A DNA stretch of 64,000 bases, from positions 6,699 to 70,698 of the forward strand of contig CAMAUZ010000028.1 in the NCBI GenBank assembly GCA_945861535.1, given 5' to 3'. The notes under the pieces were generated by a model, which was not told the DNA's origin, did not search any database, and saw nothing but the letters and a program-made list of their open reading frames with translations. Origin of the DNA: Akkermansia muciniphila. GTDB taxonomy: Bacteria > Verrucomicrobiota > Verrucomicrobiia > Limisphaerales > BJHT01. Shown here in pieces: positions 1 to 64,000 of this stretch. Position 1 is the first letter of the stretch; each line of letters starts with the position of its first letter. The translations under genes were made by a program, and so were the position numbers.

Positions 1-2034
1 TTCCACGGCACCGGTGAAGCGGGTGAGGCGCACGGCTTGCACAGCCGCGGTGAATTGATCGGTGGCGGCGGCCCATTGCCCCCCGGTCTGGAATTCGATC
101 TTGGTCGGTGTGGCGGTGCGCTGGCGTTCGAGGTCGCGGAGGAAGACGGGGAGGACTTCGTAGAGTTCGGCGACGGTGTCTTTGCCATCGCCGTTGAGAC
201 GCGTCTCGATGCGGAGTGAGTTGTCACTCAGGGTGAAGGTGCGGGAGTAGCTGATACTTCCGTCGAGTGACTTCTCTTTGCCCATGGTGATGGCGGGGAT
301 GACGCCGGAGGCCGTGGCGCGGAAGGTGGCGCCTTGGGATTCGTAGGTGACATCGGGTTTCTGGATGCGCGCGGAGGTGAAGACTTTCCCGGCGGCGGTG
401 GTGCCGGTGACGGCGTGGACGGGCCAGGAGCGCCAGGTTTCGGGGGTGTCGAAGTTGGGCGGGTTTTGGTTGGGGAAGGGCATGCCGCCGCGGCGACCGA
501 GCAGGACGGTGCCGGCGTCGGGCGTCCAGAAGGCGGAGAGACTGCCCCCGGAGAGACCGTAGGGGCCGGCGAATTCGATGTGACCTTCGCCCTGGAATTC
601 CGAGACGGGGCCGGTGTGGACGATGACTCCGAACTTGGGTTTGCGCGAGATGAGGAAGGCTTTCTCGTAGGCTTCGGTGAACGGAGTGCCGCGGGCAAAG
701 GGATATTTGAGCAGGGGCGAGTGGGTGCGTTCCAGTTCCTGCCGGTGGGCGAGGTGGCCTTTGCGGTAGTAGTCGTAGGCGTAGTTGTTCATCGGGAAGG
801 CGGGCGCATTGGGCCAGAGGCTCCAGCGCCAGGGATTGGAGGCGAGCTTGTCGTTCGGGAGGCCGCCGGGGTTTTCGTGGATTTCCGCGCGGGCTTCCGC
901 GGCGGCGGCGGCGGGTGCGGCCTTGAGTTGTTCTTCGGTGGGGAAACGGACTTCGCTGGCGACGTCATCGGTCAAAAAGGACGCGGCGACGCTGCGGAAG
1001 GGAAAGTCCCACTGGTCCTTGACGACATCACTCGAAGTGCGGGCGTTGAAGTGGCTGGGGCCCACCACGGCGCCGTCGGGTTCCGGGAGGGTGAGGTGAT
1101 TGCGGAGGCGCAACACCTTTTTGACGGCGTCTTGCACGAACGGCCAGTCGGGGGAGGCGAGCGCGAGCCAGGTGGCGAAGTAGAGACTCATGCCCTGATA
1201 GCCGGCATCCACGCAGCCCTGGTCGGTGAAGTAACCGGCGGGATGATAGTACCAAGGGTCGGAGAAGACGCGGCGGGCGTAGTTTTCGGCGAGGGTTTTG
1301 GCTTCGGGAGTTCGGATGGCGTCGGCGGCGAGTCGCATGCCGAGGACGGCGGAGAGATCGAAGTGGGTTTCGTCGCCTTTCGGTCCCCATTTGGTGACGC
1401 GGTGCATCATGCGCAGGAGACAGGCTTCGTAAGCGGCGCGGGTGTCGGCGGGGAGGACGTCGCGGACGTTGTTGTAGGTGTAGGCATAGTTGACGAAATG
1501 AGGGCCGAACCAATCGGAGCGGGTGTCTTTGGGGCTGCCGGAGTTTTCCTGCAAGTCATCGGTCATGAGCATGAGCACGGTGGCGGTGGCGAAGGCGCGG
1601 AGCTTGAGGGCGCGCGAGCCGTGGTAGGGATTGCCGGGATAATCCCAGTTGGCGAACCACGCGGTGGGTTCGGGCCAGCAGGAGGGGCGCATCACGCCTT
1701 TCTCGGGGTTCTCGATGGCGGCGAGGGTGAACTGTTGCGGGGGCAGATTGATCGAGGGCGCGCTGCGTTTGCGGCCGATGCGGGGGAACTCGAGGGAGAG
1801 CAGCCAGGCGCGATAGTGATCGTCGGCGTCGCTAACATGGGCGGCGGCGACGGGTTCCTTGATGCCGTGATCGAAGTCTTTCTCGGTGAGCGAGCCGAGG
1901 AATTGGCGCAGGGTTTTTTGGTGGGGGTGCTGGTCGGGGAGTTTGGTGCGGGCAGGGGGAGCGGCGGCCGAGGTCGGCAGGGTTGTGAGCGCGGTGAGGG
2001 TGAGGAGGGTGGCGAGAGATCGGAGGGGGTTCAT
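1..2034 (-). CDS. Secreted protein of unknown family, paralog of 4803..7094 (3' end runs off the window)
   Basis: Absent from the ORF track because there is no stop in the window. Hand translation from ATG 2034: MNPLRSLATLLTLTALTTLPTSAAAPPARTKLPDQHPHQKTLRQFLGSLTEKDFDHGIK..., later KWGPKGDETHFD, LTLPEPDGAVVGPSHF, GPYGLSGGSLSAFWTPDAGTVLLGRRGG, all colinear with the 4803..7094 protein; signal-peptide-like N-terminus. Confidence 0.85.
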   Translation of the reverse strand, partial: MNPLRSLATLLTLTALTTLPTSAAAPPARTKLPDQHPHQKTLRQFLGSLTEKDFDHGIKEPVAAAHVSDADDHYRAWLLSLEFPRIGRKRSAPSINLPPQQFTLAAIENPEKGVMRPSCWPEPTAWFANWDYPGNPYHGSRALKLRAFATATVLMLMTDDLQENSGSPKDTRSDWFGPHFVNYAYTYNNVRDVLPADTRAAYEACLLRMMHRVTKWGPKGDETHFDLSAVLGMRLAADAIRTPEAKTLAENYARRVFSDPWYYHPAGYFTDQGCVDAGYQGMSLYFATWLALASPDWPFVQDAVKKVLRLRNHLTLPEPDGAVVGPSHFNARTSSDVVKDQWDFPFRSVAASFLTDDVASEVRFPTEEQLKAAPAAAAAEARAEIHENPGGLPNDKLASNPWRWSLWPNAPAFPMNNYAYDYYRKGHLAHRQELERTHSPLLKYPFARGTPFTEAYEKAFLISRKPKFGVIVHTGPVSEFQGEGHIEFAGPYGLSGGSLSAFWTPDAGTVLLGRRGGMPFPNQNPPNFDTPETWRSWPVHAVTGTTAAGKVFTSARIQKPDVTYESQGATFRATASGVIPAITMGKEKSLDGSISYSRTFTLSDNSLRIETRLNGDGKDTVAELYEVLPVFLRDLERQRTATPTKIEFQTGGQWAAATDQFTAAVQAVRLTRFTGAVE

Positions 2035-2106
2035 AATTTGGCAGGGTAATTTTGGGCAGGGTAATGGGGGGAAGATGAGATCGGCGTCAGGCGGTGTCTT
2101 TCAGTT

Positions 2107-4806
2107 TTATTCCTTACTGAAGGGGATGAGCTGGTAGGAGAGGGAGAGTTTGCTGGCGGGGGTGGGGACGGTGGTGAGTTCGATGAGGAGGGTGTGGTTG
2201 TCGCCGCGGTGGACGCGGCGGGGGTGGTCGAGTTGGAGGCGGAGGCCGAAACCGCCGCGGTCGAGGGTGATGGTTTGGCAGAGGGTGGGGGTTTTGGTGA
2301 GGGGGCCGAGGTTCGCACCGTCGGCGGCGGTGAGGGTGAGGGTGGTGGGTTCGGGTTTGGCGGATTTGGCGGTGCGGGCTTGGAGGGGGACGAAGGGGAT
2401 CATTTCCCAGGCTTCGGCGATGTGTCCGCGGCGGGGGTTTTTGACCCAGAGGTTGAGGAGGTCGTTGTAGTGGGTTTCGGTGAGTTGCACGGCGCAGCGG
2501 AGGGCGGCGGGTTCAAAGGTGTAGGTGCGCGCGCAGCCGACGGTGGATTGGCGGACTTCGGCGCTGCTGGTGACGGTGGTGTTGGTCAGGCGGGCGTTGA
2601 AATGTTCGCTGTCGGCGGTGACGAGGGGCGCGCCATCGACGGTGTGGCCGACGACGGTGTGGAGGTGGAAATCGCGCCAGAGGGCGGTGCTCATTTTGTC
2701 GCCGTATTCGCCGTTGAGGGTCGAGGCGAGGACGGGGCCGCGGCCGGGGATGTGGAGCTGGCAGAGCATGCCGCCGCCGTAGCCGGACTGGCCTTGGTGG
2801 GCGTTGGATTCCCATTTGGGGGAGAGTCGCCCGTGGTAGGTGAGGGCGTAGTAGGTGGGGCGGCGCGCGGCGAACCATTCGCCGGCGTCGTTGACGTTGA
2901 CCGTGAAGTCGGGGCCGGGGAGGCCTTTCCAGGCGAAGGGGCCGTCGCGTTCGAGGGCGCAGTGCGGGTAGTGGTGGGTGCGCGAACTCCACGGGCCGGC
3001 GGGGATTTGTTCGTCGGCGAGGGTGTAGCTGAACCAGGTGCGGATGCGGTCGTAGGCGGTTTGCATGCGCGGGTCGGGGAGGTCGGTGAGGACGGATTGC
3101 CAGGTTTCGAGAATGTAGGAGGCGTAGTGGTAGGCGTAGGCGAAGCCTTCCTGCACGGGGCCGGAGGGGCCGAGGCCGACGCGTTCGCCCCAGCCGCCGG
3201 TGGCGAAGCGCTGCCAGTAGGTGTCGAAGAGTTGCTGCTGAAGCGGGTCGCCGGTGGCGGCGGCGCAGTAGCGGAGGGCGGAGAGGATCTGGGCGAAAGC
3301 GTTGCCGTTGACGCGTTCCCAACTGCGGCAGAAGGCGAGGCGGTCGCCGCAGACGAGCAGGGCGTCGCGCACGGCCTGCTTGACGTTGGGAGGGGCGTCG
3401 GATTCTTGGAGGACGCGCCAGGAGGGCCGCCAGTAGTGGAAGGCGTAGTTGCCGAATTCGTAGGCCATATTTCCGTAGGGTCCGCCGGTGGCGACGGTGA
3501 CGTGGTCGTTGGGGCCGATGCTGCGGAGGCCGGCGGCGAGGTCGCGGAGGGCAACGTTGAGGGCGGGGCGATTTTTGTGCGCGGGCCAGTGGTGCAGGAT
3601 GCGGTCGCAGGCGGGGGGCTGCCAGTAGCGGCCGTTGACGGGGAGAAAACCAGGGCGGGTGGGGAGGGTTTGGGCGGCGGCGGGTTTGGCGGGTAAGGGC
3701 GCGGGTTCGAGGGGTTTGCCGGCGGCGTCTTGGATGGTGAAATCTTCGGGGGTGAGGGTTTTGAGCCAGTCGTGGAGGGCGATCTGGTAGGGCTGCCAGA
3801 AGAGCTGGTTGTCGTGGTAGAGCGCGCCGCCGCGGAGGGCGCGGGCGGTGGCGGCGTCGGGGGCGAAGACGGCGGGGACGACGCGGGTGCCGCGTTGTTG
3901 CACGAGGGGGTCTTTGTCGAAGGTGAACTTGAGATTCACCATGAAATCGTTGTCGCCGGCGGAGACGTCGAGGGTGAGGAGTTGGTCGTGGAGGGCGGCG
4001 GCGTTGGTGAAGGTGAGGAAGTGGGTGGTGGTGCCGGAGGGGGTGGTGAGTTCGGCGAGCGTGGTGCCGTCGGGGGCGCGGAGGGTGGCGCGGCGGGTGC
4101 GGGGGAGGTCGAGTTCGGCGAGCATGAGGTGCGCGCCGGTGGCTCCGCGCGGGACGTAGAGGTGGCTCTGACGCCACATTGCGCCGTGGCCGTGGAGCCA
4201 GTCGGGATGGCCGGCGATTCCGTATTTGAGGGCGGGGTCGAGGCGGACGGTGACGTAGTGGTCGGTGGCGCCGACGAGGAGGATGCGCCAGATGCCGGGA
4301 GGGCCCTTGGGAATGGTGTGGGTGAAGGTGCGTTTGGGGGTGGCGGCGAGGCGGTCGGGTTGCGAGGGGGCGCTCCAGCGCCATTGGGGTTCGGTGCCCA
4401 TCATGCGGAGGTGGGCGAGATACCAGGTGTCGTGGCCGAGCGCGCCTTTGGCGGGGAGCGCGGCGGGGGAGGTGACGCCGTCGTCGGGGATGACGGCGCG
4501 GACGGGGTTGGCGCCGGCGGGGTCGTAGATTTTGAGGAGGACTTCGCGGGGGCCGTTTTCGCTGAGGTTGATGTCGCGGACGTCGAGGGAGAGGTCGAAG
4601 GCGCGGCCGTCAGGGTTGTGAACGAAGAGGGTGAGGCCGTCGAAGAGGCGGTGGGTTTCGGCGGTGGCAAGGGACGATGTGAGGAGGATGGCCGCAAAGA
4701 ACGTAAAGAGGCGCAAAGAGGGGGATGGGAATTGGCAGGGGAATTTGGGGCAGGGGAATGGGAAGGAACGAGGCGGGTGAGGAGGGTGTGGGGCGTCGGG
4801 TTTCAT
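2107..4806 (-). CDS. Large secreted hypothetical protein (~899 aa); C-terminal region related to the two flanking paralogs
   Basis: Protein-like part of ORF 2107..5997 starts at MKPDAPH (ATG 4806 overlaps the upstream TGA as ATGA; TTG 4716 is an alternative start). Motifs YYALTYHG, SGYGGGMLCQLHIPGRGPVL, LDHPRRV resemble the C-termini of the neighbours. Confidence 0.8.
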   Translation of the reverse strand: MKPDAPHPPHPPRSFPFPCPKFPCQFPSPSLRLFTFFAAILLTSSLATAETHRLFDGLTLFVHNPDGRAFDLSLDVRDINLSENGPREVLLKIYDPAGANPVRAVIPDDGVTSPAALPAKGALGHDTWYLAHLRMMGTEPQWRWSAPSQPDRLAATPKRTFTHTIPKGPPGIWRILLVGATDHYVTVRLDPALKYGIAGHPDWLHGHGAMWRQSHLYVPRGATGAHLMLAELDLPRTRRATLRAPDGTTLAELTTPSGTTTHFLTFTNAAALHDQLLTLDVSAGDNDFMVNLKFTFDKDPLVQQRGTRVVPAVFAPDAATARALRGGALYHDNQLFWQPYQIALHDWLKTLTPEDFTIQDAAGKPLEPAPLPAKPAAAQTLPTRPGFLPVNGRYWQPPACDRILHHWPAHKNRPALNVALRDLAAGLRSIGPNDHVTVATGGPYGNMAYEFGNYAFHYWRPSWRVLQESDAPPNVKQAVRDALLVCGDRLAFCRSWERVNGNAFAQILSALRYCAAATGDPLQQQLFDTYWQRFATGGWGERVGLGPSGPVQEGFAYAYHYASYILETWQSVLTDLPDPRMQTAYDRIRTWFSYTLADEQIPAGPWSSRTHHYPHCALERDGPFAWKGLPGPDFTVNVNDAGEWFAARRPTYYALTYHGRLSPKWESNAHQGQSGYGGGMLCQLHIPGRGPVLASTLNGEYGDKMSTALWRDFHLHTVVGHTVDGAPLVTADSEHFNARLTNTTVTSSAEVRQSTVGCARTYTFEPAALRCAVQLTETHYNDLLNLWVKNPRRGHIAEAWEMIPFVPLQARTAKSAKPEPTTLTLTAADGANLGPLTKTPTLCQTITLDRGGFGLRLQLDHPRRVHRGDNHTLLIELTTVPTPASKLSLSYQLIPFSKE

Positions 4807-7094
4807 TTTGTCGGGCGGAGGCGGTAGGAGATGGAGGCGGTGCGGGGGACGAGGGGTTGGTCGCGGTTTTCGAGGAGGTCGATGAGGAGGTTGCGGCAGG
4901 CGGCGCGGCTGAGGTAGGTGTCTTGGAATTCGGCGGGGGACAGTTTCACGCGGCGGGGGTGGTCGAATTCGACGAGGACCGCGCCGGTGAAGCGGGTGAG
5001 GCGCGCGGCGGTGACTCCTTCGGTCCAGTTGGTGGTGGCGGCGGACCAGGTTTGGTTGCGCTGGAGTTCGATGGTGGTGGGCTGGGCTTTGGCTTGTTGC
5101 TGGGTATCGCGGAGGAAGACGGGGAGGGTTTCGTAGAGTTCGGCGAAGGCGTCCTGGCCGGTGGATTGCAGCGTGGTCTCGATGCGCAGGGTGTCGGCGG
5201 CGAGGGTGAAGGTGCGGGTGTAATCGAGGCGGCCGTCGAGGGCTTTGGGTTGTCCAAGCTGGCCGCGCGGGATCGTGCCGGTGACGCGGACGGTGCCGTC
5301 GATGGCGGTGAGAGTGCTGGTGACGTGCGGGTTTTGGATGCGCGCGGTGGTGAAGATTTTTCCGTCGGGACGAATGCCCGAGACGGCGTGGATGGGGCAC
5401 GAGCGCCATTCTTCGAGGGGGTCCATGTTTTTGTCCTTGGTCATGCCGCCGCGGCGACCGAGGAGGACGGAGCCGGTGGCGGGGGTCCAGAAGGCGGAGA
5501 GTTGTCCGCCGCCGAAGCCGTAGGGGCCGGCGAGGGGGAGGTGGCCGTCGTCGAGGTTGGGCGCGCCGACGGGGCCGGTGTGGAGGATGGCGGCGTAATT
5601 GGTGAATTTCGCGACGGTGAAGGCTTGGGAAAAATCGCGGAGGAAGGTTTCGTCGCGGAGGAACGGGGAGCGGAGGAGCGGGGATTTTTCCTGTTCGAGT
5701 TTGAGGCGATGGGCGAAGGCACCGGCGGGGTAGTATTCGTAGGCGAAGCTGACCATGGCGGGGAAGTTGTAGGACTGCCAGAGGCGGAAGGTCCAGGGAT
5801 GGTTGCCGAGTTCGTCGTTGCGGGCGAAGCGGCGCTGTTCCGTGAGGACCGGGTTTTCTTGGATTTGTCCGTTGAAGAATCCGCCGCGCTGGGCGGCGGC
5901 ATTGGTAAGGGCGGCCGGGGCGGGGAGGGGGACGAGATAGGCGGCCTCGTCGGTGACGAGCGATGCGGCGTAGTCGCGGTAGTGGCCCCATTCCCATTGG
6001 TCGCGCCAGGCGTCGGCGCTGTAGCGGGTTTGAAAGTGGCTGGGGCCGAAGGTGCGTCCGTCGGGTTCGGGAAGTGTCACGTGCGCGCGGAGTCGGTGGC
6101 AGCGATCGACGACGTCGCGGGCGAACGGCCAGCTAGTGGCGAGTGCGAGCCAGGTGGTGAAGAAGTTGGCCTGGCCCGCGAAGCCGAGGTCGAGGCCACC
6201 GCGGTCCACGAAATAACCGGCGGGATGAAAGTGGCGTGGATCGGTGAAAAGTATGCGGGCGTAGGATTCGGTCTGCTTCGCAAAATCAGGGTCGCCGAGG
6301 GCTTGGCTGATGTACCAAAGCGACACGGGCGCGACGACGTCGATCTGCGGGTCTTCGCCTTTCGGTCCCCAATCAAGGAGGCGCTGGCCCATTTTGCGTA
6401 GGCCGGTGAGGTAGGCGGCACGCACATTTTCCGGCACGGCGTCGCGGACGATGGGGAAGGGATAGGCGAGCAGGATGAGCGTCGGCGCGAGCCAGTCGCT
6501 GCGACCGATGCCGCCGATTTCGGGGGCGTGTTCGAGTTGGGCGTCGAGCATGGCGAGGTGGACGCACATGGTGACGAACGCGCGCAGTTTCATCGGACGC
6601 GAGTGGAGGTAGGGATTGTGCTGGTTGGTCCAGGTGGTGAGGAAGGCGGCGGGTTCGGCCCAGACGGGGGGGCGTTTGATGCCGGTGGGGGTTTCGATTT
6701 CGGGGAGCGTGAAGAGGCGGGACGGGGCGTTGACGGCGGGATAGCCGCGCTTGGTGCCGACGAGCGGCTGGAGCATCTGGGTGAGGAGGAAGTTGCGGTA
6801 TTGCGTTTCCGGGTCGGTGGGGACGGAGATGTTGCTGAACTTCTGCGTGATGCCGTGCTCGAAGTCGGAGGGTTTCAGGGAGGCGAGATATTGGCGGAGA
6901 GTTTTCTGGAAGGCGTGGTGCTCGGGCAGCGTGGTGCGCTGGAAGACGGGCGGGGCAGGGGGGGCGTTGGTGGCGGCGGCGATGGGCGGGGGCGGTGTGG
7001 CTGGCGCGGCGGGGGCGGCGGCGAACGCGATGGGCGCGAGGAGCAGCAGAAGCGTGTCGGTGGTGAGATGGCGGAGGAGATGCCTGATGCTCAT
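4803..7094 (-). CDS. Secreted hypothetical protein (~763 aa), possibly heparinase II/III-like architecture
   Basis: ORF 4803..7166; best start MSIRHLLRH at 7094 with hydrophobic signal peptide and Pro/Ala linker; strongly C-ending codons. The fold guess is inference only. Confidence 0.8.
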   Translation of the reverse strand: MSIRHLLRHLTTDTLLLLLAPIAFAAAPAAPATPPPPIAAATNAPPAPPVFQRTTLPEHHAFQKTLRQYLASLKPSDFEHGITQKFSNISVPTDPETQYRNFLLTQMLQPLVGTKRGYPAVNAPSRLFTLPEIETPTGIKRPPVWAEPAAFLTTWTNQHNPYLHSRPMKLRAFVTMCVHLAMLDAQLEHAPEIGGIGRSDWLAPTLILLAYPFPIVRDAVPENVRAAYLTGLRKMGQRLLDWGPKGEDPQIDVVAPVSLWYISQALGDPDFAKQTESYARILFTDPRHFHPAGYFVDRGGLDLGFAGQANFFTTWLALATSWPFARDVVDRCHRLRAHVTLPEPDGRTFGPSHFQTRYSADAWRDQWEWGHYRDYAASLVTDEAAYLVPLPAPAALTNAAAQRGGFFNGQIQENPVLTEQRRFARNDELGNHPWTFRLWQSYNFPAMVSFAYEYYPAGAFAHRLKLEQEKSPLLRSPFLRDETFLRDFSQAFTVAKFTNYAAILHTGPVGAPNLDDGHLPLAGPYGFGGGQLSAFWTPATGSVLLGRRGGMTKDKNMDPLEEWRSCPIHAVSGIRPDGKIFTTARIQNPHVTSTLTAIDGTVRVTGTIPRGQLGQPKALDGRLDYTRTFTLAADTLRIETTLQSTGQDAFAELYETLPVFLRDTQQQAKAQPTTIELQRNQTWSAATTNWTEGVTAARLTRFTGAVLVEFDHPRRVKLSPAEFQDTYLSRAACRNLLIDLLENRDQPLVPRTASISYRLRPTK

Positions 7095-7525
7095 GGCGCG
7101 ATGGTTTTCAGCAATGGTTTGCGACGTGGGACGCGGGAGAGTTGGGCGGACGGGTGTGAGTTGCAATCCTGATTAATGATGTGGCGCGTTGCGCGGTGTG
7201 ATTTCCGATGGGGAAGGCTGACCCCGAACTCTTCGGAGAAACCCTCGCTGGCGGGGCGGTCGGTTCGTGGCGCGCGCCGGGACGCATCGGGCATGCCGAA
7301 CGGCAGGCAGGGGCGGAGGCTTTCCTTGGTGGTGCGGGAGTTGGCCGCAGTTCGAAATGCCTGAGTTTGGCAGGGGAATTTGGGGCAGGGGAATGGGGAA
7401 TGGGCGGTGGGTTTCATCGGGGCGGGTGGGCCGGGGGCGGAGGCCGCAGGTTTTCCATATCCTGCGGGGCGGTTCCCGATAGTACCTCTGGACGCGCGCC
7501 GCTCCGTTCCCCTATCGTCCGCGGC

Positions 7526-7801
7526 ATGTCGAAGGCTGCCAGGACGGCGGCGCCGGTTTTTACCGCGCCGCCGTTACCATTTGAAGATGCGTTGCAAAAG
7601 CTCGAGGCCATCGTTGCGTCGATGGAATCGGACGAATTGCCATTGGATACGCTCCTGGCGCGCTTTGAGGAAGGCACCCAACTGGCCGAAATGTGTCAGG
7701 CCAAGCTGGCGGAAGCCGAAGTGAAGATCAAACAACTGGAACAATCCGCCGCCGGCGACTTCACCCTGAAGCCGCTGGCCGTGGACGACACGGAGCCGTG
7801 A
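7526..7801 (+). CDS. xseB: Exodeoxyribonuclease VII small subunit
   Basis: FEDALQKLEAIVASMESDELPLDTLLARFEEG motif; directly upstream of dxs, a common arrangement. Confidence 0.93.
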   Translation: MSKAARTAAPVFTAPPLPFEDALQKLEAIVASMESDELPLDTLLARFEEGTQLAEMCQAKLAEAEVKIKQLEQSAAGDFTLKPLAVDDTEP

Positions 7802-7803
7802 GT

Positions 7804-9789
7804 ATGAGCCGATATCTCGAAATGGTGGATCACCCGTCCCACATCAAAAAACTCAATCTGGAGCAACTGACCCAGCTCGCCGCCGAGGTCCGGCAGGAAT
7901 TGATCACCAAGCTCGCCACCAACGGCGGGCATCTCGGCCCCAACCTCGGCGTGGTCGAGCTGACCATCGCGATGCACACGGTGTTCGCGACGCCCAAGGA
8001 CAAGTTCGTCTGGGACGTGAGCCACCAGAGCTACGTCCACAAGCTGTTCACCGGACGCAAGGACCGCTTCGCCACCATCCGCACCACGGGCGGCCTGAAC
8101 GGTTTCTCGCTCCGCACGGAGAGCGAGCACGACTGCTACGGCGCCGGCCACGCGGGCACGGCCTTGTCTGCCGCGCTCGGCATGTGCGCCGCGCGCGACC
8201 AGCGCAAGAGCGATGAAAATGTCGTCTGCGTCTTTGGCGACGCCGCGCTGACCAATGGCGTGAGCTACGAGGCGCTGAACAACATTGCGCACACCACGAA
8301 GAAGTTCATCGGCATCCTCAACGACAACGAGTGGAGCATCGCCAAGAACGTCGGGGCCATTGCCGGCTACCTGAACAAGCTGATCACCAACCCCACCTAC
8401 AACCAGCTCCAGCGCGATTTCGAGGCCTTCATGCGCCGGATGCCGTGCGGCGAAATCACCCACAAAATCGGTCACAAGGTCGAGGAAGCCGTCAAAGGCG
8501 TGGTCAAGGAAGTCACGCTCCGCCACAATCCCGGGACTCCCGACGACGAGGGCCGCGGTGGTTTCGGCAGCAGCCTCATCTTCGAGGAACTCGGCCTGCG
8601 CTATCTCGGCCCCATCGACGGCCACGATCTCCCGCTGCTCATCAAGTCGCTCGAATTCGCCAAGCAATGTCCGGAGCCGATCGTGCTCCACGTCCTCACG
8701 CAAAAGGGCAAAGGCTACGATGTCGCGCTGAAGCATCCCGAGAAATTCCACGGCCTCGGACCTTACGACATCACCACCGGCAACACCCCCGCGGCCAAGC
8801 CTGGCACCGCGCCCGCCTATCAGGACGTCTTTGGCCAGACGATGGTCAAGCTCTGCCAGAAGGACTCGAGCATCGTCGGCATCACCGCCGCGATGCCCAG
8901 CGGCACCGGCCTCAAGGCGCTCGAAAAGGCCATGCCGCAGCGCTACTACGATGTGGGCATCGCCGAGGAGCACGCCGTGATCTTCGCCGCCGGCATGGCC
9001 ACGATGGGCTTCCATCCGGTCGTCGCGATCTACAGCACTTTCCTCCAGCGCGCTTACGACTGCATTCACCACGACGTGTGCCTCCAGGATTTGCCGGTGA
9101 TTTTCTGCATGGACCGCGCGGGCCTTTCCGCCAACGACGGCCCGACCCACCACGGCCTCTTCGACATCGCCTACCTCCGCTGCCTGCCCGGTATCATCGG
9201 CATGTCGCCGAAGAACGAGGATGAACTCCAGGACATGATGTTCACCGCCACGTTGCAAAAACATCCGGTCGCCATCCGCTATCCGCGCGGTCCCGGCGAA
9301 GGCGTGCCGGTCAAGGAAATGCCCGCCGTGCTCGAGATCGGCAAGGCCGAGGTCACGCGCAACTTCTCGCAAAACAGCGGCCGCAAAGTCGCCCTCTTCG
9401 GTCTCGGCAACCTCCACTCCATGGCCACCAAGACCGCGGAATTGCTCGCCAAGGAAGGCTTCGACTGCGCCGTGATCAACCCGCGTTTCTACAAGCCCCT
9501 TGATGCCGGCCTGCTCGAATTCTTCGGCCGCGCCGCCGACCTCGTCGTCACCTTCGAGGATCATCAAATGATGGGCGGCTTCGGCAGCACCGTGCTGGAA
9601 TTGTTCTCCGAGAAAGCCGTCACCACGCCCGTCGTGCGCATCGGCTGGCCGGACAAATTCATCGAACACGCCTCGACCGTGGACTACCTCCGCGAGAAAC
9701 ACGGCCTCACCGCCGCCAACGCGGTGGCGCAGGTGAAATCAAAATTCCGCGAGGCACCTGCGTCGTCGCGGCTCGTCATCGCGGCGTGA
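7804..9789 (+). CDS. dxs: 1-deoxy-D-xylulose-5-phosphate synthase
   Basis: GGHLGPNLGVVELT, WDVSHQSYVHK, GDAALT..E..NN (ThDP motif), DVGIAEEHAV, DRAG..DGPTHHG. Confidence 0.97.
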   Translation: MSRYLEMVDHPSHIKKLNLEQLTQLAAEVRQELITKLATNGGHLGPNLGVVELTIAMHTVFATPKDKFVWDVSHQSYVHKLFTGRKDRFATIRTTGGLNGFSLRTESEHDCYGAGHAGTALSAALGMCAARDQRKSDENVVCVFGDAALTNGVSYEALNNIAHTTKKFIGILNDNEWSIAKNVGAIAGYLNKLITNPTYNQLQRDFEAFMRRMPCGEITHKIGHKVEEAVKGVVKEVTLRHNPGTPDDEGRGGFGSSLIFEELGLRYLGPIDGHDLPLLIKSLEFAKQCPEPIVLHVLTQKGKGYDVALKHPEKFHGLGPYDITTGNTPAAKPGTAPAYQDVFGQTMVKLCQKDSSIVGITAAMPSGTGLKALEKAMPQRYYDVGIAEEHAVIFAAGMATMGFHPVVAIYSTFLQRAYDCIHHDVCLQDLPVIFCMDRAGLSANDGPTHHGLFDIAYLRCLPGIIGMSPKNEDELQDMMFTATLQKHPVAIRYPRGPGEGVPVKEMPAVLEIGKAEVTRNFSQNSGRKVALFGLGNLHSMATKTAELLAKEGFDCAVINPRFYKPLDAGLLEFFGRAADLVVTFEDHQMMGGFGSTVLELFSEKAVTTPVVRIGWPDKFIEHASTVDYLREKHGLTAANAVAQVKSKFREAPASSRLVIAA

Positions 9790-9830
9790 TTTCAGCCGTG
9801 ATCCGGCGGCTGCTGAAACACGAACAGGTC

Positions 9831-9944
9831 AAAACCACTAACCGGCACTAACTGGCACTAATAAGACGGCCCGGCTGATTTCATTCCCCGGATGGAGCGT
9901 GGCTTGGTTTTCATTGGTGCCGGTTAGTGCCGGTTAGTGGTTTT
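9831..9944. repeat. Inverted-repeat element whose arms are tandem 10-bp units (ACTAACYGGC)
   Basis: aaaaccactaaccggcactaactggcactaat (9831-9862) is nearly the reverse complement of attggtgccggttagtgccggttagtggtttt (9913-9944). Confidence 0.85.
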
Positions 9945-10094
9945 CAGTCAGCTGGCAAGGACCGTGCGACCGTGCCGGATTTAGTTTCAGCCGCTGTTCA
10001 CGGGGACGGTGCAGAAGTAAACCGCGCCGGCCTGCTCCCCTCCGGCTCCAATTCTGCGGAACTGAATCTCGAGGAATGCGCTGACCCAGCCGTG

Positions 10095-10128
10095 CCAAGT
10101 TCGTGTTGCATATGCAACACGAACTTGG
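10095..10128. repeat. Perfect 34-bp palindrome
   Basis: CCAAGTTCGTGTTGCAT|ATGCAACACGAACTTGG, no spacer, no mismatch. Confidence 0.95.
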
Positions 10129-10329
10129 TCGCTCGATCAGTGGAGGTTTTGGTCACTGCGGGGCTGAGGGAGGTGCCCGCCTACGATACCGCGATGCGCG
10201 GGCAGAATGGCTGCCTCGGGTGTTTCAGGCCGTCAGGCAGGCTGCGGAATTGGCAGTAGCGGTTACATTTCCCGGAGCGTGGTTGCGCCTTTAAAGCCAG
10301 GTTCCGTTGTCCGATTGTCGCCCAAGACT

Positions 10330-10596
10330 ATGACCACGACCTTGACCGGCAAAAACCAAATCACGGTGCCCGCCGAAATCACCCGCCACCTGGGCTTGGC
10401 GGCGGGAGCGCAGTTCGACTGGGCGGTGGGTGATCAGCCGGACCAAATCACCATCACCATCAAGCCCTCCCGCAAACAACTGCTCGACCGGGTGCGGGCC
10501 ATCGGTCGGAAATTCCGGAAGCCCGGTCAGGACCCGGTCGCCGACTTGATCCGCGCGCGTGAGGAAGATGAGCGTTTGCGAGAAAAGACCCTGTGA
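10330..10596 (+). CDS. AbrB/MazE/SpoVT-family antitoxin (VapB-like)
   Basis: MTTTLTGKNQITVPAEITRHLGL AbrB signature; 88 aa; stop overlaps the PIN gene start. Confidence 0.88.
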   Translation: MTTTLTGKNQITVPAEITRHLGLAAGAQFDWAVGDQPDQITITIKPSRKQLLDRVRAIGRKFRKPGQDPVADLIRAREEDERLREKTL

Positions 10597-11036
10597 TGAG
10601 CGACACCTGCCTGCTCGATACGTCGGCCCTGCTGGCCCATTATCAGGAGGAGCCGGGGCATGAGATCGTGGACCGTCTCCTGGAAGAACGCGGCGGCGAG
10701 GTTTTCATCAGCGCCATCACCTGGCTGGAGTTTCACGTTCGCCTCAAAGCGCTTATCCCCGACAGCCGGATGCGTGCCGAGGCGCTGGCCATCTATGGTG
10801 AACTGCTGGCGGACTGTCTGCCGGTGACTCGCGAAGTTGCCCAAGCTGCGTTCGACCTTCGCGACCAGATTACCGAACGTATTCCCAACGCCGATGCGCT
10901 CATCGCCGCCACTGCCCGCCTGAAGGGAGCCACGCCGGTCCATCGTGACCCGCATCTCGCCCTGATCCCGGTGAAGCTGGTTCCACAAATCGTGCTTCCC
11001 GCCAAGCGCCAGCCCGCCCGGACCAGAAGGCGTTGA
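10593..11036 (+). CDS. vapC: PIN-domain toxin (VapC family)
   Basis: LLDTSALLA, ISAITWLE, DALIAATA, HRDPH PIN motifs. Confidence 0.88.
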   Translation: MMSDTCLLDTSALLAHYQEEPGHEIVDRLLEERGGEVFISAITWLEFHVRLKALIPDSRMRAEALAIYGELLADCLPVTREVAQAAFDLRDQITERIPNADALIAATARLKGATPVHRDPHLALIPVKLVPQIVLPAKRQPARTRRR

Positions 11037-11172
11037 TCGAAAACCGCCGGCGAACCACGGGCTGCACCACAATTCACGTCGCCCGCTGCCATTTTTTTTC
11101 AAACCGCTTGCCCCCTTCGCCCCGGCCCGCTAAACCCTTCCGACGTTTTTGAAATTCAACTGAAAATTCTCC

Positions 11173-12534
11173 ATGCCCTACTCCACCTGCACCGTCCCCA
11201 CCGGCGGCAAAATCTCCATCGCCAACGGCAAGCTCTCCGTCCCGAACAACCCGATCATCCCCTTCATCCGCGGTGATGGCACCGGTCCGGACATCTGGGC
11301 TTCCTCGGTGCGCGTGATGGATGCGGCCGTGGAAAAGGCCTACGCCGGCCAGCGCAAAATCTCGTGGATGGAAGTCTTCGCCGGCGAGGAGTCTTTCAAG
11401 AAGTTCAACAACTGGCTGCCCGACGACACGGTCGAGGCGTTCCGTGAATTTCTCGTCGGCATCAAAGGCCCGCTCACCACGCCCGTCGGCGGCGGCATCC
11501 GCTCGCTCAACGTCGCGCTGCGCCAGATGCTCGACCTCTACGTCTGCCTGCGTCCGGTGCAGTATTTCACCGGCGTGCCCAGCCCGGTGAAGCGCCCCGA
11601 GTTGGTGGACATGACCATCTTCCGCGAGAACACCGAGGACATTTATGCCGGCATCGAATTCGCCGGCGGCACGCCCGAGGCGCAGAAGGTCCTCGCGTTT
11701 CTCGAAAAGGAATTTCCGAAGGACTTCAAAAAAATCCGCTTCGGCACGCAGCAGGCGGGCATTGACTACATGAAGCTCGCCGCGCCCGATCACAGCCCGA
11801 GGAGCGCGGAAGTCTGCGTCGGCATCGGCATCAAGCCCGTCTCGGCGATGGGCACCATCCGCCTGATGAAGGCCGCCGTGGACTACGCCCTCCGCTTTAA
11901 GCGCAAGAGCGTCACCATTGTTCACAAGGGCAACATCATGAAGTTCACCGAGGGCGCCTTCCGCGACTGGGCCTACAACGCCTCCGAGCGCATCTACGGC
12001 GACAAGGTTTACACCTGGTCCAAATGGGAGCGCACCAAGAAGGAAAAAGGCGAGGACGCCGCGAACGCCGAGCAGAAGGCCGCGCTCGCCGGCGGCGCCG
12101 TCCTCATCAAGGACGCCATCGCCGACATCGCGCTCCAGCAGGTGCTCACGCGCCCGACCGACTTTGATGTCATCGCCACGCTGAATCTCAACGGCGACTA
12201 CCTCAGCGACGCCCTCGCCGCGCAGGTCGGCGGCATCGGCATCGCACCCGGCGGCAACATCAACTACGTCACCGGCCACGCCATCTTCGAGGCCACGCAC
12301 GGCACCGCCCCCAAGTATGCCGGCAAAGACCAGGTCAACCCCGGCTCCGTCGTGCTCTCCGGCGAGATGATGCTGCGCCACCTCGGCTGGATCGAAGCCG
12401 CCGACCTCATCCTCAAGGGCCTCAATGGCGCGATCGCCAGCAAGCGCGTCACCTATGACTTCGCCCGCCAGATGGACGGCGCGACCGAGATCAAATGTTC
12501 CGCGTTTGGTGATAACATGATCGCGCATATGTGA
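11173..12534 (+). CDS. icd: Isocitrate dehydrogenase (dimeric, NADP-type family)
   Basis: [72 protein letters not shown]. Confidence 0.97.
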
Positions 12535-12537
12535 GCC

Positions 12538-12608
12538 GTAACCGCCGAGGTACCGAGGCGGATCGGACGGCGCGGGCCGGAGGCCGCGCTCCGCACGGCC
12601 TCGGCTAC
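12538..12608. repeat. Degenerate GTAG-type REP doublet just after icd
   Basis: gtaaccgccgaggtaccgaggcgg ... ccgctccgcacggcctcggctac; a related arm gtagccgctgacgtgaggaagcgg lies at 37821. Confidence 0.5.
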
Positions 12609-12678
12609 GAGATGGGTAGGCCCCCACAGCACGGCATCGAAGGACTGGCAATCGCTCCCGCCGGGATCAGGTGCGGCC

Positions 12679-12946
12679 ATGAAAAACGAACGCAGCAGCT
12701 CGATTCTGGACGGGTTGCTGGAACCCGTCAGCCGTTGCTTCAACCGCGAAGTGGCGCGCGCCGATCGGCACGCAGGTAGGTGAACGCGCTCAGGCGCGGG
12801 TGGAGAAACTAGCCGGCAAGCGCGACGAGGCCCAGCTCACGCTGGAGAAGCAGGGCGAATACGAAGCCTGCGTTCACGCCAGCATCCTGACCGGCATTCT
12901 ACAGGTCGGAGTCCGTCGGGTTCTTACGCAAGCCATGGCTGGTTGA
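12679..12946 (+). pseudogene. Frameshifted small helical protein
   Basis: MKNERSSSILDGLLEPVSRCFNREVAR, frameshift near 12762, then IGTQVGERAQARVEKLAGKRDEAQLTLEKQGEYEACVHASILTGILQVGVRRVL*. Resembles a small PVC protein family I recall lying next to HNH genes. Confidence 0.55.
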
Positions 12947-12950
12947 TCGC

Positions 12951-13100
12951 CGTCGCCTCGCGGACAATCACTGCGAGGGTTGTTCCGTGCCGCTGGAGTG
13001 TGGGGCGCGCTTTCCCACATTGGGCGTATCCTTCCGCGCAGGAATGGCGGCGCCAAGAGTCCCGACCATCGTGCGTCCGCGTGTCCCCGCCTAGTCTCGC
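12951..13100 (+). pseudogene. Decayed HNH endonuclease fragment
   Basis: RRLADNHCEGCSVPL in one frame, then SHIGRILPRRNGGAKSPDHRASACPR in another; matches the HNH pattern RAxxxCEYC...HIEHIxPxxxGGxxxxxNLALACxxC with catalytic residues lost. Confidence 0.5.
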
Positions 13101-13151
13101 CGCACCCGCGCTCTCGCGGCCGTCCGGCGAGGATGTCCATACTTCAGGGAC

Positions 13152-13173
13152 CAGGTTTGGAAACCTGCGCTAC
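13152..13173. repeat. Single REP arm (GTAGCGCAGG family) overlapping the apbE stop
   Basis: caggtttggaaacctgcgctac, identical to the right ends of the elements at 30221 and 59409. Confidence 0.8.
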
Positions 13174-14270
13174 GTGCCGAAGAGATCGAGACTGTGGGCC
13201 GCGATGCGCAGACGTTTTCCGGCGCGGCCTTCGCAGGCGACGAGCGCTTTGATTTCTGGGCGGAGCGCGACGAGTTGCTTCAATCCGGGACGGCCGAGGG
13301 TGAGCAGCGCGGTCGAGATGGCGTCGCTGTCGATCGCGGAGGGGAGCACGACGGCGGCGAGTTGGGCTCGGCGGGTGGGGCGGCCGGTGCGGGGATCAAT
13401 GACGTGCCCGTAAGTGCGGCCGTTGGCGGTGAAGGATTTTCCCCAGACGGCGGAGACGGAGAGCGTGGTGTCGCAGAGGGGAACGATGCCGAGGACGGGC
13501 GCGGGGGTGAGTTTTCGGCGCGCCATTTCTGCACGGGCGGAAGCTGTAGATTCCGTCGGCGCGCCGCGCATTGCTCGGCGGGGGGCGATTTCCGTGGAGC
13601 TTGCCGAGCAATGCTCGGCGCTCCGACTTTGGCCAAGTGCATTCTCAGGATGTTCGATGGCGATGTTCCATGCGGCGGCGTCCGGCGGATGGCCGAGGGC
13701 GCAGACCGTACTGGTGCCGCCGTGGAGGAGACCGCTGGTGACGCCGAGGTCGCGCAGGATCCGCGTGGCGCGTTCGAGGGCGAAGCCTTTGCCGATGGCT
13801 CCCAGGTCGAGCTGCACGCCGGGGCGGAGGAAACGCACCGTGTAATTGTCGGGGTCGAAGTTGACGTGTCCCATGCCGACGCAGTGGCGGGCGGCGGCTA
13901 GTTGAGCCGCGGTGGGAACGCGTCCACCAGCCCCGGTGAGGCCCCAGGCGCGCAGGAGAGGGGCGATGGAAATATCGAAGGCACCAGCGGTGTCGCGGTG
14001 GAGTTGGGTGGCGCGGTGGAGCAGGTGGAAGACGGCGGGTTCGACGGTGACGGGTTCGTGCGCGGCGCGGGTGTTGAGGCGGCTGATTTGGCTGGCGGGG
14101 TTGTAGAAGCTCAGTTCACGGTCGAGGCGTTCGATCTCCGCGAGGGCTTCCTCGGCGGCGGCGCGGAGGGCGATGGGGTTGGGGCCGTGGAGGAGAATCT
14201 CGAAGCGCGTCGCCATCGCGTTGCGGGCGACAGCGACGGCGACGGGAGTGTTTTTCAGGGCGGGCTTCAC
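13170..14270 (-). CDS. apbE: FAD:protein FMN transferase with an in-frame repeat insertion
   Basis: AMATRF, LS.Y.P.S.IS.LN, GAFDI, LDLGAIGKG, YGHVIDPRTG.P, DA.STAL motifs. Confidence 0.92.
   Translation of the reverse strand: MKPALKNTPVAVAVARNAMATRFEILLHGPNPIALRAAAEEALAEIERLDRELSFYNPASQISRLNTRAAHEPVTVEPAVFHLLHRATQLHRDTAGAFDISIAPLLRAWGLTGAGGRVPTAAQLAAARHCVGMGHVNFDPDNYTVRFLRPGVQLDLGAIGKGFALERATRILRDLGVTSGLLHGGTSTVCALGHPPDAAAWNIAIEHPENALGQSRSAEHCSASSTEIAPRRAMRGAPTESTASARAEMARRKLTPAPVLGIVPLCDTTLSVSAVWGKSFTANGRTYGHVIDPRTGRPTRRAQLAAVVLPSAIDSDAISTALLTLGRPGLKQLVALRPEIKALVACEGRAGKRLRIAAHSLDLFGT
13557..13625. repeat. REP doublet inside the apbE coding sequence
   Basis: cggcgcgccgcgcattgctcggc ... gccgagcaatgctcggcgctccg (23-bp inverted arms, 2 mismatches; 69 bp in total). 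Confidence 0.8.
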
Positions 14271-14295
14271 GCTGGACGGTGGAGGGGACTGCCCC

Positions 14296-14447
14296 GAAAA
14301 ACGCAGGAGAGCGCAAAAGGGGGAGAACGATCGGGTTGCGGGCGTTGAACGCGTTGGCTACGGCGGTGGAATTAGCTTTGCGGGTCAACCATGTCGGTGC
14401 CTCACCGAGGATTTATTTTTGCGCCTCTTGGCGTTCTTTGCGGCTAT
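14296..14447. repeat. Inverted-repeat element (CGCAAAGAACGC..AGAGGCGCAAA family)
   Basis: aaaacgcaggagagcgcaaaa is roughly inverted to tttttgcgcctcttggcgttctttgcggc; the same unit occurs at 4690-4717. Confidence 0.6.
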
Positions 14448-14460
14448 CGCTTTGCTCCAC

Positions 14461-14501
14461 AAAAAAGAAAACGGGTTCCGCGGGAAACGCGAAACCCGTT
14501 T
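14461..14501 (-). terminator. Rho-independent terminator of the Gfo/Idh/MocA gene
   Basis: Minus strand AAACGGGTTTCGCG-TTTCC-CGCGGAACCCGTTT followed by TCTTTTTT, ~18 nt after the stop. Confidence 0.75.
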
Positions 14502-14519
14502 CGTGAGAGTCGGTGCGGC

Positions 14520-15905
14520 TTAGGAAACGTCGAGCGTGCCGTAGGTGATGGGCTTGACCTCGCGGCCGTCGCCGGTGGTGATCTTGCGGGTCTTCTCGTC
14601 GAAGAGGCACATGATGTTCAGGCGCTCGGACATTTCGGCGAGGGAGATGACGGTCTGCACGCGCACGGCGAGATCGATGCCGGCGTTGGGTTGCTTGTTG
14701 GCGCGGATCGAGTCGAACCAGTTTTTGTGGTGCGCGGGCACGCTCTCGGCGGGGAAAGCCTCGCTGATGTAGGGATCAATCTCCTCGGTGAATGGGCGGC
14801 CTGGGGTCAGCTCCACCTTGTTGCCGGCCATGGTGAGCGTGGCCTTGTGGCCGCGGATCAACTCCTGCGTGCCGACTTCGTTCACGGTGCTCGAGGTCAT
14901 GTGCATGACCATGCCGCTGGGGAATTCGGCGATGATCTGGACGATTTCCGGCACGTCGCGCTCGTAGGTGTTGGGCGTGTTCTTGTCGGTGTTGAGCTTC
15001 TTGTTGCCGAGCGACGAGACGCGGAGCGGGAACTCGGGGTTGCCCGTGGCGAGCATGTAAGGATGCAGCTTGTGCGGCATGAGGTCGCCCAGCAGCCCGG
15101 CGCAATACGGATAATATTTGCGCCAGCGGAAGTAGTGATCGGGATCGAACGGCTTCTTGTTCTTGATCTGGTCGCCGACCCACGCGGTCCAGTTGAGGTC
15201 CTCGGGCGTACACCATTTCTGGATGGCGTAGTTCCATTCGCCCTTGGGGCTGTTGCGCATGTAGGAGCCTTGGGACATGACGACGGGACCGATCTTGCCC
15301 GCGCGAATGAGTTCGGCGGCCTTATGCCATTTTTGATCGGAGCAGCCTTGCGAGCCGACCTGGAGAATCTTGCCCGTGGCTTTCACGGCGTCGTAAATCT
15401 CAAAGGCCTCGCCGAGGTAGCGGGTCATCGGCTTCTCGACATAGACGTGTTTGCCGGATTGCAGTGCGGCGACGGAAATCTTGGTGTGCCAGTGATCGAC
15501 GGTGGCGCAGTAGATGGCGTCGATGTCTTTGCGTTCGAGAACCTGACGGTAATCTGCGTAGCTCTTGGGCTGGTCGAAGCCGCCGTCCGCGATGATCTTG
15601 CTGGCGGTTTCGATGCGGGTTTTGGAAACGTCGCAGACGGCCACGGGAACGACGTTGTTCTCCTTGCCGTACTTAACGACGTTGCGGACGTGGGCGTTGG
15701 TGCCCTGACCGCCGACGCCAATGTGGGCGATGGTGAGGCGGTTGTTGGCACCGGTGACGTTTACCGAGGGCGCCTGATTTTGGCCGTAAACGGGAGTCTT
15801 GAAGAGGTTTACCGTGGCGACTGCGGCGGCGGCAGTGCCGGCCTTTTTAAGGAAACCGCGGCGGCTGTCGGCAGCTGCGGAGGGAGGAGCGGATGAGGTG
15901 TTCAT
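14520..15905 (-). CDS. Tat-exported Gfo/Idh/MocA family oxidoreductase
   Basis: SRRGFLK twin-arginine signal; IGVGGQG Rossmann motif; ATVDHWH, GKHVYVEKP, QVGSQ. Confidence 0.93.
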   Translation of the reverse strand: MNTSSAPPSAAADSRRGFLKKAGTAAAAVATVNLFKTPVYGQNQAPSVNVTGANNRLTIAHIGVGGQGTNAHVRNVVKYGKENNVVPVAVCDVSKTRIETASKIIADGGFDQPKSYADYRQVLERKDIDAIYCATVDHWHTKISVAALQSGKHVYVEKPMTRYLGEAFEIYDAVKATGKILQVGSQGCSDQKWHKAAELIRAGKIGPVVMSQGSYMRNSPKGEWNYAIQKWCTPEDLNWTAWVGDQIKNKKPFDPDHYFRWRKYYPYCAGLLGDLMPHKLHPYMLATGNPEFPLRVSSLGNKKLNTDKNTPNTYERDVPEIVQIIAEFPSGMVMHMTSSTVNEVGTQELIRGHKATLTMAGNKVELTPGRPFTEEIDPYISEAFPAESVPAHHKNWFDSIRANKQPNAGIDLAVRVQTVISLAEMSERLNIMCLFDEKTRKITTGDGREVKPITYGTLDVS

Positions 15906-15941
15906 TGGTTGTGATGTATCAGTTTTTACTGGGGCGGAGGA

Positions 15942-15969
15942 ACACTAGCGGAGGAACATGACGGGTCAA
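15942..15969 (-). promoter_or_regulatory. Candidate sigma70 promoter for the Gfo/Idh/MocA gene
   Basis: Minus strand TTGACC-16 nt-TAGTGT, ~36 nt upstream of the ATG. Confidence 0.4.
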
Positions 15970-16088
15970 TTGTGAACATGTACGGGCAGCAGAAATTTCG
16001 CAGAGCCAACGTGGCCTCCGACCAAATCACCCCCCCCGCCCCGCTTCCCTGATGCCAAATAGCAAAGGGGGAATGGCCTGTCGTCAAC

Positions 16089-18269
16089 CTAACTCTTCGC
16101 TCCGTAAACCCCTTTGGCTCCATACTTCCCGTAGTAGCTATAGTTGTAGTAGGAGTCGTAGTAATAGCCTCCCAAACCAACCCGGCGCGGCAGACGGTTC
16201 AAAATCAGTCCGGCCAGTGGCGCTTCTGCCTGGCGCAACATTTGCACCGCCCGCAACGTGGCTTTGCGCGGAGTCTTGTTGGCGCGGCAGACGAGGCAGA
16301 CAGTCTGCACTCGTTTCATCATCAAAAGGGTGTCACTGACCGCGTGGACCGGAGCTGAATCGATCACCACCCGGTCGTAGCTTAGCAATGCCTCCGCCAC
16401 CAATCCATCAATCCCGTGTTGGCCCAGCAATTCCGCCGGATTTGGGGCCGTCGTGCCGGACGGAATAAAGGAAAAATTCTCGATGCCGGTCTGCTGAACA
16501 ATTTCCTTCAACGTCTTTTGTCCAAGAATGTAATCCGTCACCCCAATCGCCTTCTTATCCTTGCCCGAAATTGCCTTTTCCACCGTCGGCCGTCGCAAAT
16601 CCCCGTCGATCAGCAGCGTTTTGGAACCCTGTTGGGCCAGACTGACAGCATAGTTCAGCGAACAAAAAGTCTTCCCTTCCGCCGGAATCGCACTCGTAAA
16701 CAAATAGACCCGTCGGTCCTCCGCCTTCCCAAGCATCGACAGGGAGGTTCTTAACGTTCGGATCGCCTCGGCACCAATCGACTTCGCATCGTCCACCACG
16801 ACCAGTCCACGATTATTTCCAAAGGCGGTGATCTGGGGAATGGCGCTAAGCACCGGTAATTGGATGAATTCCTCGGCCTGATCAACAGACTTGATCGAAC
16901 TGTCGATCTGGTTCAAGAGCAGCGCCAGCATAAACCCACCCATTAAACCCACCAAAACCGCCGCCGCCATGATCTTGACCTTCTGAGGTTTGGATGGCTT
17001 CTCTGGAGCTATAGCTGGTTGAATGAGCCGCAATTTGTCGGATTGCAATTCCTTGGTCACCTGACCCTCCTTCATTTTTTTCAAAACGTTATCGTACAAA
17101 CCGCGGTCGGACTCGACTTCGCGGGTCAACACATCGAATTCGATCCTCTGTTTGTTCAGGGCCAGCGCCTCGGTCTTAGCATCTTTCAGTGCAGCTTCTA
17201 ATGTTTCCTCGGAAGCCTTGGCTCCCATGTAGGCAGTCTCAATGGTCTTGGGAATTTTCAACACAGCATTAGTCAGCGAAGCCCGCCACTCGTTCAGGGC
17301 GCTGAGAGTGCCAATATACTTGGGATGCTTTGGGAGGTATCGCTGCTTGATGGTTGAGAATTCACTGTCAAACTTTGATAAATTCGATTGGATTTCCCGC
17401 ACGCTAAGATCATTTGCAACGCTGGTAATTCCCAGCAATGCGCCAATGTTCGCCCCTAATTGTTTGATCTGTGCCAAATCCGACTCCAATCGAATTCGAG
17501 CGGATTGTGCCTCCGTTACCTTCGCGGTGAGTTCCTTGAGTTTCTGTCCAATAAGATCCTTCTTATCGTCCAGCGAGATGTTAGCAACTTTCTCGCGATA
17601 CGCCTGGAGCGCCTGTTCCGATGCTCGCATTTTCTGCTTCAGCTTTTCCGCCTCCTCCACCAAGAATCGGTTGGCTGTTAGTCCGCTCGACACATATTGT
17701 TCAAAGGAGAGTTGCACATATTCTCTGAAGATCGAATTGGCCAGGAGGGCGGCCATCTCTGGATTGGGATGCTCGACTGACAAGTCGATCAGGCGTGTTC
17801 CCCGTCGCATCCTCGACTCAGTGATCCGTGTCAGCGTTGCAGTGACCCCTTCAGTGGATAATTCCTTTTCGGGTGCTGCAATTCCCGCAACGGCATCAAA
17901 CAACCCCTTTTTCTTTTCATAGATCGACAGAAACTTGCTGTTTCGAGTCAGTTGATTCGTCGAAGTCACCCGCTCAAGAACCGGGCGGCTGATGATGGTC
18001 TGTTCAAAAGTCTTGAGAACCTCGGTTGTATTCTGATCATCCTGCTTAAATTTCTCGAATATTTTTGATTCCTGATCGACCTGCAGGGTGAGTGTTGCGG
18101 AATAGATCTTTGGCGACCGAACGACATAAAGCCCACCCAAGAAGCTGGTGAGCGCCAGTACCAACAAAATTGCCCAAATCCGCTCCAAGAAGACGTGATA
18201 TATCTGACGAAGGTCAACAGAACTGCCAACATCTTGATCAAACTCCGACTCGGATCGGTTCTGGATCAT
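16089..18269 (-). CDS. wzc: Polysaccharide co-polymerase / BY-kinase (Wzc-like)
   Basis: Two TM helices flanking a coiled coil; EAIRTLRT, Walker A TSAIPAEGKT, IDGDLRRP, IDSAP; C-terminal Tyr cluster GGYYYDSYYNYSYYGKY. Start MIQNRS at 18269. Confidence 0.93.
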   Translation of the reverse strand: MIQNRSESEFDQDVGSSVDLRQIYHVFLERIWAILLVLALTSFLGGLYVVRSPKIYSATLTLQVDQESKIFEKFKQDDQNTTEVLKTFEQTIISRPVLERVTSTNQLTRNSKFLSIYEKKKGLFDAVAGIAAPEKELSTEGVTATLTRITESRMRRGTRLIDLSVEHPNPEMAALLANSIFREYVQLSFEQYVSSGLTANRFLVEEAEKLKQKMRASEQALQAYREKVANISLDDKKDLIGQKLKELTAKVTEAQSARIRLESDLAQIKQLGANIGALLGITSVANDLSVREIQSNLSKFDSEFSTIKQRYLPKHPKYIGTLSALNEWRASLTNAVLKIPKTIETAYMGAKASEETLEAALKDAKTEALALNKQRIEFDVLTREVESDRGLYDNVLKKMKEGQVTKELQSDKLRLIQPAIAPEKPSKPQKVKIMAAAVLVGLMGGFMLALLLNQIDSSIKSVDQAEEFIQLPVLSAIPQITAFGNNRGLVVVDDAKSIGAEAIRTLRTSLSMLGKAEDRRVYLFTSAIPAEGKTFCSLNYAVSLAQQGSKTLLIDGDLRRPTVEKAISGKDKKAIGVTDYILGQKTLKEIVQQTGIENFSFIPSGTTAPNPAELLGQHGIDGLVAEALLSYDRVVIDSAPVHAVSDTLLMMKRVQTVCLVCRANKTPRKATLRAVQMLRQAEAPLAGLILNRLPRRVGLGGYYYDSYYNYSYYGKYGAKGVYGAKS

Positions 18270-18270
18270 G

Positions 18271-18912
18271 TTAGAATAAGCCCTCTTCAACCGTGATGGT
18301 GTCGCCTGGAAGCACTTGGAAGGTTTGGGGATCGCCGCTCGCTGAGCGGCTCGTGGCGTCGATGTAGATGGTGGTAGCCTTGCCACCAAACTGGCGAGTG
18401 ACCGAGACTTTACTTTTCTTGGCGATTCTCGTAAATCCCCCGGCCAAGGCGATCGCTTGCGGAAAATAAACCACTTCCTCGCTCGGTATCTCAAATGAAC
18501 CGGGCTTCTGAACCTGTCCGAGAACGGTGAAGCGCTTCTTGCTATATTCGAGCACCACCAGCGTTACTTGGGGATTGACCAGATAATCACGCGCCAACTC
18601 CCTCCGAATCAAGGCCGTAGCCTCGTCCACAGACTTGCCCCCTAATTGAACCGCTCCCAACAACGGGAAGGTCGCACTGCCATCCGCTGAAACCCGCAGT
18701 TTGGTCTCCAAATCATCCTCTTGATACACCTTGATATGAATCAGGTCATTCGGGCTGATTCGGTACACCGATCCAATCGCCTCGGAGGAGGGGTTGTTCC
18801 CCTGGGCCTGCAGTTCGCCTGACAACAGCAGTATGACCTGACCGACGAACCAGATTCTTGCCCAATACCGACGCATCCTAGCCCAGTCCTTTGCGATTGG
18901 AATTGTTGCCAT
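18271..18912 (-). CDS. Polysaccharide export protein (Wza/Poly_export + SLBB)
   Basis: YRISPNDLIHIKVY, V..DG...FPLLG, V.GQV.KPG, A.ALAGG, PGD.I.V motifs; start uncertain (18875-18945). Confidence 0.9.
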   Translation of the reverse strand: MATIPIAKDWARMRRYWARIWFVGQVILLLSGELQAQGNNPSSEAIGSVYRISPNDLIHIKVYQEDDLETKLRVSADGSATFPLLGAVQLGGKSVDEATALIRRELARDYLVNPQVTLVVLEYSKKRFTVLGQVQKPGSFEIPSEEVVYFPQAIALAGGFTRIAKKSKVSVTRQFGGKATTIYIDATSRSASGDPQTFQVLPGDTITVEEGLF

Positions 18913-18969
18913 AAAATTAGTTTGGGGCGTCTTGCGACGCCCCATGACACCTAGCTAAAGCGCCAATTC

Positions 18970-20160
18970 TTAAAATGCGGCCGAGGCCTGCACTCCGAAC
19001 TGATGATTCCTAAATGAAGATACGATGCCGTTGCCGGTCGCAGCATTGTCTCGATACAGATGGAACGCTCCAACGGTAATCCGCGAGGTAGCCTTGAAAT
19101 CAACCCCGTATTTCAACGTGTAATAGTCGTCGCTACGATCACCGGGCGTATATTCGGTGTTGTAGAAACCGCCACCGAAGTAAACCGTCAGCTTGCGCAT
19201 GACTTCTTGGCGGATTTCCGCCGACACGCCAGTTGTGGTCAAGTTCTGCCCGACGTTTTGGATGGCGTATGTTTGCGCTCGCGATGCGTCCAAAGTGATC
19301 GTTGTGCTGTCCAACGGCCTGTAGGTGGCACCAATGGAGAAAATCGGAAGAACCTGATCGCTTTTGCCGCCACCCATCTGCCGGAACTCGACACCACCCG
19401 TCGCCCTAAATTGCAGCTTGCCGGCCGCGTCATAGGTCATTCTGACCAAGCCGCGTTCATAGGTTTGGCTCGGCTGACCGCCGCTCAGGTCAAGGTAACC
19501 AAAGGTGAGACCGGCGCTGGTGGTGATTTTTCCGGTCGCCTTGTAATTAATCCAATTGTCACTGACATACTCCTTCGAACTGATGAGACCCGCGGCGGCA
19601 AAGTCGAGGACATTGAACTGCCCGTTGGCCTCGAATGAGGTCTTGTCGCTGTAGTCATATTTCGTCAGCAGGCGGGTGGCGAATGTGTCCTGCTCCAGCC
19701 GCGTCGGGGAAAATTGGCCGGTGGTGACACCAATCGCACTGTCCGAAATTCGGGTGAAGCTCTGGCTCAACCCAACCGTGAGCCGCGTGAAGGTCTTCTC
19801 CACTTGCAAACGAGCGTCATGGTTGATCGCGTCGTTATTGCCGTTGTCCTTGAAGAACTGGAAAGTTGGCGTGTAGTCCAACTTTGCACTGGAGTATCCC
19901 TGTTCGCCGTACCGCACCTGCATGCTCGGGGATACCGACGTCACCACGTCGCGGGTTTTCACGTTGGAAGGAGCAAGGAAAATGTTGTCGTCATAAACGC
20001 TCCGGACAAACAGCGAGGCGTTAACATCGAACGGTCCAAAACTTGCCAGTGCCGACAACCCCTCGCCCTCCTGAGCAAAGCCAAAAGGAGTTAGCACCGG
20101 GAATGCAAGAGAGACAGCGATAGTTTTTTTGAGGAGCGAGGCTTTTGGAGTTTTTTTCAT
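18970..20160 (-). CDS. Outer-membrane beta-barrel protein of the EPS locus (BBP2-like)
   Basis: Signal peptide, YDDNIF motif, alternating beta-strand pattern, C-terminal Phe; cotranscribed with wza/wzc-like genes. Confidence 0.82.
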   Translation of the reverse strand: MKKTPKASLLKKTIAVSLAFPVLTPFGFAQEGEGLSALASFGPFDVNASLFVRSVYDDNIFLAPSNVKTRDVVTSVSPSMQVRYGEQGYSSAKLDYTPTFQFFKDNGNNDAINHDARLQVEKTFTRLTVGLSQSFTRISDSAIGVTTGQFSPTRLEQDTFATRLLTKYDYSDKTSFEANGQFNVLDFAAAGLISSKEYVSDNWINYKATGKITTSAGLTFGYLDLSGGQPSQTYERGLVRMTYDAAGKLQFRATGGVEFRQMGGGKSDQVLPIFSIGATYRPLDSTTITLDASRAQTYAIQNVGQNLTTTGVSAEIRQEVMRKLTVYFGGGFYNTEYTPGDRSDDYYTLKYGVDFKATSRITVGAFHLYRDNAATGNGIVSSFRNHQFGVQASAAF

Positions 20161-20365
20161 ATGGGCTTTTTTACATTTATAGCGACACCGGAATTGTTTC
20201 CCCGGTTTTCTCTCAAACCAGCGCCCCGAGTCAACCATTTCTTTTCAAACTAATTTACCCTGAGGGGGGGAACCAAAACCGGGTGGCACCGTTGCACGCC
20301 GACGGTTCGCCAGTCAAAAGCTATTTTCGGTCGAGGCTCTTCCGGCTGGACGCGTCCTTCGAGTT

Positions 20366-21860
20366 TCATAAGTCCAGCACCTTGGGGAACTTGGAATGAA
20401 TCAGCGCGTGGAGCCGCTCCCGGCCGCCGCGAGCGGGGCGGAAGCGTTGCTGGAAGCTGCGGGTGTTGTGTTTGGTTTTGGGATGACGCCGGCGCGCCCG
20501 GTCCACGGCCGCGTTGGCCAGGCTCACGACCACGCGCCGGATCTTGCCCAGCGCGCGGGCGGCACGCGGGTTACGCACCCGGCTCTGGTCCTCCCCCAGC
20601 GTGAGGTCCAGGCAATGGTGCAGGCGGCTTTCGATGACCCAGTAACCCCGCTTGAGTTGCAGCAGCCCCTGGGCGTGCACCTCGGCCAGCGTCAGGCTGT
20701 ACAGCAGATAGATGATCTCCCGGCACCATTTGCGGTTACGCCTGACCTGCGTCGCCATGCGGGCGGCCAGGCGCGCGCCCGGAAAGCCCACTTGGCTGGG
20801 CGTCACTTCCTGGCAGTCCGGCAGGCGGATTTCCAGCCGTCCGCAGTTGCGCTCGCGTTTGCGCACCCGCGTCCACGGTGTGGGGCGAGGGGGAAAAAGC
20901 CTGTTGGGTGAACCGGCGTTCAAGGGTTTTCTGGAGGGTCAACTGGTTGCGTTTGACCGTGAACAGGTCGTGGCCGCCTTGGTGGTTGAGAATCTGCCCC
21001 GCGGTGTCCGTCTGGGTGTGGAGCGCGTCGGCCAGCACGAGTTTGCCCGTCAAATCCAGTTGCTGCAGCAGCCGGCGCGCGGCCGGGATTTCGTTGCTCT
21101 GCGCGGCCGTTACGACGCTGCCCAGAAACCGGCCCGCCGCGTTTACGGCGTTGACGGTTTCCACGCCGGCGTGCCGGATTTTTTTGCCATCGACGATGAC
21201 GATCCGGTCCTGCGTCGGTCCCCAAACCTGTTCCTGTCACCGCCGCAGCACCCGCTCCAGCGCGTCGTCCGCGACGGCCGTCAGGACCCGGTCGAAGGTC
21301 GTCTTGCCGGGACAGCGCCGCGCGCCGCTCTGGCGGTCGGCGTGAAACCGCGGCGCCCCAACTGGCCTTGCCTGAGCGTCGCGGCGTAATCGGCGAGATC
21401 CTGCGGCCCGCGCATCACCCCTTGCGCCATGGCCATGACGATTAGACCGATCCTCCCCGCCAGCGGATAGGCCAGCGACTCGGCCCGCCGAAACTCCGGC
21501 ACGTCGGCGCGCACCGCCGCCAGCAGGCTGCGGATTTCGCCTGTCTTGGCGGGGCAGCGCGGGGCCACCGCCGCCGCCACATGCGGCCAGGCTGGCGGCT
21601 GTTCGGCGGCGCGCAAGTTGACGCACTCTTTCTTCACGAGTTCGCGCCCCCAGATTTGGTTGGGCGCGTCGTTTTTTTCGTAATAATCGACCGCAGCGCG
21701 CCGTCACCCGGCCGTGCGGCCGAGCTGGGACCAGCCGCTGACTTTGTAGCCGGTGCCTTGATAAAAGCGGGGATCGTCGAAGGTCTCCCCAAGGCAAGCG
21801 GAGGGCCCCAGCGCTGCTCCCAGTCGGCCGCGAGCTGCCGGAGCCGCACCTTCGGTCAGG
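20366..21860 (-). mobile_element. Decayed DUF4338-ISAs1-family transposase (pseudogene)
   Basis: Joined fragments: LAADWEQRWG / ETFDDPRFYQGTGYKVSGW..LG.T.G (DUF4338-like); PEFRR....YPL (H-repeat region); IVDGKKIR, SNEIPAARRLL..LDL.G....DALHTQ, TVK.NQ.TL; RGYWVIESRLHHCLD....EDQSRVR (ISAs1 DDE). Several stops and frameshifts. Confidence 0.85.
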
Positions 21861-22016
21861 GTAGCGCAGGCTTCCAAGTTTGCGGTATCGCGGGTTTCCA
21901 AACCCGCTGGCCGTTCGGCCACCGGCGACGCCTCGGCTCGACGCACACGCCTCGAGCGCCGTAGCCCCTGCCGATTTGGAAATTGGCGAAACAACAGGTT
22001 GGGAAACCTGCGCTAC
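21861..22016. repeat. REPIN, GTAGCGCAGG family (copy 1)
   Basis: gtagcgcaggcttccaagtttgc..cgcgggtttccaaacccgc ... gccgatttggaaattggcg..caggttgggaaacctgcgctac. Confidence 0.88.
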
Positions 22017-22126
22017 GGGGACCATGCGCCGATGCACCCAGTCGCCGCAACCAAGGACCAGCCGGGCGAGCCGTCCAATTACTAATTTCTTTCCCCTCCC
22101 CCGGCGCGTCGCTACCGTCCGCCCCC

Positions 22127-23263
22127 ATGAGCTACTCGCCTTACCAGCCGGAAAATCCGCCGCCCTTGTCACTGCCGCCCGTCATGCCGCCGCCGCGACG
22201 GGGGGGCGGGTGGATGATTGTGGCGACGATTCTGTTTGTGCTGCTGGTGGTCAGCATGCTCTCGAATTTCACGAGTTCGCTCAAGAGCGGGGGCACGCTC
22301 GGCCACCGCGCGCACCGCGGACATGCGAATCGGCTGGGCGATCGGATGTATGAGGAAACGGTGCTCGAAGACCACGACTCCAAGGACAAGATCGCCGTAA
22401 TTTCGGTCACCGGCATCATCACCGGCCACTCGCTCGACCGCGGCGGCGACGGACTGGTGCAGTCGATCAAGGATCAGCTTGAGCTGGCCGCCGAGGACAA
22501 GGCCGTGAAGGCGGTACTGTTGAAGGTGGATTCACCCGGCGGCGAAGTGCTGGCCTCGGATGAGATTTATCGCGCCATCGTGGATTTTCAGGAGACGCAT
22601 GACAAACCCGTCGTGGCGTCGATGGGTTCGCTGGCGGCGTCGGGCGGGTACTACGTGAGCGCACCGTGCCGGTGGATTGTGGCCAACGAACTGACCATCA
22701 CGGGGAGCATCGGCGTGATCATGCACGGCTACAATTTCCGCGGGTTGATGAACAAAATCGGCGTGCAGCCGATGGTGTTCAAGAGCGGCAAGTTCAAGGA
22801 CATGCTCAGCTCGGACAAGCTGCCCGAGGAGGTCACGCCCGAGGAGAAGCGCATGATCCAGGCGATGATCGACGAGACCTACGGACGCTTCCAAACGGTG
22901 GTGGAGGAGGGCCGGCAGGCGGCCAACAAAGCCAATGCCAGCAAGGCCAAGGACGCGCAGGGCCGTGTGTTGCAAGCGGGCTGGAAGGACCTCGCCGACG
23001 GCCGGATCATGTCCGGTAAACAGGCCTTCGAGAGCGGCTTCGTGGATGAACTCGGCAATTTCGAGACCGCTGCCGAGCGCGCGCAAAAGCTCGCCGGCAT
23101 CAGCCGCGCCAACCTCGTTCAGTACGAGCAGCCGATGGATTTTCTGCGGATGTTCCGCCTCTTCGGCCAGACCGAGGCGCGCGGGGTGAAGATCGATCTC
23201 GGGGTCGAACTGCCGAAGTTGCTGCCCGGCCGGATGTATTTCCTCTTCCCCGCCGCACTGTGA
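22127..23263 (+). CDS. sppA: Signal peptide peptidase SppA (S49)
   Basis: N-terminal TM; VDSPGG, SMGSLAASGGYYVS, ITGSIGVI, KSGKFKD, GFVDELG. Confidence 0.93.
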   Translation: MSYSPYQPENPPPLSLPPVMPPPRRGGGWMIVATILFVLLVVSMLSNFTSSLKSGGTLGHRAHRGHANRLGDRMYEETVLEDHDSKDKIAVISVTGIITGHSLDRGGDGLVQSIKDQLELAAEDKAVKAVLLKVDSPGGEVLASDEIYRAIVDFQETHDKPVVASMGSLAASGGYYVSAPCRWIVANELTITGSIGVIMHGYNFRGLMNKIGVQPMVFKSGKFKDMLSSDKLPEEVTPEEKRMIQAMIDETYGRFQTVVEEGRQAANKANASKAKDAQGRVLQAGWKDLADGRIMSGKQAFESGFVDELGNFETAAERAQKLAGISRANLVQYEQPMDFLRMFRLFGQTEARGVKIDLGVELPKLLPGRMYFLFPAAL

Positions 23264-23289
23264 GGCCTGGGGACTGAGGGCGGGTTTAC

Positions 23290-23422
23290 AACCATGGATG
23301 GACACAGATAGACACGGATGGGAATGGCAAAGTGCCAACGCCCGGGTTTATCCAGCGAGTAAGCCATCAGAAGTCGGTTCTGCTCCGTGTTAATCCATGT
23401 GCATCCGTGGTTATCCGTGGCT
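23290..23422. repeat. Inverted element with ~10-bp tandem arms (GACACRGAT)
   Basis: accatggatggacacagatagacacggat ... atccatgtgcatccgtggttatccgtggc. Confidence 0.7.
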
Positions 23423-23448
23423 CCTAAATTTCAGCGCCTTTTCCCAAC

Positions 23449-24072
23449 ATGAAAAACGTCACCGTCATCGATCATCCGCTGGTGCAGCACAATCTCACGC
23501 GCTTGCGTGATCGCGAGACCAGCTCCACCGAGTTCCGCCGCCTGGTGGGCGAGGTGGCGACGCTGATGATTTACGAAGCCACGCGCTCGCTGGCGGTCGG
23601 TCCTCGCAATGTGGTCACGCCGGTGGGCAAGGCGCGCGGAACGAAACTCACCAGCCGCGTGCTGCTCGTGCCGATTCTGCGGGCCGGCCTCGGGATGCTC
23701 GACTCGATCCTGCAACTCATCCCGGACGCGCGCGTCGGCTTCATCGGATTGAAACGCGACGAGGCCACGCTCGAGGCCCTCACCTATCATCAGTCCTTGC
23801 CGGCGTCGGCGGCGGGTTACGAAGTCATCATTCTCGACCCGATGCTCGCGACCGGCGGCAGCGCCATCGCGGCGCTGGATTTGGTCAAAGCGCGCGGCGC
23901 CAAAAACGTGCGGATGGTGAATCTCCTGGCCGCGCCCGAGGGAATCAAAGCCGTGCTCGCGCGCCATCCCGACACGCAGATTTACACGGCGTCCATTGAT
24001 CAAAAGCTCAACGCCCGCGGCTACATCGTGCCGGGCTTGGGTGATGCGGGGGACCGGATTTTTTCGAGCTGA
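23449..24072 (+). CDS. upp: Uracil phosphoribosyltransferase
   Basis: HPLVQH.LT.LRD, VPILRAGLGM, LDPMLATGGS, GYIVPGLGDAGDR. Confidence 0.96.
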   Translation: MKNVTVIDHPLVQHNLTRLRDRETSSTEFRRLVGEVATLMIYEATRSLAVGPRNVVTPVGKARGTKLTSRVLLVPILRAGLGMLDSILQLIPDARVGFIGLKRDEATLEALTYHQSLPASAAGYEVIILDPMLATGGSAIAALDLVKARGAKNVRMVNLLAAPEGIKAVLARHPDTQIYTASIDQKLNARGYIVPGLGDAGDRIFSS

Positions 24073-24093
24073 GCGGGAGGGGTGTGCCGCCTT

Positions 24094-24206
24094 CGGCGCG
24101 CGTCCGGTCCACGGTCGCACCGGCAGCACCCGCGCTGGGAGGTTTGGAGTTTTCCAGCACCGCCGCAGATTTGGGGCCGCTGCGGGCGGGGACCGCCCGC
24201 GCGCCG
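24094..24206. repeat. REPIN, CGGAGCGCG family (degenerate)
   Basis: cggcgcgcgtccggtccacggtcgc ... gcgggcggggaccgcccgcgcgccg; spacer related to those at 34603, 34991 and 58255. Confidence 0.7.
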
Positions 24207-24337
24207 GTGGCGTGGTTGGGCCGTGCTGCGCGCGGCCCTGCAATTTCCCCGTCCCCGCGCTTGGGAATTTCCGACACCGGCGATTGCAGGTGTGCGCAGC
24301 CGGGAGGGGAAAGGTCACGGACGCGCGCAGCGCGTTC

Positions 24338-25669
24338 TTACAGCGAAGGGCTGGGCTGGGCGGGCTTTTCGAGCTTGAGGCGGGCGACGCGGGGGCCGGC
24401 CATCTCTTCGACGCGGAGGGTGAAGGCCCCGAGAGTGATGACATCGCCTTCTTTCGGAAAGCCGCCGAGCCGGCCGGTGACGAGTCCGCTGGTGGTGGTG
24501 ATGCCTTCTTGCGCGAGGGGTTCGCCGACGAGGTCGGAGAGTTCGTGCAAGGGCAGCGCGCCGTCGATTTCCCAGGTGGTTTCGCCGGTTTTCACGAGGA
24601 GTGGTTTCTCCTGATCGAACTCGTCCTGAATCTGGCCGACGATTTCTTCGAGGACATTCTCGAGGGTGACGAGACCGAGGGTGTCGCCGTATTCGTCCAC
24701 GACGAGGGCGAAGTGGAGCTGCCGTTCCTGCAGGAGTTGCAGGACTTTTTCCAGGCGGGCGGTTTCGGGGATGTAGATGATCTTGCGCGTGACGCTGGCG
24801 AGATCAGCACCGCTGCGGGCGCGGTGGCGTTGGGCAAAGAGGTCTTTGATGTGAACGACGCCGAGCGTGCGGTTGATGTCGCCGTCTTCGCACAACGGGA
24901 AGCGCGAGTAGCGCGTGCTCTCGGCGATGTTGAGGCATTCGGTGAGGCTCGCGTGGGTGTCGAGCACCACGATTTCGCGCCGGGGCCGCATGACGTCGCG
25001 GGCGATGCGGTGGCGGAGGTCGAGGGCGTTGAGGACGATGTCGCGGCCGAGGGCGGTGGCGCCGGCGTGCATCTGGCCGGTGGTGAGCATGAGGCGGAGT
25101 TCGTCCTCGGAATGCGACGCGGATTCGCCGGCGGGCTGGATGCCGAGGAGGCGGAGCAGAGCGAGCGAGCTTTCGTTCAACAACCAGATGAACGGGTACG
25201 CGATCTTGTAAAACCATTGCAGCGGATAGGCGACCCAGAGCGCGGTGATGAGCGGGTTGCGGATGCCGAAAGATTTCGGGGCCTGCTCGCCGGCGACGAT
25301 GTGGAGAAACGTGATGGCGCTGAAACCCACGGCGAAGGCGATGGAATGCTGGACGCGTGCGGAGTCGATCTTGAGCCAGTGGAAGACGGGCTGGAGCAGG
25401 GCCTCAAAGATCGGCTCACCGATCCAGCCGAGAGCGAGGCTGGCGAGGGTGATGCCGAGCTGGGCGGCACTGAGGTAGGCGTCGAGGTGGGCGATGATGT
25501 GGCGCAGCAGTTTCGCGCGGCGATTGCCCTTGGCGATGAGCGGGTCGAGCTGGGTGTCGCGGATTTTGACGAGCGCGAACTCGGTGGCGACGAAGAAGCC
25601 GTTTGTCAGGACCAGGGCGATGACCGCGACGACCTTGAGCAGCAGCAGGAGGGTGGCGGTGGTGTCCAT
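24338..25669 (-). CDS. Hemolysin/CNNM family protein (DUF21 + 2 CBS + CorC)
   Basis: NGFFVATEFALV, QLGITLASLALGWIGEP, GEQAPK, YSRFP, VVDEYG...G.VTLE..LEEIVG.I.DE.D. Confidence 0.93.
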   Translation of the reverse strand: MDTTATLLLLLKVVAVIALVLTNGFFVATEFALVKIRDTQLDPLIAKGNRRAKLLRHIIAHLDAYLSAAQLGITLASLALGWIGEPIFEALLQPVFHWLKIDSARVQHSIAFAVGFSAITFLHIVAGEQAPKSFGIRNPLITALWVAYPLQWFYKIAYPFIWLLNESSLALLRLLGIQPAGESASHSEDELRLMLTTGQMHAGATALGRDIVLNALDLRHRIARDVMRPRREIVVLDTHASLTECLNIAESTRYSRFPLCEDGDINRTLGVVHIKDLFAQRHRARSGADLASVTRKIIYIPETARLEKVLQLLQERQLHFALVVDEYGDTLGLVTLENVLEEIVGQIQDEFDQEKPLLVKTGETTWEIDGALPLHELSDLVGEPLAQEGITTTSGLVTGRLGGFPKEGDVITLGAFTLRVEEMAGPRVARLKLEKPAQPSPSL

Positions 25670-25672
25670 GTG

Positions 25673-26662
25673 CTACAGATTCACCTCGCCGAAGATGGCG
25701 CGGAGGATGTCCTGGAGGGTGATGATGCCGATTTCCTCGTTGGCGTTGCCGAGGACGATGGCGAGGCGCTGGCCGCTGCGTTGCATGCGCTTGAGGGCGT
25801 CCTCGAGACGGAGGTTTTCGTTCAGGTAGAGCGCGGGCTGAAGGCTCTGGCCGGCGGTGCGGCCGGGCGCGGGTTCGGCCTCGTAGAGCAGGTGCTTGAG
25901 GCTGACGACGCCGATGACGCGGCGGCGTCCGCCCTGTTCGTGCCAGACGGGCAGGCGCGTGAGCTGGCGGTCGCGGCAGAGCTGGAGCACCTCGGTCATG
26001 GGCGTCTTGGAGGTGACGGTGACGACCTTCGCCCACGGGTGGGTGATGTGGCGGAGCGTGGTGTTTTGCAGGTCGAGGACGCGGTTGATGAGCTGGTGTT
26101 CCGCGGTGCTCAGGGTTTGCGCGGAGTCCTGCATGAGCGAGCGGAGCTCGGCGCGGTTGCCGAAGAGATGGCCGGTGAAAATTTGGCCGCCGGTCCAGCG
26201 CAGGAGGCGATTGGTGAGGCGCGTGAGGATCGCGACGGCCGGGGCGAGCAGCCAGTGGAGCAGGCGGAAGGGCGTGACGGCCAGCAGGCAGAGGCGGTTG
26301 GGAAACTGCTGGAAGAGCATTTTCGGCAGCAGATCAAAGAGGGCATAGAAGAGGAACACGGCGAGCACGAACGCGGCGAAAAAGGCCACCGGATGCGTTT
26401 CGAGCCAGTGGTGCAACGCGATGACGCTGAGGGAGACGATGACGAAGTTGGCGAGCGTGTTGCCGATGAGGATGGCCCAGAGAAAATTCTCGGGCTGTTC
26501 AAGGTAGCCGTGCAGGACGCGCGCGCGGGCGTGGCCTTTGCGCATCATCTGGCGGATGCGCAGGCGGCTGAGCGCGAACACGCCGGCCTCCATTCCCGAG
26601 AAGAGAAAGGACGCGGCGAGGCAGGCGGCCATGATCAGCGCGGTGAGGCCGGGGTAGTCCAT
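25673..26662 (-). CDS. CNNM (DUF21) + CBS protein lacking the CorC domain
   Basis: SFLFSGMEAG, ILIGNTLAN, LLPK, CBS pair ending GIITLQDILRAIFGEV. Confidence 0.9.
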   Translation of the reverse strand: MDYPGLTALIMAACLAASFLFSGMEAGVFALSRLRIRQMMRKGHARARVLHGYLEQPENFLWAILIGNTLANFVIVSLSVIALHHWLETHPVAFFAAFVLAVFLFYALFDLLPKMLFQQFPNRLCLLAVTPFRLLHWLLAPAVAILTRLTNRLLRWTGGQIFTGHLFGNRAELRSLMQDSAQTLSTAEHQLINRVLDLQNTTLRHITHPWAKVVTVTSKTPMTEVLQLCRDRQLTRLPVWHEQGGRRRVIGVVSLKHLLYEAEPAPGRTAGQSLQPALYLNENLRLEDALKRMQRSGQRLAIVLGNANEEIGIITLQDILRAIFGEVNL

Positions 26663-26663
26663 G

Positions 26664-27914
26664 TCAGGCGCCCCCTTTCTTGCGCGTGGCGGTGACGAGG
26701 AGTTCGCGCACGCGGCGCTCGTCGGCCACGGTGGCGGCGAGTTTCAGTCCGTTGAAATGCACCGCCTGGTTGACGGCGGGCACGACCTCGCAAAGCGCCA
26801 CGAGCAGGCCGCCCATGGTTTCCACGGGCGGGACTTCGCCGAGTTCGGGGAACTCGCGGCGGAAATCGTCGATGCGCATGGTGCCGTTCACGCGCCAGCG
26901 GCCGGGGCCGAGCTTCTCCATCACGAAGCCCGCGGGTGCGCCCTCGCTGCGGATTTCGCCGATGATTTCCTCAAGGATGTCCTCGATGGTGACGACACCC
27001 GCCGTGCCGCCGAACTCGTCCACCACGATGGCCAGGCCGCGTTGCTGGCGCTGAAAGCTCTGGAACAATTGCAGGAGATTCATGCTGGCGGGCACGAAGG
27101 ACGGGAACTCGATCACCTCGGCGAGGTCGATTTGCGGATCAAGCAAGAGGCGGCGGGTGTTGAGAATGCCGACGATAGTGTCGGGCGTGTCGTCGTAAAT
27201 CGGGAGGCGGCGGTGCTGATGTTTGCGCGCGGCGGCGATCATGTCCTCGACGCTGAGGTCGTCGGGGACGCAGGCCATCTGGGAGCGGGGCTTCATCACT
27301 TCGCGCACGGTGCGGCGGTCGAGGCGGATGATTTCCAAAATGATTTCCAGCTCGGACTTCGCGAGCGTGCCCTGCTGGACGGCCAGTTCGAGCAACTCCT
27401 GATAATCCTCCTCGGTCAGGCGGCTCTGGGGGCGGACGGATTTGGGAATGGTGACGCGGAGAATCGCGGTGTTCAGGCGCTGGGCGATCTGGCGCAGTGG
27501 GCGCATGACGCGCATGAGCAGCCACAGCGGCGAGGCGACGCGCAGCGCCCACGGGTCGGGCGCGCGCACGGCCAGCGCCTTGGGCACGACTTCGCCGACG
27601 ATCAGGACCAGGCCGAGCAGGAACACGATGGTGGCGGGCAGGGACCAGTGGCGCTCGTGCAGGGACATCCAGAGGCCGAGCGCGATGAGGGCGGCGTTGG
27701 CGAAGGTGTTGCCAAGGACGAGCGTGGCGAGGAGGTCCTCGGGCGCGCTGAGGAGTTTGACCACGAGGCGGCCGTCGATCGGGGATTGTTCCTCGAGGCG
27801 GCGGGCGCGCCATTTGCCGAGGGAAAAGAGCGCCGACTCCGCCACGGCAAAGAAGAAGCTCAAGGCGGCCAGCAGCGACACTCCCAGCAGGGCAAGTATG
27901 GTTGGCGTGAGCAC
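26664..27914 (-). CDS. Hemolysin/CNNM family protein (DUF21 + 2 CBS + CorC)
   Basis: SFFFAVAESALFSL, T.VLGNT.AN, GEVVPK, VVDEFGGTAGVVTIEDILEEIIGEI. Confidence 0.92.
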   Translation of the reverse strand: MLTPTILALLGVSLLAALSFFFAVAESALFSLGKWRARRLEEQSPIDGRLVVKLLSAPEDLLATLVLGNTFANAALIALGLWMSLHERHWSLPATIVFLLGLVLIVGEVVPKALAVRAPDPWALRVASPLWLLMRVMRPLRQIAQRLNTAILRVTIPKSVRPQSRLTEEDYQELLELAVQQGTLAKSELEIILEIIRLDRRTVREVMKPRSQMACVPDDLSVEDMIAAARKHQHRRLPIYDDTPDTIVGILNTRRLLLDPQIDLAEVIEFPSFVPASMNLLQLFQSFQRQQRGLAIVVDEFGGTAGVVTIEDILEEIIGEIRSEGAPAGFVMEKLGPGRWRVNGTMRIDDFRREFPELGEVPPVETMGGLLVALCEVVPAVNQAVHFNGLKLAATVADERRVRELLVTATRKKGGA

Positions 27915-27950
27915 GTGGAGGGATGGTGGCAGAAGGGGAAGGGGGCGGGA

Positions 27951-28112
27951 AAGTGATTAGTAATTAGTGATTAATGGGCGGGCGGGAGTTCCTGGATTTC
28001 TGGGAATGGCTCGGCGTTTGGTTGGGGGAAGTGGTCACGGGGTTGCCGAGGTCGCCCGACTGGTTGCCGCCCCGACTAATTACTAATTACTAATCACTAA
28101 TCACTAATTACT
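27951..28112. repeat. Inverted element with heptamer tandem arms (TAATYAC)
   Basis: aagtgattagtaattagtgattaat ... actaattactaattactaatcactaatcactaattact; AT-rich within a GC-rich context. Confidence 0.85.
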
Positions 28113-28335
28113 TTTCCCCCCTCTTCGCCGGCAGCGGCCGCGGAATCTCGGAGTCGGTCAGCAGCTTCGCCCCCTTCAGCAGGCGGCAGAATTCTTTCTT
28201 CGAGGTGCGGTGGTGGGTGCCGTCCTTGCTGGTGAGGTCGAGCTGGGACTTGTATTCGACCTCGAGGCGCTGGAGATCGACGATGCGGAGGTATTCGCCG
28301 GCGCGCTGCCAGACCTGGCCTTGCTGTAGTTTCAT
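28108..28335 (-). CDS. Small hypothetical protein (75 aa)
   Basis: MKLQQGQVWQRAGEYLRIVDLQRLEVEYK...SKKEFCRLLKGA; host-like codon usage and globular composition. Confidence 0.7.
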   Translation of the reverse strand: MKLQQGQVWQRAGEYLRIVDLQRLEVEYKSQLDLTSKDGTHHRTSKKEFCRLLKGAKLLTDSEIPRPLPAKRGEK

Positions 28336-28426
28336 GGCGCGGAATGTAGGGCGGGAAGCGGGGGGCTGGCGAGGGGCGATTGCGCGGGGCGAGGGAAGAT
28401 CGGAGCGGCGTTCAGTATCTGGCCGA

Positions 28427-28744
28427 TCAACGACGAGGGGCGGAATACGGTGCCGGAGATAACCGGGGCTTGGCTGGCTCGGGCTTTGCCTTCTCAATCT
28501 CGTTAGCCAACAACGTCGCGGCAAACTCCAGTTGCGATCGTCTCAACGCAGATTCCTTTTGCCGCTCGCTCTCGGCAAAAATGATGCCCCCCACCCCAAC
28601 CGAAAGAAGCGTCCATCCCGTTTGGCCTCTGGCGAACAGAATCAACGCCACCCCGGCGATGATTTCCACACAGCCCAGGGCAAAAACCAGTTTGATGCAG
28701 AGTGGTGAGACAAAGGGTGGTTTGGGCGTGGGTTGTTCGCTCAT
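28427..28744 (-). CDS. Small two-TM membrane protein, probable integron cassette gene
   Basis: MSEQPTPKPPFVSPLCIKLVFALGCVEIIAGVALILF..GWTLLSVGVGGIIF; lower GC than neighbours; bounded by attC-like sequences. Confidence 0.6.
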   Translation of the reverse strand: MSEQPTPKPPFVSPLCIKLVFALGCVEIIAGVALILFARGQTGWTLLSVGVGGIIFAESERQKESALRRSQLEFAATLLANEIEKAKPEPAKPRLSPAPYSAPRR

Positions 28745-28792
28745 AAGCCAGTGTGGATTCCTGAGCATCGTGCCGGTGAGCGGCATTGCGGT

Positions 28793-28870
28793 CCAGATAA
28801 TCCTGCGCTGCTACTGCGACCGAGCGCGTCTGCGCGTGCTCGGGGGGCAGTGAGCGGCTCGTTATTCTGG
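28793..28870 (+). mobile_element. attC-like recombination site
   Basis: CCAGATAAT-CCTG-CGCTGCTACTGC..CCGAGC..GCTCGG..GCAGTGAGCG-GCTC-GTTATTCTGG: paired outer R boxes, unpaired spacers, L boxes with two bulged bases, inner stem-loop. Confidence 0.55.
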
Positions 28871-28946
28871 AACATCTCGGCACCGCTGCGGGCTGGATTG
28901 GCCGGTGCCGCGGCGATTGGATGGCGGAATTTTCGGAAGCGAAAAA

Positions 28947-30098
28947 TCAGTTCCGCGCGGGCACGGGACCTGGTGCCGTCAGCGCGCAGCGGAAGCCGGC
29001 GTGTTGCAGGCCGGTGTCGGGCGAGGTCTTCATGCGCGTGCTCGGGCGATACGCGCCGCAGTAGAGATCGGTGCAGAGGAACGAGCCGCCGCGTTGCACG
29101 CGCTTGGCCACGCCGGGTTCGTTGGGATCGAAACTGGTGTCGGGGCCGGGCGGATTCTTTGCCGGACAATTGGCGTAGTAGTCGGGGAGATACAGGTCGG
29201 CGCACCATTCCCAGGCGTTGCCCGCCAGGTCGAAAAGCCCGTGGCCATTGGGCGGAAATGACTTCACCGGCGCGGTGCCCCGGTAGCCGTCGGAGGCGAG
29301 ATTCTCGTGCGGGAATCGGCCCTGCCAGATGTTCGCCTGCCATTTGCCGCCGGGACTCAGCTCGTCGCCCCACATGTATTCCTTGCCGGCGAGACGGCCG
29401 CGCGCGGCGTATTCCCACTCCGCTTCGGTGGGCAAACGCTTGCCCGCCCATTTGCAAAACGCCATCGCATCGAACCAGCTCACCTGCACCACGGGATGTT
29501 GCTCGCGGCCCTTGAGATCGGACTCGGGGCCTTCGGGATGCCGCCAGTTCGCGCCGCGCTGGTAACGCCACCAGATGAAATGATCGGTCAGCGGCACTTC
29601 GCCCGGCGGCGGCGAAAAGACAATCGAACCGGCCACGAGATTCTCCGGCGGCGCGCCGGGGAAATCGCGCGGGTCGGGTTTGCGCTCGGCCGTGGTGACG
29701 TAGCCGGTCTCCTTCACGAACCGCTCGAACTGCTCGTTGGTCACCTCGGTCGCGTCGATCCAGAAGCCGTCGAGGGCCAGCTCGCGGACGGGCTTTTCAT
29801 CGACCTGGCCGTTGGTCGAGCCGCGCAGGAACGTGCCGGGAGGAATCCACACCATGCCGTTGGTGAGCGTGAGCGGATCGCGCGCGACCGGCGCGTTCTG
29901 GCCAGTCTGGCCAGATTGGCTCAGGCCGTAGGTGGGCAGCATCTCCTTCTGCTGGGCTTTTTCCCGCTGCACCTTGCGGATGAGCGGGAGCATCCAGAGA
30001 ATCGCGAGAATGAAGCCGGCGAGAAAAATGCCGCCGACGATGAGCGGAATTTTCTGCGGCAGGCCGGACGGTTGGGAGTCGTGTGGTTTCATGGGCAA
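28947..30098 (-). CDS. Formylglycine-generating enzyme (FGE/SUMF1) family protein
   Basis: N-terminal TM; F.ID.TEVTN.QF, HPVVQVSW.DA, KRLPTEAEWEYAARG, GL.D..GN.WEW, RGGSFLC...YC..YR. Confidence 0.93.
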   Translation of the reverse strand: MPMKPHDSQPSGLPQKIPLIVGGIFLAGFILAILWMLPLIRKVQREKAQQKEMLPTYGLSQSGQTGQNAPVARDPLTLTNGMVWIPPGTFLRGSTNGQVDEKPVRELALDGFWIDATEVTNEQFERFVKETGYVTTAERKPDPRDFPGAPPENLVAGSIVFSPPPGEVPLTDHFIWWRYQRGANWRHPEGPESDLKGREQHPVVQVSWFDAMAFCKWAGKRLPTEAEWEYAARGRLAGKEYMWGDELSPGGKWQANIWQGRFPHENLASDGYRGTAPVKSFPPNGHGLFDLAGNAWEWCADLYLPDYYANCPAKNPPGPDTSFDPNEPGVAKRVQRGGSFLCTDLYCGAYRPSTRMKTSPDTGLQHAGFRCALTAPGPVPARN

Positions 30099-30220
30099 AA
30101 GGTGCGACCGCGTTGGCGGCGTGCCGGGGAAACTACTAGTCGCGCCCGAGCAGGGGCAAGCGGTGCGTTGGGCGGTGATGTTGAGGGAGGGATGCGAAAT
30201 CGTCGGCGGGCATCCAAGAT

Positions 30221-30357
30221 GTAGCGCAGGCTTCCAAGCCTGCTGTGTCGCCGATTTCCAAATCGGCAGCGCGTGAAAAACGCGAGCGCGTTCGGACGAT
30301 TCGGCGACCCGCGGGTTTAGAAACCCGCGATACAGCAGGTTTGGAAACCTGCGCTAC
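30221..30357. repeat. REPIN, GTAGCGCAGG family (copy 2)
   Basis: gtagcgcaggcttccaagcctgc..gccgatttccaaatcggc ... gcgggtttagaaacccgcg..gcaggtttggaaacctgcgctac. Confidence 0.9.
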
Positions 30358-30411
30358 AACGGCAGCGGCATTTGCCGTTTACGCACGGGACGTGTCGGGC
30401 AGAATGGCGCG

Positions 30412-31191
30412 ATGGAAAATCCACTGCCGCCCTTGCAGGCGGGCACGCTGTATCTGGTGGCCACGCCCATCGGCAACCTCGAGGACATCACGCTGCGGGC
30501 GCTGCGGGTGTTGAAGGAATGCGGCGTCATCGCCGCCGAGGACACGCGGCGCACCGGGCAGTTGCTGAAACATTTCGGCCTCGCGAAACCGATGGTGAGC
30601 TATCACCAGCACAACGAGGCGCGCCGCACGGTCGAGATCGTCGAGCGGCTGGCGCGCGGCGAAATTGTGGCGCTGGTCACGGATGCGGGCAGTCCGGGCA
30701 TCAGCGATCCGGGCGAGCGCGTGGTGCGCGCGGCGCTGGCGGCGGGGCAGCGCGTCGAGCCGGTGCCGGGCGCGAGCGCGCTGGTGGCGGCGCTGACGGC
30801 GAGCGGGTTGCCGACGCGCGAGTTTCATTTCATCGGGTTTCTGCCGCACAAGTCGGGGCAGCGCCGTAATCGTCTCGCCGCGCTCGCGCCGCTGGAATGC
30901 ACGCTGGTTTTCTACGAGTCGCCGTTTCGCATCGGCAAGCTGCTGGGCGAATTGCAGGCGGCGTTTCCGCAGCGGCGCGTCGTGCTGGCGCGCGAACTGA
31001 CGAAGCGGTTCGAGGAGTTTTTGCGCGGCACGCCGGCGGAACTGCTGGCGGAATTGGAGCGGCGTCCGCGGAAGGGTGAGTTCGTCGTGCTGGTGGCAGG
31101 CGCAGGGGAGGGGGACGGCGAAAAGGGAGACGCGACGGCGGACGAAGAGGCGAAAGCGGAAGCGGAGAATGCCGAGCCGGCGGAAGATTGA
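30412..31191 (+). CDS. rsmI: 16S rRNA C1402 2'-O-methyltransferase
   Basis: [50 protein letters not shown]. Confidence 0.95.
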
Positions 31192-31198
31192 CGGGCGC

Positions 31199-31512
31199 CG
31201 GAGCGCGGCGTTTACGCCGCTTCAGCGTCACCATGGAGGGAGCTGTTGGAAACATTCTACCGTCCGCGATCGGTCCACGTTTTAGCGGCGTAAACGCCGC
31301 GCGCCTGGGGACAGCGCGCGAGCGCTGGCTTGGTACCGCAGGCGTCCATCCTGCGAGTTCGGGCGGCGTCTCGCCGCCCGTTTCCAAGGTCGACCACCCC
31401 CGCCGAACTGGGAACACGGGGCAGGGATGCCCCGCCAACTGGCAGGCAAGGATGCCTGCGCCACCCGGCTGGCGCGGACGCCATGCCACGGGCAAAAAAC
31501 TGAGCTGCGCCC
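31199..31512. repeat. REP cluster plus right half of the TIR-bounded element
   Basis: cggagcgcggcgtttacgccgc/gcggcgtaaacgccgcgcgcc doublet, a GTGGGGCAGG-family REPIN (31333-31464) and TIR ggcaaaaaactgagctgcgccc ending at 31512. Confidence 0.8.
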
Positions 31513-31539
31513 CGCGTTTGTTTGCACCGGAATCAGCCG

Positions 31540-31568
31540 TTGACACCCCCCGGGCGCTTTGCCACCGT
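31540..31568 (+). promoter_or_regulatory. Candidate sigma70 promoter for ppdK
   Basis: TTGACA-17 nt-CACCGT (weak -10), ~57 nt upstream of the ATG. Confidence 0.35.
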
Positions 31569-31625
31569 CCCGCCTCATTTCGGCGGCAGAGAACTATCGG
31601 AATTGACCCAATCCACCCTGGTTAT

Positions 31626-34388
<2,763 letters not shown>

Positions 34389-34473
34389 GTTTGTCCCCGC
34401 AAGGGGACCTTGTGCCACCGCTTCGGCGGGGAGCACGCAGGGTTAGCTCGCCCTCGTGGTGAGCGCCCACCAG

Positions 34474-34505
34474 GCCGCTCCGGGAAACCGGGGCGGCTTT
34501 TTTTT
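34474..34505 (+). terminator. Rho-independent terminator after ppdK
   Basis: GCCGCTCCGG-GAAA-CCGGGGCGGC followed by T8. Confidence 0.85.
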
Positions 34506-34556
34506 GCCGCCACGCCATCAATAAGCCGTGCCTATTCAGGCGAACCGAATTCTTTG

Positions 34557-35301
34557 ACCACAGAGACGTGATGAGCACAGGGCGGCAGCGCCGCAACCCA
34601 AGCGGAGCGCGGCCGTCCCGGCCGCAGCGGCAACACCGGAGCCGGGGCGCTGGGAATTGCTGGTGTTGTCGCAGGTGCGGAGCCGCTCCGCGCGGCAGCA
34701 CCGCAACCGCAGGAGCGCGTCCGGTCCCCGGTCGCAGCGCGGGATGCGGGAGAAGCGCGCGGAATTTTCCGACCGCTTTCGTGCGGCGGGCGCAAAAGGA
34801 AACGGATGATCTGGCTGCCGGAGCGCGCCGCCGCCTTCGGGGGGATGCAGCCGAGTTTGGCTGGGGAATATGGGGCAGGGGAATGGGGAGGTGACGAAGC
34901 GGGGACGGGGTGGGCGCGGCATGGAAAATCATCGCGGCACGCAAAAATTCTGCCGGGTTGTAGTACAGGGCGGCGAAGCCGCAACCAAAGGAGTGCGGGC
35001 GTCCCGACCGCAGCGGCAACACCGAAGCCCGGGCGTTGGAAATTTGTTCCGCCCTCGCAGGTGCGTAGCTGCCGCGGGCGGGACGCCCGCGCTCCGGAAC
35101 TCCTCGCGGCCCGCGAGGATTTCTCCCGGAGCGCGGCTGTGTGCGCGGAGCACCAGCCGCAGCAGGTTGGCTGCACGGGGAGCGTCTGATTTCCACGGGT
35201 GCCCACGACGTTTCGGGGCTGCTGCGGCTGGTCCTCGGCGGACACAGCCGCGCTCCGTCGGTTGCGGCCCCGCCGCTCTGTGTTCAGAGTGTCTCTGTGG
35301 T
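34557..35301. repeat. Nested REP mosaic bracketed by ACCACAGAGAC inverted arms
   Basis: Outer IR 34557-34597 / 35261-35301. Inside: two related CGGAGCGC REPINs (~34603, ~34991), the G-rich 31-mer (34857) and a GGAGCGCGGCTGTG REPIN (35128-35256). Confidence 0.8.
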
Positions 35302-35405
35302 GCTCACAGCGGTTTCCATTGCATGGTTACGATTAAGGGGATCGGAATCTCCCATCGAGGTTTGGCGCTGTCGGACCTGTGGCGGGCGGGGAGCCCGCGC
35401 TCGGC

Positions 35406-35444
35406 AAAGAAAAAAACGCGGCCCGGACACTCGTCCGGGCCGCG
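35406..35444 (-). terminator. Rho-independent terminator of the Ig-domain gene
   Basis: Minus strand CGCGGCCCGGAC-GAGT-GTCCGGGCCGCG followed by TTTTTTTCTTT. Confidence 0.85.
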
Positions 35445-35504
35445 CTGTCGGGGGCCGATGATTGGAAGGGTTGCGGTTACATCACGCGGCAGAGGTGGTG
35501 CCGT

Positions 35505-37589
35505 TCAATAGGTGTACACATTGACCCGGCCGGTGGCGGTGCCGCCATTGCCGTCGCTGATGGTGTAGGTGAAGTAGTCGGGCGTGTTGTAGCCGACGCG
35601 CGCCGTGTAATAGACCCGGGTGGAATCCTTGGTGATGGTCGCCCCGAGGAAGCTCAAGCTCGCGGTGCTGGTGAGCGTGAGCGTGTTGCCATCGACGTCC
35701 TTGTCATTGTTCAGGAGCGTGGAGATCAGGACCGAGACCGAGACGTTGACGGGGCGGTAGAGTGTGTCGGTGGTGACGGTCGGGGCATCGTTCACCGCAG
35801 TCACGGTGAGGGCGAACGTGGTGCTGGCGCTCAGGCCGTCGGGATCGGTGACGGTGACGGTGATGTTGGCGACGCCGTTGGAATTGGCCAGCGGGCTGAC
35901 GAGCAGGGTGCGGCTGGAGCCCGAGCCGCCGAACGTGAAGCCCGTGCTGCGGACCAGGTTGGTGTTCGAGGAGGTGGCGGTGACGGTGAGGTTGGTGGCC
36001 GCTGATTCAAAATCGCCAATGATGAATGTCATCGCGCCGGTGTTGCTGTCTTCCGCAATGGTCTTCGCGGGGATGGTCGTGATGGTCGGGGGCACCTTGA
36101 GGTTGTAGTTCAAGTAGGCCGTGCCGTAAGCGCCGTTCACGCCGTCCACGACGATGTAGTAGGTGAGGCCGGCGGTGGCGGCGAAGGTGAGGCGGCTGTC
36201 CAGCCCATCCAGGCCGCTGTTGTTGTCACAGGCCACGGAGATGAGGCTGGCGTAGCCGTTGCCCAGCCCGTCGTCGAGATACACGGCGAGGATCGTGTCG
36301 TAGCTGCTGCCGTCGGTGTTGAGGGTCATGACGCCGGTCGAGCCGGGCACGTAGCTGAGCCAGTAGGAGGAACCGCCCACCACGCCGCAGTGGTTGGGTT
36401 CGCCGGGGTCTTTGCCGAAGTGGGAGGCGAAGACCTGGGTGCCGGAGTAGCCGGTCACGGAGGTGATGCGGCGGCGCAGACCGCCGGTATTGATCGGGCC
36501 GCTGCGCAGGCCGGTGGCATCGGCGTCATCCTGGCGGTTGCGCAGGACTACGTTGAGCGCCCCCTCGGTGTTGATCTGCACTTCGGCGGCTTGCGACGTG
36601 ATGCTCTCGCCGGCCGAGGTCACGACCGCGCGGTAAACGCCCACGCCGGAATCCTGAAAATTCGGAATCACCAGAGCGGTGTTGGTGGCGCCGGGGATGG
36701 GGGCCGTCTCGAAGAGCCACTGGACCGTGGCGATGGCGTTGGTCTCGGAGAGCGACACCGCGAGCGACAGGGCCTCGCCGCGATTCAAGGACGTATGCGC
36801 GGGCTGGCCGGCGATGCCCGTCAGGACGACCGTGCTGGGGACGAAGTCCCATGCGAAGACAATGCTGCCGCCGTCACGATTCGCGCTGGAGACCACGAAC
36901 GAATAGGTCGTCCCCGCGTGGGCGTAGAAGGTGATGCGAGCGTTCTCGTAGCCGCCGTTGTCGTCGTCGTTGGCCACGAGTTGGAGGGCGTTCAGACTGG
37001 CACCGGTGTAGGCGGCCAGAATGCTATCAAAGGCGCTGCCAGCGGTGTTCACGGTCATCCGGCCATAGTCCGGCGCGGTCCATTTCAGCCACACCGTGCG
37101 GCGGTTCCGCGCGCCGGGATGATGGCGCGGTTCGTAGGGTTCCGTGTTGGCGGAACTGTTGTTCCCCGAACCGACGCCGGTGAGTCCCACGATTTCGCCG
37201 CGGGACGCAAACGCGTTGGCGAACGGCAGCGCGGGCACGCTCACGGTCAGGCTCGCCGGGTTGCTGTGATCGCTGCCGATGTCGTTCTGGGCGCGGACCG
37301 AATACAACCCCGCGTCGGCCGGCTGCACATTGGTCAACGTGAGGCTGGCGCTGGTCGCCCCGGGAATCGGAATGTCTTGGAGAAGCCATTGAAACGTCGG
37401 CGCGGGCGAACCGCTCGCGGCAACGGTGAACGTGACGGTGGCGCCGGGATTGACCGTTGCGCTGACCGGATTGGAGGTGATCGCCGCTCCGTCGCCCGCG
37501 AAACCCCGTGAACTCAACACTCCCGCCAGCACGGCGAAAGTGAGATAAAACCTGACCCTGCTGGTGATAGTTTCCCTCGTTGTTTTCAT
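35505..37589 (-). CDS. Secreted surface protein: 2x(Ig + PPC-like) plus cadherin/Big-like domains
   Basis: Signal peptide; P.P.FQW...IPGAT...L......DAG.Y Ig repeats; T.GS.FD..LA.Y....VA.D.. repeats; VTD.DG, VNDAP, LL.ND.D.DG, F.YTISDG.GG. Confidence 0.85.
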   Translation of the reverse strand: MKTTRETITSRVRFYLTFAVLAGVLSSRGFAGDGAAITSNPVSATVNPGATVTFTVAASGSPAPTFQWLLQDIPIPGATSASLTLTNVQPADAGLYSVRAQNDIGSDHSNPASLTVSVPALPFANAFASRGEIVGLTGVGSGNNSSANTEPYEPRHHPGARNRRTVWLKWTAPDYGRMTVNTAGSAFDSILAAYTGASLNALQLVANDDDNGGYENARITFYAHAGTTYSFVVSSANRDGGSIVFAWDFVPSTVVLTGIAGQPAHTSLNRGEALSLAVSLSETNAIATVQWLFETAPIPGATNTALVIPNFQDSGVGVYRAVVTSAGESITSQAAEVQINTEGALNVVLRNRQDDADATGLRSGPINTGGLRRRITSVTGYSGTQVFASHFGKDPGEPNHCGVVGGSSYWLSYVPGSTGVMTLNTDGSSYDTILAVYLDDGLGNGYASLISVACDNNSGLDGLDSRLTFAATAGLTYYIVVDGVNGAYGTAYLNYNLKVPPTITTIPAKTIAEDSNTGAMTFIIGDFESAATNLTVTATSSNTNLVRSTGFTFGGSGSSRTLLVSPLANSNGVANITVTVTDPDGLSASTTFALTVTAVNDAPTVTTDTLYRPVNVSVSVLISTLLNNDKDVDGNTLTLTSTASLSFLGATITKDSTRVYYTARVGYNTPDYFTYTISDGNGGTATGRVNVYTY

Positions 37590-37929
37590 AACTCGAATGA
37601 CCCTTGCTAACGCTGCCCCGACAATAATTGACCGTGACTTTACTGCTCCATCTATCCGCTGGTCCGCAAACCAGCCGACACCGGGAAGGTAGCAGCGGCG
37701 ATGCCACTCGGTGCGGCGGCGGATTCGGGTGAAATGGGGGGGTGTTTGCTGGAATCGAGCGGCGGTCCGTGGTCCGCTGGTCCGCGGTTGGACCGCGGCG
37801 GCACGGCGGTGGTCCGATCCGTAGCCGCTGACGTGAGGAAGCGGACCGCTCGCACCAGCGGACCGTGACCGGTCCCCGGTCGCAGCGACCTCGCACCCGC
37901 CGGGCTGCTCGAAAATCTCGCGGCACCCT

Positions 37930-38313
37930 GGGCGTATTTCAGTTTCTTGCAGGGTGGCTGGCAGACGCTGGTGTCAGCGCCCCCCGGCCTGAAAGGCCGT
38001 CAGAACCCAGCCTAGGGCTGAGTGCGTTAGCACGATGCCCTGGGTTACCACGCGCGAACGGATGAACGCGCCCTGAAAGGGCGCGAGAAGGTTTCGGGAC
38101 AGATGGCGCCAGAGAGCCTACGACTGCGCGGCTTCGTAAAGACATCTCGCGCGCCCCTTCAGGGCGCTGGTCGTGGGGCGACGGTTTTCCCAGGGCATCG
38201 CGGCGCTCAGCCCTGGGCTGAGTTCTGGCGGCCCGTTGGGCCGCGGGTGAAAGCGCTCCCCGGGTCACGGCCTGCAAGCTCCCAACCAGATTGCAAGAAA
38301 CTGAGATGCGCCC
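37930..38313. mobile_element. MITE-like element, 22-bp TIR, cargo of CCCTGAAAGGGC-type palindromes
   Basis: gggcgtatttcagtttcttgca ... tgcaagaaactgagatgcgccc; flanks ggcaccct / ggcaccca (7/8 direct repeat). Confidence 0.8.
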
Positions 38314-38390
38314 GGCACCCATTCCTTCCGACTTTCGCTTTGCCAACGAGGGGTGGAGTGGTTCAGCGTCCCGCGTTGCCCAACTCATTT

Positions 38391-39314
38391 ATGAAAACAT
38401 CTGTCCTTTCTCCCGTTCTGCTCCCACTCGTCACCGCCGCCGTTCTGCTCGGCTGCACCACGCCGCCGCACGCGGCCGAGAAGCTCTTTGTCGCAAAACC
38501 GCTGACCGAGGAGAAGGCGTTCACGCCGGGCATTGAAGGCCCCAATTGCGACCGCGACGGAAACATTTACGCGGTGAACTACGCCAAGCAGCAGACGATC
38601 GGGAGGACGACGTCGGACGGAAAGTCCGAGCTGTGGGTCACGTTGCCCGGCAAGAGCACTGGCAACGGCATTGTGTTCGACCGCGCGGGCGCGATGTATG
38701 TCGCCGATTACGTCGGCCACAACGTGCTCAAGATCGACGTGAAGACGAAGGCGATCTCGATCTTCGCGCATGAGGCGGGGATGAACCAGCCGAACGACCT
38801 GGCCATCGCGCCGGACGAAACGTTGTACGCGAGCGATCCAAGCTGGAAGGACGGCACCGGCCAGTTGTGGCGCATCGACCGCGCCGGCAAAACCACGCGC
38901 GTCGCCAAGGACCTGGGCACGACCAACGGCATCGAGGTCAGCCCCGACGGCAAGACGCTCTTCGTCAACGAAAGCGTGCAGCGCAACGTGTGGGCGTTTC
39001 CGATCCAGGCGGACGGCTCGCTCGGGGAGAAGCGGCTGGTGAAAAAATTCCCCGACCACGGCTTCGACGGCATGCGCGCGGACGTGGACGGCAATCTCTA
39101 CCTCACGCGCCACGGCAAAGGCACGGTCGTGAAAATGTCGCCCGCCGGCGAAATCTTGCAGGAGATCGATGTGCTCGGCCCCTTCCCGAGCAACCTCTGC
39201 TTCGGCGGACCGGATGGCCGCACGGTTTATGTCACCGAGGTGAAACACCAGCGCCTGGTGCAGTTCCGCGTGGATCGTCCGGGCCTCGCGTGGCAGCGGT
39301 GGCAGCAGAAGTAG
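38391..39314 (+). CDS. SMP-30/gluconolactonase family beta-propeller, probable lipoprotein
   Basis: LLGC lipobox-like; EGP, PNDL, NGI..SPDGK.L.V, DGM..D.DGNLY, PSN.CFGG.D..T.YVT. Confidence 0.92.
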   Translation: MKTSVLSPVLLPLVTAAVLLGCTTPPHAAEKLFVAKPLTEEKAFTPGIEGPNCDRDGNIYAVNYAKQQTIGRTTSDGKSELWVTLPGKSTGNGIVFDRAGAMYVADYVGHNVLKIDVKTKAISIFAHEAGMNQPNDLAIAPDETLYASDPSWKDGTGQLWRIDRAGKTTRVAKDLGTTNGIEVSPDGKTLFVNESVQRNVWAFPIQADGSLGEKRLVKKFPDHGFDGMRADVDGNLYLTRHGKGTVVKMSPAGEILQEIDVLGPFPSNLCFGGPDGRTVYVTEVKHQRLVQFRVDRPGLAWQRWQQK

Positions 39315-39320
39315 AACGCG

Positions 39321-39372
39321 GGGGGGAAGCTCAAAGCTCAAAGTTCAAAGTTCAAGGGAAGGGCCAAGAACA
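39321..39372. repeat. Solo heptamer-repeat arm (AAAGYTC)
   Basis: ggggggaagctcaaagctcaaagttcaaagttcaagggaag, same as the arms at 62592 and 62779. Confidence 0.8.
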
Positions 39373-39655
39373 AAGGGCCAAACCGCAGGTCGCCGGGGTG
39401 TCGCCGAAGGTGGCCCAATCTGCTGCCCGGAAGAAGGGGCGGATCGCGGTTTTCTGCAACGAGCAGGGCGCTGTGGCGCCGTCCCGCAGCGACGACTGAA
39501 AATCGACCAGCACGGAAGTGCTGGGCTATTGGCTTTCGCCCGCTGGGCTGGGCAGGGGAACCAGAGGGTGTGCGTTTAACTGAAATGCGCCCCGCGTGAA
39601 GCCAGCGCCATGATTTTTCTTCTCCGCGCTTGGGCCGCTGTCAGGGTGCCGCGGC

Positions 39656-40759
39656 ATGTTCGCACCAGCTTCTTCCCTGCCACCCACAGGTCCCGCCGCG
39701 CTCGCTGACTTCGATCCCGCCGGACTCGCGCAGTTGTTCGCGGGCTGGGGCTACAAACCCAGCCATGCGGCGCGGGTGCTGCGGGCGTTTTACGATGGCG
39801 ACGGACGGGGGCATCCGGCCGCGGCGGGCTTGCCTGCGGGACTGGGCGAGCGGGTGCGCAGCGAGTTCGCTGCGGGCGCGGCGACGCTGGCGGCGCGGCA
39901 GGTGGCGGGCGATGGCACGACGAAACTGCTGCTCCGGCTCGGCGACGGGAGCACGGTGGAGTCGGTGCTGATGCCGGATTTTCGCGCGGATCGGGCGGCG
40001 GGTTGTCTGTCGTCGCAGGTGGGGTGCGCCATGGGATGTGATTTTTGTGCGACGACCAAGACGGGCTTCGAGCGGAACCTCACGGCGGGAGAAATCGTGG
40101 AGCAGTTTCTGGCGCTGCGCCGCGAGGCGCACGCGGTCGGGCGCCGGCTGCAAACCATCGTGTTCATGGGCATGGGCGAGCCGCTGCTCAATCTCGACGC
40201 GGTCCTCGCGGCGGTGCGGCGGCTGGCGGACAATTCGCTCGGCGCGCTGGGGTGGCGGCAGATCACGGTCTCGACGGTGGGCATCGTGCCGGGCATCGAC
40301 GCGCTCACGGCCACGGGGCTGAACTTTCACCTCGCCGTCTCTCTGCACGCGCCCGACGACGCCACGCGCGCCCGGTTGCTGCCGATGGGGCGGCGCTTTC
40401 CCATCGCGGACATCCTCGCGGCGGCGGACCGTTTTCAAGCCCGTCGCGGCCGGCCCGTGACGATCCAGTATTGCCTGCTGGCGGGAGTGAATGACTCGCC
40501 CGAGCACGCGCGGCTGCTCGCCGAAGTGCTCGGCTCGCGCCGGATGCACATCAATCTGCTGCGCTACAATCCCACCGGCCTGAGCCTGCGCGGCATCGCC
40601 TACGAACGCTCGTCCGATGAGACCGCCGAGGCGTTCGCCGCAGGGTTGCGCGGGCGCGGATTGGTCGCGCATTTCCGGCGTTCGCGCGGCCCGGACATCG
40701 ACGCGGCGTGCGGGCAGTTGCGGCGGCGGAACGAGGGACTGGTGGAGAAATCCGGCTAG
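39656..40759 (+). CDS. rlmN: RlmN-family radical SAM RNA methyltransferase
   Basis: DGT.K, CLSSQVGCAMGCDFCAT, RNLT.GEI, FMGMGEPL.N, SLHAP, R.SRG.DI.AACGQL. Confidence 0.85.
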   Translation: MFAPASSLPPTGPAALADFDPAGLAQLFAGWGYKPSHAARVLRAFYDGDGRGHPAAAGLPAGLGERVRSEFAAGAATLAARQVAGDGTTKLLLRLGDGSTVESVLMPDFRADRAAGCLSSQVGCAMGCDFCATTKTGFERNLTAGEIVEQFLALRREAHAVGRRLQTIVFMGMGEPLLNLDAVLAAVRRLADNSLGALGWRQITVSTVGIVPGIDALTATGLNFHLAVSLHAPDDATRARLLPMGRRFPIADILAAADRFQARRGRPVTIQYCLLAGVNDSPEHARLLAEVLGSRRMHINLLRYNPTGLSLRGIAYERSSDETAEAFAAGLRGRGLVAHFRRSRGPDIDAACGQLRRRNEGLVEKSG

Positions 40760-40771
40760 CGATGGGTGCCC

Positions 40772-40904
40772 CGGAGCGCGGCTGTGTCCCGCGTCGCGCG
40801 GGATCAGCCGCAGCACGCCGCGATGGGAAGGCACCTCGAAATTCTCCTGGCCACCTCGCGAGTCGAGCCGCTGCGGCTGGTCGCGGCGACGCAGCCGCGG
40901 TCCG
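40772..40904. repeat. REPIN, CGGAGCGCGGCTGTG family
   Basis: cggagcgcggctgtgtc..cagccgcagc ... gctgcggctgg..gacgcagccgcggtccg; same family as 35128-35256. Confidence 0.8.
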
Positions 40905-40917
40905 GGTGCGCGCCTCG

Positions 40918-41182
40918 GGGCGCATTCCAGTTTCCTGCAACCTTGGGCAGGCACGGGTGCCGTGCTCGCGGAAACTTGCGGCGGCACGCACGCGGGCGGG
41001 GTGGGGCAGGCATCCTTGCCTGCCAGTTCGGGCGGCATCCCTGCCGCCCGTTTCCATGGCCGAGCACCTTCGCCGAACTGGGAACACGGGGCAGGGATGC
41101 CCCGCCAACTGGCAGGCAAGGATGCCTGCCCCACCCGGCTGGCGCGGTCGCGACGCCGCGTGCAGGAAACTGAGCTGCGCCC
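40918..41182. mobile_element. MITE-like element, same TIR, cargo of GTGGGGCAGGCATCCTTGCCTGCC REPIN
   Basis: gggcgcattccagtttcctgca ... tgcaggaaactgagctgcgccc; colinear over its full length with the reverse complement of 46976-47241. Confidence 0.85.
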
Positions 41183-41233
41183 GCGACTGCGGCGGGCGTT
41201 GCGTGCGGCGGGCGTGCGGGTTAGAAAAACGAC

Positions 41234-41581
41234 ATGAACTGGCACGAGGTCATGGATGAGCGGAGTCTGGAATTGCATCAGGTGATTGCCCGCGAACTGC
41301 GGGCCGATCCGGCCAAACTGGACCGCGTCGTGGCGTGGATGGAGCGGTTTCTCAGCGATCCCGAGTACTCGATCCAATCCAAAGATGCGTTGCAGGAATG
41401 GCGGAAGATCATCCAGCAGGGCTTGCCGCGGGTGCTGGCGGCGCTGGCGGATGACAGCGACGAGGGCCAACGGATGCGCCAGAGCAGCCCCTTCGCGGTG
41501 ATCATGCCGCAGGACGAACGGGCGGAGATTTTTGCGAAGTATGAAGCGCGCCGACCTCGAACACATCTTGCGGGCGTGTAA
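41234..41581 (+). CDS. Small helical protein, putative antitoxin
   Basis: RSLELHQVIA...EW...RMRQSSPFA pattern; 115 aa; overlaps the next gene by 41 nt. Confidence 0.75.
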   Translation: MNWHEVMDERSLELHQVIARELRADPAKLDRVVAWMERFLSDPEYSIQSKDALQEWRKIIQQGLPRVLAALADDSDEGQRMRQSSPFAVIMPQDERAEIFAKYEARRPRTHLAGV

Positions 41582-42086
41582 GGGCACGACCGGCGAGACG
41601 GAGTTTATCGTCGTCGGCAGCCAGGCAATCCTCGGAAAATTTCCCGATGCGCCGCGCGTGCTGCGGGAGTCCATGGAGGCCGATGTTTATCCCAAGCTGC
41701 GTCCCGACCTGGCTCCCTTTCTCGACGGGAATCTCGGCGAGCTTTCCCTGTTCCATCAGACCCACGGCCTTTGGGTGGACGGTGTCTCCACGACCACGGC
41801 GACGCTGCCCGCCGGTTGGGAGGCGCGCTTGGTGAAGGTGTGCAATGAAAACACCGCGGGGGCCATCGGCTGGTGTCTCGATCCGCACGACATCGCCTAC
41901 AGCAAGCTGGCGGCGCGGCGGGAGAAGGACCTGGCGTACGTGGCGGCGCTGGTGCGGCACAAAATGATCCGGCCCGCGGCGATGGAGAAGCAGTTCGCCG
42001 GCACGCCCGACGCCGCGCTGCGGGCACGGCTGACGGAGGCCTGGGGTATCTGCCGGCGGCGCGCCGCCACGCCGGAAGCGGCGTAG
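41541..42086 (+). CDS. DUF6036-like nucleotidyltransferase
   Basis: M...LEHILRA, IVVGSQAILG, SMEAD (GS..DxD-like NTase motif), GELS.FH.THG, LP.GW..RL, CL.PHD...SKL.A.REKD. Confidence 0.8.
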   Translation: MKRADLEHILRACKGTTGETEFIVVGSQAILGKFPDAPRVLRESMEADVYPKLRPDLAPFLDGNLGELSLFHQTHGLWVDGVSTTTATLPAGWEARLVKVCNENTAGAIGWCLDPHDIAYSKLAARREKDLAYVAALVRHKMIRPAAMEKQFAGTPDAALRARLTEAWGICRRRAATPEAA

Positions 42087-42110
42087 GAGACTCGGGCCGG
42101 AGCGCTGGCG

Positions 42111-42563
42111 ATGCCTGACGTTTTCACGAAAACCAAGCGGTCGGCGGTGATGGCGCGCATCCGCTCGCGGGGGAACAAGGCCACGGAACTGGCGCTGGTG
42201 CGGGTGTTCCGGACGCTGCGGATTACGGGGTGGCGGCGGCATATTCCAATTCGGCATTCGCCATTCGCCATTCGCAGTTTCCAGGTTCGTCCGGATTTCG
42301 TTTTTCCCAAGCTCCGGCTGGCGGTGTTTGTGGACGGGTGCTTTTGGCACGGCTGTCCGCAGCACGCGACGCAGCCGAAAGGTAATGCGGCATTTTGGCG
42401 GAAGAAGTTCGCGGCGAACCAGGCGCGCGACCGGCTCGTGACTCGCACCCTGCGGCGGACGGGCTGGCGGGTGTTGCGCATCTGGGAACATGCGCTGGCC
42501 CGCAAGCACGCGGCGGCTTTGGAACGACGGCTGCGGCGGGCAACGCAGCCGGGCAGTCGGTGA
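42111..42563 (+). CDS. vsr: Very short patch repair endonuclease
   Basis: MPDVFT..KRS.VM..IRS, T.E, PDF.F, VFVDGCFWHGCP, FW..K...N..RD, GW.V.RIWE. Confidence 0.92.
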   Translation: MPDVFTKTKRSAVMARIRSRGNKATELALVRVFRTLRITGWRRHIPIRHSPFAIRSFQVRPDFVFPKLRLAVFVDGCFWHGCPQHATQPKGNAAFWRKKFAANQARDRLVTRTLRRTGWRVLRIWEHALARKHAAALERRLRRATQPGSR

Positions 42564-42588
42564 CGCGCCGTTCGCAGATCTTGGTTTT

Positions 42589-42680
42589 GTAGGAGACGAC
42601 GTAAGGAGACTCTGACCTTTTCCCCAAGTGCGGCACCGTCGCGCAGAAGGAGGCTAGAGTCTCCTCACGTCGTCTCCTAC
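42589..42680. repeat. GTAG-type REP doublet
   Basis: gtaggagacgacgtaaggagactct ... agagtctcctcacgtcgtctcctac. Confidence 0.88.
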
Positions 42681-42686
42681 AAGGGA

Positions 42687-43970
42687 TTATTTTCGCCCGG
42701 CCCCAGCGGCGGGCAGGGCGTCTTTGCCGTCGGTGAGCCACTCAAGATTGAAGCGGGCGACGGTGAGGAGGCCGGTGCGGTAGATGTCTTTTCCATCGGT
42801 GCTGCCGCGTTCGTAGAAGAGGAGGATGGTTCCGTCGTTGGCGACGGCGAGGTCGCTGTAGCCGCTGAAACCAGGCTCGATGGTCTTGGTCACGGGCCAG
42901 GTCACCGACTCGTCGTAGCTGAGTTTCACAGAGACGTTTTTGCGGTCGCGGCCTTTGCCAGGGGCTTCCTTGCCATCAGTGCGGGAGAGGTTGTGGGGGT
43001 TGGAGAACAGGAGGCGGTGCTTGTCGCTCGCGGGGGCTTCGCTCAGGCGGACCATGCTCGCCATGCAGATCGGTTCGAGCAGTTGGTCGTGAAACTGGGG
43101 CTGGCTCCAGCCGGTCGCGCCGTCGCGGCTGGTGGTGAGGAGACGGCGGTTGGCCTTGGATTCACTGCGCATGTTCAGGAGCACACGGCCGTCGGCGAGT
43201 TGCGCGGCGCAGGTTTCGTTCGGGATGTTCCAGTCGCCGGTGTTGGGTCCGGCGATCTCGCCGCGCAGCCAGGTGCGCCCGTGGTCGTCGCTGTAAATGA
43301 CCGACGTGACCGAGGGCCGGTGGGCGTGGCCGCCCGTGCCGAGCGAGAGCCAGACGGGCACGACGAGCCGGCCGTTCTGGAGCTGGATGCCGTGGCCGGG
43401 GCCGGTGGCGAGGACTTTCCAATCGTACTCGGGGCGGAACTTGTCGAAGGATGCGGTGATCTCGACGGGCGGCGTCCAGGTGAGGCCGTCATCGTCGCTG
43501 CGCAAATAGAAGCAGCGGGCGTATTCGAGACAGAAGAGGAAGTGGACCGCGCCGTTCGCGTCGGCGATGGCGAGCGGGTTGTTGTAGGTGACCTCGCCGG
43601 GCGTCGCGAGTTTCTGGGCGAGCGCGACGGGGTTTTTGGCTTTCGGTCCGGGGACGTTGGCGAGCGTGGTGCGTGGTCCCCAGGTCTTGCCGCCATCGGC
43701 CGAGCGACGCAGGAGGATGTCGATCTGGCCCCAATCGCCGCGGTCGTTTTTGCGCGCTTCGCAGTACGCCAGCACGGTGCCGCGCTTCGTCACGACGATG
43801 CCGGGGATGCGGTAAAGTTTGTAGCCCTCCTGGCTTGCCGTGAAGAGATCGACCTTCTCGAGGAACGGCGCGGCGGCGTGGGCCGGGGTGGTGAGGACGG
43901 CGGCGCAGAGGAGCGCACGGAGGGCGGCGACAAGATTCATGGGAATGAGTTTGGGCACGGGGTCGGACAT
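42687..43970 (-). CDS. Sialidase-family (GH33, BNR repeat) glycoside hydrolase
   Basis: Signal peptide; YRIP motif; Asp boxes SADGGKTW, SDDDGLTW, SDDHGRTW, SRDGATGW, SYDESVTW; GYSDL. Start 43970 or 43940. Confidence 0.92.
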   Translation of the reverse strand: MSDPVPKLIPMNLVAALRALLCAAVLTTPAHAAAPFLEKVDLFTASQEGYKLYRIPGIVVTKRGTVLAYCEARKNDRGDWGQIDILLRRSADGGKTWGPRTTLANVPGPKAKNPVALAQKLATPGEVTYNNPLAIADANGAVHFLFCLEYARCFYLRSDDDGLTWTPPVEITASFDKFRPEYDWKVLATGPGHGIQLQNGRLVVPVWLSLGTGGHAHRPSVTSVIYSDDHGRTWLRGEIAGPNTGDWNIPNETCAAQLADGRVLLNMRSESKANRRLLTTSRDGATGWSQPQFHDQLLEPICMASMVRLSEAPASDKHRLLFSNPHNLSRTDGKEAPGKGRDRKNVSVKLSYDESVTWPVTKTIEPGFSGYSDLAVANDGTILLFYERGSTDGKDIYRTGLLTVARFNLEWLTDGKDALPAAGAGRK

Positions 43971-44002
43971 TGCAAGCAGACGACAGGTTCAGGGGCGCAG
44001 CT

Positions 44003-44272
44003 GGGCGCATCTCAATTTCTGGCAGACGGTCTGGCTCCCGCACCGCGCGTGTGGGGCAGGCATCCTTGCCTGCCAGTTCACGGGGCATCCTTGCCCCGTG
44101 TTCCTGCCCGGTGACCTGCCCCGCCGTCGGCCGTTGGGAACGGGCGGCAGGATGCCGCCCGAACTGGCAGGCTGGAAGCCTGCCCCACGGCACCGGAACC
44201 TCCGCACGCCTTGGCCTCTTTACGGGACGGCGCCAACGCGCACCGATCGTGGCAAGAAACTGAGATGCGCCC
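44003..44272. mobile_element. MITE-like element, same TIR, variant GTGGGGCAGG REPIN cargo
   Basis: gggcgcatctcaatttctggca ... ggcaagaaactgagatgcgccc; flanks ggcgcagct / ggcgcatct (8/9 direct repeat). Confidence 0.85.
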
Positions 44273-44307
44273 GGCGCATCTGCGCGCGGCCTCCGTGTGG
44301 CGCAGAG

Positions 44308-44620
44308 TTCCAAGTCTCAGACATCCTGATCTCTGGCAACATCGTCGCCCGGACCGTGACCGGAGGGATCTGTCTTCACGCGGGAAAGAACAATCTGGTC
44401 GCGAACAACCTTCTGGTGGACGGACGGGACCGGCAGGTGCATCTCCACCCCGAGGGACCGGACCTGACCGGCAGCCGGTTCGTGCGCAACAGCGTGGCTC
44501 ATTCCCGGCCGCCGGCGGAATTTCTTTGCCTGTTCCAGTCCTGGAAGCGGAACCAGCGGGGACGGTTTTCCGGGTGCGACAAGAACCTCTACTGGGTCAC
44601 GGGCGCGGTCATCGCGGGAC
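44308..44620 (+). pseudogene. C-terminal fragment of a right-handed beta-helix protein
   Basis: DILISGNIVARTVTGGICLHAGKNNLVANNLLVDG...FVRN...CDKNLYW; no start codon, begins just after the MITE. Confidence 0.6.
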
Positions 44621-44695
44621 TCCCGCCGTCTCGACGGGGAAGTTTTGGAAGCGCTCCTGCCGATGGCTGCTCCCGCGCCGGCCGGCATCGCGCCG

Positions 44696-46567
44696 TCAGG
44701 GAATCACCGGCAGCAGGATGTGCGACGGGCGCTCGGGATTGTGATGCAGCGTATTCTTGGCCGTGACCATGCTTCGGTGCCGGTTGAGCGGTTCGCCGGT
44801 GTTCGGGTTCACATCGAAGCGCGGGAAGTTGCTGCTCGAAATGTCCACCCGGATGCGGTGGCCCCGCTTGAAGACGTTTGAGGTGGGGTAGAGCTTGATC
44901 GTGATGGGATACACGGTGCCCGGCTGCATCAGTTTCTCCTGCTTGAGCGAGTCACGGAAGCGCGCCCGCACAATGCCGTCGGCGATGTTCAGGTCGAATC
45001 CACCCGGGAAATCCGCGCCGGGCGGATACACGTCGATCAACTTCGCGGTGAAATCGGTGTCCACGGCCAAAGAACTTGCCCACAGCCGCACTTCGAGTTC
45101 TCCCGTGACCTCGGTGTCCTGGGGCAGCGGCTCAGTCTGGAAAACGAGCACGTCGTTGCGCGCGGAGAGGGGGAGGGGTTTCGGCCAGTTCCAGAAGTTG
45201 GTGCCGCCCCGTTGATCCCACGCGCCCTGCTGCATGATGCCATCGCCGGAGGAAATGTTGCCGCCCAGCGTGGGCACGGGATGGCGTGGGTCGAACTCGA
45301 AGCTCGTGGTGGCGCCGGGGGCGGAGGGTTTCTGCGGGCTCAAACCGCCGCCCGGTTGCAGGTAAAACGCCGTCGTCCGCGTGCGTGCCAGCGGCCACTC
45401 CTGCTCGTCGCGCCAGTAGCCGCCGTGGTGGAGCAGGCCCGCTTCCGTCTTGCGCCCGTCGCCGGTGCCCATGACGAACAGTCGCACCTTCGTGGCAAAG
45501 GGCGCGGCTCTGCCTACCGAGTTGTCGAGCCCCTTGAGCCATTTGTCATACCACTCCAGTCGCCACGCCCATTGGTCGGGCACGGCTGCCGACGGCCCGA
45601 ATGACACCTGACCATGTGCGGACTTATCCTGCGCGCCATGAATCCAAGGCCCCATGATCAGATACACCGGGCTGCGGATTGCCTTGGTCAATGCCGTGAA
45701 ATTGGCCGTGGTGTTCCCGGCCCACGAGTCATACCAGCCGCCGACCAGATAGACCGGCAAGTCCTGGTAGCGTCCGGGGAAGTCCACGATGTTGTTTTGC
45801 TCCCAGAAGGAATCGTTCGCCCCGTGCTCCATGGCATCGACCAGCCATTCCTCGAATTCGGGCGCGAGCTTCAGCGGCGTGGTGCCGCGGCGCAGCGGGA
45901 GCTGGCGAAGATACTCGTGGCGATGGTCGGCCATTTCCTTGAGCACGGCCGCCGTGGCCGGGTCGCGGGCGGCGCGGCTGCCGCGGCCGGCGTTGAGCAT
46001 GATCCAGTTCCAAAACCGCAGCTCGAACGCGCCGGCGTTCCGCATGCTTTGCCGGCCCATGTTCGCCACCGCGTCCACGGGAATGACCGTCTTGAGCTGC
46101 GGCACGCCCTCCATCGCCATCGCGTGCTGCGTGCCGCCGACGTAACTGGTCCCGATCATCCCGATCTTACCGTCGGACCACGGCTGCGCGGCGATCCACG
46201 CGGCGCAGTCGGCCCCGTCCTTGCCGTCATCCGTCAACCAATGCCAGACACCTTCCGAGCCGTAGCGCCCGCGCGTGTCCTGCGCCACGAAAACATAGCC
46301 GTGCGCCGCGTAGTATTTGCCCGGGATCGTGCCACCCGTTTTGTTGTAAGGCGTGCGCGTGAGAATCACGGGGAAACGCCCTGTCACGGCCTGTCCATCC
46401 TTCGCGGGCAGGTAAAGGTCGGTCGTGAGTTTCACGCCGTCACGCATGGCAACCACGATGTTGGTGCGGACGATCACCTGGAACTCGGCGTCCCGCGCGG
46501 CAGCGGTGCAGGCAAACACGAGCGCTCCGGCGAGGGTGGACAACAGGGGAACGAGCGGGAGTTTCAT
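44696..46567 (-). CDS. CocE/NonD family hydrolase (S15)
   Basis: Signal peptide; MRDGV.L.TD.Y.P, RTPY, QD.RG..GSEG, WSDG.IGM.GTSY.G, GGWYD, GPW.H, SSSNFPRF..N.NTG. Confidence 0.94.
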   Translation of the reverse strand: MKLPLVPLLSTLAGALVFACTAAARDAEFQVIVRTNIVVAMRDGVKLTTDLYLPAKDGQAVTGRFPVILTRTPYNKTGGTIPGKYYAAHGYVFVAQDTRGRYGSEGVWHWLTDDGKDGADCAAWIAAQPWSDGKIGMIGTSYVGGTQHAMAMEGVPQLKTVIPVDAVANMGRQSMRNAGAFELRFWNWIMLNAGRGSRAARDPATAAVLKEMADHRHEYLRQLPLRRGTTPLKLAPEFEEWLVDAMEHGANDSFWEQNNIVDFPGRYQDLPVYLVGGWYDSWAGNTTANFTALTKAIRSPVYLIMGPWIHGAQDKSAHGQVSFGPSAAVPDQWAWRLEWYDKWLKGLDNSVGRAAPFATKVRLFVMGTGDGRKTEAGLLHHGGYWRDEQEWPLARTRTTAFYLQPGGGLSPQKPSAPGATTSFEFDPRHPVPTLGGNISSGDGIMQQGAWDQRGGTNFWNWPKPLPLSARNDVLVFQTEPLPQDTEVTGELEVRLWASSLAVDTDFTAKLIDVYPPGADFPGGFDLNIADGIVRARFRDSLKQEKLMQPGTVYPITIKLYPTSNVFKRGHRIRVDISSSNFPRFDVNPNTGEPLNRHRSMVTAKNTLHHNPERPSHILLPVIP

Positions 46568-46975
46568 TAGAGCTGTGAGCTTTGTGACTCATCCCGGTGG
46601 CGTCAAAACCAAATCGCACGCGCCGCGTTCATGGCCTTGAACAGCAGATGCAATTCAGCGCGGTATGGACTCTGTTCCCCGGCAATTGCCCCGGGAGTTC
46701 ATGCTGGCACGGCTTGACACCCCGTCCGGCCTCGGTTGGCAGGTCCGACAGGCGTAGCAGACCGGACTGTTCCGGGGCGGGAGAAGCGGTTGTCATGACT
46801 GGGCTCGGATTCGCCATGGTTTTCTGCCGGTCGGAATCACGGAATCGATCCCTCATTGCCCATCGCCTGCCGTCGCGCACCGTCATCAGCGGTGGTATTG
46901 AAATCGGCATGCGGGCGCGGACCTGCGTGAACCACGACGTTCGCGCGACACGCAGGTGCCCGCGCGCGGCCACGC

Positions 46976-47241
46976 AGGCGCATCGCAGTTTCTTGCACGC
47001 GGCTTGGCGTCCGCGCCAGCCGGGTGGGGCAGGCATCCTTGCCTGCCAGTTGGCGGGGCATCCCTGCCCCGTGTTCCCGGTTCCGCGTGGGATGCTCGAC
47101 CATGGAAACGGGCGGCAGGGATGCCGCCCGAACTGGCAGGCAAGGATGCCTGCCCCACCCCGCCCGCGCGCGTGCCGCCGCAGGTTTCCTCGAGAACGGC
47201 ACCCGTGCCTGCCGAAGGTTGCAGGAAACTGAGATGCCCCC
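46976..47241. mobile_element. MITE-like element, inverted copy of 40918-41182
   Basis: aggcgcatcgcagtttcttgca ... tgcaggaaactgagatgccccc; flanks gcgcggccacgc / gcgcgcccacgt (10/12). Confidence 0.85.
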
Positions 47242-47304
47242 GCGCGCCCACGTGTTCGTTTGATTGCGGTTGACCCCACCTGCGGTGCTCGCCATGTTCG
47301 CCGC

Positions 47305-48087
47305 ATGACCCGTTTTAGTACGCGCCCTGGCGGCGCATTTACGTTGATCGAATTGCTGGTGGTCATTGCCATCATTGGCATCCTGGCCAGCATGTTGTTG
47401 CCCGCCCTTGGCAAGGCCAAGGCCAGAGCCAAAGGCACCCAATGCAACAGCAACATGAGGCAGGTCATGATGGGCACCACCCAGTATATCGAGGACTGTA
47501 ACGGTTACATTCCTCCCATGGGGATGGACAAGGTGGTGTCTTTTCCAGGCCTTCAAAATGCTGCGCCAAGTGGCACGCTGTGGATCACCAACATGGCCTA
47601 CTATTATTGGCCGGACATCATGCGGCCCTATCTGGGAACCCGCTCCATTATCACCTGTCCGACGGTGACCGACTCCGCGAAACTGGGAATTGGGATGACC
47701 TATTGCCAGGTGCTCGCGGGCACGATTGGGATTCTCGATCCCTCCAATGCCGGTCAGCTCAAGCGCGAGTCGATGATTGCTCGCCCGAGTGAGACGGTAT
47801 TTTTCGGGGACGCCGGAGATGTGACGCCGGCGACCCTGGGTTTGGCCCCGGACCAATGGGTCGGGGATCCCGCTGGAGCGGGCACCCAGTTCTTTCGCAT
47901 TCCCGATCCCGGGGCGGTGGTTGCCGGTTGGGGATCGTGGGGGGCGAGAACCGAACGGATGTTCAATCGTCATGACGGACGGGTGAACGTCGCCCTGATG
48001 GACGGACGGACCGAATACTTCTCAGTCAGCAAGGTCGGCTTCCAATACCCCGCGGGTGACCTGCTGAGTTGGTGGGATACCAAGTGA
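47305..48087 (+). CDS. Prepilin-type N-methylation protein with H-X9-DG motif (DUF1559-like)
   Basis: [28 protein letters not shown]...QC..N.RQ; C-terminal [13 protein letters not shown]. Confidence 0.92.
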
Positions 48088-48093
48088 AGCCAA

Positions 48094-48426
48094 GTGAAAC
48101 CGTCGCGTTTTATTCTCTGGTTGGTCGCCGGCAGCCTGCTGGGTGTCTCCGGTTGCGGTGGCAAGAATAATAGCGGGCCGCCGGGACCCTTGCCGCTCAC
48201 GCCGGAAGCCCGGCAAATTCTCGACGCCGCAGACAAGTCCCCCGAGGCCGCGTTGGACCTGTTGAACGAGACGATGAAAGATTGGCTCATCCGGCGCCCC
48301 GATTACCCGAAAACTGTGCAGGAATTCGTCACGGCCCGCGTCCTGCCGCGGCTGCCGACCCCGCCAGTTGGCAAAGAGTTTGCCATCGATCGCACTCGCG
48401 GTGTGGTCGTGCTGGTGGACAAATAG
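48094..48426 (+). CDS. Small lipoprotein
   Basis: MKPSRFILWLVAGSLLGVSG-C lipobox; 6 nt after the prepilin gene; P....E.V....LP.LP.PP.GK.F.ID motif. Confidence 0.8.
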   Translation: MKPSRFILWLVAGSLLGVSGCGGKNNSGPPGPLPLTPEARQILDAADKSPEAALDLLNETMKDWLIRRPDYPKTVQEFVTARVLPRLPTPPVGKEFAIDRTRGVVVLVDK

Positions 48427-48536
48427 CCTGACGGGTTTTGCAAAGCGGGGCAGCAGACACAATGCCCTGAGACCGCGGGCCGTTCCCCGGAGGATGACAC
48501 TGGTGCCGCGGCGTCCTTTTACTTTTGAAATTACTA

Positions 48537-50360
48537 ATGAAGTTATGTTTGCCGCTGTGCGCGGTGATGGTGAGTTGTTGGGCGATGGCCTCCGAGCCAG
48601 CGCGAGTACCGGAATCCCGGCAGGCCGCCGCACCGTTGCGCAGCGACCCGGTAGCAAGGACCACCCCGGTCCCATTGCTGGCGGTCAATGCGGCGCCTGG
48701 CCAGGTGACAAAGGAGTCGGCGGACTTCTCCGTGTGGCAGGTCGATTCCATGGAGAAGGTTTTCCGGGAGGCAGCCCTGCCAAACCTGCCTCGTGGCGAC
48801 CTAACCATCGACGCCGCACGTAACGAAGTCATCTCTGCCCAAGTCGTCGTCTGGTGCAAGGAACCGATGGAAAAAGTGGCTTGCCGGGCAGGCACTCTCA
48901 AGCTGGGGGCAGGTCAGCCCATCCCCGCGCCGCGGGTCAGATGGGTCGGTTACGTGCCGGTGGGAACGGACTGGAAACAGATCAGTGGCCCCTTTAAGCC
49001 TTTCCCTGATCCGCTGATGGAGAATGCTCCCGAAAAGATCGAACCTGGAATGGCGCAACCGATCTGGTTGACCTATAAGATCCCGGCTGATTCAGCGCCG
49101 GGACTGTATCAGGGAGAGGTGGAGGTCGAGGCGACCATCCAGGGAAAGGTTCGGGCGATGAAATTTCCGCTGCGGATTCAGGTGTATGCCGCGAAGCTGC
49201 CGGACACGCGCACGCTCAAGGTCAGCAACTGGACATGGTTTGACAACAGTGGCGTAGCCAAACTGTGCGGCGTGGAGGAAGTTTACAGCGAGCCGTTCTG
49301 GAAACTGATGGAAGTGGTGGCACAAAACATGGCGGCTCACCGCCAGAACGTCATCTTCACACCGCTGCAGGGCGGGTGGTCGCAGAACGATCTGATCACT
49401 GCCAAAGTGAACCCGCAAGGGAAGCTGGAAATTGACTTTACCCTGTTCGATCGCTGGGTGACCATATTCCGAGCGGCCGGAGTGGACGGTCTGATCGAAG
49501 GGGTCCAACTGGCCCGCCCGAACAAAAGAGGAGGAAAAAACTACATCGCAGATGGGGGACACTTCAAATCTGTGGCGTGGAAAATCGAAGAAGGCAAAGC
49601 GGTGCGCGTGTGGCTCGGCTCGATGAGCGAGGAATATGACCAGTATCTTGCGCTCTATCTCCCGGCACTGCAGAAGCATCTTGAAGCGAAGGGTTGGCTG
49701 AAGAGCTATGTCCAGCACATTTATGATGAACCACAGCCGAGCCACGCTGAGACCTACAATCTGTTCGTTAAACGGGTCAAGCAGTACGCTCCCTGGATTA
49801 GGATCATCGACGCGGTCTCGACGGACAAGGTGCTCGCATCGGTTGACATCATGGTGCCGCTCTACGGCGCGGCCTTCACGCCGAAGGCCGTGGCGGAGCG
49901 GGTGCGTGCGAAAGACAAAGAGCTGTGGTTCTACACCTGCATCGCCCCCAGTCCTTTGAATCGCTTTATCTCCGAACCCCCGACCCATCCCCGGTTGCTG
50001 CATTGGGCGAATTTCACCACCCATACCACCGGCTATCTGCATTGGGGGTATAATTGGTGGATAGAGCGGAAGGATCCGCTCCAAGGCAGGTGGAAACTTC
50101 GGCCCGGCGACGAATGGCTGGTGTATCCCAAGCCGGGTGGGGTGCTGGATTCCATCCGGTCGGAGGCGATCCTCGAGGGGCTGCAGGATCACGAATTGCT
50201 CGTCACGCTGGCCGCGCGGGACGCCACGGCGGCCGAGCGGATTGGCAAAATGCCCGGCCGGCATAATGCGAAATCCAAAGAGACCACCGGGCCGCGTCGT
50301 GACAGCGTTGAGACGTTGCGGGCGGCAAGGAAGGAATTGTTGCAGGCGCTCAGCGAGTGA
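48537..50360 (+). CDS. DUF4091 / GH123-like putative glycoside hydrolase
   Basis: Signal peptide; AARNE...Q, PDPL, QP.WL...P....PG.Y.G, DF..FD.WV, YDEP (adjacent acidic pair), G.LHWGYN.W, GD..LVYP, SIR.E...EG.QD.E. Confidence 0.82.
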   Translation: MKLCLPLCAVMVSCWAMASEPARVPESRQAAAPLRSDPVARTTPVPLLAVNAAPGQVTKESADFSVWQVDSMEKVFREAALPNLPRGDLTIDAARNEVISAQVVVWCKEPMEKVACRAGTLKLGAGQPIPAPRVRWVGYVPVGTDWKQISGPFKPFPDPLMENAPEKIEPGMAQPIWLTYKIPADSAPGLYQGEVEVEATIQGKVRAMKFPLRIQVYAAKLPDTRTLKVSNWTWFDNSGVAKLCGVEEVYSEPFWKLMEVVAQNMAAHRQNVIFTPLQGGWSQNDLITAKVNPQGKLEIDFTLFDRWVTIFRAAGVDGLIEGVQLARPNKRGGKNYIADGGHFKSVAWKIEEGKAVRVWLGSMSEEYDQYLALYLPALQKHLEAKGWLKSYVQHIYDEPQPSHAETYNLFVKRVKQYAPWIRIIDAVSTDKVLASVDIMVPLYGAAFTPKAVAERVRAKDKELWFYTCIAPSPLNRFISEPPTHPRLLHWANFTTHTTGYLHWGYNWWIERKDPLQGRWKLRPGDEWLVYPKPGGVLDSIRSEAILEGLQDHELLVTLAARDATAAERIGKMPGRHNAKSKETTGPRRDSVETLRAARKELLQALSE

Positions 50361-50474
50361 TCCGACTGCTCAACACTCCGGGACTTTGCATCACAAGTTC
50401 GCTTGCAATATTTTGAACAGCCAACCAACCGTAATCATCCCGATGAGCATGACAATCCACCGCGGAGCAGTGCA

Positions 50475-52172
50475 ATGATGACCTCCCTTTCGACTGTAAA
50501 AGCTGGATTGTTAATGCTGACCCTTCTCCTCGTGCGGGTGGTCACTGTCTGCGGACAAAGCGCCAAGCCATCCCCAAACTCCACTGCCCATGCCTTTACC
50601 TTCAGTGATGCTGGCGAAGCCGCAGGGATTTTCCCGCACGCCGCCGGCACTCGAGGCCACGCTGCCGCCTGGGGCGACGTCGATGGCAGCGGCTTCCCTT
50701 CTCTCTTTATCGGCGTGTTCCACTACTCCAACTCGAGAACCAGCCTCTTCCTCCGCAACAAGCAGGGCCACTTTCAACTCGGCGATCAGACAGCAATCTC
50801 CCTCTCCAGTTGCGCCAGTGGAGCTATCTTTGTTGACCTGACGAATAGTGGTCATCTTGATCTCTATGTTTCCAACAACGCCCGCGAGAGCGAGGGTACC
50901 AAAGGCGCTCCCAGCGCCCTTTTCCGTGGCGATGGTACGGGCCGCTTCACCGATGTCTCCAAAAACAGCGGCGCGTGTCCACCCGGGCTCCTGGGGCGGA
51001 CGGTTGCCGCGCTTGATTACGACGGCGACGGACTGCTGGATCTCATTGTCTGCGATTTTTACTACTCGAGCAGGTCACCCAAAGGCCTGGCACTTTTTCA
51101 CAACAAGGGCGACTATCATTTTGAAGAAGTCGCCGGAGCTGTCGGGCTCCCGCAGGGCGCATCCATCGCCGGCGCAGCTGTCGCCGACCTCAACGACGAT
51201 GGCTGGCCCGATCTTGTCCTCGTCAGTGCCGACGGCAACAACCGCATCTTCTTGAACGACGGCCACGGCAAATTTAGCAAAGCGGCGGATGCCCAAAACG
51301 TCCTCGCCTGGAAGAACCTCCCTGCCAACGATTTTCCCACCGGAGTCTGCATAACCGACCTGAATCGCGACGGCCTTCCCGACATCGTCATCGGCCACCA
51401 CTTCAAGGCTCCCTGGCAGAAACCCGTCTCCATCCGTTTCTACCTTAATCGTGGAATCAAAAACGGCAGTCCCAATTTTGAAGACATCACCCAGGCTGCG
51501 GGCATTACGCCCCTTGGGATGAAGGCGCCGCATGTCGAAATTCAGGACTTCGACAATGACGGCTGGCCCGATATCTTCGCGAGCGTGGTTAAATTCAAGG
51601 ACAACAAGCCGTATCCACTGATCTACAAGAACATCGGTCTGCAAAATGGCATCCCGCGCTTCCGCGAGGACGTTTGGGGCGTCAACGATTTTCCGACCTA
51701 CCAGGACACGCATACGGGCGGTGGATCGGATGGTTTTTTTCGCCAGATGCTCGCCAGCAAAAAGATCTTGTATGCCGCCGCCGCCCCGAGCGCCGATTAC
51801 GATCGCGATGGCAAGCTCGACATCTTCATGGCCACTTGGTGGGTCGATTCCCGCCCTGTCCTTCTGCGCAACGATACCCCCGGCGGTAACTGGCTTGAAA
51901 TTCAAGTCCAGGGCAGCGGCAAGGTGAATCGCATGGGAATTGGCTCCGTTATCAACATCTACCGCCTCGGAAAAACCGGTGACAAGGCAAGCCTCCTTGG
52001 CAGCAGGGAAATAGCCATAGGCTATGGATGGTGTTCCGGTCAGGAAGCCGTCGCCCATTTCGGATTGGGCAAGGAAGAGCAGGTTGACGTGGAAGTCATC
52101 CTTCCGCACGGCAGGGGCAGGGTGTTGAACCAGGGAGTCAAAGCCGGTCAACGACTGGTGATCCGGCCTTAA
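50475..52172 (+). CDS. CRTAC1-family protein (FG-GAP/VCBS repeats + ASPIC/UnbV)
   Basis: Repeated D.D.DG..D motifs, F.DV...G; C-terminal NWL...G...NR.GIG..., HFGLG. Confidence 0.9.
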   Translation: MMTSLSTVKAGLLMLTLLLVRVVTVCGQSAKPSPNSTAHAFTFSDAGEAAGIFPHAAGTRGHAAAWGDVDGSGFPSLFIGVFHYSNSRTSLFLRNKQGHFQLGDQTAISLSSCASGAIFVDLTNSGHLDLYVSNNARESEGTKGAPSALFRGDGTGRFTDVSKNSGACPPGLLGRTVAALDYDGDGLLDLIVCDFYYSSRSPKGLALFHNKGDYHFEEVAGAVGLPQGASIAGAAVADLNDDGWPDLVLVSADGNNRIFLNDGHGKFSKAADAQNVLAWKNLPANDFPTGVCITDLNRDGLPDIVIGHHFKAPWQKPVSIRFYLNRGIKNGSPNFEDITQAAGITPLGMKAPHVEIQDFDNDGWPDIFASVVKFKDNKPYPLIYKNIGLQNGIPRFREDVWGVNDFPTYQDTHTGGGSDGFFRQMLASKKILYAAAAPSADYDRDGKLDIFMATWWVDSRPVLLRNDTPGGNWLEIQVQGSGKVNRMGIGSVINIYRLGKTGDKASLLGSREIAIGYGWCSGQEAVAHFGLGKEEQVDVEVILPHGRGRVLNQGVKAGQRLVIRP

Positions 52173-52220
52173 GCCGACAACGGCTGAACCTGCTAAAAAA
52201 TATCCCGAAACTCAAGTTCC

Positions 52221-53750
52221 ATGAAGACAACATTTCATAAATCACAAAACAGCCGCCAGGGCACTTGGCAGCGGACCACTCCGGCGTCACAGTCGTCTGG
52301 CCGCAAAAACCATGTGATTGGGGTTTGGCTGGCCGTCTTCGCGCTGGTGGTGCCCGCCGTATCCGCCCCTCCTCCAACTAACAAGGCTGTCCCTGCTGCT
52401 AAAAATGCCGCCAAGGCCAAGCCTGCGCCTGATTCTCCAAAGGCCTGGGTTCCACCTGTGCTGCCAGGTGGCAAATTGGTGGTTACAGACACATCGCCTG
52501 ACTTTCTCACGCCACCAGCCACCATCGATCCGGAAGTGCAAATTGCCAAGGCGGTGCCGACCGTCGATTTCGCCTATTTTCCGGGGCAGACATACCGGGC
52601 GGAAATCTGGTCAACCTGGGGAGACAGCGTGTGCGCCCACGGCAAATATTATGCCTCGCTGGGCGATCACATGTATCCGGGCAAAAAATACCCCGAGTCT
52701 CCCGATCATCACGGGGCGGCCTATGTTTACGAATACGACCCCGCCGCCAAAACCTTCCGCCTGCTCATGAACACCAGCGACGTGCTCAAGCTGCCGGAAG
52801 GGGAGTATATGCCGGGCAAGATTCACAGCCGGCTGGACATGGGGAGTGACGGCTGGTTGTATTGCGGCACTCATCGGGGTTCAGAAAAGGCAACGGCAAA
52901 TCCATCATTGAATTACAAAGGCGACTGGATCCTGCGCTGCAATCCCGCCACGGGCAAGTCCGGGGTGGTCGTTCAGGGGCCGGTTCCCAAGCATTGCATT
53001 CCCAACAGTGCGCTGGATGCGAAGCGAATGATTTTCTACGGCGGCACTGCGGTCGGCGATAAAAAGGACAGTGCCAATGCGGAAGGTGCCATCATGTTCT
53101 TCGCCTATGACGTGGTAAACCATAAGCTGCTTTATTCGGGGAATAACGGTCCGGCGCGCGGCATGATCCTGGCTTCGTCCACAGGAAAAGTCTATTACAC
53201 TCCGGGCACGTCGTTATCTCCAATCATGTGCTACGACCCGTCCACCCCCGGCCAGCCACCGAAGCAGATTCCGGGAGTGATCGGGAACCGCACAGCCACG
53301 CGCGAGACTCCCAGTGGGATGGTTTACACCACTTCACAGGCGGGAAGCAACTCCGCCATGTATTCCTTCAACACCAAAACCGAGAAAGCCGAAATGCTGG
53401 CTCCGCTCGCCATTGGCAAGGGGCCGGATTACGTCGCTGCCGTGGAGGCTGATCCGGGAGGACGCTATGTTTACTATACTTTGGGCGCTCACGGTGGCAG
53501 CCAGGCTGTTGGTTCGGCCATCGTGCAGTTCGACACCAAGACCAGAAAGAAGAAAGTCATAGCCTTCCTGTCACCCTTCATCCAAAAAAGGTATGGTGTC
53601 ACGCCAGTGGGTTCCTTCAGCATCTCGGTCGATGAGAAGGGGGAGACGGTCTTCGTCACTTGGAACTGCGCGCGCGACGGCGTGGGGCGAGCATGGGACA
53701 CGGTCGGGCTATCCGTAGTTCACATCCCGGCCGCCGAACGCGAGCCATGA
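52221..53750 (+). CDS. Secreted hypothetical beta-propeller protein
   Basis: Hydrophobic signal, Pro/Ala/Lys linker, repeated YDP-type blades (YEYDP, CNP.TG, YD, CYDP, FDTKT), PGKIHSRLD.G.DG.LY..TH motif; start uncertain. Confidence 0.75.
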   Translation: MKTTFHKSQNSRQGTWQRTTPASQSSGRKNHVIGVWLAVFALVVPAVSAPPPTNKAVPAAKNAAKAKPAPDSPKAWVPPVLPGGKLVVTDTSPDFLTPPATIDPEVQIAKAVPTVDFAYFPGQTYRAEIWSTWGDSVCAHGKYYASLGDHMYPGKKYPESPDHHGAAYVYEYDPAAKTFRLLMNTSDVLKLPEGEYMPGKIHSRLDMGSDGWLYCGTHRGSEKATANPSLNYKGDWILRCNPATGKSGVVVQGPVPKHCIPNSALDAKRMIFYGGTAVGDKKDSANAEGAIMFFAYDVVNHKLLYSGNNGPARGMILASSTGKVYYTPGTSLSPIMCYDPSTPGQPPKQIPGVIGNRTATRETPSGMVYTTSQAGSNSAMYSFNTKTEKAEMLAPLAIGKGPDYVAAVEADPGGRYVYYTLGAHGGSQAVGSAIVQFDTKTRKKKVIAFLSPFIQKRYGVTPVGSFSISVDEKGETVFVTWNCARDGVGRAWDTVGLSVVHIPAAEREP

Positions 53751-53875
53751 GGATTTCTCCAGCCCGTGCCTCGGTCGCCGAATGAGGAAAAAAGAACATT
53801 AAATGACAGAACCGTATCCATGCGGATGGTTTAACCACGCGTAAAAACACGAAATCCGCAATTCCTACCCATCAC

Positions 53876-55261
53876 ATGAAAAACCAAATACCATCTGTGA
53901 CGCTGGCGCTTTGCCTCATCCTGTCGATATTGAGTGGCCTTGCGTTTGCCATCGAACCGGCAGCGGTGCCCCCGCTGCCACCCGCGGTAGCAAAGCAGAC
54001 CATCAAGGCCGCGGAATTTGTGAACATGGCAGCGCTTGACTGCGGACTGCAAGCCGCCATCGACGCGGCCGGGCCGGACGGAGCCATCGTCCTGATACCA
54101 CCGGGAATTTATCCATTGCACCGGGCGTTGATATTGCGGAGCAATGTCATCTTGCGCGGCAGCGGCGAGTCCACGGTGCTGCGCAAGGAAGGCATCCCCG
54201 GAGGTCTGCTGGCGGTGGAAGCCCCAAAGGGAGCAGGTGAGGTGGTCATCCGGGTCGGCAAAGGTTCGCCTTTCCGAATCGGCCAGGCGATCGGCATTAC
54301 CTCCCCATACCCGGAAGGGGGCGCCTGGAACTCCACCCACACGTTCGTCAAGGACATCCAAGGTGGCCGCATTATCCTGGAGGGAGCGGCCAAGTGCCGG
54401 TATTCGCTCGGGATCAAACCAACCGCCTTGGGCATCCACCCGGCCATCTTCGCCAACGGACAGACCAACGTGGCCATCGAGAACCTGGCCATCGACCACA
54501 CTTCACCCGTTGCGGGCAGTCGGGTGGGCAGGGTGGATTTCACCTTTTCGGCCATTGAGTTGGAAAAGTGCCATCGAGTCCTCATCCGTAATGTATCCGT
54601 GACCGGTTGGCCTTCGGACGGCATCAGTGTGCAGGGAGGGTCCGAGGCGCTGGTCACCGGTTGCCGGGTCACCAAGTGTGGCGGACATGGATTTCATCCC
54701 GGAACCAAGATTCACGACTCGGTATTTACGGAGAATATCGCCCGCGGCAACAAAGGCGACGGGTTGTTCTTCTGCCTCGGAGTGCGGAATATCACCGTCA
54801 GCAAAAGCATTTTCAGCGGCAACTCCGCCAGCGGCATCGGTGACCTGGGTTGTGCCGGTGACACGTTGAATACCTGCATTGGAAACACCTGCACGGATAA
54901 TGGCCGAGCGGGCATCCATATGAATGGATACAGAAACACGGATGGCAGGAATAACTCCGTCATCAACAATATCTGCCTGAACAACTCCCGCTCCAAGCCC
55001 GGCGCGTATCCGGGCATCCTCCTCTCGGACACCAAGGACAGTCTGGTCGAGGGTAACCGTTGTGGCGACGATCAGAAGACTCCAACTCAACTCATGGGCA
55101 TTCGCGAGACCGGCAGAAGCGACCGTAATCAGATAGTCAACAACCAGTCTGCTCGCGCAACTAAGGACGAGACCAGCATTGTGATACTTGGGGCGAACAC
55201 CAAGGCAGCGGGGAACACGGAATGGCGAATGGAGGAACGCCCCGTCACTCTGAACCAATGA
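53876..55261 (+). CDS. Right-handed parallel beta-helix protein (pectin-lyase-like fold)
   Basis: Signal peptide; LQAAIDA...G..V.IPPG.Y, L.SNV.LRG.G, repeated N...DGI / N...GI rungs. Confidence 0.88.
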   Translation: MKNQIPSVTLALCLILSILSGLAFAIEPAAVPPLPPAVAKQTIKAAEFVNMAALDCGLQAAIDAAGPDGAIVLIPPGIYPLHRALILRSNVILRGSGESTVLRKEGIPGGLLAVEAPKGAGEVVIRVGKGSPFRIGQAIGITSPYPEGGAWNSTHTFVKDIQGGRIILEGAAKCRYSLGIKPTALGIHPAIFANGQTNVAIENLAIDHTSPVAGSRVGRVDFTFSAIELEKCHRVLIRNVSVTGWPSDGISVQGGSEALVTGCRVTKCGGHGFHPGTKIHDSVFTENIARGNKGDGLFFCLGVRNITVSKSIFSGNSASGIGDLGCAGDTLNTCIGNTCTDNGRAGIHMNGYRNTDGRNNSVINNICLNNSRSKPGAYPGILLSDTKDSLVEGNRCGDDQKTPTQLMGIRETGRSDRNQIVNNQSARATKDETSIVILGANTKAAGNTEWRMEERPVTLNQ

Positions 55262-55269
55262 ATTAATGA

Positions 55270-55399
55270 GAGCCTGTTTCAAAACTCCGGTTGGGAGTTC
55301 CGCGTTTACGCCGATCGGGCGTTGCGGGGCAGCGGACCGCGTAAACGCGGAACTCCAAACCCGGGCCTGCGCTGCTCATGTGACTTTTCAAACACCCCC
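55270..55399. mobile_element. IS5-like MITE with REP doublet cargo
   Basis: Imperfect TIRs gagcctgtttcaaaa / ttttcaaacaccccc, flanked on both sides by TGA; inner ggagttccgcgtttacgc / gcgtaaacgcggaactcc. Confidence 0.65.
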
Positions 55400-55455
55400 T
55401 GAAACTCCCTGACTAAATGAGACTCCCTACCCAAATGAAATTCCCCACCCAACCC

Positions 55456-57792
55456 ATGAAAAACAGAATTCCCGAACTGGCATTGACGCTCTGGGTTGCC
55501 CTGGCGGCTACCGGCGCGTCGGCGCTGGCCGGCGCGAGTGACGAGTTTACCGCGTCGCCCGAACGCCGTGCGAAATTGCTGGCCGCGGCGCATACCCGCA
55601 ATCAGGAGCGCATCGCACCGAGAGTGGCCGGTACGACCTTGGTGGACAATGGCCAGCCGACGGCGGTGATCGTCGGGGTCGAAAACCTGCCCGCCGGCAA
55701 ATTGTTGCAGGACTGGGTCAAGCGGATGAGTGGCGCCGAGCTGCCCATCGTGGACCAACCGGTGGCGGGGCGCGTCAGCATTTATTTGGGCAAGGCGGCG
55801 CTGGCAGCGGGGCTTGGCCTTGCCGATCTAGAAAGTCGCTCGCAGGAAGGGCTGCGCGTGAAGTGCGATGGCAAGAGTGTCTATATCGCCGGCCAGTCCG
55901 ATGCCGCGACGGTGCGCGCGGTGGGGCGGTTTTTGGAGGAGGAATTCGGGTGCCGCTGGCTGGCCGATACTGAGTGGGGCCGGGTTTATCCCGAACTGAA
56001 AACCCTGCGCGTCCGGACCGGTGAATTTCGGGAAACTCCGGGATTTGTTTACCGGCGCATCTGGGGGCCTGAGGGCGCATTTCACAACGTGCCGTGGAAT
56101 CTCTGGAACGGCGACGGCGGCCTGGGCATCCCGATGAGCCACAGTTGGAGCATTCTCGGCAAAGAAGACTTCAAGCTGCATCCGGAGTGGTTCCGCCTGG
56201 ACGAAACCGGCAAGCGCATCAACGGCCCGTGGTACAATCTCGGTCATCCGGAGGTCCGCAAACGGTTCCTCGAATGGGCGTTGAAGGCGAGCGATGGAGG
56301 GCGGAAAAGCATTTCGCTGTCGCCGCCGGATGATCACCGGGAGGATTTCAGTCCCGAGGCCAGGCGTTATGACAATCCGGCCATGGTCGATCCTTCGTCC
56401 GGGCGGGTCTCGATGACCGACCGGTTTGTAGGCATTGCCAATGAGGCTGCGACGGCGCTTCACAAGCTGAACCCGTCCATCCTCTGCGGTTTCTATGCCT
56501 ATTCCGACTACACGCTGCCGCCGACCAAGCCCGAGCTGGCGAAGCTGTCCCCGGCGTTGTGTGTCTGGGTCGCCCCCATCCGGTACAGTCGCTACCATCC
56601 CCTCGGACATCCGAACTCGGCCTCCATCCAGCAGTTGAAGCAGATCATCGACGACTGGAGCGGCCATGCGACGTCGATGGGGTTGCGTACCTACAACTAC
56701 AATCTGGCCGAGGTGCTGACGCCCTTCTCCAAAATCTCCACCTGGGCTCATGATCTGCCCTACCTGCGGCAGCGCGGTTTTATCGGCGCAAGCCTTGAGT
56801 CGTTCAATGACTGGGAAATCTACGCTCCCCATCTCTACCTTTCGATCCGGCTCGCCTATGATCCCCGGCTCGATCCGTGGGAAATCATGGCCGACTATTG
56901 GGACAAGGCTTACGGCCCGGCCGCGGCAGTCATGGAGAAATATTGGATGGAGGTGGACGCGGCATTCATCAACCTCAAGACGGATACCGGTTCGATTCAT
57001 GCCCTGCACCATGTCTATACGCCCGAGAGACTGAAGACCCTCGCTGGCTACCTCACGGAAGCGGAACGTCTTGCCACGGGTTCCAAAGGCGACGCCCACC
57101 GGGTGAGTCTCGCCCGGCGTGGACTCACGCGCGCCAACTTCTGGCGGTCGTGGTATGACGCCGTGAACAGCGGCAACATCGATGGCGCGGCGGAGACGGT
57201 TACCAAGTGGGGTGCGTTCGTGAAGGAATCCATCGCCTCCCGGAACGCCAACAAATACGCCGACACCTATCTCCAGCGCTTCGTGGGCAAGAACACCTGG
57301 TCCGCGTGGGGAGCCGTTCATCCCAAGCAGGGCAAGCCCCGCAAACCGATTGGCGTCCTCCCCGACGAATGGCGGACCGCGACCAAGGAGGAGATCGAGA
57401 AGTCGGGCGCCGCCGGCAATCCGTTCGACGTGAAATTCCCTGACACAAGTTGGAAGGCCATCAAGACGTTCACCGACACCCGCAACGCGCAGGGATTGCC
57501 GGAATATTTCGGTGAAATGTGGTATCGCACGAATTTCAAGGCGGCGCAGAGTTCCACCAATCTCGTGCTGCACTTCGCCAAGGCCGACCGCAAAGTGGTG
57601 TTGTATGTCAATGGTGCCCGGGTCAATGCGACCGAGGTCGAAGCGTTCGCCGGCGCGACCATTGATGTCAGCGGGCATTTGCAGCCCGGTCGGGACAATC
57701 AGATCACCGTCATGGTGCGGCACATTCCGCTCCCGGAAATGTATCTGGGCGGCCTGGTCGGCCCGGTGTACGTTTTGGAACAGACTCAGTAG
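55456..57792 (+). CDS. DUF4838-domain secreted protein with a C-terminal beta-sandwich
   Basis: Signal peptide; L......MSGAELPI, AV..FLE...GCRW, P.F.YR, F..HPEWF, S.SP.D, S.TDR, YAY..Y..PP, Y....YGPAA..M..Y, WYRT.F. Confidence 0.82.
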   Translation: MKNRIPELALTLWVALAATGASALAGASDEFTASPERRAKLLAAAHTRNQERIAPRVAGTTLVDNGQPTAVIVGVENLPAGKLLQDWVKRMSGAELPIVDQPVAGRVSIYLGKAALAAGLGLADLESRSQEGLRVKCDGKSVYIAGQSDAATVRAVGRFLEEEFGCRWLADTEWGRVYPELKTLRVRTGEFRETPGFVYRRIWGPEGAFHNVPWNLWNGDGGLGIPMSHSWSILGKEDFKLHPEWFRLDETGKRINGPWYNLGHPEVRKRFLEWALKASDGGRKSISLSPPDDHREDFSPEARRYDNPAMVDPSSGRVSMTDRFVGIANEAATALHKLNPSILCGFYAYSDYTLPPTKPELAKLSPALCVWVAPIRYSRYHPLGHPNSASIQQLKQIIDDWSGHATSMGLRTYNYNLAEVLTPFSKISTWAHDLPYLRQRGFIGASLESFNDWEIYAPHLYLSIRLAYDPRLDPWEIMADYWDKAYGPAAAVMEKYWMEVDAAFINLKTDTGSIHALHHVYTPERLKTLAGYLTEAERLATGSKGDAHRVSLARRGLTRANFWRSWYDAVNSGNIDGAAETVTKWGAFVKESIASRNANKYADTYLQRFVGKNTWSAWGAVHPKQGKPRKPIGVLPDEWRTATKEEIEKSGAAGNPFDVKFPDTSWKAIKTFTDTRNAQGLPEYFGEMWYRTNFKAAQSSTNLVLHFAKADRKVVLYVNGARVNATEVEAFAGATIDVSGHLQPGRDNQITVMVRHIPLPEMYLGGLVGPVYVLEQTQ

Positions 57793-57940
57793 CCGTCGGG
57801 TTGCCCGGCAAATTTTTGACTAGGGCTATCCGCTTGACTCAGCTCACGTTGATCTGGCCACCACAAATGGCACAACTGGCAGCAAAAGTGGCGATGGGTA
57901 GCTGTTGGTCGAGGCCAGGACATAGCTCTGAGAAACATTA

Positions 57941-58149
57941 AACCTGGAAACGGCAGTCGGTTTGAGCCACGAAAGCCACGAAAGCCACGAAAGACACAAA
58001 AGGCACGTAAAGCCCGAAAACAAAGGGCGGAAGCGTGGTGGCTCGACATCCGAATAACTCACCCGCCCGGTGACAAGCTTCGATTCCGCAAGCCCTTCTC
58101 CTTTCGTACCTTTCGTGTCGTTCGTGGTTCCGACTGCTTTTTCTAGGTT
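57941..58149. mobile_element. MITE-like element with 20-bp TIRs enclosing 9-bp tandem arms
   Basis: aacctggaaacggcagtcgg / ccgactgctttttctaggtt (17/20); inner (gccacgaaa)x3.. inverted to tttcgtacctttcgtgtcgttcgtgg. Confidence 0.7.
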
Positions 58150-58198
58150 CACCGTTCGAGCGTCGCCGCGGGGCCGACCCTGTCCGTAACTCTCACGC

Positions 58199-58363
58199 TG
58201 AAGCGGCATAAATGCCGCGCTCCAAAATCCTCGCGTGCCGCGAGGATTTCTCCCGGAGCGCGGGCGGTCCCCGCCCGCAGCGGCTCCGCATCTGCGACAA
58301 CGCCGGAAATTCGCACCACCCCGGCTCCGATGCTGCTGCTGCGTCCGGGACGGCCGCGCTCCG
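58199..58363. repeat. REP cluster, CGGAGCGC family
   Basis: tgaagcggcataaatgccgcgctcc; aatcctcgcg..cgcgaggatt (also near 35100); cggagcgcgggcggtccccgcccgc ... gggacggccgcgctccg. Confidence 0.8.
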
Positions 58364-58375
58364 GTGACTGCATGG

Positions 58376-59311
58376 TCAGGGCTTGAGGAAGCCGTCGAGG
58401 GCTTTGCGCTCGGGGTCGGTGAGGGGCTTCCAGTCGATGGTGACGGCGGGCAGGTCGGCGCGGAGTTTGGCGAGGTCGGCTGCGGCGAGGTCGGTGCGGA
58501 GGAGGGTGAGTTTTTTCAATGCGGGCAGGGCTTTTAACGTGCTGAGGCCGGCGTGGGTGAGGCGCACCTCATCGAGGGAGAGGTTTTCGAGGGAGGTGAG
58601 TTTGGCGACGGTGGCGAGCGTGGTGTCGTCGAGGCTGAGGAGGTTGGGCTTGCCGTCGTAGCGGCGGAGGCGCTGGCCGAGTTTGAGCGAGCGGAGGTTC
58701 TTGAGCGGGAGCAATTGCTCGTTGCCGGCCTGCGTTTGGTAGGTGTGCCAGGTGCTGAATTCCTTGAGTTGCGTGAGCTGGCCGATGGCCGCCATGCCGC
58801 GGTCGTTGAAGGGAGTTCCGGCGACGGTGAGGCGCTCGAGTTTTGGCAGTGCTTTGAAGGCGGCGAAACCCGCGCCGGTAAAACCTTTGTCGGGGTAGGC
58901 GATGTGGAAGAAGGAGGCCGAGCGCAGGTTGGTGAGCGTGGTGAGCGCGGTCAGGCCGGCGTCGGTGACTTGGATGCCGTCGGTGCCGAGTTCCTCGAGC
59001 GCGCCCAGGCCGGCGAGGAGCGGGAGGGTTTGGTCGGTCAGGCCGTGGCATTTGCCGTAGAGCGTGAGGGCTTTGAGTGACTTGAACTGGCCGAGGTCGC
59101 GGAACTCGGCGTCGCCGAGTTTGGAGCAGTCTTTGAAACTCACTTTCGTCACGGCCCCGGCGGTCTCGGTGATTTGCGCGCCGAGGGCGCGGAGCTTGGC
59201 CGCGATCTCGGCGTCGCTGGCGGTGGTGGTGTGCGCGATGGCGAGGAAGGCCAGCAGGCAGGCGATCAGGCGCGAGGGCAGGGGAGGGTGGGGGACGAGG
59301 TTGGGTTTCAT
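58376..59311 (-). CDS. Secreted leucine-rich repeat protein
   Basis: Start MKPNLV at 59311 with signal peptide; L..L..L..L.L......TD.GL repeats. Confidence 0.85.
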   Translation of the reverse strand: MKPNLVPHPPLPSRLIACLLAFLAIAHTTTASDAEIAAKLRALGAQITETAGAVTKVSFKDCSKLGDAEFRDLGQFKSLKALTLYGKCHGLTDQTLPLLAGLGALEELGTDGIQVTDAGLTALTTLTNLRSASFFHIAYPDKGFTGAGFAAFKALPKLERLTVAGTPFNDRGMAAIGQLTQLKEFSTWHTYQTQAGNEQLLPLKNLRSLKLGQRLRRYDGKPNLLSLDDTTLATVAKLTSLENLSLDEVRLTHAGLSTLKALPALKKLTLLRTDLAAADLAKLRADLPAVTIDWKPLTDPERKALDGFLKP

Positions 59312-59408
59312 GGGAGGATGGTTTTGTGGGCGTGGGTTTGCGGTTGGGAATATTCGCGGGTCAAGCGATGGGGCGGGGGAAAGCTGCTGCTGCGGCGGAC
59401 GTTGCGCT

Positions 59409-59545
59409 GTAGCGCAGGCTTCCAAGCCTGCTGTATCGCCGATTTCTAAATCGGCAGCGCGTCGAAACTGCGAGGACGGTCCGCCAGTCGGACGGCTCGC
59501 GGGTTTGGAAACCCGCGACACAGCAGGTTTGGAAACCTGCGCTAC
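59409..59545. repeat. REPIN, GTAGCGCAGG family (copy 3)
   Basis: Arms near-identical to 30221-30357. Confidence 0.9.
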
Positions 59546-60489
59546 CACGGAACGCCACACGCCTCCGTATCGGCGCACGCGAAATAGGGCCGGAGGATTT
59601 GCGCGGCCACGCGGACGGCGGTGGCGCGGTTCTCGAGGGTTTTGCCGAAGGTGTCGTCTTCGACTTCGATGCAGACCGGGCCGCGGTAGGTGGTTTCCAT
59701 GAGGGCGCCGAGGAATTTTCCCCAGTCCATTTCGCCGTAGCCGGGGATGCGCGGCTGATGCCATTCGAGGGGAGGGGCGAAGCGGCCGACATCGTTGAGG
59801 CGGTCGTGGCGGAGTTTCACGTCCTTGGCGTGGAGGTGGAAAAGTTTGTCCTGAAATTCCCGCAGCGGGCTGGCGGGGTCCATCTGCTGGAGCACGAAAT
59901 GCGAGGGGTCGTAGTTGAGGCCGAAGTTCGGGGCATCGAGGTCGTGGAAGGCGCGCCGCCAGATGGCCGGCGTGGTCATGAGGTTCTTGCCGCCGGGCCA
60001 TTCGTCGCGCGTGAAGAGCATCGGGCAGTTCTCGATGCCGATGCGGATGCCGTGGTCGGCGGCGTGGGCGAGCAGGGGTTTCCAGGTTTTGAGGAAGCGC
60101 GGCCAGTTGTCGTCCACGCTGCGGGTCCAATCGCGGCCAACGAAGGTGTTGATGGTTTTCAGGCCGAGCTTTTCGGCGGCGAGGATCACGCGTTTGAGGT
60201 GGTCGGTGCAGCGTTTGGCGGCGGGGGGGTCGGGGTCGAGCGGGTTCGGATAATAGCCGAGGGCGGAGAGGCTGACGCCGCGCGCGGCGCAGAGGGCGTT
60301 CACGTCGTCGGCCTGGGCTTGGGTGAAGGCGGTGACATCGACGTGGGTGACGCCGGCGAATTTGCGTTCGGCGCGACCGACGGGCCAGCACATGGCCTCG
60401 ACGCACGCGAAGCCGTCGGCGCGCGCGCGGGTGAGGACTTGGTCGAGATTTAGTTCAGGGAAGATCGCGGAGACGAGGCCGAGTTGCAT
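59542..60489 (-). CDS. Sugar phosphate isomerase/epimerase (xylose isomerase-like TIM barrel)
   Basis: MQLGLVSAI; GIRIGIENCP, GLNYDPSH, HLHAKD, R.PG.G..DW, Y.G...IE.ED. Confidence 0.92.
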   Translation of the reverse strand: MQLGLVSAIFPELNLDQVLTRARADGFACVEAMCWPVGRAERKFAGVTHVDVTAFTQAQADDVNALCAARGVSLSALGYYPNPLDPDPPAAKRCTDHLKRVILAAEKLGLKTINTFVGRDWTRSVDDNWPRFLKTWKPLLAHAADHGIRIGIENCPMLFTRDEWPGGKNLMTTPAIWRRAFHDLDAPNFGLNYDPSHFVLQQMDPASPLREFQDKLFHLHAKDVKLRHDRLNDVGRFAPPLEWHQPRIPGYGEMDWGKFLGALMETTYRGPVCIEVEDDTFGKTLENRATAVRVAAQILRPYFACADTEACGVPW

Positions 60490-60635
60490 AAGGTCGTGGT
60501 GGTTTGAGATGGGGAAACTGTGGGGCGGAAACGGGGAGAGAGTAAAGATTTTCGGGCTGGGGGCGAGGGCGGGCGCGGGGTGATTAAAAGTGGGCGAGCG
60601 TGCCGGGCGGGGACGTTGCTGCAACCCACGCCAAG

Positions 60636-60726
60636 GTAGGGCGCGTCTGTCCCCAGCGCGCCGCGGCTGACCAGCCGATGCGCCTCGTTGCAGCACGACG
60701 GCGCGCTGGGGACAGACGCGCCCTAC
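60636..60726. repeat. GTAG-type REP doublet
   Basis: gtagggcgcgtctgtccccagcgcgccg ... cggcgcgctggggacagacgcgccctac (perfect 28-bp arms); a further arm ends ccctac near 60831. Confidence 0.9.
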
Positions 60727-60842
60727 CAGCAGGATGAACTCACTCGCTTTTAATCACATCCGAGGGCGACCACGCCCGACGTGGCGGGCGGTTCGGGCGA
60801 AGGTTACGGACGCGCGGCAGCGCGTCCCTACCGGGATTCGGC

Positions 60843-62567
60843 TTACGCCGCCGGCTCGGCAATGAGGTCGTAGTCGGTGTGACCGAGGATGCGGACGCGG
60901 GTGAATTCACCGACGGGAAGCTGGTGCGGCTTGGCGCGGATGAAGACGCGGCCGTCGATGTCGGGGGCGTCGGCTTCGCCGCGGGCGACGAGGAAGTGGC
61001 CACGGAGCCGCGTTTGATGTTCATCATCGGAGCGGATGAGGCCGTGTTCCCACGAGCTGACGCTGGCTTTTTCGAGTTGCTTGCCGGAGGCCTCGCCCTC
61101 GACGAGCACGGTCATGGTGCGGCCGACCTGGCCTTGGGCGACGGCGCGGGCGACGAGGAGTTGCTCGGCCATGGCGTGTTCGCGGCGGCGTTGTTTCACG
61201 CGGTCGGTAACCTGGTGTTCCATCTTGGCGGCGCGGGTGCCGTCTTCGCGCGAGTAGGTGAAAATGCCGAGGCGCTCGAAGCGCGTCTCGCGGATGAAGT
61301 CGCGGAGGACCTCGAAGCTCGCCTCGGTTTCGCCGGGGAAGCCGACGATGAAAGTCGTGCGCAGCGCGATGCCGGGAATGCCCGCGCGGAGGCGGCGGAT
61401 GAGGTCCACGATGTAGGCTTGCGAGGTCTCGCGGCGCATGCGCTCGAGCATCGGCTCGTGGATGTGCTGGAGCGGCATATCGACGTAGCGCGCGACCTTC
61501 GGGCACGCGGCGATGGTGGCGATGAGTTCGTCGGTCCAGTGCGCGGGATGCGTGTAGAGGAGGCGAATCCAGAAGTCGCCGGGGAGCGCGTTGAGTGCGC
61601 GCAACAGCGTGCAGAGCGTCGTGGCGTCCGCGGGCAGGGCGCGCGCGGCGGTGGTGAATTTCTCGGGCGAAGAAATGGCGCGGCTGTGGTTGGGGCGCAG
61701 GTCGAGGCCGTAATAGGTCGAGTCCTGCGAGATGAGGTTCAACTCTTTCACGCCGTCGGCGAGGAGGCGGCGGGCTTCCTCGACGATGTCGGCCTGCGTG
61801 CGGCTGCGGTGTGCGCCGCGCATCCGCGGGATGATGCAGAAGCTGCACGGGTGATTGCAGCCCTCGGCGATTTTCACGTACGCAAAATGTTTTGGCGTGA
61901 GGCGGAAGCGCGGCGTGTCGAAGTCGGGGATGAAGTTGGGGCGCGCGTGGACATCGACGATGGGAGCGTTGGCGTCGGGCGCTGTGTCGGGAGCGGCGGT
62001 GGATGGGGGCGTGGAGGGGGTGACGACGGTGCGGGTCTGGCCGAAGCGGTCGGTGCCGCGCAGGGATTCATCGGCGGCGGCGGAGTCGAGCGGGCGCGCT
62101 TTTTCGAGGGCGTTGAGTTTCGAGACGACGGATTTTTTGCGCGATTTCGGCGCGGCTTTTTGTTCGAGGCGTTGGGCGCGGTGGGTGAGGGCTTGCGTGA
62201 CGATGTCGCCGACTTGCGCGACCTGGTCGATGCCCATGAAGGCGTCCACTTCGGGGAGGAGTTTCGGCAGTTCGTCGCGGAAACGCTGGGGGAGACAGCC
62301 GGAGACGATGACGGCCTGGCCGCGCTGCTGGGCGTCGCGCAGTTCGACGGATTCGAGGATCGTATCGACGCTCTCTTCCTGCGCGGCGTCGATGAAGGAG
62401 CAGGTGTTGACGATGACGGCGTCGGCGTGGGTGGCGTCGTTGGTGATCTCGACGCCGTGGCGCAGGAGCGAGCCGAGCATGATCTCGGCATCGACGAGGT
62501 TTTTGGCGCAGCCGAGCGAGATCATGCCCACGCGCAGGGGGCGGTTGAGTTCAGAGCCTTTTTTCAC
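60843..62567 (-). CDS. rimO: Ribosomal protein S12 methylthiotransferase
   Basis: SLGCAKNLVDAE, VNTCSFI..A..ES, SGCLPQR, YVKIAEGCNHPCSFCIIP, LRTTFIVGFPGET, AP.IDG TRAM domain. GTG start at 62567 preferred. Confidence 0.94.
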   Translation of the reverse strand: MKKGSELNRPLRVGMISLGCAKNLVDAEIMLGSLLRHGVEITNDATHADAVIVNTCSFIDAAQEESVDTILESVELRDAQQRGQAVIVSGCLPQRFRDELPKLLPEVDAFMGIDQVAQVGDIVTQALTHRAQRLEQKAAPKSRKKSVVSKLNALEKARPLDSAAADESLRGTDRFGQTRTVVTPSTPPSTAAPDTAPDANAPIVDVHARPNFIPDFDTPRFRLTPKHFAYVKIAEGCNHPCSFCIIPRMRGAHRSRTQADIVEEARRLLADGVKELNLISQDSTYYGLDLRPNHSRAISSPEKFTTAARALPADATTLCTLLRALNALPGDFWIRLLYTHPAHWTDELIATIAACPKVARYVDMPLQHIHEPMLERMRRETSQAYIVDLIRRLRAGIPGIALRTTFIVGFPGETEASFEVLRDFIRETRFERLGIFTYSREDGTRAAKMEHQVTDRVKQRRREHAMAEQLLVARAVAQGQVGRTMTVLVEGEASGKQLEKASVSSWEHGLIRSDDEHQTRLRGHFLVARGEADAPDIDGRVFIRAKPHQLPVGEFTRVRILGHTDYDLIAEPAA

Positions 62568-62591
62568 AAGTGGCGCGGAAGGTAGGGCAGC

Positions 62592-62833
62592 GGGGGGCAA
62601 GCTCAAAGCTTAAAGCTCAAAGCTCAAGGGAAGGTTCAAGCGCCAAGGGCCAAGCGGCAATTGGATGGAAGAATCAGGGCGGTACGGGCGAGGCGGAAAA
62701 CAGCGCGCGTGGGCGGGGAGGGATTTGTAAGTGCGGATGAAACCGGGAAATGCCAATGCCAACGGAGTCGCGGTGGTGCTTGGCGCTTGGTGTTTCCCTT
62801 GAGCTTTGAGCTTTAAGCTTTGAGCTTTCCCCC
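62592..62833. repeat. Long inverted element with heptamer tandem arms (AAAGCTC)
   Basis: aagctcaaagcttaaagctcaaagctcaagggaa..caagcgccaag inverted to cttggcgcttgg..ttcccttgagctttgagctttaagctttgagctt. Confidence 0.88.
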
Positions 62834-62840
62834 GTCCCGC

Positions 62841-63344
62841 TCAGCGCCGCGGCGGCTGATTACCGGGGAGCGGGAGGGACTCGCCGGAGTTGGCGGGTTG
62901 GTAGATGCCTTTGCCGAGGCGGGAGAGCGGGTCTTCGGTGGCGCGGGAGCGGCAGGCGCTGATGCCCCAGACGATGCCGACGAGCAGCAGGAGGATGCCG
63001 AGGATGGGGAGGGCGACCTGCCAGTTGACTTTCGAGAGTTGGAGCGCGGCGAAGTCGATGGGGTTCTTGGAGCCGGAGGCGAGGCGCGGTGCGGCGTCGA
63101 ACTTTTTGGATTGGGCGAGGTCGGTCTCGAGCTGGGCGAGGAGTTCGGGAACCTTTAGGCGCAGGTGGGTGGCGTAGGTGCGCACGAAGCCCTTGACGTA
63201 GATCGTCGCGGGGAAGGTTTCGTACTGACCGGACTCCAGGGCGCGGAGGTAGTCGGTCTTGATGTTGGTGGCTTCGGCGACGCGGCTGATGGGGAGATTC
63301 TGCGTCTCGCGAGCCACGCGCAGTTGTTCGGCGACGGTTGGCAT
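62841..63344 (-). CDS. RodZ-like HTH_25 membrane protein (short form)
   Basis: MPTVAEQLR.ARE.......VA..T.I...YL.ALE.G....P...Y.KGF.R.YA..L; single TM; located upstream of rimO. Confidence 0.85.
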   Translation of the reverse strand: MPTVAEQLRVARETQNLPISRVAEATNIKTDYLRALESGQYETFPATIYVKGFVRTYATHLRLKVPELLAQLETDLAQSKKFDAAPRLASGSKNPIDFAALQLSKVNWQVALPILGILLLLVGIVWGISACRSRATEDPLSRLGKGIYQPANSGESLPLPGNQPPRR

Positions 63345-63412
63345 TGCGGGCGGATCGTACGGAAGGCACATGCGCTTGGCAACCCCGCAAAGCCGCGCGG
63401 AGCGGTGGTCCT

Positions 63413-63644
63413 GTGGGCCGGGTTCCAGCCTGCCGGTTCGGACGGCATCCATGCCGCCCGTTCCGCCGGCGGAACTGGGAACACGGGGCAGGGATGCCCC
63501 GTGAACCGGCAGGCAGGGATGCCTGCCCCACCTGTGCGCGGCGCGCGGGCGTCCCACCCGCTCAGGACGCCCGCCCACGCGAACGTGCCAAATCCACCAT
63601 CCATTCCGGAGTTCGTACCGAGCGACCGGGACGGTCGCGCTCCG
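63413..63644. repeat. REP cluster: GTGGGGCAGG REPIN (63413-63531) plus CGGAGCGC-type doublet
   Basis: gaactgggaacacggggcagggatgccccgtgaaccggcaggcagggatgcctgccccac; gcgcgcgggcgtcccacccgc ... gcgaccgggacggtcgcgctccg. Confidence 0.8.
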
Positions 63645-63735
63645 GGCGCGTCGCTACCTTCCCGCCGGCCGTTGCGAAAAGGGTGCGGTCGGTGCTCGCG
63701 TCGGCGGGCGCGGGCGGGAATTCTTCCAAGCACTT

Positions 63736-64000
63736 ATGCGACTGGGGATTTGTGCGGTGATGCTGGGATGCGCGGTGGCGTTCGCTGTGGCGGCGGCGGC
63801 GGTGGAGCCGGTGCGCGTTGGGGCGGCGCAGGCGGAGGCGGGGTTTAATCAGTTGTTTCAGCGGACCAATGGCTGGGTGGGGGCGGATGCGATTTACTCG
63901 ATTCCAATCAGTGCGGAGCGAACGCTGTGGTTTTTTGGCGACACGTTTGTGGGGCGCGTGGCGGACGGGCGGCGGACGAATGTGACGATGATCAACAATT
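63736..64000 (+). CDS. DUF4185/DUF5005-like secreted protein (5' part only)
   Basis: Absent from the ORF track. Hand translation: MRLGICAVMLGCAVAFAVAAAA...FQRTNGWVGADAIYSIPISAERTLWFFGDTF...MINN. Confidence 0.75.
   Translation, partial: MRLGICAVMLGCAVAFAVAAAAVEPVRVGAAQAEAGFNQLFQRTNGWVGADAIYSIPISAERTLWFFGDTFVGRVADGRRTNVTMINN

Follow-up and report, generated by a model that had tools for sequence, protein, structure and literature searches.

Short gene-less elements with ISKra4-type ends, varied palindromic interiors and a recurrent distance to promoter-like hexamers in a Verrucomicrobiota genome

The 64,000-nt stretch of DNA analysed in this study (the window) contains several intergenic repeats which share their ends but differ in their interiors, and this raises the questions of what moved them, how such different interiors came to be enclosed and why they lie where they do. 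The reading that we favour, with a probability of roughly 0.8, is that they are small gene-less transposons with ISKra4-type IS ends, which land at a fixed distance upstream of promoters and carry hairpin repeats as passengers. The only constant parts of these elements are their two 22-bp ends, which are those of an IS of the ISKra4 family (p-MULT 4, prokaryotic Mutator-like).

Elements and ends in the window

The 22-base terminal inverted repeat (TIR), GGGCGCATCTCAGTTTCTTGCA, has nine matches in the window at up to 3 mismatches, as opposed to none in 100 shuffles. These ends, two more diverged ends and one free unit make up the following features:

31338..31512, minus strand: one-ended element, core A plus a single TIR at 31491-31512 (-) with 3 mismatches; no second TIR
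37930..38313, plus strand: 384-bp MITE, cargo type C (own palindrome set), TIRs at 37930 (+) and 38292-38313 (-), flanking repeat 7/8
39437..39592, plus strand: 156-bp type-B MITE, internally deleted, 5 mismatches in each TIR
40918..41182, minus strand: 265-bp MITE, subfamily A1 (linker L1, core A, linker L3), TIRs at 40918 (+) and 41161-41182 (-), inverted relative to 46976-47241
44003..44272, plus strand: 270-bp MITE, subfamily A2 (core A plus type-B right linker), TIRs at 44003 (+) and 44251-44272 (-), flanking repeat 8/9
46976..47241, plus strand: 266-bp MITE, subfamily A1, TIRs at 46976 (+) and 47220-47241 (-)
63413..63532, no strand: free core A, a palindromic double-hairpin unit without TIRs

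The four complete elements of the original prediction were all recovered, together with their proposed make-up: those at 46976 (+) and 40918 (-) match over their full length in opposite orientation, that at 44003 has the common core with other linkers, that at 37930 encloses a different palindrome family, and the REPIN core said to occur without TIRs at 63413 indeed does so. Two supposed solo ends require revision, as the one at 39592 is the right end of the internally deleted type-B element, while the one at 31512 is a single TIR as claimed but belongs to the one-ended element. Imperfect flanking repeats had been proposed for three elements, and those of 7/8 and 8/9 stand, but the 10/12 repeat around 46976-47241 needs a gap; element 40918-41182 has no in-register flanking repeat. 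No Rfam family reached its gathering score within the window.

Genome-wide census and the partner IS

Across the genome, 223 TIR ends were found which form 70 inverted pairs, mostly of 264-279 bp, in keeping with the proposal of non-autonomous TIR elements; at up to 4 mismatches 83 of the 223 ends are unpaired, the second end having decayed or been lost in many cases. The reversed TIR pattern, used as a control, had no match in any of the 41 genomes. Two longer pairs, of 975 and 1163 bp, proved to consist of adjacent or degraded elements, with no gene large enough for a transposase. Target duplications, predicted at 8-9 bp, are mainly of 9 bp: 12 of the 70 pairs carry perfect 9-mers, 16 match at 8/9 and 8 at 7/9. 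The resulting 28 pairs at 8/9 or better compare with controls of approximately zero, since permuted flank pairs yielded none at this level in 479 of 500 permutations (maximum 2) and flanks displaced by 10 bp yielded none at all. The foldback energy is -114.8 kcal/mol versus -69.6 ± 3.9 in shuffles (z = -11.6). The numerous short copies with shared TIRs and the 9-bp duplication are those of a MITE family, and an autonomous element with the same ends was found in another genome. Neither three congeners nor public contigs yielded a clean empty site: the genes of the congeners are 80-91% identical and their intergenic DNA is too diverged for one, and the public contigs break at repeats, with short joint sides (21-42 letters) that offer no usable site. 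For annotation it is relevant that the family accounts for a large share of the intergenic repeats in the present genome.

The autonomous IS which the original prediction sought was found in a related metagenome genome, but not in the present assembly. This element (L049:3001-4473) is a 1473-bp IS with perfect 22-bp inverted repeats identical to the MITE consensus, and its 473-aa ORF reaches 226.2 bits with NF033572 (transpos_ISKra4; cut-off 205), while the ISLre2 model gives it 66.7 bits (cut-off 200). Its four distinct copies are identical in sequence and are flanked by duplications of 9/9 in three cases and 8/9 in one, and a genome from the same order holds a transposase fragment of 77% identity which terminates in a TIR differing at 4 positions. 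Assignment to the ISKra4 family applies to this partner IS only, by its score above the NF033572 cut-off, while IS256 is not indicated, as PF00872 (Transposase_mut) has no match in the present genome and is absent from the partner's Pfam matches at E values up to 0.01. The identical ends of an ISKra4-family IS bear out the expectation of a Mutator-like DDE mover from the IS256/ISKra4/ISLre2 group. The ISKra4 group produces 9-bp duplications, as seen here, and its ends start with GGG. A 2345-bp TIR pair in genome G028 was rejected as an IS, consisting of two partial MITEs around ordinary ORFs which presumably resemble a PIN-domain toxin and MsrA.

Within the present draft assembly (96.6% complete), a protein search for an ISKra4-type transposase returned nothing, the best tblastn E-value was 0.87, and the NF033572 model matched only a 29.6-bit fragment (C4:80231-80413). 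Six PF01609 loci and this one fragment locus were considered as partners and dismissed, being without a TIR at up to 7 mismatches. No contig end of the assembly bears an outward-running TIR, and the sequences inward of the unpaired ends have nothing in common beyond MITE content. Although no ISKra4-type transposase was found in the draft, we infer that mobilisation in this organism took place in trans: the transposase would bind both ends and cut with a 9-bp stagger, the palindromic inside may serve to bring the two ends together for it, and anything situated between them would travel along. Given the absence of a transposase from the assembly and an identity of 96.7% between its most alike copies, the family here is probably a fossil, or dependent on a partner which is unassembled or has since been lost.

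Correia/NEMIS, RUP and Nezha (listed in PMC3733652) are bacterial MITEs which a DDE IS mobilises in trans, and the present elements share with them TIRs, a target duplication, a length of 130-460 bp, the lack of transposase coding, an intergenic location and a strong foldback. The present family differs from them in that one TIR pair encloses many interiors without relation to one another (here A1, A2, B, C and D at the least, with further insides in other genomes) and in that insertion appears to be aimed at promoters. What had been put forward as an undescribed system is a family of MITEs belonging to an IS group already described; these ISKra4-ended MITEs themselves were not found described in the freely accessible literature covered, nor in the accessible part of PMC11602168.

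Origin of the palindromic cargo

The insides had been proposed to be interchangeable, and this is what was found, the core-A unit also existing without TIRs. Core A is a double-hairpin doublet of approximately 134-156 bp, core B spans approximately 197 bp and likewise occurs free, and element E is a second MITE, of 225 bp, which is nested in the 460-bp type D elements. As element E has its own 9/9 duplication inside type D, at least this cargo entered by transposition. Core A is found without TIRs in 76 full and 75 half copies, for which no duplication was detected in any register at offsets 0-39, and 125 of 138 free-core sides are without a shell remnant. Median pairwise identity is 0.881 among MITE-borne cores A versus 0.796, the MITE-borne cores being the tighter set, and they fall in two clades of 38 rows (30 two-TIR) and 23 rows (11 two-TIR). 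The insides are other small palindromic repeats which also live on their own, and core A probably made its way into the shell at least twice, in lineages A1 and A2, before amplification via the DDE route.

A serious, if somewhat doubtful, alternative holds that cargo was swapped by homologous recombination or gene conversion, combined with decay, instead of being inserted, the one-ended and chimeric forms being products of recombination. It would accommodate the 29 core-A loci with a single TIR, most of which have no duplication at a fixed far boundary, the joining of core A to the type-B right linker in subfamily A2 (this linker, L2, being present on 11 of the 86 sides of two-TIR core-A elements) and the occurrence of linker L1 with both A and B cargo, while the duplication around the nested E unit argues against it. 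For core A, recombination and nesting with subsequent deletion cannot be separated on the present data.

The original prediction also envisaged a hybrid, with a true REP/REPIN cargo moved by an HUH RAYT and a shell moved by a DDE enzyme, such that two chemistries act on the same DNA. REPIN/RAYT systems were reportedly treated by Bertels and Rainey in 2011. We consider the hybrid unlikely, even though core A is a doublet of inverted hairpin pairs, is free in the numbers given above and is without the target duplication, as expected of HUH transposition, and even though the genome has nine Y1_Tnp matches, several of these genes being bracketed by their own hairpin repeats. None of the nine loci has core-A hairpins on both sides, contrary to the proposed RAYT link, and the single half core A seen at one of them lies approximately 300 bp downstream, beyond that gene's own repeats. 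Inward-facing core-A arm pairs 200-3000 bp apart are absent from the whole assembly (0 of 10 arm pairs at that spacing), and of six Y1 proteins four pass the IS200 model whereas none reaches the RAYT cut-off (best 50.4 bits versus 80). When RAYT flanks were compared with MITE insides, the matches were confined to short hairpins in the vicinity of some unpaired ends.

In its abundance and divergence, as in its inverted hairpin doublet without duplication, core A resembles the REPINs of REPIN/RAYT systems as presented in the accessible part of bioRxiv 10.1101/2021.07.10.451892; it differs from them in that the present assembly yielded no cognate RAYT bracketed by such units and in that the units here also occur inside a DDE shell. 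REP units carry a GTAG or CGTC tag at one end (PMC3733652, accessible part); core A arms begin GTGGGG, with neither tag at the boundary as drawn, which is soft. The designation of the cargo as REP fails for at least the 225-bp unit of the 460-bp elements, which is a TSD-making MITE. Were a tyrosine enzyme also to move core A, the same DNA would be under two transposition chemistries. As ISKra4-ended transposons with hairpin passengers, these elements are a clear-cut natural case of a single transposase end-pair serving many unrelated passengers, REPIN-like units included, which bears on the spread and persistence of small palindromic repeats.

Position relative to promoter-like hexamers

Beyond the TIR tips, TTG occurs at offset 27 in 49 of the 223 flanks, and 26-28 bases out in 71 of them, where the remaining 3-nt windows average 9.9 and do not exceed 14. 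Of 163 flanks in other genomes, 43 carry TTG at offset 27. Such hexamers in the window are:

31540..31545, plus strand: TTGACA, 27 nt beyond the TIR tip, upstream of a pyruvate phosphate dikinase gene
38340..38345, plus strand: TTGCCA, 26 nt beyond the right tip, upstream of an SGL/gluconolactonase-like gene
43970..43975, minus strand: TTGCAA, 27 nt beyond the left tip, facing a BNR-repeat gene on the minus strand
47270..47275, plus strand: TTGACC, 28 nt beyond the right tip

TTG stands at this distance on one flank in 38 of the 70 elements with two TIRs, on both in 3 and on neither in 29. Either tip may face the hexamer, and the facing end shows no preference (L1 17/53, L3 14/32, L2 9/34). 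A weak TAnnnT signal follows 17 nt on, although only 13 of the 71 TTG-bearing flanks have TANNNT at a spacing of 16-18 nt. A strict sigma-70 consensus scan of 17 kb returned one site (1.7 expected), which does not adjoin any element. It is their position which suggests that the TTG hexamers are promoters, and the transposase may be directed to promoters of the sigma-70 type, in line with published work on ISKra4-group elements.

According to the accessible part of Guerillot et al. 2014 (PMC3942029), ISKra4-group ISs with near-perfect inverted repeats insert upstream of sigma-A promoters, on either side, at 13-17 bp from the IR-genome junction. The present family is similar in its insertion upstream of promoter-like hexamers on either side, in the near-perfect inverted repeats of its partner IS and in a partner transposase above the NF033572 cut-off, but its members are gene-less and share only the 22-bp ends with that IS, and the hexamer lies 27 nt from the tip, i.e. 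18 nt beyond the duplication, which differs from the published 13-17 bp unless counted differently. Verrucomicrobiota is not among the p-MULT 4 phyla listed in that part of the source, which also cites TnGBS ICEs and ISLre2 ISs (p-MULT 3) as inserting 15-17 bases upstream of the -35 box; a fixed distance upstream of a -35 box, putative in the present case, is common to these and the present elements, which differ in having no orientation preference and a partner far below the ISLre2 cut-off.

That the repeats are non-mobile conserved regulatory modules, kept upstream of promoters by selection, would agree with their intergenic location and fixed distance from promoter-like hexamers, but is highly improbable in view of the 9-bp duplications of unrelated target sequence, the occurrence of both orientations (21 of 44 copies reversed), the ends shared with an IS and the different subfamilies which precede the same gene in two species. 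A speculative extension of the favoured reading, to which we attach little credence, is that the shell is a promoter-homing vehicle which repeatedly acquires non-homing hairpin repeats. Foldback would be favoured in that it joins the ends for the transposase and in that a hairpin upstream insulates the promoter from read-through; passengers would gain a faster, targeted second route of spreading, and the host would receive tolerable insertions.

Hundreds of exactly spaced natural insertion sites (71 flanks here, with a further 43 in other genomes) are available in this family for studying how transposases of the TnGBS, ISLre2 and ISKra4 types find promoters. Since the exact spacing recurs at many sites and the ends are identical in a large part of the Verrucomicrobiota, the family should allow the rule of targeting to be read off directly, together with the promoter motif of this poorly studied phylum. 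The fixed spacing to promoter-like hexamers had escaped the original prediction.

Terminal inverted repeats and flanking duplications

At up to three mismatches, nine matches to the 22-base terminal inverted repeat (TIR) GGGCGCATCTCAGTTTCTTGCA were found in the window as against none in 100 shuffles, and relaxing the search to six mismatches defined the last three of the following features:

37930-38313, complete MITE, 384 bp, type C
40918-41182, minus strand, complete MITE
44003-44272, complete MITE, subfamily A2
46976-47241, plus strand, complete MITE
39437-39592, 156-bp internally deleted element
31338-31512, one-ended element
63413-63532, core without ends

The four complete elements of the original prediction were all present where it had placed them, and its description of two full-length inverted copies was borne out, as 46976 and 40918 align end to end in opposite orientation. 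It had further proposed that one element carries the same core between different linkers and that a unit near 63413 lacks TIRs; accordingly, 44003 was found to have only the core and the ends in common with the inverted pair, while 63413-63532 is the same core devoid of ends. Of the two presumed solo ends, 39592 is in fact the right end of the internally deleted element; 31512 does have the status of a single TIR, but closes a one-ended element. The six TIR-bearing elements are all intergenic and occupy consecutive intergenic gaps within 16 kb (31338-47241). Random placement reached five loci (at up to four mismatches) per 16 kb in 22 of 1000 trials, and the window is mildly enriched in TIR loci.

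The window represents positions 6699-70698 of contig G000:C28 in a draft assembly (G000) of 7.94 Mb, 169 contigs and 64% G+C. This genome holds 223 ends at up to four mismatches (17 exact), which form 70 adjacent inverted pairs, with lengths peaking at 264-279 bp, and leave 83 ends unpaired, many of these having a second end that is lost or decayed past four mismatches. A 9-bp flanking duplication was perfect in 12 of the 70 pairs, matched at 8/9 in 16 and at 7/9 in eight, while a perfect 8-mer duplication was seen in four. When flanks were permuted, no pair reached 8/9 or better in 479 of 500 permutations, and control flanks displaced by 10 bp yielded none at this level either. The possibilities that the TIRs are mostly unpaired (70 pairs versus 83 single ends of 223) and that the flanking repeats are no better than chance are thus contradicted by the pair counts and the duplication controls.

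Two side observations concern the window itself. At 20874-21203 (minus strand), a fragment matches DDE_Tnp_1 (PF01609) at 36.8 bits, with no MITE ends nearby. Short repeats of approximately 70-115 bp at 42586-42685, 47331-47446 and 39317-39386, with high summed contig depth and many matches in three congeners, often on both strands, are other intergenic repeat families.

Modular linkers and palindromic cargo

Clustering of the 70 end pairs defined the subfamilies tabulated below, to which only the 22-bp ends are common.

Subfamilies of paired elements (type; length; copies)
Type A; about 265-273 bp; 44
Type B; about 278 bp; 14
Type D; about 460 bp; 2
Unnamed type; about 210 bp; 2
Singletons, including the 384-bp type C of the window; various sizes; 8

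The subterminal linkers are modular: L1 adjoins 79 ends, chiefly with A cargo and also with B, L2 adjoins 36 (chiefly B, some A) and L3 adjoins 34, exclusively with A. Subfamily A1 is built as L1-core A-L3 and subfamily A2, which includes 44003-44272, as L1-core A-L2. In other genomes the same ends surround further insides of 131-662 bp, with 9/9 duplications in three of the examples listed.

Core A is a palindromic doublet with two hairpins per arm, bounded by GTGGGGCAGG...CCTGCCCCAC and followed on each side by some 11 weakly conserved bases. A BLAST search with the A consensus returned 257 loci, among them 45 with two ends, 29 with one and, lacking ends altogether, 76 full and 75 half cores. 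At 69 exactly placed free cores no direct repeats were detected in registers of 0-39 bases, and 125 of the 138 sides were without a linker or end remnant. Compared with MITE-borne cores, the free ones are of greater age or diversity, with a median pairwise identity of 0.796 versus 0.881. In a tree of 139 cores, built on few columns and with many open forks, MITE-borne cores fall mainly into two short-tipped clades, one of 38 rows (30 two-TIR, seven one-TIR, one free) and one of 23 rows (11 two-TIR, seven one-TIR, five free; support 96/93). These clades correspond to A1 and A2, which implies that the shell acquired core A in no fewer than two lineages. Copies of core B lacking ends exist as well, at 14 loci having at least 70% of the B inside and no TIR; six of 12 such loci examined start at consensus position 34-43 and end at 235-247.

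The original prediction had linked the REP cargo to RAYT enzymes. Core A behaves like a REPIN in its build and in its absence of duplications, while membership of a RAYT system is not supported: among the nine Y1_Tnp matches in the genome none is flanked on both sides by core-A hairpins, none of six Y1 proteins scanned reached the RAYT model cut-off (four passed the IS200/IS605 model), and the assembly holds no inward-facing core-A arm pairs 200-3000 bp apart. Several Y1 genes have hairpin repeats particular to them on either side, including three single-copy IS200-like genes, each with its own repeat family:

G000:C15:35467-35988
G000:C128:9494-9946
G000:C29:62860-63303

An ISKra4-type partner

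An autonomous IS with these ends, as sought by the original prediction of a DDE transposase spreading REP clusters, was found in another metagenome-assembled genome (MAG) and not in the assembly under study. In the latter, a PF00872 profile search gave no match, the ISKra4 model gave a single fragment of 29.6 bits, the sequences inward of unpaired ends shared nothing, and the partner transposase was not found by direct protein search or tblastn. Six PF01609 loci of this assembly were rejected as partner, as none has the MITE ends.

Of 41 genomes belonging to this order, 15 (G000 counted) contain the end at up to two mismatches; a reversed-pattern control gave none in all 41. When one genome per species was scanned, at least 119 stretches with the end sequence came up and, among the matches listed, nearly all belonged to Verrucomicrobiota MAGs (Opitutales, Limisphaerales, Pedosphaera, Verrucomicrobiales), with a few otherwise labelled. 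The matches listed include MAG records labelled Klebsiella sp., Bifidobacterium sp., Sumerlaeota or Baltobacteraceae (including loci L038, L047 and L060), whose labels or binning we suspect to be unreliable.

One MAG among the matches listed contained inverted end pairs exactly 1473 bp long. The element at L049:3001-4473 ends in perfect 22-bp inverted repeats that match the MITE consensus base for base, lies between copies of the 9-bp duplication GTGGCGGAC and encodes a single ORF of 473 aa, which scores 226.2 bits against NF033572 (transpos_ISKra4; cut-off 205) and 66.7 bits against the ISLre2 model (cut-off 200). Four distinct copies are identical in sequence, with duplications of 9/9 in three and 8/9 in one. 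This element is the partner of the MITEs. Homologues of its transposase (E ≤1e-10) occur in 13 of the 41 genomes, G000 being without one, and a 77%-identical transposase fragment at a contig end terminates in the same end sequence with four mismatches.

The elements fold as long hairpins pairing both ends (z = -11.6). They constitute an ISKra4-group MITE family, of a kind already known; in the open-access literature searched, we found no description either of ISKra4-derived MITEs or of the present family. Identity reaches at most 96.7% between any two A copies and 95.0% between any two B copies. Given that the assembly contains no partner gene and that neither congeners nor public contigs yielded an empty site, the family is read as old, or as relying on a partner that was lost or not assembled. 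Worth keeping are ends that stay identical throughout a phylum, a homing distance that is exact at hundreds of sites, and the fact that independent palindromic repeats were captured more than once.

Distance to putative promoters and a second MITE family

When flanks were read outward from each of the 223 ends, TTG started at offset 27 in 49 flanks and at other offsets in 0-9, except for 13 at offset 26 beside the peak; offsets 26-28 together accounted for 71 flanks, versus a mean of 9.9 (maximum 14) in other 3-nt windows. Among the 70 two-TIR elements, TTG was present at this distance in one flank of 38, both flanks of three and neither flank of 29. Either end may face the hexamer (L1 17/53, L3 14/32, L2 9/34). 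In TTG-aligned flanks, A (52%) and T (51%) occupy the positions expected for the second and sixth bases of a -10 hexamer after a 17-nt spacer, with the full TANNNT at 16-18-nt spacing in just 13 of 71. The same peak was observed at loci of other genomes (offset 27 in 43 of 163 distinct flanks), and no such peak was seen beside free cores or the second MITE family, E. Four of the six window elements fit the distance, with the following hexamers:

31540, TTGACA
38340, TTGCCA
43970-43975, minus strand, TTGCAA
47270, TTGACC

Guerillot et al. 2014 (PMC3942029) report for TnGBS/ISLre2 elements, and for thirteen ISs of the ISKra4 group, a constant insertion distance upstream of sigma-A promoters; ISs with near-perfect inverted repeats reportedly do so on either side. 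The present result fits this pattern, subject to two caveats: the distance, counted from the tip, is 27 nt (18 nt past the duplication) as opposed to 13-17 bp from the IR-genome junction (PMC3942029), and when 31000-48000 was scanned for a strict sigma-70 consensus, only a single site came up, which adjoins no element. In the congener G001 (locus L146; G001:C461, 1178-1454), a 277-bp type-B element with an 8/9 duplication precedes the orthologue of an SGL-type gene that is preceded in this genome by the type-C element 37930-38313, in both cases with a TTG hexamer approximately 26-28 nt downstream of the element (that of G001 read by eye). The occurrence of different types before the same gene in two species fits homing.

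Type D (460 bp) consists of an approximately 227-bp form, found in a congener, and a nested 225-bp unit E with its own ends and the 9/9 duplication GAAGCCGGG. Family E (225 bp, ends TATGTGTTTAGCGCC..., 9-bp duplications) has 29 full-length loci, G000:C39:22953-23177 among them, all outside the window; eight of the 29 have duplications of at least 8/9. In view of its own ends and duplications, E is a second DDE-type MITE and not a REP. Upstream of the window, at G000:C28:1-188, a type-D element is broken after CATTAG by low-GC DNA reaching the contig start, the reverse translation of which resembles by eye the C-terminus of an IS630-type transposase.
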